A stretch of 32,000 nt of DNA from NCBI GenBank assembly GCA_964480775.1, contig CAYZRF010000013.1:25032-57031 (forward strand), read 5' to 3'. Numbering within the stretch: the first letter of the stretch is position 1; each line of letters begins with the position of its first letter. The position numbers were made by a program, and so were the translations under genes. The stretch is from an uncultured Nitrososphaerota archaeon. Its GTDB lineage: Archaea; Korarchaeota; Korarchaeia; Korarchaeales; Korarchaeaceae. Below, one piece after another: positions 1 through 32,000 of this stretch. The notes under the pieces were generated by a model that was not told the DNA's origin, made no database searches, and saw nothing but the letters and a program-made list of their open reading frames with translations.

Positions 1-1
1 T

Positions 2-691
2 GCTTTCCTCCCAATTGGATGCATAGAACCACACGGTCCGCATCTTCCTTTAGGAACAGACTTCTTAATTGCTGAATTCATAGCTAATAAACTGTCTGAG
101 AGAATAGAGGGCTTAGTTCTACCGGTCATCACGTACGGGGTAGTCAGAGGACTTTCAGGATTCCCAGGCGCCATAAAGATATCACCAGTCGCCTTAGAGG
201 AAACAGTTTACGGAATTTTGAGTTCTCTTGGTGATAATGGGATAAAAAGGGTGATAATAGTCAACGGACATGGTTCAGAGCACCATGTTAAAGCCATAAA
301 CAAAGGGATGGATAGAGCATGGTTTGACGGCAAGGTTAGAAGTGCCCTTGTTAACTGGTGGGTATATGCCAGAAAGATCTCTGATGAAATTTTTGGTGCG
401 TCAGGAGATCATGCAGGGACGGCCGAAACCGCTATGATTGTCGCTATGAACGATTATCTAATAAAGGATGGACCTATCAAGGAGGAGGATATCGAGCACC
501 TTAAGTCGGGAATAAGAGCTGTTCCCTGGGGTGGATCTATTCTATTGCATGAAGGGGAGGATATGATAATTCCGAACAAAAAAGAAGCAGAGTTCTTTGT
601 GGAGAAACTCTTAGATCGACTAGAAAGTGAAATTCGAGAAATCTTGAACGGATGGACAGTTCAAACTAGAGCCAAGCTTGAGCGAAAATGA
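2..691 (+). CDS. Creatininase-family metal-dependent amidohydrolase; N-terminus lies outside the window
   Basis: Frame 2 is open from base 2. It translates as AFLPIGCIEPHGPHLPLGTDFLIAEF...VIIVNGHG, which resembles the E-x-H-G-x-H-L-P..D and NGHG metal-site motifs of the creatininase fold. The ORF-track start at 218 is only the first TTG. Specific substrate unknown. Confidence 0.7.
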   Translation, partial: AFLPIGCIEPHGPHLPLGTDFLIAEFIANKLSERIEGLVLPVITYGVVRGLSGFPGAIKISPVALEETVYGILSSLGDNGIKRVIIVNGHGSEHHVKAINKGMDRAWFDGKVRSALVNWWVYARKISDEIFGASGDHAGTAETAMIVAMNDYLIKDGPIKEEDIEHLKSGIRAVPWGGSILLHEGEDMIIPNKKEAEFFVEKLLDRLESEIREILNGWTVQTRAKLERK

Positions 692-753
692 GGCGTTTTA
701 TCAAATCAAGAACATAGTTATAAACTACCTATCTGTTTAGGCGAGGATACAAG

Positions 754-1896
754 GTGGCTCACAGTCAGAAAGGAGAGGCAAAGGCCCTAACAATTCAGTC
801 GATATATATGCTGGAAAGTGGGGCACTTTCCACTATACTGCCGCTCTTGATGAAAGAAGAGGGCTTGTCAGTTGGACAAATAGGCATAGTGTACTCTATA
901 GAGCCTATTCTCTTTCAACTAACCAGACTGTTCTTTGGAGCGCTTTCAGACTTTATTGGGAGGAAGCCTTTCTATGTCCTTAATGGCATAGGAAGCTTTC
1001 TTTCGTTCATAGGTTATTACCTTGCAAGGACCCCCATAGGTTTCGCAGCTGGAAGAATACTGAGTGCATTTCAAGGAGCCTGTATGTGGGCTGTGAACAG
1101 AGCATATCTCCTTGAACAAAGAGGCGGGGGTATGAAATCTCTGTTCAAGCTGAGAGCAATCACTGCCATATTTGGATCAATAGGAAACCTCCTTGCTGGC
1201 TTTCTGGTTGCTAGGATATTTTACAAACGCTCCCTGCTAGCCCTAATTCCCTTTAGTGTAGCAACAATACTTCTATCTTTAACGTTACCCGAAACCGTAG
1301 AGAGGAAGCGACCGGATGTCAAGAAAGTCCTTAGAACAATAGATCCCAGAGGGAGGTGCTCAGGATTCCTAGAATTCATGGTCCTGTTCTGCATTGCGGG
1401 ATTCTCGATAGGAATTACTTGGGCATACGTCGTCCCTCTGTTCCTGAAATCCATGGACCTCTCCATTGAAAGAATAGGGGCTCTGTTAAGTCTTCAGTCG
1501 TTAGTCTCAGGCATTACCTTATATTTACTCTCTTCAAAGATAAGCCACAGGAAATTCTTGCTATTATCTGGCGTGTACTCCTTTCTCGGTGTTCTCGCAT
1601 TCGGATTTGCAAACAAATCTACTATCCTTCCACTAAGCTTCGTTCTAGGAACGGCATCTGGCGCAATAGGAGCGGTTCACGAAGCAGTGATTGGAAGAAT
1701 AGCCAGGGAGGGAAGTTATGGAGCAGATATAGGGCTTCTCATGCTAGGACTACATAGCGGGAACACGGTTGCACAAGCAATCTCGGGATTCTTGATCTCG
1801 GTTGCTGGATATCCGTTTCTATTTTGTCTTTCTGCGGTCGGATCACTCCTTTTCTCGATTCTTGCGCATATAAAGCTTTCAAAAAAGAAAAATTAA
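754..1896 (+). CDS. MFS-type transporter
   Basis: 380 aa and hydrophobic throughout (about 10-12 predicted helices). MFS motif-A-like GALSDFIGRKP follows the second helix. GTG start with GAGGA 7 nt upstream and TTATAAA at 718-724. Confidence 0.8.
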   Translation: MAHSQKGEAKALTIQSIYMLESGALSTILPLLMKEEGLSVGQIGIVYSIEPILFQLTRLFFGALSDFIGRKPFYVLNGIGSFLSFIGYYLARTPIGFAAGRILSAFQGACMWAVNRAYLLEQRGGGMKSLFKLRAITAIFGSIGNLLAGFLVARIFYKRSLLALIPFSVATILLSLTLPETVERKRPDVKKVLRTIDPRGRCSGFLEFMVLFCIAGFSIGITWAYVVPLFLKSMDLSIERIGALLSLQSLVSGITLYLLSSKISHRKFLLLSGVYSFLGVLAFGFANKSTILPLSFVLGTASGAIGAVHEAVIGRIAREGSYGADIGLLMLGLHSGNTVAQAISGFLISVAGYPFLFCLSAVGSLLFSILAHIKLSKKKN

Positions 1897-3089
1897 ACTC
1901 GAAAGAGAAGCACAGTTATTGTTCCCGACATGATCGTAATGACAGTTACTGGTATAAGGTATCTGTAAACCTTGAGCATACTTGCGCCAAAGTACTCGCT
2001 TGTCAAAGTGTAGCATGCGTGTAACGGTGAGACGACATAGCCTAATATAGAACAGGTTAGTATAAGTCCCGTTTCCAAAGAACCTATCGGAATAAGGTTG
2101 GCAAGCAGTGGAACTGCAAGAGCTATTGTACCAGTTGGTGTACCCAGCGTAAAACCCAAGATAGATGGTATTAGCACTAGCAACAGAACGCTGGGAATGT
2201 TGCTCCCACCTATTAGGGATGCAATTGTCTTAGTTACACCAGAAGCTTCTACTGTTGATCTGTAGATCATAACTCCAAGCCCTACGAGAATCATCTCTGG
2301 CAAACGAGCTTCTTTGATTGATTTCCTAAATTTTCCATCCTTTAACTGTCCTAAGATCAACAAGAATGAGATTGCTAGCAGAACCCCAACGGTGATTAAC
2401 CATCTTCTTATGACACCAAACACGGCAACTAAAATTATGGGAAACACAGCCTTTGCGAGTTGCTTCTTTGAAAAACTTCCTTCCATCCTTCTTGTAGTTT
2501 TCTCAAATCCCTTAAGAAGCCAAATTACCTGACCAACGAGAATTGAAGTGAGAAAAACGGGAAGCTGAGCTATTATCAGGGGTTTAACATCGACTCCAGC
2601 CAAGTAAGAAGCCAAGAGTAGCGTAGTACCAACGGGATAAACAAAGAAAACAACATGCCTAAACCAGAGGTTGATGAACGTCTTTTCCTCGGCATCTAAT
2701 CCAAGGTCATTACCCACTGCCTCTACAACAGGAGCTGACATCAGGGCCCCTCCTAAAACTGGCAAGAGACCGAATATTGCAGGCACCAGTTCCGTTACTA
2801 ACTTATCACTTGGTAAAGCTTTCCTTAAACCATTCGAAAGCTCCTCTAAGAGACCAGTTACCTTGTATATGGATCCTAATAAAGCGATTAAAGCAACTGC
2901 TGCCGTCAGCTCAAAAGTCTTCCTGTCGAAGAGAGCTTTTATCATGGTTTGAGCCAAGTCTGGTGGCGACATAGATACAAGACCTAAAACAACGGAACCC
3001 GCCAAAAGAGCTAGGCCTATCCCAGCTTTTCTAATCACTAAGATGAAGATCAGCGTTAGTGATGTCAGTAGCCCTATAAGTTCCGACAA
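1893..3089 (-). CDS. Polytopic membrane protein, DUF401-like permease
   Basis: 398 aa and almost entirely hydrophobic. The N-terminus and the GLLPVLGGALMSAPVVEAV segment resemble my memory of the DUF401 family. TTG start at 3089 with an AT-rich box (AAGATATTAAAC on the coding strand) about 35-45 nt upstream. The family assignment is from memory only. Confidence 0.6.
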   Translation of the reverse strand: MSELIGLLTSLTLIFILVIRKAGIGLALLAGSVVLGLVSMSPPDLAQTMIKALFDRKTFELTAAVALIALLGSIYKVTGLLEELSNGLRKALPSDKLVTELVPAIFGLLPVLGGALMSAPVVEAVGNDLGLDAEEKTFINLWFRHVVFFVYPVGTTLLLASYLAGVDVKPLIIAQLPVFLTSILVGQVIWLLKGFEKTTRRMEGSFSKKQLAKAVFPIILVAVFGVIRRWLITVGVLLAISFLLILGQLKDGKFRKSIKEARLPEMILVGLGVMIYRSTVEASGVTKTIASLIGGSNIPSVLLLVLIPSILGFTLGTPTGTIALAVPLLANLIPIGSLETGLILTCSILGYVVSPLHACYTLTSEYFGASMLKVYRYLIPVTVITIMSGTITVLLFRV

Positions 3090-3249
3090 GGACTAACCCA
3101 AACCACATCCGGTTTTCCATATGTTTAATATCTTTACTGAAGAGTGTGTTACTCTGGCTGGTTTACTTCTCTTTTGATAGGTCTTCGAGTAGTTAATGAA
3201 ATGTCATTTTAGCCTCTAAATGGAATTAATTTGATTTCACATCCGAAGG

Positions 3250-4464
3250 CTAATAAAGCAAAAACGCCTTTCTTTCCTCTTTAAATTCATCTTCAGAAGC
3301 TTTTATCTCCTCATATAGGATGAAAGGATCTGTTCTTTCTTCAAGCGCTTTTCTAACCTTATCTGTACCAGCAAGACAATCGAAATAATAACCCTGCGCC
3401 CCTCTAGGTCGCTTTAACCATTCAAACTTATCAGAATGTTCTCTTAAGACCTCACTTAAGAGACAAAGGGCAACTAGAAATGGTCTGAAACTATTTCTAT
3501 CTATTACATGCAGTTGAACGCCTCTGCATTCCTTCCCAGCGTACTTTGAGAAAGTTGGCACAAACCTCACTTCTCTGAAAAGCACTCCATCTAGCTTGAG
3601 TTCACTTAACCTATTTGTCAATTTCCTTCCATCAATCCACGGTGCTCCTATGATCTCAAAGGGTCTTGTTGTCCCTCTTCCTTCAGAGAGATTAGTTCCT
3701 TCTAAGAGAACCATTCCAGGGTAAACTATTGCTGTTTCCAATGTTGGGATGTTTGGGGATGGCATGATCCATGGAAGTCCCGTTTGATCGAACCACATGT
3801 CTCTTTGCCATCCATCCATAGTAACAACCACGAGGTCAGCTCCTATTTCATGCTTCTTGTTGAAAAGTAGTGCTAATTCGCCAACAGTCATTCCATGTCT
3901 TAATGCTATTGGTAACATACCTACAAACGATCTAAACCTTGGATCGAGGACATAACCTTCAACAGTCACTCCATTGATAGGATTAGGTCTGTCTAAAACA
4001 ATGAAAAGCTTGTTTAGCCTTGATGCAGCCGCCATACTTAGAGCCATGGTCCATATGTAGGTGTAGACCCTAGTACCAACATCTTGAATGTCAAATAGTA
4101 GTGCTTCAACCTCTTCTAAACTTTCTGTTAATGGGGCTCTCGCTTCTGCTGCTAAAATAGAGTCCACAACGTATTCTGGACCCTCTGCATGACCTGCTGG
4201 TCTATAAAGGCTTTTTATCGGAACTCCTGTATCTTCATCAAATTCATCCTCTACGTATTCACCTGCCTGTGCAGACCCCCAAAAACCGTGTTCTGGTGCA
4301 AAAATTGCGACTAAGTCAATGTTTCCTTTCCGCACAAGGAGATTCTTCAGGTGAATGAGTCTGGAGTTAACTGCCGTGTAGTTTGTGATGAGACCAACCT
4401 TCATTCCCTCGATCAGGTTTAGCTCTTTCCGAAAAAGAACTTCTAACCCTGACTTAACCGTCAT
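3250..4464 (-). CDS. namZ: DUF1343 family protein, NamZ(YbbC)-like exo-beta-N-acetylmuramidase
   Basis: Conserved DUF1343 blocks are present along the full length: VGLITN, FAPEHGF.G.AQAGE, FDIQDVGTR.YTYI, LDRPNP, LRHGMT.GELA, GLPW.MPSPN.PT, EGTN.SEGRGTT.PFE, FTPTFSK. I chose the start at ATG 4464 (MTVKSG...) because GGAGG lies 9 nt upstream. The longest ORF would start at 4512. Confidence 0.8.
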   Translation of the reverse strand: MTVKSGLEVLFRKELNLIEGMKVGLITNYTAVNSRLIHLKNLLVRKGNIDLVAIFAPEHGFWGSAQAGEYVEDEFDEDTGVPIKSLYRPAGHAEGPEYVVDSILAAEARAPLTESLEEVEALLFDIQDVGTRVYTYIWTMALSMAAASRLNKLFIVLDRPNPINGVTVEGYVLDPRFRSFVGMLPIALRHGMTVGELALLFNKKHEIGADLVVVTMDGWQRDMWFDQTGLPWIMPSPNIPTLETAIVYPGMVLLEGTNLSEGRGTTRPFEIIGAPWIDGRKLTNRLSELKLDGVLFREVRFVPTFSKYAGKECRGVQLHVIDRNSFRPFLVALCLLSEVLREHSDKFEWLKRPRGAQGYYFDCLAGTDKVRKALEERTDPFILYEEIKASEDEFKEERKAFLLY

Positions 4465-6097
4465 CTCCCCAAACCTCCGGTATGATCCCATGGCCTCTTT
4501 GAAACGTCTCATCTAAGGAGACTGGAAGTCTCCCTTTTGGTTTTGCTTTTCCAATTAGAACGTCAATCAGGGCTTTCTGCATTGGCTCATGATAATCATA
4601 TATTGCTAAATGATTTTCTACCCAAGGGAACGAAAGTATATCATAAGGAGTTCCAAGCGAGATTATTATGAGGCATTTACCCTTCTCGCTGGCAAGAGTG
4701 TGCAGTTCCCTTACTAATTCGTGCTCTTTGGAGTACCTTAGAACCTCTCTCGTGCATACGATGATAGAATCAGCCCACGAAATGTGTTTGGTGGATTCTT
4801 CTAATATCTCATCAGCTCTTTCTTCTTGGAAATAAATCTCTCTAACATCAAATCCTTCTGATAACATCTTTTCACCCAATGTTGAGGTACTTTCGCCCGT
4901 TTCAACGAGCTTTCTCACTCTCTCTGGACATATAACCAAAACCTTGAGCGAGCCTTTCTTTAGGGGAAGACAATCTTCTCCAAGCTTAACTAGAGTAACT
5001 GATTCCTTACACACCTTTCTTTCAAGATCGAAGAGTCTTTCAAAGTCAGGCTCTATTCTTTGCAATACCAAAGCTTTTTTCTTCAGGTCCATAACCCTCT
5101 GAAGGGCTTCCTTCACCCTTTCCTTAGAAAGAAGCCCCTTCTTAACAGCCTCTATAACGAAGTCGATCGCATTCATTTGTTCTTCAAAATCTCTGCAGAT
5201 TAGAGCCATGTCTTCTCCTGCTTTCAGGGTGAGCAGGCATGTTTCAGCCAACGAATATCTTTTGCTGACTGCACCCATCAGGAGATCGTCTGATAAAATA
5301 GCTCCACGAAAACCTAGCTCATACCTTAGAGTTCCTTCGATTATCTTTTTTGATAGAGTAGCTGGCATTTCTGGATCGATTTCTGGTACTACTACGTGAG
5401 AAGGCATTATAGCGTCCACACCTTCCTTTATAGCTTCCACAAAAGGAGCGAATTCCCTGTTCCACATGACATCTAGGGAGATGTCCAAGACAGGTAGGTC
5501 AATATGTGGATCTATTGAGGCAGCCCCTATGCCAGGAAAATGCTTGGCAACAGCCATGACTCCGGATTCTCGCAGTCCAGCTATCATTGCTCTTCCCATC
5601 TTTGACACAAGAGCAGGGTCATCACCAAAAGATCTAACACCTATTGAAGGATTTGTTTTATCAAGTATTATGTCCACGACTGGCGCTAGATTTATGTTGA
5701 CTCCGAGCCATCTTAGTTGCTCTCCAATAGCCCTACCAGTTGAATAAGCCAATTCTATAGAACTAGTTGCCCCTAAAGCCATATTTCCTGGAAAAACAGC
5801 AAAATCTTTCCTTACCCTAGCAACTAGGCCCCCTTCTTGATCAATTGAGACGAGAAGGGGTGTACCAGTTAGCTCGAGCGAGAGTTCATTGGCTTCAGAT
5901 ATTAACTTCCGTAGTTGTTCCTTTGTATCTACATTTCTTGAGAATATTATTATTCCTCCAGGTCTCAGCTCTTCCAAAAGGTCCTTTAACCCTTCTTCCA
6001 TTCTTTTTCCGTCAAAACCGAGCATAAAGAGCTGTCTAACCCTGTCCTCAAGAGACATTTTCGAAACAGATTTTATAGGGTCCCAAGCCTGGCTCAT
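4454..6097 (-). CDS. nagZ: Glycoside hydrolase family 3 beta-N-acetylhexosaminidase, two-domain NagZ type
   Basis: GH3 N-domain motifs are present (LFMLGFDG, IDQEGG.V.R, GVN.NLAPV.D, KHFPGIG, ILSDDL.M). An extra C-terminal domain of about 200 aa matches the Bacillus two-domain NagZ layout. GAGGT lies 9 nt upstream of the ATG. No signal peptide. Confidence 0.85.
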   Translation of the reverse strand: MSQAWDPIKSVSKMSLEDRVRQLFMLGFDGKRMEEGLKDLLEELRPGGIIIFSRNVDTKEQLRKLISEANELSLELTGTPLLVSIDQEGGLVARVRKDFAVFPGNMALGATSSIELAYSTGRAIGEQLRWLGVNINLAPVVDIILDKTNPSIGVRSFGDDPALVSKMGRAMIAGLRESGVMAVAKHFPGIGAASIDPHIDLPVLDISLDVMWNREFAPFVEAIKEGVDAIMPSHVVVPEIDPEMPATLSKKIIEGTLRYELGFRGAILSDDLLMGAVSKRYSLAETCLLTLKAGEDMALICRDFEEQMNAIDFVIEAVKKGLLSKERVKEALQRVMDLKKKALVLQRIEPDFERLFDLERKVCKESVTLVKLGEDCLPLKKGSLKVLVICPERVRKLVETGESTSTLGEKMLSEGFDVREIYFQEERADEILEESTKHISWADSIIVCTREVLRYSKEHELVRELHTLASEKGKCLIIISLGTPYDILSFPWVENHLAIYDYHEPMQKALIDVLIGKAKPKGRLPVSLDETFQRGHGIIPEVWGDDG

Positions 6098-6103
6098 TAT
6101 GAA

Positions 6104-7210
6104 CTACCTCTTTACTATGGCACCTACAACGGCATTATGGAATAAGGGCCTAAACTTGAGAAGCATTTCGTTTTCTCTCGTCGGATGTACTCTGTTTGTT
6201 AAAAGGACAACCAATAGCTTCAATTTTGGATCAATCCATATTGATGTACCTGTAAATCCTGTGTGACCATATGCCTTCGTAGAAAGCAAGTCCCCGCTTG
6301 AAGTTACTCCCCTTGAGTTGATCAGCCAACCAAGACCCCTTCTATACCCCATACCTTTGGTGTGATTCTTTGTCATCTTCTTTACTGTTGGAGGGCTGAG
6401 GACCCTTACATTATTGTACTTCCCTAAATTTAGGAACATTTGGGCAAATATCGCAGCATCAAAAGCTTTTGAGAAAAGACCTGCATGACCCGCAACTCCT
6501 CCAAGAGCGTAAGCTCTTTCGTCATGTACTTCTCCAATTAGGACCCTGTCTCTCCACTTGCAGAATTCAGTGGCAGCTATTCTCTCTTTAAGATGTTCTG
6601 GGGGATTAAACATCGTGTCTTCCATTCCCAAGGGAAGAAATATGTTCTCTCGTGAGAAAACATCCAAGGGTTTTCCACTGACCTCCTTTACAATCTCTCC
6701 CAAAAGTATATAGCCCAAATCACTGTAGATAACCCTCTTTCCAGGTTCACATAGCTGCTCGGAATCTAAAATCGCCTTGATTATTCCCTCCTTTCCAAGC
6801 TTGTGTACTGGCTTAAACGGAGGAAGACCAGAAGTGTGGGTTAGCAGGTGCCAAAGAGTGACTTCCTTGTAGCGCCACTTTATCTCAGGGAAATAGTCAG
6901 CAACGCGTTCTTTAAGGGTTAAAACACCCTTTTCAACCAAAACCATTATAGAAGTAGCAGTCGCCATGACTTTTGTCAAAGATGCCATATCAAATATCGT
7001 GTTCTTTGTCATCTCCCTTGTAAATGGCGTCTTGACCGCATAACCGAGTGCTTCATGAGCTACTATAACCCCCTTCCTCGCAATTAGATACACAGCTCCA
7101 GGAAAAGCTTCATTGTTTATCCATTTAGCCGTTAACTCTCTTAGATGATTAAGTCTAGACGGATCCATGCCTACGTCTTCAGGGGAGCCATATTCTAGCT
7201 TCATTATCAT
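6104..7210 (-). CDS. Beta-lactamase-fold serine hydrolase; AmiE(YbbE)-like candidate MurNAc-L-alanine amidase
   Basis: Carries SxxK (SLTK), Y-S-D (YSDLGY) and H-T-G (GHTGFTG) motifs in the order typical of the class-C beta-lactamase/esterase fold. It ends 6 nt upstream of the nagZ start. The functional call rests on synteny with the B. subtilis amiE-nagZ-ybbC order. No signal peptide. Confidence 0.75.
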   Translation of the reverse strand: MIMKLEYGSPEDVGMDPSRLNHLRELTAKWINNEAFPGAVYLIARKGVIVAHEALGYAVKTPFTREMTKNTIFDMASLTKVMATATSIMVLVEKGVLTLKERVADYFPEIKWRYKEVTLWHLLTHTSGLPPFKPVHKLGKEGIIKAILDSEQLCEPGKRVIYSDLGYILLGEIVKEVSGKPLDVFSRENIFLPLGMEDTMFNPPEHLKERIAATEFCKWRDRVLIGEVHDERAYALGGVAGHAGLFSKAFDAAIFAQMFLNLGKYNNVRVLSPPTVKKMTKNHTKGMGYRRGLGWLINSRGVTSSGDLLSTKAYGHTGFTGTSIWIDPKLKLLVVLLTNRVHPTRENEMLLKFRPLFHNAVVGAIVKR

Positions 7211-7232
7211 CTTTCATTCCATTCGGGGGAAA

Positions 7233-7240
7233 CTATTAAG
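7233..7240. promoter_or_regulatory. Single TATA-like element (CTATTAAG) in a 55-bp divergent intergenic region
   Basis: This is the only AT-rich box between the minus-strand ATG at 7210 and the plus-strand ATG at 7266. Its centre lies about 26 nt from the first and about 30 nt from the second. Confidence 0.3.
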
Positions 7241-7265
7241 TGATTCCCGATTGTCTGGTCACGGC

Positions 7266-8033
7266 ATGATCGACAGAGTGCTACTTGACGTCGACGGAGT
7301 TTTGATTGAGAATCCATACAAAAAGCTGATATTTCCAGAAGTAGCTCGGAAGCTCGTTGAAGAAGAGAAAGTCCAGGTATTTGTCGATATGATGATGAAA
7401 GAGAGCATTAGGAGAACAAAGGAGGGTAAATTAGTTAGTGCATATGATTGGGATGACATAGTTAAGACTGTATGTAAGATGTTTGGCGTTAATAGAAGCA
7501 TTTCTGTAGTAGATGTTGTTATAGAGGTTTGCTCATCTTTCTCTGAAATAAAGGCCTACCCAGATGTTATACCGACCCTCATAGATCTTAGGAATAGGGG
7601 AATCGAGTTAATTGCGCTAACGAACGGGTTCTATGAAATAGTAACCCCGGTCTTGAGAAAAACTGGGGTGCTCGAGCTCCTAGATGGTTTAGTAACTCCG
7701 GACAAGGTTGGTGCGGCAAAACCATCTCCAGAGATCTTCCTAACTGCTATAAAGGGAGCAATTAAGCCTATATTCGTTGGAGACAACGTTTCAGTGGATA
7801 TATGCGGTGCAAATTCTGCTGGAATATCATCAGTTTTACTATGGAGAGAACTCTCAAGAGAGCTAAGTGTGAACCCTAGGGAAAGGGCAGTTAGAGCCTA
7901 TCTCCTTGGGTTAATCCGAGAAAAGCTAATAAATGAAAGTACTTCTTTTCTAGCACCTTTGAACGGCTGTGTTCCAGATTTTTTAATCAAAAACCTCAAA
8001 GAACTCGTTAAAATCGTTGAAATGGTGAATTAA
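7266..8033 (+). CDS. HAD-superfamily hydrolase (phosphatase-like)
   Basis: HAD motifs are present in order: LLDVDGVL (DxD), ALTNG, AAKPSPEIF, FVGDNVSVDICGA. The start is set at ATG 7266 (MIDRVLLDVDG). The longer ORF from 7167 overlaps the upstream divergent gene. Confidence 0.75.
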   Translation: MIDRVLLDVDGVLIENPYKKLIFPEVARKLVEEEKVQVFVDMMMKESIRRTKEGKLVSAYDWDDIVKTVCKMFGVNRSISVVDVVIEVCSSFSEIKAYPDVIPTLIDLRNRGIELIALTNGFYEIVTPVLRKTGVLELLDGLVTPDKVGAAKPSPEIFLTAIKGAIKPIFVGDNVSVDICGANSAGISSVLLWRELSRELSVNPRERAVRAYLLGLIREKLINESTSFLAPLNGCVPDFLIKNLKELVKIVEMVN

Positions 8034-8038
8034 TTCAG

Positions 8039-8227
8039 TTATGGGAATTTCTTTGACGCTTGCTCTCCACCTGAGCCCCAGTTTTCTTTAGGTATATCGT
8101 GAATGATCACTGTTACAGCAGATGCTTTCACTCCAACTTCCTCAAAGGCTTTTGTTATCCCTTTTATTACTTTCTCCTTTAAGGAAGCATCTCTACCAGC
8201 CCACCAGAACACATGAACTACAGGCAT
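8039..8227 (-). CDS. 4-oxalocrotonate tautomerase family protein
   Basis: 62 aa starting MP (catalytic Pro1). It has the typical 4-OT layout ...V....GR....K..........GV....V.V.I.....NWG.GGE. Confidence 0.8.
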   Translation of the reverse strand: MPVVHVFWWAGRDASLKEKVIKGITKAFEEVGVKASAVTVIIHDIPKENWGSGGEQASKKFP

Positions 8228-8247
8228 AAGGACCCCACCATAACCTC

Positions 8248-8272
8248 TTACAATTCTTTATTAATCTTGTAA
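8248..8272. promoter_or_regulatory. Inverted repeat TTACAA-N13-TTGTAA bracketing a TATA-like box
   Basis: TTACAA at 8248-8253 and TTGTAA at 8267-8272. The spacer contains TTTATTAAT, which lies about 30 nt upstream of the tautomerase start at 8227 on the minus strand. Confidence 0.3.
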
Positions 8273-8423
8273 CAAAACATCCGATGCTCAAGGCCAAAGT
8301 TCTAAGAAGGTAATTCACAATTTTGATAATAATGGTTCGTAAGCCTTGTTCCTTTAAGAAAAAACTAAGTTGCTAAGAAAAGAGGCTCATTTTTTATTTT
8401 CAATGCCATCTCTATGTGGAAAA

Positions 8424-9380
8424 ATGGGGTTACTAGCTGGCATAGATGGTGGAGGAAGTAAGACATTAGCTCTCGTCGCAGATGAGAATGGGTTTATTGT
8501 TGGGAAGGGATGGTCAGGATCTTCAAATCCCAATTTAATCGGGATTGATAGTTCTGTCAAAAACCTGAAATTAGCTTTAGTAAATGCTTTAAGTTCAAGA
8601 GAATTAGAGAAAATTAGTATCGCTGTGTTTGGAGTCGCTGGTTCTGAAACCAAAAAAGAACTTTCAGAAAAACTAGCTGAATCCTTAGAATTCGTAGATG
8701 AAGTAGTGGTTGTAAATGACTCCTTCGTTTGCCTAGCTGCTGGAACTCTCGGAAAACCAGGTGTTGTAGTCGTTGCTGGTACAGGCTCAATAACTCTTGC
8801 AGTTGATGATGAAGACAAGGTTTTCAGGGCGGGGGGCTGGGGCTATCTGCTAGAAGACGAAGGTAGCGGTTTACAGCTTGGAAAAGAAGCAGTTATGGAG
8901 ACATTAAGGTTTTTAGAGGGAAGAGCTTCTTCCAGTAAGCTTGTAGATGCAGTTCTTAAGAAATTAAAGGCTAAAGAGGTAAACGATCTGTTATCCGCCA
9001 TATATGGCAGCGACAATCCTGTCACTACGATTGCGTCCCTTGCGCCCCTTGTAGTCCAACTTGCAAATATGGGTGATCCTGCGGCTATGAGAATAGTTGA
9101 TAAGGCAACAGATGGACTAGTTTCTTGTGTAACATCAGTGATATCTCGCTCGTCATTCAGCTCCAAGCCCATACCTGTAATACTTAGTGGTGGAGTTTTC
9201 AAAGGGAAGGGAATATACTTGAAATTGCTGAAGTCAAAGCTAAACAAATTGGCCCCGGAGACTGATCCAAAACTCCTAGAATTGGAGCCCGCTATCGGAG
9301 CACTGATCTTAGCTTTTAAAAAGGCTGGACTTTTTAACTGCCGAGTTCTCGGCAACTTAATCGAATCCTATCAAAGATAG
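8424..9380 (+). CDS. BadF/BadG/BcrA/BcrD-type ATPase; GlcNAc/MurNAc kinase-like (MurK-like)
   Basis: ASKHA-fold motifs GIDGGGSKT, VAGTGS and GGWGYLLEDEGSG are present. It ends 12 nt before murQ. The start is uncertain (TTG 8370, ATG 8403 or ATG 8424). I chose 8424 (MGLLAGIDGGG) because ATTTTTTATTTT at 8389-8400 lies about 30 nt upstream. Confidence 0.8.
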   Translation: MGLLAGIDGGGSKTLALVADENGFIVGKGWSGSSNPNLIGIDSSVKNLKLALVNALSSRELEKISIAVFGVAGSETKKELSEKLAESLEFVDEVVVVNDSFVCLAAGTLGKPGVVVVAGTGSITLAVDDEDKVFRAGGWGYLLEDEGSGLQLGKEAVMETLRFLEGRASSSKLVDAVLKKLKAKEVNDLLSAIYGSDNPVTTIASLAPLVVQLANMGDPAAMRIVDKATDGLVSCVTSVISRSSFSSKPIPVILSGGVFKGKGIYLKLLKSKLNKLAPETDPKLLELEPAIGALILAFKKAGLFNCRVLGNLIESYQR

Positions 9381-9392
9381 GAGGGTATCATT

Positions 9393-10250
9393 ATGACTAA
9401 CAAAAAGCATGACTCTGAGATCAAAAAAGAACTTGAACGCTTAATTACAGAGAAAAGACACCCAAAGACTGTAAATATCGATGAACTCAGCACGATAGAG
9501 ATTCTCAAGGTCATAAACGAGGAGGACAAGAAGGTTGCGTATGCTGTTGAGAAAGTTCTCCCTGAGGTGGCAAAGGCTGTTGAGGAATACGTGAGAGCAC
9601 TGAGGTCTGGGGGGAGAGTCTTCTACGTCGGTGCTGGAACCAGTGGCAGGCTAGGGGTCATTGACGCTGCAGAGCTAATACCCACCTTTGGAATGGAGGA
9701 GGGAAGGGTTCAGGCCATCATTGCAGGAGGACCTGAGGCTATGTTCAGACCAAAAGAGGGCGCCGAAGACGATGAGCTAGTTGGAGAGGAGGAGATGGTA
9801 AAGAGAGGAGTGAGCGAGAAGGACTTTGTTATAGGTCTGTCTGCAAGTGGAAGAACCCCCTTTGTGATAGGAGCCCTTAGGAAGGCAAGAGAGCTTGGAG
9901 CAAAAACGGCTATAATCTCAGTAAATCCAGAATGTAAGGCTGGAAAACATGCTGACATCAAGATAATTCCGATGGTTGGGGAGGAGGTTATTACAGGATC
10001 TACCAGGATGAAAGCGGGCACAGCTGAAAAGATGCTGCTAACGATGATGAGCACGGCTGCAATGATAAGGCTTGGGAGGGTTAAAAGCAATCTGATGATT
10101 AACCTCCTACCCCTTAGTAAGAAGTTGAGAGAGCGGGCAAAGAGGATCGTAATGGAAGCTACTGGTGTAGGATACGAGCAAGCTACCAAAACACTGGAAA
10201 AAACAGGATATGACGTCGAAAAGGCCATAGAACTGATAAAATCCAACTGA
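9393..10250 (+). CDS. murQ: N-acetylmuramic acid 6-phosphate etherase
   Basis: 285-aa SIS-domain protein with MurQ-typical blocks: ID.L.T.EIL..IN.ED..VA.AV, GAGTSGRLG..DA.E..PTF, G.SASGRTP, ITGSTRMKAGTA.K. The C-terminal helical tail is present. GGAGGG lies 8 nt upstream of the ATG. Confidence 0.9.
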   Translation: MTNKKHDSEIKKELERLITEKRHPKTVNIDELSTIEILKVINEEDKKVAYAVEKVLPEVAKAVEEYVRALRSGGRVFYVGAGTSGRLGVIDAAELIPTFGMEEGRVQAIIAGGPEAMFRPKEGAEDDELVGEEEMVKRGVSEKDFVIGLSASGRTPFVIGALRKARELGAKTAIISVNPECKAGKHADIKIIPMVGEEVITGSTRMKAGTAEKMLLTMMSTAAMIRLGRVKSNLMINLLPLSKKLRERAKRIVMEATGVGYEQATKTLEKTGYDVEKAIELIKSN

Positions 10251-10276
10251 AGAGGATCAAGCAATAACATTCAGGA

Positions 10277-10295
10277 AATGGCCTAGGTGGCCATT
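10277..10295 (+). other. Stem-loop AATGGCC-TAGGT-GGCCATT downstream of murQ
   Basis: Perfect 7-bp stem starting 27 nt after the murQ stop. A second small hairpin ATCCG-GTAT-CGGAT follows at 10297-10310, then TTATTTAT about 30 nt before the next ATG. Confidence 0.3.
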
Positions 10296-10341
10296 ATCCG
10301 GTATCGGATTATTTATGTATGCAGGGCATTCCTACTACTGA

Positions 10342-11427
10342 ATGTCAGAACTACCAAAGGGTCTGATACCAAGAGTTGAAGTAAAACTCGAATTAGGGGG
10401 AAAAGCTATACTCAATGATAGAATAGCAGCTGTCTTGGAGGGAATTGAGAAGTACGGATCTCTTCTTGCAGCCTCCAGGCGATCTGGTATCCCCTACTCA
10501 AGAGCTTGGGATGGCATAGCTAAGCTTGAGAGAATTCTAGGTGACAAGGTCATCGAGCCCAAGAAGGGTGGGAGAAAGGGAGGAGGAGCAAAACTAACCC
10601 CCCTAGGAAAAGCAATTTTGGAAGAATACCGCAGAATCAGGGCGAGAGTTGATAGGTGCGTCGAAGGCATTGCAAAGGGTATTTCAGCCTCAAAAAGCCT
10701 TCCAGATCTAGCCATAGCAGGAAGCAACGATCACGTTCTAGAAATCTTGGTAGGGTTGCTGAGAGAGGAATACCCCGACATAGATGTTGAGATAGCTTGG
10801 ATAGGATCTGCTGGAGGTCTTGCCTCTTTGATGTTGGAAGAAGCTGATATAGCGGGCGTTCATCTGCTTGACTTGGCCACGGGAACCTACAACCTGCCTT
10901 ATCTTGAAAAATACTGGTTGAATGGAAGAGCTAGGGTAATTAGAGGATACAAGAGAGAAATAGGTCTTATAAGCAGGCCAGATAACAAAGTTGAGGACAT
11001 CAACCTTCTTTTTGATGGTAATCTGAAGTTCATTAACCGAAATTTGGGATCAGGAACTAGAGTTCTGCTGGAGTCCATCTTAACAAAGAAAGCTAAAGAG
11101 CGTGGAATTGATCCAAATGCCCTAAAAAAGAGGATAAAGGGTTTCGAGAGGGAGGTTAAAACCCATTTCGAGGTGGTCAGAGCTGTTGCTAGAGGAGAGG
11201 CTGATGTCGGGGTGGCTCTAAGGTATGCTGCTGAGATCTACGGCCTAAGCTTTACCCCTCTTGTTTGGGAGGAGTATGATTTCGTCATATTGGAGTCGAG
11301 GGTGGCAAAGAGTTCTGTAGAAGCCTTTCTCTCCGTATTAGGCTCTGAAGAGTTTATAAGGTCTCTAGAGAAGATTTCTGGATATCAAATTCCTCCTGAC
11401 ATGGGAATGGTTATTTACAAGCCCTAG
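10342..11427 (+). CDS. Transcriptional regulator: ModE-type N-terminal HTH fused to a periplasmic-binding-protein-like domain
   Basis: The N-terminus (RIAAVLEGIEKYGSLLAASRRSGIPYSRAWDGIAKLE...GGRKGGGAKLTPLGKAIL) matches the ModE N-domain pattern. The remaining roughly 240 aa look like a type-2 PBP fold. Ligand unknown. Confidence 0.75.
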   Translation: MSELPKGLIPRVEVKLELGGKAILNDRIAAVLEGIEKYGSLLAASRRSGIPYSRAWDGIAKLERILGDKVIEPKKGGRKGGGAKLTPLGKAILEEYRRIRARVDRCVEGIAKGISASKSLPDLAIAGSNDHVLEILVGLLREEYPDIDVEIAWIGSAGGLASLMLEEADIAGVHLLDLATGTYNLPYLEKYWLNGRARVIRGYKREIGLISRPDNKVEDINLLFDGNLKFINRNLGSGTRVLLESILTKKAKERGIDPNALKKRIKGFEREVKTHFEVVRAVARGEADVGVALRYAAEIYGLSFTPLVWEEYDFVILESRVAKSSVEAFLSVLGSEEFIRSLEKISGYQIPPDMGMVIYKP

Positions 11428-11483
11428 CCTCTGAGATTAAGCTTATAACATGCGTTAAAAATGCTTTTTATTAGACCCGTTTA

Positions 11484-11529
11484 AGTCCTTGTTTTAATAT
11501 TACAATTAATTTTGTAATAGTTAAGGACT
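11484..11529. repeat. Nested palindrome AGTCCTT...ATTACAA-TTAATT-TTGTAAT...AAGGACT
   Basis: The inner 7-bp arms lie at 11499-11505 and 11512-11518 around the palindromic spacer TTAATT. The outer 7-bp arms lie at 11484-11490 and 11523-11529. The element sits in the 215-nt gap between the regulator gene and glmS. Confidence 0.5.
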
Positions 11530-11585
11530 CCACATTCTCCTCGCTAAGCCTAAAGTCTGACTTCTAAAACGGTATTTTCAATCCG

Positions 11586-11594
11586 TTTTAAATA
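11586..11594 (+). promoter_or_regulatory. Candidate TATA box (TTTTAAATA) for glmS
   Basis: It lies about 50 nt upstream of ATG 11643, implying a leader of about 20-25 nt that contains GGTG 8 nt before the ATG. It overlaps the 3' arm of the hairpin TAAAACGG-N10-CCGTTTTA (11565-11590). Confidence 0.3.
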
Positions 11595-11642
11595 GAGACT
11601 GGCTTTACTGAGAGAATTGGTTGCATTTAAGGTGCATAATTT

Positions 11643-13418
11643 ATGTGCGGAATTTTCGGGTACATAGGTTTCAGAAAACTTGGTCCAATCATACTTGAAG
11701 GGCTAAAGAGGCTTGAGTATAGGGGTTATGATTCTGTTGGAGTTGCTTTCATAAGTTCGGGTCTCCATATAATTAAGGACGCTGGTAAGATTGATGAGAT
11801 AAGCCGAAAGTTCAATCTTGCAGGAATAGAGGGAAGGCTGGGCATATCCCACACGCGTTGGGCAACTCATGGAGCAGTTACCAGAGCTAACGCGCACCCT
11901 CATATATCATGCAATGGGAAGATAGCCGTCGTCCACAATGGAATCATTGAGAACTACATTGACCTGAAAAATGAGCTCATCTCGCTAAGTCATAAGTTCA
12001 GGAGCGAGACCGATACCGAAGTAATTCCTCATCTCATAGAGGAGTTTTACAAAAAGACTGGCGATCCCTTAGAGGCCGTATTCAGGGCTGTTTCTAGGCT
12101 GGAAGGAAGCTTTGCTTTCTTAATAATATTCGAGGATCATCCTGATAAGATCTTCGCGGTTCGTTACAAGTCACCTCTCGTCATAGGGTTAGGTAGCGGA
12201 GAAAATTTCGTTGCCAGCGACGTTCCTGCTTTCCTGAAGTACACAAACAGGGTAATGTTCCCAGACGACCCAGAGGTTGCTGTCATAGGCAAAGATTCAG
12301 TCGAAATTTTCAACGCTCTAACGAAAGAGAAGGTGAGTAAAGAAGTAGTTACGGTTCCATGGAGCGTGGAGGACGCTGAGAAAGGAGGATATCCCCACTT
12401 TATGATGAAGGAGATTATGGAGCAATGCTACACCATAACGAGAGTTCTTGGACAAGACGACAGGATTAGAGAGGCATCTAAACTCATCAAGGAGGCCGAG
12501 AATGTCTTTCTAGTAGCTGCAGGCACTAGCTACCACGCATGTCTCGCTGCAAACTATTGGTTTGCGGAAATAGCTGGTGTCGATGCTAAAACCATCCTTG
12601 CCTCAGAATTCCCCTATATTGCAAATCTGGTCGACGACAAAAGCCTAGTCATAGCTGTGTCCCAGAGCGGTGAGACAGCTGATGTACTTGAGAGCGTGAG
12701 ATTGGCAAAGGAAAGGGGATCTAAAGTCTTAGGCATCGTAAATGTGGTAGGCTCAAGCCTCATGAGGATTAGCGATGCCTTCCTGACGATTAACGCTGGA
12801 CCAGAGATCTGTGTGCTAGCAACCAAGAGCTACACGTCTCAACTAGCCATCCTATACCTTCTAGTCAATGATCTCGTTGGAAGACTTGAAGAGGCAAAAA
12901 AGGAGATAAAGAGAGCTGAGACCTTAGTTGCGCAAATGCTTGAGAGCGGAGCTCTTTTATACGAGGTTAGGAGGATAGCAGAATACCTCTCTGACTTTGA
13001 ACACTTGTTCCTGATTGGCAGGGGTATAAGTTATGCTACTTCGCTCGAAGGTGCCCTCAAGATAAAAGAGGTATCATATATTCATGCTGAGGGCTTTGCA
13101 GGCGGAGAATTAAAGCATGGAACCCTTGCTCTGATCGAAGAAGGCACTCCATGCATAGCTATTGTGCCAGAGGACGAGACTAAAGATCAGATCCTGGGAA
13201 ATGCCATGGAGATCAAGGCCAGAGGCGGTTACATCATAGGGTTGTCTCATGAGGAACACGAGGTTTTTGATGAGCTCATCAGAACCCCTTCAGAAACTTC
13301 CCTCTCTCCGATAGTTATGATAGTTCCCCTGCAGCTTCTGGCCTACTATCTTGCCCTAGAGAGGGGTTGTGATGTGGACCAGCCAAGGAATCTTGCGAAG
13401 TCTGTAACTGTCTTGTGA
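11643..13418 (+). CDS. glmS: Glutamine--fructose-6-phosphate aminotransferase (isomerizing)
   Basis: Starts MCGIFGY (Cys2 nucleophile of an Ntn amidotransferase). Two SIS domains are present (SQSGETADV, GFAGGELKHG), and the C-terminus is LAKSVTV. 591 aa. Confidence 0.95.
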   Translation: MCGIFGYIGFRKLGPIILEGLKRLEYRGYDSVGVAFISSGLHIIKDAGKIDEISRKFNLAGIEGRLGISHTRWATHGAVTRANAHPHISCNGKIAVVHNGIIENYIDLKNELISLSHKFRSETDTEVIPHLIEEFYKKTGDPLEAVFRAVSRLEGSFAFLIIFEDHPDKIFAVRYKSPLVIGLGSGENFVASDVPAFLKYTNRVMFPDDPEVAVIGKDSVEIFNALTKEKVSKEVVTVPWSVEDAEKGGYPHFMMKEIMEQCYTITRVLGQDDRIREASKLIKEAENVFLVAAGTSYHACLAANYWFAEIAGVDAKTILASEFPYIANLVDDKSLVIAVSQSGETADVLESVRLAKERGSKVLGIVNVVGSSLMRISDAFLTINAGPEICVLATKSYTSQLAILYLLVNDLVGRLEEAKKEIKRAETLVAQMLESGALLYEVRRIAEYLSDFEHLFLIGRGISYATSLEGALKIKEVSYIHAEGFAGGELKHGTLALIEEGTPCIAIVPEDETKDQILGNAMEIKARGGYIIGLSHEEHEVFDELIRTPSETSLSPIVMIVPLQLLAYYLALERGCDVDQPRNLAKSVTVL

Positions 13419-13429
13419 TTTTGGTGGTG

Positions 13430-13924
13430 ATGCCTGAGTTGGGCTTCCAGATTAGAAGAATGAGAGAAAACGACATAGACGACGTGGTAAAGGTCTATTT
13501 GGATTGCTTCAAGGGAATGAGGGATCCCGAGGTTGTTGAAAGGTGGATAAGGTGTAACTTCAATGCATATCCAAGGATGCAGTACTTCGTTGCAGAAATG
13601 GATGGCAAGGTAGTTGGTTACATCCTATGGGTTGAAATAGGAGGGTTCAGGAAAGAGGCAGTCCTAGAGCTAGAGCAAATAGGTGTACTTAGAGATTACA
13701 GGGGACAGGGAATAGGAAGCAAACTCATTATCAAGTCGCTTGAGGAAATGAAGAAATACCTAATAGAAAGGGGCTCTAAGCTCAAGCTAGTCGAAGTTAC
13801 CACAGGAACAAGCAATCAAGCACAGAAACTCTACATGAAAACCCTGAACGCTAAGCCAGAGTGCTTGATAAAGGATCTGTTTAGAGGAGACGAACTCATA
13901 ATGATAGCTAGGTTCAAGGACTAG
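13430..13924 (+). CDS. GNAT-family N-acetyltransferase
   Basis: Acetyl-CoA-binding motif-A-like segment IGVLRDYRGQGIGSKLI. Candidate starts are GTG 13415 (GTGA overlap with the glmS stop) and ATG 13430. Acceptor substrate unknown. Confidence 0.8.
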   Translation: MPELGFQIRRMRENDIDDVVKVYLDCFKGMRDPEVVERWIRCNFNAYPRMQYFVAEMDGKVVGYILWVEIGGFRKEAVLELEQIGVLRDYRGQGIGSKLIIKSLEEMKKYLIERGSKLKLVEVTTGTSNQAQKLYMKTLNAKPECLIKDLFRGDELIMIARFKD

Positions 13925-14562
13925 AAGTACTTCTCTAATCCACTCTCCCCTGGGCTCTCTAGGGTCCTTAAAAGCTCTTTAAGCCTTAAAAAGTCCTCCT
14001 CAAGCAGTTTTCTAGTTCTCGGATTGTATAGAGCGGCAGCAGGATGGAGAGTTGGCATTAACAGAACTTCTAAGCCGAACAGTCTGACCTTCCTAACTTT
14101 TCCTCTTTCTCTCATGATTGAAGTGGCCCTGTGGCCCGCCAACTCTAATATTTCCATCATGCTGTGCCTGCCTAAGGTTACTATGAGTTTTGGGGAGATT
14201 ATTTCTATTTGCTTCTCTAAGTAAGGCTGGCAAGCCTTTTTCTCGGATGCCGCTGGATCCCTGTTGTTGGGCGGCCTGCACTTGACCACGTTTGTGATGT
14301 ATACTTCCTCTCTATTCAAGCCAGCTAGCTCCAAGAGTTGATCGAGAAGCTTTCCAGCGGCCCCAACGAAAGGCCTGCCTTGAAGATCCTCCTTCCTTCC
14401 AGGAGCTTCTCCTATGAACATCACTCTGGCTTCTAGCGATCCTTCCCCCGGGACTGCATTCTTCCTTGATTTATACAAGGGACAGAAGGTGCAAGATCTT
14501 ATCTTTTCCTCTAATTCCAGCATTTCCTTCTCTTTTTCTCCTCTTTTAGGTGTCAAACCCAC
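13921..14562 (-). CDS. udg: Family-4 uracil-DNA glycosylase (Fe-S type)
   Basis: Carries CTFCPL...GEAPG (motif A)...VKCRPP..., HPAAAL (motif B) and four Cys for the 4Fe-4S cluster. The start may be ATG 14523 (MLELEEKIRSC) rather than GTG 14562. Confidence 0.85.
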   Translation of the reverse strand: MGLTPKRGEKEKEMLELEEKIRSCTFCPLYKSRKNAVPGEGSLEARVMFIGEAPGRKEDLQGRPFVGAAGKLLDQLLELAGLNREEVYITNVVKCRPPNNRDPAASEKKACQPYLEKQIEIISPKLIVTLGRHSMMEILELAGHRATSIMRERGKVRKVRLFGLEVLLMPTLHPAAALYNPRTRKLLEEDFLRLKELLRTLESPGESGLEKYF

Positions 14563-14668
14563 CAGGATATGATTGAGTGAAATAATGAAAAACTTAGGTG
14601 GAGTGGTTCCTTGACCTTCGGATCGATATCGGAGGCGACGAAGGTATTAAAGGAGATCTTGACTGTCG

Positions 14669-14956
14669 ATGATGGGACCCCAGTTGCAGCCATTGGTTGA
14701 CATTGTCGGGATAATACTTCGTGTTTTGAACTTTCTTCAGAACCTGATCCTTAAGTTTCTGGAAGAGACCATCCTAGGCTCAAATCCAGAGCTTGCAACA
14801 CAGTTTAGCGGGGCTATTTCGACGTTAATCCTGATGACTGCACTTTACCTGCTCCTCTCATTTGTAGATGCACTAAGAAAAGTTATAGGCTACCTGATCC
14901 TCCTTGGATGGGGCTTACTAGGTCTAGCAATGCTATTAGCTACCTTAGCAGCCTGA
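14669..14956 (+). CDS. Small hypothetical membrane protein
   Basis: 95 aa with two or three hydrophobic helices. I recognise no family. Kept because it is the only ORF filling this gap. Confidence 0.4.
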   Translation: MMGPQLQPLVDIVGIILRVLNFLQNLILKFLEETILGSNPELATQFSGAISTLILMTALYLLLSFVDALRKVIGYLILLGWGLLGLAMLLATLAA

Positions 14957-14983
14957 CATTTCCTTTTTCTTACTGGCCTAAGC

Positions 14984-15797
14984 TTAGATTTTGACCTTTC
15001 TTAACAGTTGAGCATTAAGTACAACGATTATGGTGCTTGCAGCCATTGCAAGAGCTCCCCACTCCGGCCTAAGTGTTATTCCTAATGGAATGAAGAGACC
15101 AGCAGCTGCCGGGATTGCAAGAGCGTTGTAACCAGTGGCCCAGATTAAGTTCTCCTGCATCTTTTTCATCGTTGCCTCACTCAACTTTATGAGCCTAACG
15201 ATATCTCTAGGATCGTTCTTTACCAAAACCACATCAGCAGATTCTACTGCAACGTCAGTTCCTGCACCTATTGCTATCCCAATGTTTGCTCTTACGAGAG
15301 CTGGAGCGTCGTTTATGCCATCTCCTACCATGGCTACCAAGCTCCCATCTGCCTGAAGCTCCTCTATCTTCTTCGACTTATCTCCTGGAAGGACCTCTGC
15401 AAAGAATCTGTCGAGGCCAAGCTGTTCAGCTACATAGCTCGCGGTCTGTTATCTCCTGTCAGCATGATCACCTTTATGCCCATTTCCCTAAGAGTTGCGA
15501 TAGCTTCCCTAGATTCCTCCCTTATCAGATCTGCAAGGCCTATTATTCCCTCCAACTTATTTCCAGAAGCTACGAAAACTAAGCTTTTCCCTTGAGATGC
15601 CAACCTCTCAACGTCTGCCTCCCAATTGTCCTGAGGTGTCTCTCTCCAGGGTTCCTTGAGTCAAAGGTGGATAATCCCTTCGATGAATCCAAACTAGAGG
15701 AGGCCAGAAAAATGATCATTTGGGCTTTAGAGAAGATAAGAAAAGAAACCTCCGAAAACACATGAGGGAATAACTGAGCTGAGAACTTTGTGATCAA
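14984..15797 (-). pseudogene. copA: Remnant (C-terminal third) of a heavy-metal P1B-type ATPase, CopA-like, with frame disruptions
   Basis: The intact tail has MVGDGINDAPAL...AIGAGTDVA.ESADVVL plus the last two TM helices. Upstream, LVFVASGNKLEGIIGLADLIREESREAIATLREMGIKVIMLTGDN is in a different frame, with the shift near 15443-15450 (TAG in one frame, TAA in the other). There is a further frame change near 15600-15660 and a faint SEHP-region similarity up to about 15790. No DKTGT, CPC or HMA-encoding sequence follows. Confidence 0.75.
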
Positions 15798-15844
15798 GAG
15801 AAAGACGTTGGTTGGACGTATTTAATTCGCTGGAACAAAACGAC

Positions 15845-15854
15845 AAAAATATAG
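15845..15854 (+). promoter_or_regulatory. Candidate TATA box (AAAAATATAG) for the DUF917 gene
   Basis: Centred about 28 nt upstream of ATG 15878, consistent with a leaderless or near-leaderless archaeal transcript. No SD is present. Confidence 0.4.
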
Positions 15855-15877
15855 TTTTCCCCTGACACGACGGCAAG

Positions 15878-16993
15878 ATGAAGACCCTTACAAGTGAGGA
15901 GGTTAGGGACCTTATACTAGGTGCGGAGATACTTGGTTGTGGTGGAGGAGGCTCAGTTGAGTTAGCTCTCGAGATATTAAAGCAAGCAGAGGAACAGGGC
16001 CTAAAACTAAGAATAGCTCCATTAAATGAGCTCAATGAGGACTCTTTAGTCTTTATAGTTAGTCGTGTAGGAGGAGGGGTTGAAGAAGACATAAAGAAGA
16101 GGGTTGAGAGATATCCTAAGAAGATAGAAAGGCCAGAGCTTGAGGCTGTGAAAGAGCTTGCTAATTTCTTGGAGAAGGAGCCTGTGGCTATATTAGCTTC
16201 TGAGACAGGGGCCGGCAACATGTTGCTTCCATTATTCGTTGCAGCGTCCTTAGACAAGGTTACTGTTGACGGGGACGCTTGCGGAAGGGCTAAGCCAGAA
16301 ATAGCTATCTCTACAACTCACGTTAAGGGGATACCAATTGCTCCTTTAGCTGCTGTTACTCCATTCGGGGATGTGGTTATCCTCAAAACAGCTCTCAATG
16401 ATTACACTGCAGAAGATATCTGTAGGCAGATTGCAGTAGCATCAGGTGGAACTTGTGGCGTTGCTAGATGTTCTGCAACTCCAAAACAGTTGAAAAGAGG
16501 CATCGTTGAGGGATCAATTAGCAGGTGCATAGAAGTCGGGAGGAATATAAGAGAGGCACTGAAATCAGGAAGGGATCCAATAGAGGCGTTTATAGAAGCT
16601 ACTGGTGGCAAAGAAATCTTCAGAGGCATTGTAAAGTCCTGGGAAAGGGAAGAGAGAAGGGCATTTATGTGGGGCAATGTTGAGATAGAGGGTAGGGGGC
16701 CCTACGACGGACACAGGATGAGAATATTCTTCAAAAATGAGTTCTTGATAAGTTGGCTTGATGAGAGGCCATACGTGACCTGCCCAGATCTAATTTGTGT
16801 AATTGATGTGAAAACTGGAAGAGGGCTTTCTAATTGGGTAGATCTCAAGGCTAACTTGGGAAAAGAAGTTGCAGTTGTAGGCGTTGCATCTGCTGACATA
16901 TGGAGGAGTCCGAAGGGAATAGAGATATTTGGTCCCAAACACTTCGATTTTGACATTGAGTACGTACCCCTAGAAAGGGTTCATCTTGGATAA
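15878..16993 (+). CDS. DUF917 family protein
   Basis: The N-terminal pattern G..ILG.GGGG and the overall two-domain length of about 370 aa fit DUF917 as I remember it. Function unknown. Confidence 0.75.
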   Translation: MKTLTSEEVRDLILGAEILGCGGGGSVELALEILKQAEEQGLKLRIAPLNELNEDSLVFIVSRVGGGVEEDIKKRVERYPKKIERPELEAVKELANFLEKEPVAILASETGAGNMLLPLFVAASLDKVTVDGDACGRAKPEIAISTTHVKGIPIAPLAAVTPFGDVVILKTALNDYTAEDICRQIAVASGGTCGVARCSATPKQLKRGIVEGSISRCIEVGRNIREALKSGRDPIEAFIEATGGKEIFRGIVKSWEREERRAFMWGNVEIEGRGPYDGHRMRIFFKNEFLISWLDERPYVTCPDLICVIDVKTGRGLSNWVDLKANLGKEVAVVGVASADIWRSPKGIEIFGPKHFDFDIEYVPLERVHLG

Positions 16994-17177
16994 TGAGGAA
17001 CACAAAGGACAGGTTGGGGGAAAAGATGAGACTTGCTCCTCAAACAAACATATGAATAGCGCTTCATTAAGCTAAATTTGGGCATCATTTATCGTAACAG
17101 TTTGGTAACAACATTTTTTATGTTAACAAGTAAGGTTTTGGTGATATCCTAATGCACGGGTTAGAAACAACCCAAAA

Positions 17178-17669
17178 ATGTTAAAAATTTCTTCTATTAG
17201 GATCCAAAATCGTTTTCGAAGGTATTTAGAGCTAATTAAGTGCCTCTTGATTATATTTGTGTTAATGCTTTTGTTCTCTGAAGTCTTAGCGATATCAGCC
17301 CAGCCGATAGCTTTTGGGGAATTTGAAGTTGGATCTAAGCTTATATATAGGCTCTCTGGGGTTTACGTTGGCAACAAGACGTATGAATTTTTGGCCCTTG
17401 AGAACCAGCAAGGAAAGACCTGCATTCGAGTCAGGGTTAAATTGGATGTAAGAACACAAGGCGGCCTTCTTTCGGAGGGAACCTCGTACGTAAGTGAGTT
17501 CTGTTATGACGAGAAGGGTAGACCAGTTAGTCAGAGGATGGAAGTACCTCCCGAGATAAACTCTTCAATAAGAGAAGTCGAAGTTATCTACCAGTGGGGA
17601 GAAGGATACTTTCCGAATAAAAGCGATCATTGCACTTCACAGAGAGGGAAACATCACAGAAGTCTATGA
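17178..17669 (+). CDS. Hypothetical secreted/membrane protein, probably the N-terminal part of a split gene
   Basis: N-terminal signal/anchor LIKCLLIIFVLMLLFSEVLAISAQP. The tail after about 17598 (GYFPNKSDHCTSQRGKHHRSL) looks non-native, while the +1 frame is open from 17572. Confidence 0.5.
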   Translation: MLKISSIRIQNRFRRYLELIKCLLIIFVLMLLFSEVLAISAQPIAFGEFEVGSKLIYRLSGVYVGNKTYEFLALENQQGKTCIRVRVKLDVRTQGGLLSEGTSYVSEFCYDEKGRPVSQRMEVPPEINSSIREVEVIYQWGEGYFPNKSDHCTSQRGKHHRSL

Positions 17670-17676
17670 ACTTGAC

Positions 17677-18159
17677 ATGATCAAGGGCCGAGGGATTCAA
17701 ATAATTGAGAATGAAAAGGTTGAATTCTCATTTTCACTGGATAACCTATCGCAAATCCTACCGTTTGTTCCAGAGGCTTTAGTTACGCCTCATATTGACT
17801 TATCTTCTCTAGAGCTTAGAAAGGGATTTGAGGAGATATTGGGGAAGGGAGTTAGGGGAATCACCCTTAAGGTAATGGGATCCGACTACATAGAGCCCCC
17901 TGCAGGTAAGTTCGAATGTTACATTGTGCTGTTAAAGGGTGTTGATGAATACGGGGTTCCATACAACTCAACACTATACATAACGAAGGCCAGACCTAGG
18001 TTTACCGTGATGTATGAGACGAACTCCATAGGAGTAAAGCAGTACGGTTGGCTAGTTGAGTACTACACGCCAAGGAAGATCTCAACAAAACTTCTCTTAG
18101 TTCTGCTCATATTATTGATCATCCTAGTTGTGTTAGTCATCAAGAAATACAGGCGATAG
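17677..18159 (+). CDS. Hypothetical C-terminally anchored protein, probably the C-terminal part of the same split gene
   Basis: It has no signal peptide and no SD. The ATG lies 7 nt after the preceding stop. It ends in a TM anchor plus basic tail: LLLVLLILLIILVVLVIKKYRR. Confidence 0.5.
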   Translation: MIKGRGIQIIENEKVEFSFSLDNLSQILPFVPEALVTPHIDLSSLELRKGFEEILGKGVRGITLKVMGSDYIEPPAGKFECYIVLLKGVDEYGVPYNSTLYITKARPRFTVMYETNSIGVKQYGWLVEYYTPRKISTKLLLVLLILLIILVVLVIKKYRR

Positions 18160-18175
18160 TATTCTGGCGGAAGTT

Positions 18176-19243
18176 TCAGAGCTTTAGTTCTTCCTCAACC
18201 TCCCACTCTTCAGATGAAGATATCTCTAACAAAGGTGTCTTTACCGGCTTCTCAGGTATTATTCCCTCTGGCCTTACCATGAGCATGAAGATCATGATTA
18301 ACCCTGTTATTACGTACTTCACGTAGGTTATGTCAAACTCAACCCTGAATCCTATTGTGCTCAAGAACGATGGAGAAAGGAAGTGATCAATCATGGTCAT
18401 GACCAAGGTACCGAGCAGCACTCCTAAGTTGTTGGCAACTCCCCCCAATATCATCATGCTAAGCACAGTGAAAGTTATCAGGGGTATGAAGTCGTCTGCC
18501 ACGACTCCTTGGATGTAGAATGTCCTGAGAACCCCGGCTATTGCAGCGAGAGCACTTCCTATGACCATAACGGCTTCCCTTGCCCTAGGTATCCTCTTAC
18601 CAAGCACCTTTGCCGCAAGATCATCGTCTCTCATGGCCTTCAAGAGCCTGCCAAAGGGTGATTGACTGAGCTTTTGAACGTAGATGAACGTCGCTGCGGC
18701 CATGCTTAAGACCACAATTGTGTACAATATGCTCCTTAAATTAACGTTGTCGATCCAGCAAAACGGATTTGCTATTCCCGTTAGACCAGTAAGCCCGCAT
18801 GCCAGCCCCTTTTCGTTCCTTGCAATGATCCTCCCTATTTCTCCTATGAATATCAGAGTAATTGCCAAGAAGCTTTCTTTAAGCCTAAAACCCGGATATG
18901 AACCTATATACCCGAAGACTCCTCCCACTATCGCTCCTATAACGAGGGAGAGTATGAACAAAGCTATTGAAAGCCCGGGATGCTGTGATGCATATGCTGT
19001 TCTAACTGAAGCAGCTTGTCCAGAGCAGAAATCGACTGTCGACCCAGATAACTTGTATAGGATACGTGCTGTTAGGTTCCCAGATACGTACGCCCCAACA
19101 GACATGAAGAAAACGTGCCCAAAGTTTGGAATCCCGCTGTATCCGTACTCTAGGTTCAGGCTAAGTGCCATTATAAGGTAAATGGCGAATAATACCAGAA
19201 AAGAGGTTATTAATGGAGTATAGCCCCCTATTGCCTCAAACAT
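18176..19243 (-). CDS. livM: Branched-chain amino acid ABC transporter permease (LivM type)
   Basis: Polytopic, with NLEYGYSGIPNFGHVFFMSVGAY typical of the LivM/LivH family. ATG 19243 (MFEAIGG) is preceded by GAGGTGA 6 nt upstream and overlaps the livH stop by 8 nt. Confidence 0.85.
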   Translation of the reverse strand: MFEAIGGYTPLITSFLVLFAIYLIMALSLNLEYGYSGIPNFGHVFFMSVGAYVSGNLTARILYKLSGSTVDFCSGQAASVRTAYASQHPGLSIALFILSLVIGAIVGGVFGYIGSYPGFRLKESFLAITLIFIGEIGRIIARNEKGLACGLTGLTGIANPFCWIDNVNLRSILYTIVVLSMAAATFIYVQKLSQSPFGRLLKAMRDDDLAAKVLGKRIPRAREAVMVIGSALAAIAGVLRTFYIQGVVADDFIPLITFTVLSMMILGGVANNLGVLLGTLVMTMIDHFLSPSFLSTIGFRVEFDITYVKYVITGLIMIFMLMVRPEGIIPEKPVKTPLLEISSSEEWEVEEELKL

Positions 19244-20186
19244 TTCGTTCACCTCTTCCCATCTTCTCTTTAATCCACCCAATCACGTCAATTCCAGCCA
19301 CTCCGCTAGGTCTGAAGAGGAACACGAGTACTATGACAACGAAGGATATCAGCGGCCTATAAGCAGTGCTAACGTTGAAATACTCGTTCATAATAGAGAT
19401 CCCAATGTTTTCAGCTAGACCTATGGTAATACCTCCTACTATGGTACCCCAAAAGCTTACGAAGCCCCCTATTATGGAAGAAGCGAAAACCCTTAGGAGG
19501 GCTTCCCACCCTGTTTGAGGAGTGACTATTGAGTAAACGGCCCAAAGACCTCCAGCAACTACCCACATGAGCCTCCTCAACACATAGACCCTAATGCCAG
19601 AGACCCTAGCCAAGTCCTCGTTATCCGCCATAGCCCTAAGGGCCTTTCCTGGCTTTGTGTGATGGAACATCAAGTGGAGTAGGGCTACACTCATGGCAGT
19701 TATCGGAAAAACCCAAAGGTGTACGGTTGTAAGAGCAGCCCTTCCAATCCTTGCTATGATCTCGACACTAGTCCTTGCTTGTATCGTGATCACTCCCCTT
19801 AGGTCAGCGTAAATGAACATAAGGTACCTAACCACTAGACCAGCCCCTATGCTGGCCACAAGTAGAAAAAGCGGTCTTGAGCCCTTCTTTATCAGGGGTT
19901 TGTAGACAAGCTCATCTATAGCTACAGCCAAGAGGGCAGACGCGATAAAGGCCAGAACTAGGGAGATCGGAAGATTAATACCTCTATTAACGCTTAAAGC
20001 TGTTATGTAGCCTCCCAGCGTGACAAGCTCCCCATGGGCAAAATTGGATATTTTAGTGACCGAGTAACTCATGGTTAGGCCTAGGGTCATCAAGGTGTAC
20101 ATGCATCCTAGAGTTAGAGAGTTCATCAAGGGAACAGATAGTCCAATGTCATGCCCTCCCCAAGAAAGCTTCGATGAACTTCTCAT
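19236..20186 (-). CDS. livH: Branched-chain amino acid ABC transporter permease (LivH type)
   Basis: Polytopic, with the SNFAHGE motif. The true start is probably internal (for example ATG 20126, MNSLTLG), because the longest ORF overlaps the livF remnant. Confidence 0.85.
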   Translation of the reverse strand: MRSSSKLSWGGHDIGLSVPLMNSLTLGCMYTLMTLGLTMSYSVTKISNFAHGELVTLGGYITALSVNRGINLPISLVLAFIASALLAVAIDELVYKPLIKKGSRPLFLLVASIGAGLVVRYLMFIYADLRGVITIQARTSVEIIARIGRAALTTVHLWVFPITAMSVALLHLMFHHTKPGKALRAMADNEDLARVSGIRVYVLRRLMWVVAGGLWAVYSIVTPQTGWEALLRVFASSIIGGFVSFWGTIVGGITIGLAENIGISIMNEYFNVSTAYRPLISFVVIVLVFLFRPSGVAGIDVIGWIKEKMGRGERNV

Positions 20187-20385
20187 CCGATAGAAGCTCT
20201 GAGCCAGGTCCTTTCATCACTACCCTTCCGCTTGACATCACATACCCCATGTCACACAAGCTCAAAGCCCTTCTAGCATGTTGTTCGACCAACAGCACAG
20301 TTATACCAGAGTTGACTATAGCGCGCGAACTGTTAGCATACTTAACCAGAAGGTGTGCTCTAATTGAGAAAAACGTTAGGATCAT
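20149..20385 (-). pseudogene. livF: C-terminal fragment of a LivF-type ABC ATPase
   Basis: Only the last 60 aa or so are recognisable (GITVLLVEQHARRALSLCDMGYVMSSGRVVMKGPGSELLSDEKFIEAFLG). Walker A, Q-loop, signature and Walker B are all absent. Upstream sequence runs directly into the promoter of the divergent KamA-like gene. Confidence 0.65.
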
Positions 20386-20513
20386 TAACAGTCACGTTGG
20401 ATTATGGAGAGCGCTTTATGGAAACTTTCCAAACCAAGATATGGTAAAAAATTTTAACAAACAGTTGCTAGCTACCCAAAAAAGTTTAAATCTTTAACAC
20501 GCAGGAATTCCGC

Positions 20514-22394
20514 GTGGTCGAAGTGTCCACGGTCTTAATGACGCAAGTTGAGACCGAAATCTTAAATCCGCTCTCAAAATCTAGTTTAAATCTGGAAGCA
20601 GAACTTTGGAAAGAGTGTCCTGAAGTTTACGAAATATTGAGGACAAGCAAATCCCTTGAAAAAGCTAGGAAGAGCCTATACGAGTTTTTAAACGAGCTAG
20701 AGTGGAGACATAGGTCAAATGAGGTAGAAACACATCTACTTGTGCAGTCAATAGCCTTTGAGGCCATTAGGACTTTTAAAAACTTAATTTCAAAGAGAAA
20801 TGAGATTTTATCGGGAATTAGCTCTCTAGAGTATTTGTGGCGCTTAGCAAGAGGAGAAAATGAGGTTATTGAGAAGGTTGACGAGGGATTTGTGCTTGAG
20901 TTTAAGCATCTTTTCAAGGCCATAACGGGAAGACCCTCGATATACCCTTCCTTCTTGGCTAAAGGAATAGAATACTTTGACTTCAGTAAGATAAAGGGAA
21001 GAGAAGCAGGAAGGGCAAGATCCGACTACTTAGACAAGCTTGGAAGCAGGATAGACAGGTGGCTGAAAAGGTATCCAAGCGGTCTTGATCCAGAGACCAT
21101 TGAGAAAAGAAAGCAGAACAGGAAAAGAATACTTGATTTCTTTGGAGCTTCGCTAGGGGATTGGCAAGACTATAGGTGGCACTACAAGCACATCTTCAAG
21201 GGAGAGAATGCCCTTGAGAAGCTTGAAAAGCTGATAATGCTTACAGAGGAGGAGAAGAAAGCCATTAAGATGGCGACCGAATACCAAATTCCCTTCGGAA
21301 TAACTCCCTATTATCTGCACCTCATGGACTACGAGCCTCACAGGAAGTACGATGCTGCAGTTAGAGCACAAGTTATCTCACCAATTCATTACGTTGAGAA
21401 CATGGCGAAACACAGGCAGGACAGGGAGTACGCAATGGACTTCATGGGAGAGCATGATACTTCTCCTATAGACCTCGTGACAAGGAGGTATCCAAAAGTA
21501 GCCATAATAAAGCCATATGACTCATGTCCGCAAATTTGCGTGTACTGCCAGAGGAATTGGGAGATAACTGGTCCGTTAGAGCCTGGTGCAATGCCTTCGA
21601 GGGAAGTTTTGGAGGCTGCCCTTGACTGGTATGCTGAACATCCACAGATCATGGATGTTTTGATAACTGGAGGGGAGCCCCTTGTTTTGAGCGATCAAAT
21701 GCTTGAGAGAATACTTGAAAGATTTGCAGAGATGGAACACATAACTAGCATAAGGATAGCTTCTAGGATAGTTGTCACTTTACCGTTTAGGGTTACAGAC
21801 GAGACGGCTGAGATGCTAGGATCATTTTACGAAGAAGGGAGGCGCTTTATCTACTACGTAACCCACGTTGAATCAGCTTACGAGATAACGCCTGAGCTTG
21901 TTGAAGCGGTGAAAAAGCTTAGGAAGCAAGGGATTTACGTTTACAACCAGCAGGTTTTCACGCAGTGGAACAGCAGGAGGTTTGAGACGGTGGCCCTTAG
22001 GATAGCCCTAAAGAAGGCAGGGATAGACCCCTACTACTGCTTCTATCCAAAAGGGAAGTGGGAGCACAAGGACTACATAGTACCAGTGGCAAGGATCATA
22101 CAGGAGAGGAAGGAGGAGGCAAGGCTCCTTCCAGGAATATATCGAACAGAAGAGCCAGTTTTCAATGTCCCAAGACTGGGCAAGAACCACCTGAGGTCCT
22201 GGCAGGATCATGAACTCATAATGATAAGGCCCGACGGCAGGAGAGTTTACCTATGGCATCCATGGGAGAAGAACATAGCTTTAGTAAACCCGTACATATA
22301 CACCGACATAGTTTCGATAAAGATGTACCTAGACAACCTAAAGAAGAGAGGAGAGAACCCAGAAGATTACCAATCCATCTGGTATTACTACTAG
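20514..22394 (+). CDS. KamA-family radical SAM protein (lysine 2,3-aminomutase-like), long form
   Basis: CxxxCxxC (CPQICVYC) at residues 338-345, followed by ITGGEPLVLSD and the KamA-type barrel. The N-terminal extension is about 210 aa. The start is either GTG 20514 or ATG 20538. GTTTAAAT lies about 25 nt upstream of 20514. Confidence 0.85.
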   Translation: MVEVSTVLMTQVETEILNPLSKSSLNLEAELWKECPEVYEILRTSKSLEKARKSLYEFLNELEWRHRSNEVETHLLVQSIAFEAIRTFKNLISKRNEILSGISSLEYLWRLARGENEVIEKVDEGFVLEFKHLFKAITGRPSIYPSFLAKGIEYFDFSKIKGREAGRARSDYLDKLGSRIDRWLKRYPSGLDPETIEKRKQNRKRILDFFGASLGDWQDYRWHYKHIFKGENALEKLEKLIMLTEEEKKAIKMATEYQIPFGITPYYLHLMDYEPHRKYDAAVRAQVISPIHYVENMAKHRQDREYAMDFMGEHDTSPIDLVTRRYPKVAIIKPYDSCPQICVYCQRNWEITGPLEPGAMPSREVLEAALDWYAEHPQIMDVLITGGEPLVLSDQMLERILERFAEMEHITSIRIASRIVVTLPFRVTDETAEMLGSFYEEGRRFIYYVTHVESAYEITPELVEAVKKLRKQGIYVYNQQVFTQWNSRRFETVALRIALKKAGIDPYYCFYPKGKWEHKDYIVPVARIIQERKEEARLLPGIYRTEEPVFNVPRLGKNHLRSWQDHELIMIRPDGRRVYLWHPWEKNIALVNPYIYTDIVSIKMYLDNLKKRGENPEDYQSIWYYY

Positions 22395-22571
22395 GCTGAT
22401 ATCTATAGCTAAAGCTAATTAGATAAGATTTGACTAGAAATAGCATTTCTTCCGTTCAATCCTTATTTGCTTGACAAACATCGTTCATTAATCCTTTTCC
22501 ACAACTTTTCCCGACTCAAAGCCGTTTTCAAAATTTTTTAGAAAAAAGGAGGATGAAAGCAGGGGAGCCTG

Positions 22572-24209
22572 TTGACGTACGACATAGTGATAAAGGAGGG
22601 CCTTATTGTTGATGGGTCTGGGAGGCCTGGCTTCAAAGCCGATTTGGCCGTGAAAGGAGGGAGAATAGCAAAGATAGATGAAGTAATAGACGTTGAAGCT
22701 GATAGAATTATCAATGCAGAAGGGCTTGCTGTTTGTCCTGGCTTCATCGACATCCATACTCACTCTGATTTCGTTCTTTTGGTGAATCCGAAGGCTGAAA
22801 GCAAAGTCAGACAAGGTGTTACAACTGAAGTAGTTGGAAACTGTGGAGGTTCTGCAGCCCCAGCAAGGGGAGCTGCACTTGAAAGGGCAAAGAGGATCAT
22901 GAGCGGATATGGTATAGATGGGGTGGAGTGGACATCGTTCTCGGATTACCTTAACCTTTTAGAGAGGAAAGGCATAGCGATAAACGTAGTTGCATTAGTA
23001 GGACATGGAACTGTTAGACAGTGCGTCTTAGGCATGGAGAATAGGCCTCCAACAGAGAGAGAACTTCAAGAGATGAAGTCCTTGGTCGCAGAGGCAATGG
23101 AAGCAGGCGCTTTTGGCATGTCATCAGGCCTTGTCTATCCTCCTGGCCGCTATGCGAGTACTGAGGAGCTTATAGAGCTCTGCAAAGTTGTTGCCTCATA
23201 CGGCGGGATTTATGCTTCACACATCAGAGGAGAAAGGGAAACTATAGTGGAAGCGGTAAAAGAGGCTATTGAGATTGGAAGGAGATCAGGAGTTTCTGTC
23301 CAGATATCTCATCATCCCGCCAAGATCGGTGGTTGGGGAAAGTCCAAGGAGACTTTGAGACTCATCGAGGAAGCAAGGGAGGAAGGAATTGATGTAAACT
23401 GCGACATGCATCCATATATAGCAGGAAGTACTGGACTAAGCGCTCTCCTTCCTCCGTGGGTTCAGGAAGAAGGACCTGAGAAAATCGTTCAGAGGTTAAA
23501 AAACGAGGAACTTAGAAAGAAGATAAGGCAAGACATGATAGAGGAGAAGATACCTGGGCCAGGGCCCTGTGGCCTTGTCAAAAGAGATATGTGGGACAAG
23601 CTTATGTTGGCCGACTGCGAGAAAAACAAGGACTTGATTGGCCTCGATTTTGAGGAAATAGCCAGAAGGAGGGGAAAAGATCCATTCGAAGCCTATTTCG
23701 ATCTTCTTGTTGAGGAAGAGGCACGTGGAATGGTGGTAGGATTTTACTACAACGAGGAGGATATAAGAAGAGTTCTTTTACATCCCACATCGATGATAGG
23801 ATCCGATGGATATGCTCTAGCTCCATATGGTCCTTTAGGAAAGGGAAAGATGCACCCAAGAAGCTATGGCACTTTTCCAATGGTTTTCAGAAAGTATGTC
23901 AGAGGAGAGAGTAGAAAAGAGCTCATTTATGATGAAGGAGCTAAGCTCTTAACGTTGGAGGAAGCAGTGATGAAAATGACTTCAGTTACAGCCAAAAAAC
24001 TTGGTCTTAAGGATAGAGGGTTGCTTAAGGAGGGCATGCGAGCAGACATCGTTATTCTTGATCCCAAAAGAGTGGTAGATAGGGCCACTTACTTGGACCC
24101 ATATCAGTATCCAGAGGGTATAGAATACGTTATTGTGAACGGAGAACTTGTTATAGATGAGAGAGAGCACACTGGATCCCTTCCAGGAATGGTTCTAAGG
24201 CATAAATAG
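22572..24209 (+). CDS. N-acyl-D-amino-acid deacylase (D-aminoacylase) family amidohydrolase
   Basis: The N-terminus YD.VI..G.IVDG.G......D.A...G.I..I...........I.A.G..V.PGFIDIHTHSD matches the D-aminoacylase pattern, and at 545 aa the length fits. TTG start. Confidence 0.8.
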   Translation: MTYDIVIKEGLIVDGSGRPGFKADLAVKGGRIAKIDEVIDVEADRIINAEGLAVCPGFIDIHTHSDFVLLVNPKAESKVRQGVTTEVVGNCGGSAAPARGAALERAKRIMSGYGIDGVEWTSFSDYLNLLERKGIAINVVALVGHGTVRQCVLGMENRPPTERELQEMKSLVAEAMEAGAFGMSSGLVYPPGRYASTEELIELCKVVASYGGIYASHIRGERETIVEAVKEAIEIGRRSGVSVQISHHPAKIGGWGKSKETLRLIEEAREEGIDVNCDMHPYIAGSTGLSALLPPWVQEEGPEKIVQRLKNEELRKKIRQDMIEEKIPGPGPCGLVKRDMWDKLMLADCEKNKDLIGLDFEEIARRRGKDPFEAYFDLLVEEEARGMVVGFYYNEEDIRRVLLHPTSMIGSDGYALAPYGPLGKGKMHPRSYGTFPMVFRKYVRGESRKELIYDEGAKLLTLEEAVMKMTSVTAKKLGLKDRGLLKEGMRADIVILDPKRVVDRATYLDPYQYPEGIEYVIVNGELVIDEREHTGSLPGMVLRHK

Positions 24210-24308
24210 TATGCCAAAAACTTGAAAATTGGAAGGGTTGAGAAAACAGCGTCTATCAATTTCTTTTTTACTCTAAATGTTAAAAGCAATTGGGAAGCAA
24301 GAAGCGCA

Positions 24309-25142
24309 ATGAATTGGAAAGTAGGTTTCTGCCAAGGTGCTCTTCGCTCTTTAGACTTAGAAAAGGGTGCAAGGCTGCTACCAAGTATGGGGTGCGATGC
24401 CATTGAGCTCTGGTCCTTTCATCCAACTGTAATGCCTTATGTGATTGGAAAAAAGGATCCATCAGAGATATCCAGCATAATGAAGAGATACAACTTGAGC
24501 TACTCCGTTCATGCCCCTTTCCACGACCTTAACATAGCTGGATTGAACGACAGGATAAGGAAAGAATTTTTGTTAGAAACTCTTGAAGCGCTTCATCTAG
24601 CCGCTAACATCGATGCAGAACTCCTCGTCTTGCACCCTGGAAAGAGGACTACAATTGAGGTTCCTGATGAGGTCTATTTGGAGAGATCTATCGAAGCTGT
24701 TAAGAAGGTATGCCAGAGGGCTGAAGAACTCGGATTAAAAATGAGAATAGGCTTAGAGAACATGGATTCTAAGCGAACTCACTTTGCTAATACGCCTAAA
24801 TGTCTCCTTTCTATTTTGGAGGGAGTAAATTCCCCAAATCTAGGCATAACATTTGACGTCGCTCATGCCAACACCTGCATGGATCCAGTTGAGTTCCTCA
24901 AACAAGTTGCAGACAAGGTCGTCCACGTGCACCTTTCTGATAACACCGGTCCCACATCATCCTCTTTTCACATGCCGCTAGGGACGGGAAATGTGAATCT
25001 GGTTGATGTTTTCAAGGAACTTACAAATGGTGGATATGAGGGTATGCTCATAGTAGAAGGAGGCGGAGAAAACCCTAAAGAGTTCATAAAGCGATCCTTA
25101 AAAGTTATTAGAAGTGCTATAAAGGAAGCTGGCCTAACATAA
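24309..25142 (+). CDS. Sugar phosphate isomerase/epimerase (xylose isomerase-like TIM barrel)
   Basis: Carries LVLHPG, GLENM, FDVAHA and VHLSDN, the metal-ligand pattern of the AP-endonuclease-2/xylose isomerase-like fold. The start is set at ATG 24309, with TAAATGTTAAAAG centred about 28 nt upstream. The ORF-track TTG at 24222 adds an implausible N-terminus. Confidence 0.75.
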   Translation: MNWKVGFCQGALRSLDLEKGARLLPSMGCDAIELWSFHPTVMPYVIGKKDPSEISSIMKRYNLSYSVHAPFHDLNIAGLNDRIRKEFLLETLEALHLAANIDAELLVLHPGKRTTIEVPDEVYLERSIEAVKKVCQRAEELGLKMRIGLENMDSKRTHFANTPKCLLSILEGVNSPNLGITFDVAHANTCMDPVEFLKQVADKVVHVHLSDNTGPTSSSFHMPLGTGNVNLVDVFKELTNGGYEGMLIVEGGGENPKEFIKRSLKVIRSAIKEAGLT

Positions 25143-25225
25143 CATTCAAAAAGAGGAAATTGCCTCGATGAATTCAATCTAACATCATTTTTAAGGAAAA
25201 CTCTTCTTAACTTCTCAGGATCTCC

Positions 25226-26614
25226 ATGAGCATCTTTAGGGCCTACGATGTGAGGGGAATTTACGGAATCGATCTAACAGAGGACATAGCCCAGCAGATT
25301 GGAGCTGCTTTTGGTACCTTCCTAGGCGATAGCAGAAAAGTCGTGTTAGGAAGAGATGGAAGAGCAAGTAGTCCTGCAATAGCAAAGGCAGTGGCAACTG
25401 GCCTTACAGAGGTCGGGTGTGATGTACTTGACATGGGGCTCATTCCAACTCCAGTACTCTACTTTGGGATTAAGGCTTCGAAAGCCAAAGGAGGCATAAT
25501 GGTAACAGCTTCGCACAACCCTCCAGAGTGGAACGGTCTGAAGATATGCGATTCTAAAGCCAGGCTAATGGGTATGGGTCTCGGTCTCGAGAAAATCAAA
25601 GAGATCGTTGAACAAGGTAAGTTCAACAAAGGAGGAAACGGAAAGATAATCGACTCTAGGCATCTTTTGGACGAGTATGCAGACTTTTTGCTTTCAAAAG
25701 TCGATATTGCTAAAGGAACAAGCGTTGTTTTGGATCCAGGAGGGGGATCTTCAGCCGTTTTGGTAAGGAAACTGTTTGAAAGGGCTGGTTGCGATGTTTA
25801 CGTCATAAACGAGGAGATAGACTCCAACTTCAAGGCGAGATCTCCTGATCCCGACCCTGAGGATCTTGAGGATCTTAAGGAGGAGGTCTTCAGAAGGGGA
25901 GCCTCGCTGGGAATCGCCTTCGATGGAGACGGAGATAGATCTGTTTTTGTTGATGATAAAGGTAGGGGGGTATTCGGAGATTTAGCCTTAGCTGTGTATG
26001 TAAAGCACTATCTAAAGGAAAGAAGGGGAGCCAAAGTCGTTTATGAGGTAAGCTGTACGAAGGCAATTGAGGATGTCACAAAGGAAATGGGAGGCATACC
26101 AGTCATATGCAGAGTAGGACACGCATTTCTCATGGACCTCATGCTAAGGGAGAAAGCACTACTCGGAGGTGAAATCTCAAGTCACTTCTACTTTGGTGAC
26201 GTCCAGATATATAGTGATGGCCTTTTTGCCGGCCTTAGGATGCTAGAGGTAATCTCAAAGGAGGGAAAACTCTCTTCTATAATAGATGGATTGCCTAGAT
26301 ACTTCGCAACCCCAATAATAACGGTTCCAGTTCCTGATGAGGTGAAATTCCAGTTAGTTGAAGAAGCCAAGACCATCGTCAAGAGAAGGGGGTTTGAAAC
26401 ATTAGATATAGATGGTGTTAGAGCTCATACGAAAGAAGGCTGGTTCTTGATAAGAGCCTCTAACACAAAGCCGGAAATAAAGATAAGAGCCGAGTCAATG
26501 AGCGAAGAAGGGCTAAAAAGGCTGTTTAAAGAAATTTCTTTGGTGATCAGAGAGGCTGCGTCGAAGCTTGGTGTAAGCATTGAGACTCCTGCTTGGAAAC
26601 ACGAGAAATCGTGA
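25226..26614 (+). CDS. Phosphohexomutase (archaeal phosphoglucosamine mutase / phosphomannomutase family)
   Basis: Active-site loop TASHNPPEWNGLK, metal loop FDGDGDRSVF and sugar loop GGEISSH. 462 aa. Substrate (GlcN-P, Man-P or Glc-P) not assignable by eye. Confidence 0.85.
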   Translation: MSIFRAYDVRGIYGIDLTEDIAQQIGAAFGTFLGDSRKVVLGRDGRASSPAIAKAVATGLTEVGCDVLDMGLIPTPVLYFGIKASKAKGGIMVTASHNPPEWNGLKICDSKARLMGMGLGLEKIKEIVEQGKFNKGGNGKIIDSRHLLDEYADFLLSKVDIAKGTSVVLDPGGGSSAVLVRKLFERAGCDVYVINEEIDSNFKARSPDPDPEDLEDLKEEVFRRGASLGIAFDGDGDRSVFVDDKGRGVFGDLALAVYVKHYLKERRGAKVVYEVSCTKAIEDVTKEMGGIPVICRVGHAFLMDLMLREKALLGGEISSHFYFGDVQIYSDGLFAGLRMLEVISKEGKLSSIIDGLPRYFATPIITVPVPDEVKFQLVEEAKTIVKRRGFETLDIDGVRAHTKEGWFLIRASNTKPEIKIRAESMSEEGLKRLFKEISLVIREAASKLGVSIETPAWKHEKS

Positions 26615-26615
26615 C

Positions 26616-26664
26616 TCTTTTTCATTTTTTCTTGTAAGAATCAATGTATTGATATCACTTTTTT
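26616..26664 (+). terminator. Oligo-T tracts plus palindrome downstream of the mutase gene
   Basis: T5 (26618-26622) and T6 (26625-26630) follow the stop immediately. Next comes ATCAAT-GT-ATTGAT (26640-26653), then T6 (26659-26664). Archaeal termination typically uses oligo-T. Confidence 0.4.
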
Positions 26665-26694
26665 CTTCAAAGTTTTTTGAATAAAATCGGTGCA

Positions 26695-26702
26695 TTTTAT
26701 AA
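26695..26702 (+). promoter_or_regulatory. Candidate TATA box (TTTTATAA) for the DUF4349 gene
   Basis: Centred about 29 nt upstream of ATG 26727 and about 23 nt upstream of TTG 26721. Confidence 0.35.
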
Positions 26703-26726
26703 GCACTATAAAAAAATAATTTGGAG

Positions 26727-27977
26727 ATGAAAGTGAAGGTCAAATCCCTTAAAGGAAAGGGGTTTCTTATTATCATGGCTCTCTTTGCTATCTTTGTAGT
26801 ATCTATGGCGATCGGATTCCTGACCTACCCAGAAGAAGGGGCTTACTTGGCTCCCACTAGGCAAAAACCTCAAGTCGTCGAACCCTCCTTTGCTCCGATG
26901 CCGACACCCCCTGCTGAGACCAAGGGCACAGCGGGTGCACCCGTTCCATCTCCGACACCCTATCCAGAGCCCACTGCCGCTCCAGCACAGCCATATTATG
27001 AATCAAGACCTGTTGCTGAGCCTTCTCCCTTAGAGATAGCTGAAAGGATGGTTATCTATACAGCACAGATATCTATTGAAGTAGACGACGTTCAATCAGC
27101 GGCTTACAGGATCCAAAGCATAGCCGAAGGTTCTGGGGGTTTCATTCAAAGGGTTTCGATCTCGGGCGAAGAGAGGAAGAGCGGCTTCATTACGATCAGA
27201 GTACCACAGGATAAGTTCTACGACGTGTTAAGGCAAATTGAGGAAGTAGGAAACGTTACAAACAAGGAGATTTCGGGAGAAGATGTGACTGAGAAGTACA
27301 TTGATCTTGAAGCAAGGCTAAAAAACGTTAAGAGAGAAGAAGAGCGCCTCCTTGAGATTTTAGATAAAGCAACCGATGTGAACGACATATTGAAAGTGGA
27401 AAAGGAGCTAATGAGAGTTAGAGAAACAATAGAGACCCTTGAGGGGCAGATTAGATATTTAGAGCGTAGAGTAGAATACTCCACTATCTCTGTATACCTG
27501 GAGGAAATCGCCAAGCCACCAGTAATCTCAGATGTTAAGGTTGTGGATGTATCAACATCTAGAGTTACCATAGAGTGGACTACAGATGTACCTTCAACAA
27601 GTCTTGTGGAGTATGGTACAACAAAAGCATATGGCTATGAAGCATGCGATCCTAGGCTAGTCAAGGAGCACTCAATAACGATCACTGGCTTGCGAGACTC
27701 AACTACATATCATTTCAGGGTAAAATCAGCAGCTTATGGTAAAACTGCAACATCAAAAGATTACACATTCACAACAGAATCAGAACCGTGGATCAAGATA
27801 CCCGAGATAGATTGGGGGTATCCCATAGAAAGAGGACTTTGGGGGTTATTGGTTCTGGCTCAAGTTCTAGTTACCCTCTTCGTATTCTTTGCGCCTTTGC
27901 TAGTAATAATAGGTCCGCCTGTCTACTACTTTTATAGAAGAAAAGTTAGGGATAAGGAAACATCAAAGGAGAAGTGA
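26727..27977 (+). CDS. Membrane-anchored DUF4349 domain protein with FN3-like domain
   Basis: The order is an N-terminal TM, a Pro/Thr/Ala-rich linker, a DUF4349-like block with coiled coil (EDVTEKYIDLEARLKNVKREEERLLEIL...LEGQIRYLERRVEYSTISVYLEE), an FN3-like module (RVTIEWTTDVPSTSLVEYGTT...TGLRDSTTYHFRV) and C-terminal TM helices. An alternative start is TTG 26721. Confidence 0.8.
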   Translation: MKVKVKSLKGKGFLIIMALFAIFVVSMAIGFLTYPEEGAYLAPTRQKPQVVEPSFAPMPTPPAETKGTAGAPVPSPTPYPEPTAAPAQPYYESRPVAEPSPLEIAERMVIYTAQISIEVDDVQSAAYRIQSIAEGSGGFIQRVSISGEERKSGFITIRVPQDKFYDVLRQIEEVGNVTNKEISGEDVTEKYIDLEARLKNVKREEERLLEILDKATDVNDILKVEKELMRVRETIETLEGQIRYLERRVEYSTISVYLEEIAKPPVISDVKVVDVSTSRVTIEWTTDVPSTSLVEYGTTKAYGYEACDPRLVKEHSITITGLRDSTTYHFRVKSAAYGKTATSKDYTFTTESEPWIKIPEIDWGYPIERGLWGLLVLAQVLVTLFVFFAPLLVIIGPPVYYFYRRKVRDKETSKEK

Positions 27978-27999
27978 TTTGGGTAAAATCTCCAAATCA
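27975..27999 (+). other. Hairpin TGATTTGG-N9-CCAAATCA that includes the stop codon
   Basis: Perfect 8-bp stem. The 5' arm begins with the TGA stop of the DUF4349 gene. Confidence 0.3.
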
Positions 28000-28092
28000 A
28001 GTTCAGATTAGAGATTATTTGTCAAAGGGATCTTATTCACCTCTGTAAACAGAAAGACTTAAGAGTCTATCTCTCCTCTCTTCAAGAATCCA

Positions 28093-28437
28093 ATGTCCAT
28101 GGAAATAGTCACCCCTGAAAAGGCTATAGAGCTTGTTAAGGAGGGCAAAACAGGCTTTCTGATGACGCTAGTCTATTGGATGAATGACCCCGATGCTCCT
28201 GTCAATCCAGATGATTTAGGAATAAGAGTTCAAACGGGAGGTCTGACCTTAAGCCCTGAACACACTCCAAACATATCTTTGGTGGGGGATATTATAGTAA
28301 CCGAAGCATATTTTCCGGAAGAGCTGATTCCAACCCCTTTGAGAAAGAAGGAGAACAGAATGGAGTGGGGCGGGTATAGAGTATCGGTTAGGATACCTAG
28401 GTGGGCAGTAATGGCCATATTATTTCCACGTGACTGA
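28093..28437 (+). CDS. Hypothetical protein
   Basis: 114 aa with a natural-looking composition. I recognise no family. The antisense ORF at 28230-28451 looks less protein-like. Confidence 0.55.
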   Translation: MSMEIVTPEKAIELVKEGKTGFLMTLVYWMNDPDAPVNPDDLGIRVQTGGLTLSPEHTPNISLVGDIIVTEAYFPEELIPTPLRKKENRMEWGGYRVSVRIPRWAVMAILFPRD

Positions 28438-28538
28438 GATAGCCTCTCCATTGGGTTCTTGATTAATTTATAGGGAAAATCTTTGTATCATCATGGTAAG
28501 CTACTTTTCAAAAGGCTATCCGGCATGATCATGTTCCC

Positions 28539-28560
28539 AATTGATGAGCTATCATCAATT
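28539..28560. other. Perfect 9-bp hairpin AATTGATGA-GCTA-TCATCAATT in a convergent intergenic region
   Basis: Read directly from the sequence. It lies 102 nt after the plus-strand stop (28437) and 121 nt after the minus-strand FtsX-like stop (28681). Confidence 0.4.
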
Positions 28561-28680
28561 AAGGATGAAACTGCCTTTTGGAAAGATCCTTTGCTGATGC
28601 TTACCCTTATTGGAGCCCGAAAGATTTCTAGGATCTCCATCTTTAACATTAAGATCGTCCTAATGTGTCATAGCATCAGT

Positions 28681-29907
28681 TCACTCATATCGTAGAGCCT
28701 CAACTGGTTGAAGCTTAACTGCTTTCATTGTAGGATAAAGAGCAAAGATGACAGAGTCTAAAACTGCAAAAGAAAGGCTTGACAGGGCTAATTTCATGGA
28801 CAATACAGGAGAAATTGTCAAGTTCTCCGCACCGAAGAGTGCTCCGCCAAAACTCCCGAATACTTTGGCAAAGCCGAATCCGACAGCCATTCCCATAATC
28901 CCGCCAGTGAGTCCAACTAGAAACGCTTCACTCAAGAAAATTAGGGCTATATCTTTCCTCTTTGCTCCTATTGCCTTGAGAATCCCTATTTCTCTGGTTC
29001 TTTCTATTACGGTTATCAGCATGGTGTTTAGAATACCTATTCCGGCCACGAAAAGAGATATCGCAGCAATTCCTCCTAAAACAAGGTTTAAGATGCCTAC
29101 AACCTTGTTTATTGCGTCCAAAATTATCTTCACGGAGAAGACAGTTACCTGTTCGCCATACATCTCCTCTATCTCCTTTGATACTTCTTCAACGATGGAG
29201 GGATCCTCAACTCTTGCCATGATTGCTGAAACAGTTTTTCCTGTGCTAAAGGTTTTCCTAGCTGTCTCAAAGGGCATAATGACTGCCTGATCAAGGTTTA
29301 CGGGGAAGGAAATTCCTGTAGTGTTTAGGATCGCAGTAACTAGGAAGGATCTTTCAACATACTCGCCTGATTTGGTTAGAACCCTTAATCTAACTTTTTT
29401 CCCTGCTGAGGTAAATTGACCTGTGGGTGGATTTGCCACTAGCTGCCCTAGTACAACGAAAGACCCTCTTTTCGTCTTCGACACTTTTCCTTCAGCTAGT
29501 TCCACTCCGGGATAAAGAGAGAAGAAATCTCTCATATCTATGCCCATAACGGTCACGCTCATCGTCTCTTTCCCAGAACCGATTGTGACGCTCTGTATTA
29601 TCACCCCAGTGGCTATTTCAATCCCATCAACCCTCCCTACGAGTTCCACGTCTTTGACCTCAAGGTTAATAGATTCGGCCCGTCCTATGCGCGATCCTCC
29701 CTCAGAGGCAAAAGGCAACACCGTTATAACATCTGCTCCCATCGTATTGAAAGTTTCGACCACGGAAAGCCTGAATCCTTCTCCTAATGAGAGAAGAGCA
29801 ACTATAGCTGCAACTCCTATAACTATGCCAAGCGTCGTTAGTGTAGAGCGCATTTTCCTCTCTTTTATGCTTTCAAAAGCCATAAGAAATGCTTCAATAA
29901 TGTCCAA
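28681..29907 (-). CDS. ABC transporter permease, FtsX/MacB-like
   Basis: The order is TM1, a large extracytoplasmic domain, then three C-terminal TMs with the ERTREIGILKAIGAKRKDI motif typical of FtsX-like permeases. TTG start preceded by GGTGAT. Confidence 0.85.
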   Translation of the reverse strand: MDIIEAFLMAFESIKERKMRSTLTTLGIVIGVAAIVALLSLGEGFRLSVVETFNTMGADVITVLPFASEGGSRIGRAESINLEVKDVELVGRVDGIEIATGVIIQSVTIGSGKETMSVTVMGIDMRDFFSLYPGVELAEGKVSKTKRGSFVVLGQLVANPPTGQFTSAGKKVRLRVLTKSGEYVERSFLVTAILNTTGISFPVNLDQAVIMPFETARKTFSTGKTVSAIMARVEDPSIVEEVSKEIEEMYGEQVTVFSVKIILDAINKVVGILNLVLGGIAAISLFVAGIGILNTMLITVIERTREIGILKAIGAKRKDIALIFLSEAFLVGLTGGIMGMAVGFGFAKVFGSFGGALFGAENLTISPVLSMKLALSSLSFAVLDSVIFALYPTMKAVKLQPVEALRYE

Positions 29908-29915
29908 AACATCAC

Positions 29916-31463
29916 CTACGGGGATAACCCTATTAATCTCTTCAGAAACTCGACGATCTTTTGTAGGATACCTCCCTCCTCTGGTTTAACCTGTGCTACC
30001 TGATTTCCTTTGGAAATTGTTGTGTTAAACGCTTTAGAAGTGGTTATCTTTCTTCCCAGGGAGTCATAGTATGTTACAGTGATGTTCAGACCATATTCAC
30101 CTTTAGCATCGGTTGGAACTGTAAAGCTCACTTCAAACGGAAGAGGACTATCAGGATCTACCCTACCAATGTATTCTTCTTCATTGACATCAAGGCCGAT
30201 TACCTTTACCTCCAAAAAATCTGCGCTCTCTGTTCCTATCACGAGGATCTCGCCTGATACGCTAGCGACTTCCCCAGGCCTAACTTCTTCAGGGAACTCA
30301 AGGTTGATCAATTCAACCTCTGTCCACGGTGCAACCAAGATGCCTGCTGAGAATTCACTTGCGAATTCCCTTCCCTTTTCGTCTGAGTAAGTTGCAACGA
30401 AGGATAGGCTGTGTATGCCTGAAGTAGAAGAACTTGATACAACAGCCTGAAAAACGACAAATTCAGAGGATCCCGGATCCAATTCCTCCATATAAAAGGA
30501 ATCCGAACCAATAATGCTCAGAGCGGGGTCCGAGCTCTTTGCTCTAAGCCTAACATCCCTCGCTACTTCGTTTCCCATATTAGCTACCTTTAACTTAACC
30601 TCAAAAGCCTCTCCAGGCAGCACCTCATCAGGGACGAGTAATTCCGTATTAACTACCATCGGTTCGCTAATTTCCCTGTCAATGATGACACCTAGGACGA
30701 CTGTTCTACTTACTTCCATGTAGAAAGAATCCAAGAAATTCAACGATACAAATATCTTTACTAGGGAGCTTGTTGAGTCCTCTGGGACTACGAGAGTAAA
30801 CGGAACGGAATAAGTCCCTCCTGGAGGTATCTTCTGAATAGGCACCGACGAGAGATCAGTTCTTAGAGCATAGGTTGGAGTAGTCTGATCTATCGAAGCG
30901 CTTAAGGTTCCTGATAGGATTGTAGTATCCCCTACGTTTCTCAACACCAATAGCATGTTATTGGATCCAGTATTGATCTTATCTGGAAGTATCTCCACCC
31001 TAAGATCAGTTTTTCCTAGAACAGGAACGGATATTGTTAGACTTTGCTTTTTCCTATCCCTAGGGAGAACCAGGTAATTGAGTTCAAGTGTTAAGTTATA
31101 CTCTCCGACTCCAGCCCATGATTCTATGCTTAAGAAGTATTCAAGAACTCCTGATCCCCCTGAGGATATCGTTGAAATGAAGTCCACCAGGACGATGTCG
31201 CTCCTACCTTTCAAGTCCATGAAAGGGCTCTCAACCTTCAGTAAACCTGTTACCGAGAGGACATCCTCTTCCATTGGATTTACTATTTCTATCATGAGTT
31301 TAGCTCCTCTAGCTCCAGGGGGTATCCTAGAAGGCCTCTCTAGAGATTCCCATCCGATCCTCCCTAAGCGCAGATCTTCATCTTGGTCCTGACATACTAC
31401 CCAAGACATCCCAAACGACAGCGCACAAAATATAAGAACAAATAGCAGGAAATAACGCCTCAT
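29916..31463 (-). CDS. Secreted multi-domain protein with CARDB/COG1361-like Ig-fold repeats
   Basis: Signal peptide MRRYFLLFVLIFCALSFGMS. Four recurring modules of the type (P)G....(L/V).(L/V).(V/I).N.G......(V/L) are present, for example PGEAFEVKLKVANMGNEVARDV, TGSNNMLLVLRNVGDTTI and PGEVASVSGEILVIG. The ATG overlaps the stop of the ATPase gene (ATGA). Confidence 0.7.
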   Translation of the reverse strand: MRRYFLLFVLIFCALSFGMSWVVCQDQDEDLRLGRIGWESLERPSRIPPGARGAKLMIEIVNPMEEDVLSVTGLLKVESPFMDLKGRSDIVLVDFISTISSGGSGVLEYFLSIESWAGVGEYNLTLELNYLVLPRDRKKQSLTISVPVLGKTDLRVEILPDKINTGSNNMLLVLRNVGDTTILSGTLSASIDQTTPTYALRTDLSSVPIQKIPPGGTYSVPFTLVVPEDSTSSLVKIFVSLNFLDSFYMEVSRTVVLGVIIDREISEPMVVNTELLVPDEVLPGEAFEVKLKVANMGNEVARDVRLRAKSSDPALSIIGSDSFYMEELDPGSSEFVVFQAVVSSSSTSGIHSLSFVATYSDEKGREFASEFSAGILVAPWTEVELINLEFPEEVRPGEVASVSGEILVIGTESADFLEVKVIGLDVNEEEYIGRVDPDSPLPFEVSFTVPTDAKGEYGLNITVTYYDSLGRKITTSKAFNTTISKGNQVAQVKPEEGGILQKIVEFLKRLIGLSP

Positions 31464-32000
31464 TTAACCACCTCTTTATAGATTACACCATCCATCAGGT
31501 AGATGATCCTCCTACAAACCTCAGTTATGGTTTGATCATGGGTAACGATCACTATGGTCTTTCCTTCCTCTTCATTTAGTCTTTTGAAAAGGTTTACTAT
31601 CTCTTTTCCTGTCTTGGAGTCCAAATTTCCTGTTGGCTCGTCCGCAAGTATAATTGAAGGGTCATTGGCCAATGCTCTTGCTATGGCTACCCTCTGTCCC
31701 TCTCCTCCGCTCAGTTCATTTGGCTTGTGGTTCCACCTGTCTCGAAGATCAACAAGATCGAGGAGTTTCAAAGCTCTTTCTCTCCTTTCCGACCTCGGAA
31801 CTCCCATGAAGGCCATAGGAAGGGCAACATTCTCCAGTGCATTTAACCTGGGAATTAAGTTGAAGAACTGGAAAACAAAACCTATCTTCTTAGCCCTAAG
31901 CTCTGCTCTTTTGTCCTCATTGAGTTTGGACACATCAACTCCATCAATGATTACCCTTCCGCTAGTTGGAAGATCCAAAACACCGATCAGATGTAGAAGG
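31460..32000 (-). CDS. ABC transporter ATP-binding protein (MacB/LolD-like); N-terminus outside the window
   Basis: Carries the Q-loop, signature LSGGEGQR, Walker B ILADEPTGNLD and H-loop VTHD. The frame stays open to the window edge (...LLHLIGVLDLPTSG). Confidence 0.9.
   Translation of the reverse strand, partial: LLHLIGVLDLPTSGRVIIDGVDVSKLNEDKRAELRAKKIGFVFQFFNLIPRLNALENVALPMAFMGVPRSERRERALKLLDLVDLRDRWNHKPNELSGGEGQRVAIARALANDPSIILADEPTGNLDSKTGKEIVNLFKRLNEEEGKTIVIVTHDQTITEVCRRIIYLMDGVIYKEVVK

Follow-up and report, generated by a model that had tools for sequence, protein, structure and literature searches.

A predicted bacterial-type gene set for dismantling murein fragments in a Korarchaeota-related archaeon

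We predict that the 32-kb stretch of DNA analysed here (the window) carries a complete, conserved set of bacterial-type genes by which murein fragments would be dismantled and N-acetylmuramic acid (MurNAc) converted to GlcNAc-6-phosphate. Judged from sequence, the host is probably a Korarchaeota-related archaeon (GTDB phylum Thermoproteota) that acquired this pathway anciently and has maintained it vertically, a reading to which we give a probability of about 0.72. Such a gene set in an archaeon without murein of its own suggests feeding on bacterial cell-wall debris and, if this is true, Korarchaeota-type archaea would use murein fragments shed by bacterial neighbours. Searches of the open-access literature found no account of such a pathway in archaea, consistent with an earlier note on this DNA, which knew of no characterised archaeal MurNAc catabolic pathway. 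That note listed five enzymes and two permeases within positions 754–10250; all seven lie there with strong profile matches, and comparison with HMM profiles and PDB structures upheld the identity given to each enzyme, but two genes in the same interval, for a tautomerase of 62 aa and a HAD phosphatase, had been missed.

Three hydrolases are encoded on the reverse strand in an amiE–nagZ–namZ operon, of which amiE is the first gene. NamZ (3250–4464), a homologue of GH171/DUF1343 exo-β-N-acetylmuramidases, starts at M17 of the longest open reading frame, giving a 404-aa protein identical to a database protein (P0179). Both of its domains exceed Pfam gathering thresholds (NamZ_N, 1.6e-78; NamZ_C, 1.5e-52), the PDB match is 4k05 (BF0379; E = 2e-73), and the PEHG glutamate (E58) and EGRGTT arginine (R263) are kept in 23/24 and 24/24 homologues, respectively. 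Characterised members of the family are exo-muramidases (PMC8054146; bioRxiv 10.1101/2021.12.02.470905). The 3′ end of the preceding gene (4454–6097, 547 aa) overlaps the namZ start by 11 nt. Its product is a two-domain GH3 β-N-acetylglucosaminidase of the NagZ type, with 222 bits against the NagZ equivalog NF003740 (cutoff 207) and a GH3 N-terminal domain match of 1.4e-87. The best 25 PDB matches are all GH3 N-acetylglucosaminidases/hexosaminidases or unnamed GH3 entries; matches include 6k5j (3e-92) and B. subtilis YbbD/NagZ (3bmx, 2e-63), while a β-glucoside phosphorylase and two xylosidases come later with far weaker E-values. The NagZ catalytic motif is kept, KHFPGIGAASIDPH being aligned with KHFPGHGDTGEDSH. 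The third hydrolase (6104–7210, 368 aa) has a β-lactamase fold (PF00144, 8.6e-63), shows S-L-T-K, Y-S-D and H-T-G motifs in its translation and is 79–92% identical among relatives. For its designation as AmiE-like, the fold and the best of 42 NCBIfam matches (PBP4B, NF002968, 211.6 bits; next AmpH, 75 bits) speak in favour, but the PBP4B equivalog cutoff of 385 is not reached.

No signal peptide or N-terminal hydrophobic stretch was found in NamZ, GH3 or the AmiE-like protein. Among NamZ homologues longer than 425 aa, 82% have an N-terminal hydrophobic segment, and lipobox-like signals are present in named bacterial examples. All three window enzymes are predicted to act in the cytoplasm, unlike their B. 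subtilis counterparts and, as they lack signal peptides, fragments would have to be imported before being dismantled there.

The two remaining enzymes are encoded side by side on the forward strand. MurQ etherase (9393–10250) scores 320 bits against TIGR00274 (cutoff 302) and 371 against NF003915 (cutoff 168), and matches PDB entries 4s12 (3e-83) and 1nri (6e-74). The profile search that the earlier note had proposed thus places this SIS protein above the equivalog cutoff, with full catalytic motifs: DAAE and EGAEDD align with DASE and EGAEDD/EGAEDN, leaving both glutamates intact. Its gene, 12 nt after the kinase stop codon, has a GGAGG 8 nt upstream. The kinase (approximately 8403–9380) starts at an ATG at either 8403 (325 aa) or 8424 (318 aa) and belongs to the BadF/BadG/BcrA/BcrD family of sugar kinases (PF01869, E = 1e-38), as a candidate MurNAc/GlcNAc kinase. 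It lies directly upstream of murQ in the window, in archaeal relatives and in Clostridia loci (31% identity to Clostridia). The earlier label 'MurK-like' holds for family membership, but similarity to Sulfolobus tokodaii hexokinase (2e2n, E = 3e-39) is at least equal to that to a MurNAc/GlcNAc kinase (8zo3, E = 3e-33); 8oqw/8ow9 are also among its structure matches.

Of the two permeases assigned to the cluster, one is conserved and the other is not. The gene for a DUF401/TIGR00529 (AF0261-type) multi-pass membrane protein (1893–3089, reverse strand; PF04165, E = 7e-48; TIGR00529, 197 bits) has a conserved TATA-like element, CAGTAAAGATATTAAACA, upstream and adjoins namZ in loci L033, L034, L042, L044 and L045 (73–81% identity). 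Its product is the likeliest candidate importer among the conserved genes, its substrate being presumptive; no linkage of DUF401 to MurQ was found outside the Korarchaeal group. The MFS permease (754–1896, forward strand, 380 aa; PF07690, E = 2e-29) matches neither AmpG nor any specific NCBIfam profile. In L034 and L042 it is missing, and L044 and L045 hold no more than a 160-aa fragment of it; it is peripheral and possibly a muropeptide or amino-sugar importer. The two genes missing from the earlier inventory are kept in five of five relatives with full clusters. One encodes a HAD-IA family hydrolase (7266–8033, forward strand; 255 aa from M34 of the longest open reading frame; PF00702, 7e-20), presumed to be a sugar-phosphate phosphatase, with only a faint match to the MupP profile NF009696 (24 bits versus a cutoff of 359); L033, L034, L042 and L044 have homologues of 255–258 aa at the corresponding position (67–79% identity). 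The other encodes a 4-oxalocrotonate tautomerase family protein (8039–8227, reverse strand, 62 aa, proline at position 2) that is 92–95% identical in the same four loci; its matches to NF001966 (E = 1e-12) and TIGR00013 (44.5 bits) do not reach the cutoffs. A divergent promoter region (7211–7265) separates the HAD gene from the amiE operon; its TATA-like core, GGAAACTATTAAGTG, which precedes the start codon (ATG) of the HAD gene by about 30 nt, is kept in 5/5 Korarchaeal relatives while the surrounding bases vary. Lead genes are preceded, at about 30 nt, by conserved TATA-like boxes, and internal genes by GGAGG-type sites.

Downstream of murQ, three forward-strand genes recur with the cluster. 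A protein with a ModE-type HTH and a PBP_like domain (10342–11427; PF12727, 2.7e-53; TIGR00637, 74 bits) follows MurQ in all Korarchaeal relatives (76–93% identity), and a MoeA–PBP_like protein follows it in the Bathyarchaeota locus L047; the ModE-type protein is possibly the regulator of the cluster, its membership being uncertain. An archaeal-type GlmS with GATase and two SIS domains (11643–13418) and an overlapping GNAT acetyltransferase (13415–13924) are conserved neighbours, syntenic in L033, L034, L042 and L044, through which the cluster may be connected with amino-sugar anabolism. Searches of the 32-kb window found no AnmK, PTS MurP or MurR, and no secreted muramidase, NagA, NagB/GlmD or D-lactate dehydrogenase, which for nagA and nagB bears out the earlier note.

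The proposed pathway would begin with import of small murein fragments (short stretches of glycan, or GlcNAc–MurNAc that may or may not bear a peptide), most likely by the DUF401 permease, to which the MFS permease may contribute in the window's genome. By orthology, NagZ would take off the non-reducing GlcNAc in the cytoplasm, the AmiE/PBP4B-like hydrolase would cut the stem peptide from MurNAc and NamZ would free MurNAc. The BadF/BadG kinase would then phosphorylate MurNAc, and probably GlcNAc too, at C6, and MurQ would convert MurNAc-6-P to GlcNAc-6-P and D-lactate. GlcNAc-6-P might be catabolised by a deacetylase and a deaminase whose genes lie elsewhere, or be channelled into UDP-GlcNAc synthesis, a route hinted at by the nearby Arch_GlmM-like mutase, GlmS and GNAT. 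Expression would proceed from archaeal-type TATA promoters in two main units, amiE–nagZ–namZ(–DUF401) and kinase–murQ, with the HAD and tautomerase genes between them.

The cluster and its flanks are syntenic in five related contigs at 67–97% identity, with the same gene order in L033, L034, L042/L043 and L044/L045, and cluster and flank genes show similar identities and diverge in parallel among relatives. Related sets occur more widely among archaea. In Bathyarchaeota B24 (L047), a thermosome gene (844 bits versus a cutoff of 400) is found some 5 kb away from NamZ–kinase–MurQ; locus L046, on a 422-kb contig, has a BadF/G kinase and a bona fide AnmK in addition to MurQ–NamZ and GH3–AmiE; and L050, L051 and L052 have AmiE–NamZ–kinase–MurQ. 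In bacterial loci, kinase, AmiE, GH3 or NamZ adjoin MurQ. In neighbour-joining trees, built from sequences chosen by similarity to the query, the MurQ proteins of Korarchaeota, Bathyarchaeota, Thermoprotei, Thermofilum and Brockarchaeota form one clade nested among bacterial MurQ (bootstrap 181/200), which points to an old, shared transfer rather than a recent one; a single archaeal clade was not resolved for NamZ (20/200). The horizontal origin suggested earlier is thus supported as regards transfer, but parallel divergence and codon usage resembling that of the flanks (RSCU r = 0.87; flank-versus-flank control, 0.93) argue against a recent or private event.

Several lines of evidence uphold the earlier claim of an archaeal host. 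For four flanking genes (UDG, hyp95, DUF917 and CARDB), mates in 90%-identity clusters bear the names 'Candidatus Korarchaeota archaeon' or 'Thermoproteota archaeon'; the corresponding MurQ cluster has no named mates, but MurQ matches at 91% and 90% identity and a NamZ match at 80% are labelled likewise. Every named protein among the best 120 GlmS homologues is archaeal, the flanking UDG passes the Arch_udg equivalog (272 versus a cutoff of 250) and about 90% of arginine codons are AGA or AGG; the Arch_GlmM match of a mutase in the window and the conserved TATA-like boxes point the same way. No universal archaeal marker was found in the window, nor in close relatives up to 10 kb from the cluster. 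Were the contig bacterial and mis-binned into archaeal MAGs, the cluster would serve ordinary murein self-recycling, and both the 30–56% identity of every cluster enzyme to bacterial homologues and the lack of any rRNA, tRNA or ribosomal protein in the window or in the relatives' sequences examined would fit. We regard this as very improbable: besides the archaeal affinities of GlmS and UDG, independent assemblies labelled Korarchaeota or Thermoproteota share cluster and flanks (Guaymas RLG/QMVU records, GCA_024281195.1, GCA_964618805.1 and a TPA MAG), the named members of the MurQ clade are all archaeal, one being linked to the thermosome gene, the L046 MurQ protein (P0068) has a second record, on an 843-kb contig that bears the name archaeon GB-1867-005, and the window has no murein synthesis gene, PTS or MurR. 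Slighter still is the chance of a recent, possibly non-functional insertion private to the window's genome. The GC3 of NamZ, GH3 and kinase (0.35–0.37) is somewhat below that of most flank genes (0.40–0.53), but all open reading frames are intact, RSCU correlates with that of the flanks, synteny extends to at least five related contigs with cluster and flanks diverging in step, and the archaeal MurQ clade spans several classes; the parallel divergence and this clade largely refute such an insertion.

Granted an archaeal host, the substrate and the fate of the product may each be read differently. The enzymes might act on chitooligosaccharides or chitin, on D-amino-acid peptides, or on a different amino sugar, 3-O-substituted or with a lactyl ether, from archaeal or other glycans, in which case the MurNAc annotations would mislead. 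A broad-specificity archaeal hexokinase is the closest match of the kinase, the PDB relatives of the AmiE-like protein, which stays below its equivalog cutoff, are D-stereospecific peptidases, among them archaeal Pab87 (2qmi), and esterases, and the MurNAc activity of the archaeal homologues is predicted from sequence. A non-murein substrate is nonetheless unlikely, given that MurQ passes a strict equivalog cutoff with both catalytic glutamate motifs kept, that NamZ keeps the conserved glutamate and arginine of a family whose characterised members are exo-muramidases, and that the related archaeal cluster L046 includes AnmK, an enzyme specific for 1,6-anhydro-MurNAc; four or five murein-specific families together would be hard to explain otherwise. 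A more serious, if still doubtful, alternative to energy catabolism is anabolic salvage, in which scavenged MurNAc and GlcNAc would pass through GlcNAc-6-P to UDP-GlcNAc for archaeal N-glycans or surface glycoproteins, bypassing GlmS. GlmS and the overlapping GNAT follow murQ in every Korarchaeal relative, a GT4 glycosyltransferase lies a few genes beyond GNAT in L033, L034 and L035, and neither NagA nor NagB was found in the window, nor in relatives up to 10 kb from the cluster, although both may sit elsewhere in the genome. A mutase in the window has Arch_GlmM as its best match (391 bits), but below the equivalog cutoff of 439. Further against salvage, GNAT shows no similarity to GNA1 (GlcN-6-P acetyltransferase) among solved structures, no nucleotidyltransferase lies nearby and the GlmS adjacency may be incidental. 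An anciently acquired murein-fragment pathway in a Korarchaeota-related archaeon remains our preferred reading.

The closest counterpart is the murein recycling/MurNAc catabolic operon of Bacillus subtilis, murQ–murR–murP–amiE–nagZ–namZ(ybbC) (PMC8054146). Shared with the window are clustered genes for MurQ, an AmiE-type β-lactamase-fold amidase, a two-domain GH3 NagZ (YbbD, 3bmx, E = 2e-63) and NamZ/GH171, and the order in which these enzymes would attack the glycan from its non-reducing end is the same. In contrast, the window has neither the PTS transporter MurP, whose phosphorylation step is replaced by the BadF/BadG kinase, nor the RpiR regulator MurR, and has additional HAD, tautomerase and DUF401 genes; AmiE, NagZ and NamZ are secreted in B. 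subtilis whereas the window's three lack signal peptides, and its archaeal host makes no murein. PTS-independent MurNAc routes are the MurK–MurQ of Clostridium acetobutylicum and the MurT–MurK–MurQ of Tannerella forsythia, the latter with NamZ1/NamZ2. These resemble the window in combining a permease with an ATP-dependent BadF/BadG-type kinase directly upstream of murQ, an adjacency also seen in Clostridia loci L002–L006, but differ in transporter family, and the window kinase is about 31% identical to its clostridial neighbours and matches S. tokodaii hexokinase slightly better. T. forsythia likewise scavenges the murein of other bacteria, but builds its own wall from the MurNAc, a wall that the archaeon lacks. 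Archaeal scavenging of an external amino-sugar polymer is known from chitin/GlcNAc catabolism in Thermococcus (Dac deacetylase, GlmA, ADP-GlcN kinase and GlmD), which uses entirely different enzyme families without a MurNAc step; none of its genes was identified in the window. Lastly, anaerobic ciliates carry laterally acquired pbp4b, NamZ, murQ and anmK genes, read by the authors as serving digestion of bacterial cell walls (PMC13198582). These genes are dispersed in a eukaryotic host and, like the window's, known from sequence alone, but in both cases an organism without murein has acquired a bacterial MurNAc catabolic set.

The murein-fragment and MurNAc gene set that the earlier note placed at positions 754-10250 is present there, in an interval of nine intact genes, with MurQ and NagZ scoring above their equivalog cutoffs and both NamZ domains above Pfam gathering. 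The interpretation given in that note is supported as well, with corrections on the age of the transfer, the cellular location, the MFS permease and the kinase. A tightly packed minus-strand unit begins with an AmiE/PBP4B-like beta-lactamase-fold hydrolase (6104-7210), followed 6 nt downstream by a two-domain GH3 gene (4454-6097), by NamZ (3250-4464), which overlaps GH3 by 11 nt, and, after a 160-nt spacer, by a DUF401/TIGR00529 membrane protein (1893-3089). An MFS permease on the plus strand (754-1896) is convergent with DUF401. The second MurNAc operon lies on the plus strand and comprises a BadF/BadG kinase (about 8403-9380) directly 5' of murQ (9393-10250), which starts 12 nt past the kinase and has a GGAGG upstream. 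Between the two operons are a HAD hydrolase (HAD-IA; 7266-8033, plus strand) and, between this gene and the kinase, a 62-aa member of the 4-oxalocrotonate-tautomerase (4OT) family with an MP... N-terminus (8039-8227, minus strand). The HAD protein is only faintly similar to MupP, a MurNAc-6-P phosphatase (24 bits). Korarchaeal relatives carry a tautomerase-family protein that is 92-95% identical and a HAD protein that is 67-79% identical. TATA-like boxes about 30 nt 5' of the start codons of the lead genes are kept in relatives while neighbouring bases drift, and GGAGG or GAGGT sites precede internal genes. A search for a shared operator motif across three intergenic regions found nothing conserved but the TATA-like cores. 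The spacer between the tautomerase-family gene and the kinase is poorly conserved, with a 300-nt insertion in the related contigs L033 and L044.

MurQ gives a full-length equivalog match of the kind expected for the enzymes (residues 13-284; TIGR00274, 320 bits against a cutoff of 302; NF003915, 370.7 against 168), and the protein falls within the MurQ clade, not outside it. It aligns end to end with the solved MurQ structures 4s12 (E = 3e-83) and 1nri (E = 6e-74), with its IDAAE and EGAEDD segments matching LDASE and EGAEDD/EGAEDN of these proteins, so that the D-A-x-E and E-G-A-E-D motifs are kept. Neither E94 nor E125 varies among 53 sequences from the archaeal clade; the catalytic glutamates of E. 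coli MurQ, Glu83 and Glu114, lie in these two motifs. The protein is predicted to convert MurNAc-6-P to GlcNAc-6-P and D-lactate.

Both NamZ domains are well above threshold (NamZ_N, 263 bits versus 26.9; NamZ_C, 179 versus 25), and the protein matches the Bacteroides DUF1343 structure BF0379 (4k05) at E = 2e-73. The glutamate of its PEHG motif (E58) is kept in 23 of 24 homologues and the arginine of EGRGTT (R263) in all 24. In B. subtilis NamZ, Glu92 is the putative catalytic residue and Arg279 lies in the C-domain (PMC8054146); judged by domain offsets rather than by direct alignment of the B. subtilis protein, E58 and R263 would be their counterparts. The GH3 protein passes the NagZ equivalog NF003740 (222 bits; cutoff, 207). 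Its motif KHFPGIGAASIDPH corresponds to KHFPGHGDTGEDSH of 6k5j, and a KHFPG...D-x-H dyad motif is present, the Asp-His dyad motif of NagZ being KHFPG-x-G-x4-D-x-H. The best 25 PDB matches of the GH3 protein are N-acetylglucosaminidases, hexosaminidases or unnamed GH3 entries, including B. subtilis NagZ/YbbD; a phosphorylase and xylosidases come after these at far weaker E-values. At the level of sequence, we regard the MurQ, NagZ and NamZ scores as decisive.

The AmiE-like hydrolase and the kinase are assigned less narrowly. For the former, PBP4B (NF002968) is by far the best of 42 beta-lactamase-fold families (211.6 bits; the next scores 75), yet the score is below the equivalog cutoff of 385, and we therefore call the protein AmiE-like by best match and gene context, not as an established equivalog. 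PF00144 covers residues 33-348, and the translation retains the SxxK (S-L-T-K), Yx[ND] (Y-S-D) and [HK]TG (H-T-G) motifs. In the PDB, where no solved AmiE is available for comparison, it lies closest to esterases, D-amino-acid amidases and a peptidase from archaea, Pab87. The kinase had been described as a MurK-like member of the BadF/BadG family. Family and position hold, as it is a clear BcrAD_BadFG member (PF01869, 134 bits versus 31.5) and a kinase gene also stands beside murQ at the archaeal loci L046-L052 and the Clostridia loci L002-L006. The likeness to MurK is less specific, the protein being at least as similar to archaeal hexokinase: the hexokinase of Sulfolobus tokodaii (2e2n, 3e-39) ranks first in the PDB, a MurNAc/GlcNAc kinase (8zo3) second at 3e-33, and T. 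forsythia MurK reaches only 2e-8. It scores below the NagK equivalog cutoff (113 versus 370), and no equivalog was assigned.

In B. subtilis, AmiE, NagZ and NamZ are all secreted (PMC8054146). An N-terminal hydrophobic segment was sought in the NamZ, GH3 and AmiE-like proteins of the window and is absent from all three. For NamZ, the maximum 12-residue Kyte-Doolittle mean is 1.23, versus a median of 2.8 among NamZ homologues longer than 425 aa, 82% of which have a hydrophobic N-terminal segment; named bacterial examples have lipobox-like signals. The NamZ signal peptide is a trait of the B. subtilis enzyme and is not family-wide.

The enzyme families, catalytic motifs, operon arrangement and lack of signal peptides are features of the sequence itself; the pathway that we propose from them is predicted to be wholly cytoplasmic. 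Small murein fragments would be imported and then dismantled inside the cell, where NagZ would cut off GlcNAc, the AmiE-like hydrolase would cut off the peptide and NamZ would set MurNAc free. The kinase would then form MurNAc-6-P, and presumably GlcNAc-6-P as well, and MurQ would yield GlcNAc-6-P and D-lactate. No secreted muramidase was seen in the window, and so the fragments would derive from bacterial turnover or from the lysozymes of others. AnmK is absent from the 32-kb window; the Korarchaeal version would therefore take reducing-end MurNAc, not anhydro-muropeptides.

The importer is the weakest link of this pathway, and DUF401 is our candidate. It is the sole membrane protein conserved with the cluster; among the loci compared, its linkage to murQ was not seen beyond the Korarchaeal lineage, and in Thermofilum an oligopeptide-type ABC transporter lies nearby instead. 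Both permease genes counted as part of the set in the earlier note exist, but the MFS gene is peripheral, being absent or fragmentary in Korarchaeal relatives; this poor conservation, together with the lack of an AmpG family match, speaks against an AmpG-type muropeptide permease. Downstream, NagA and NagB are absent from the window, as had been noted from the sequence. The conserved GlmS-GNAT pair and an Arch_GlmM-like mutase weakly suggest an anabolic route to UDP-GlcNAc. We also considered the GNAT protein as a GNA1-like GlcN-6-P acetyltransferase tying the cluster to GlcNAc-6-P synthesis but found no support for this, as its PDB matches are generic N-acetyltransferases at E ≥ 1e-5.

Were the host a bacterium with its own murein, these genes would amount to ordinary cell-wall recycling, but the archaeal assignment has strong indirect support from the labels of close homologues, from an archaeal-type UDG and from the relatives of GlmS. 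The UDG, a 95-aa protein, DUF917 and CARDB have 90%-identity cluster mates deposited as 'Candidatus Korarchaeota archaeon' or 'Thermoproteota archaeon', and Korarchaeota/Thermoproteota labels also attach to MurQ homologues that share 91% and 90% identity with the window's protein and to a NamZ homologue that shares 80%. The UDG passes the Arch_udg equivalog (272 versus 250), the best family of the mutase is Arch_GlmM, and every named sequence among the best 120 GlmS homologues is archaeal (Thermoproteota, Aenigmarchaeota, Bathyarchaeia, Nanoarchaeia or Thaumarchaeota). About 90% of arginine codons are AGA or AGG, and ATA accounts for half of isoleucine codons. The nearest GTDB representative locus belongs to 'Thermoproteota archaeon B8_G17' from Guaymas Basin; a scan of genome contigs gave 31 bacterial loci and, from archaea, a single short one (L001). 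No rRNA, ribosomal protein, RNAP or thermosome gene was found in the window or in the flanks of close relatives examined, those at L038-L045 holding metabolic, toxin-antitoxin and transporter genes only. No tRNA was found in the window or in the relatives examined, and no Rfam family reached its gathering threshold in the window, L033, L034 or L038. The host is almost certainly archaeal, and what doubt remains stems from the lack of a universal marker physically tied to the window's contig.

The cluster is a settled part of this lineage. The order DUF401-NamZ-GH3-AmiE followed by HAD-4OT-kinase-MurQ-HTH/PBP-GlmS-GNAT-UDG is kept in five related contigs of 22-73 kb each from independent assemblies (L033, L034, L042/L043 and L044/L045), with GH3 missing from L034 alone. 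Their proteins are 67-97% identical to those of the window, cluster genes and flank genes giving comparable values. Relative synonymous codon usage (RSCU) of the cluster correlates with that of the flanks (r = 0.87; 0.93 in a control that compares flank with flank), and GC3 is slightly lower in three cluster genes. Synteny, parallel identities and codon usage thus fit vertical inheritance after an old acquisition.

Related loci extend the set to other archaea. In Bathyarchaeota B24 (L047), a gene for a thermosome subunit (844 bits versus a cutoff of 400) lies at a distance of about 5 kb from NamZ and a kinase-MurQ pair, and the cluster adjoins an archaeal-type four-subunit pyruvate:ferredoxin oxidoreductase. 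Locus L046, on a 422-kb contig, carries MurQ-NamZ, GH3-AmiE, AnmK and a BadF/G kinase, and an 843-kb contig named archaeon GB-1867-005 has the identical MurQ protein. Three metagenomic loci (L050-L052) have the order AmiE-NamZ-kinase-MurQ, with MurQ 57-64% identical. Bacterial murQ genes show the same gene associations piecemeal. The AnmK gene of L046 (14885-16084) is full length, next to the AmiE-GH3 and MurQ-NamZ pairs (NF007148, 491 bits; cutoff, 387), and some archaea may therefore also draw on 1,6-anhydro-muropeptides that Gram-negative bacteria release.

Every sequence with a name in the best 91 MurQ matches is archaeal, the first bacterial name being a Clostridium at 56% identity. A neighbour-joining tree was built from 38 named sequences, and in it the 17 MurQ proteins with archaeal labels form one clade (bootstrap 181/200, or 191/200 without Brockarchaeota), comprising the Korarchaeal group, Bathyarchaeota, Thermoprotei/Thermoproteales, Thermofilum, archaeon GB-1867-005 and Brockarchaeota. 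This clade is nested within bacterial MurQ, beside Clostridia/Bacillota. The horizontal origin suspected earlier is therefore supported, with the correction that the transfer is ancient and common to several archaeal classes. NamZ is less informative: archaeal monophyly is unsupported (bootstraps of 0/200 and 20/200), and so no donor can be named, and the Korarchaeal protein groups near Acidobacteriota/Aminicenantes sequences. In a more far-reaching and tentative reading, to which we give a probability of roughly 0.45, MurNAc/muropeptide catabolism would have been acquired once, early, by TACK/Thermoproteota and kept since then in Korarchaeia, Bathyarchaeia, Thermoprotei, Thermofilum relatives and Brockarchaeia.

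Several neighbouring genes deserve mention in their own right. In two archaeal lineages that are far apart, the gene directly 3' of murQ encodes a PBP_like (PF12727) domain, which is joined to a ModE-type HTH in the Korarchaeal group (window 10342-11427) and to MoeA in Bathyarchaeota B24 (L047 11038-14286). The arrangement may be inherited synteny, or the protein may be a regulator of the molybdate/tungstate type recruited to the cluster. Within 20514-25142 the window encodes a 626-aa KamA-family radical-SAM aminomutase with a roughly 200-aa N-terminal extension (TIGR00238, 342 bits; its best equivalog, glutamate 2,3-aminomutase, is below cutoff), then a 545-aa Amidohydro_3 protein (NF006560, 195 bits) and a xylose-isomerase-like TIM-barrel protein. 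In L042 and L044, an Amidohydro_3 gene (587-590 aa) and a GATase_4 gene lie just past the DUF401/creatininase side of the cluster, as does an M20 peptidase in L044/L045. These genes may have a putative role in handling stem peptides or D-amino acids.

The window also contains incomplete genes. At 14987-15630 (minus strand) there is a remnant of a P-type (E1-E2) ATPase, matching only residues 543-758 of a 758-aa L033 homologue, at 77-96% identity and in two frames. Also missing are a GT4 glycosyltransferase and a 399-aa gene that come after the ATPase in L033, so that this site of the window holds a deletion or pseudogene. A creatininase-family gene at 8-691 (plus strand) looks incomplete: the listed ORF starts at 218 and covers profile positions 93-194 only, a tblastn match of the 254-aa L042 homologue reaches back to base 8, and relatives have one or two intact copies (242-254 aa) at the corresponding place. 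Either the window edge truncates this gene or its reading frame is disrupted. Relatives of the right flank carry a 65-aa cold-shock-domain gene amid PIN/MazE toxin-antitoxin genes (L038 6388-6585 and L039 2405-2602); hyperthermophilic archaea seldom have such proteins.

In sediments, murein ranks among the largest stores of bacterial necromass, and to our knowledge its consumers in anoxic and hot settings are poorly known. The MurQ/NamZ/NagZ/AmiE cluster would offer a concrete route for Korarchaeota, Bathyarchaeia and related archaea to live off bacterial walls, and would show that a complete catabolic module passed from bacteria to archaea long ago. If a single early acquisition in TACK/Thermoproteota is true, archaea that are abundant but uncultured in sediments and hydrothermal settings would feed directly on bacterial murein necromass. 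Their pathway would be all-cytoplasmic, with importers that differ between lineages and, in some of these, with AnmK to handle anhydro-muropeptides from living Gram-negative bacteria.

We found no description of archaeal MurQ or MurNAc catabolism in the open-access literature searched, in line with the earlier statement that no characterised archaeal pathway is known. The published distribution of NamZ covers bacterial phyla only (PMC8054146), and a survey of 101 Korarchaeota genomes does not mention muramic acid, cell wall, GlcNAc or amino-sugar use (PMC12787533). The names MurQ and NamZ are already given to these archaeal proteins by NCBI automatic annotation, so the genes are in plain view and have merely gone without discussion. 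Anaerobic ciliates, which have no murein, are reported to have acquired pbp4b, NamZ, murQ and anmK, and this has been read in the same way (PMC13198582). Taken from its sequence, the cluster appears to belong to a familiar type of system, here in a host where it was not expected, and to be ecologically meaningful. Its nearest counterpart is the murQ-murR-murP-amiE-nagZ-namZ operon of B. subtilis, with four catalytic families common to both. Unlike that operon, the archaeal cluster is without a PTS, MurR or secretion signals, no window ORF having a family match to the PTS EIIBC MurP or the RpiR-type MurR, and its kinase-murQ pair resembles the PTS-independent MurK-MurQ of Clostridium and Tannerella.
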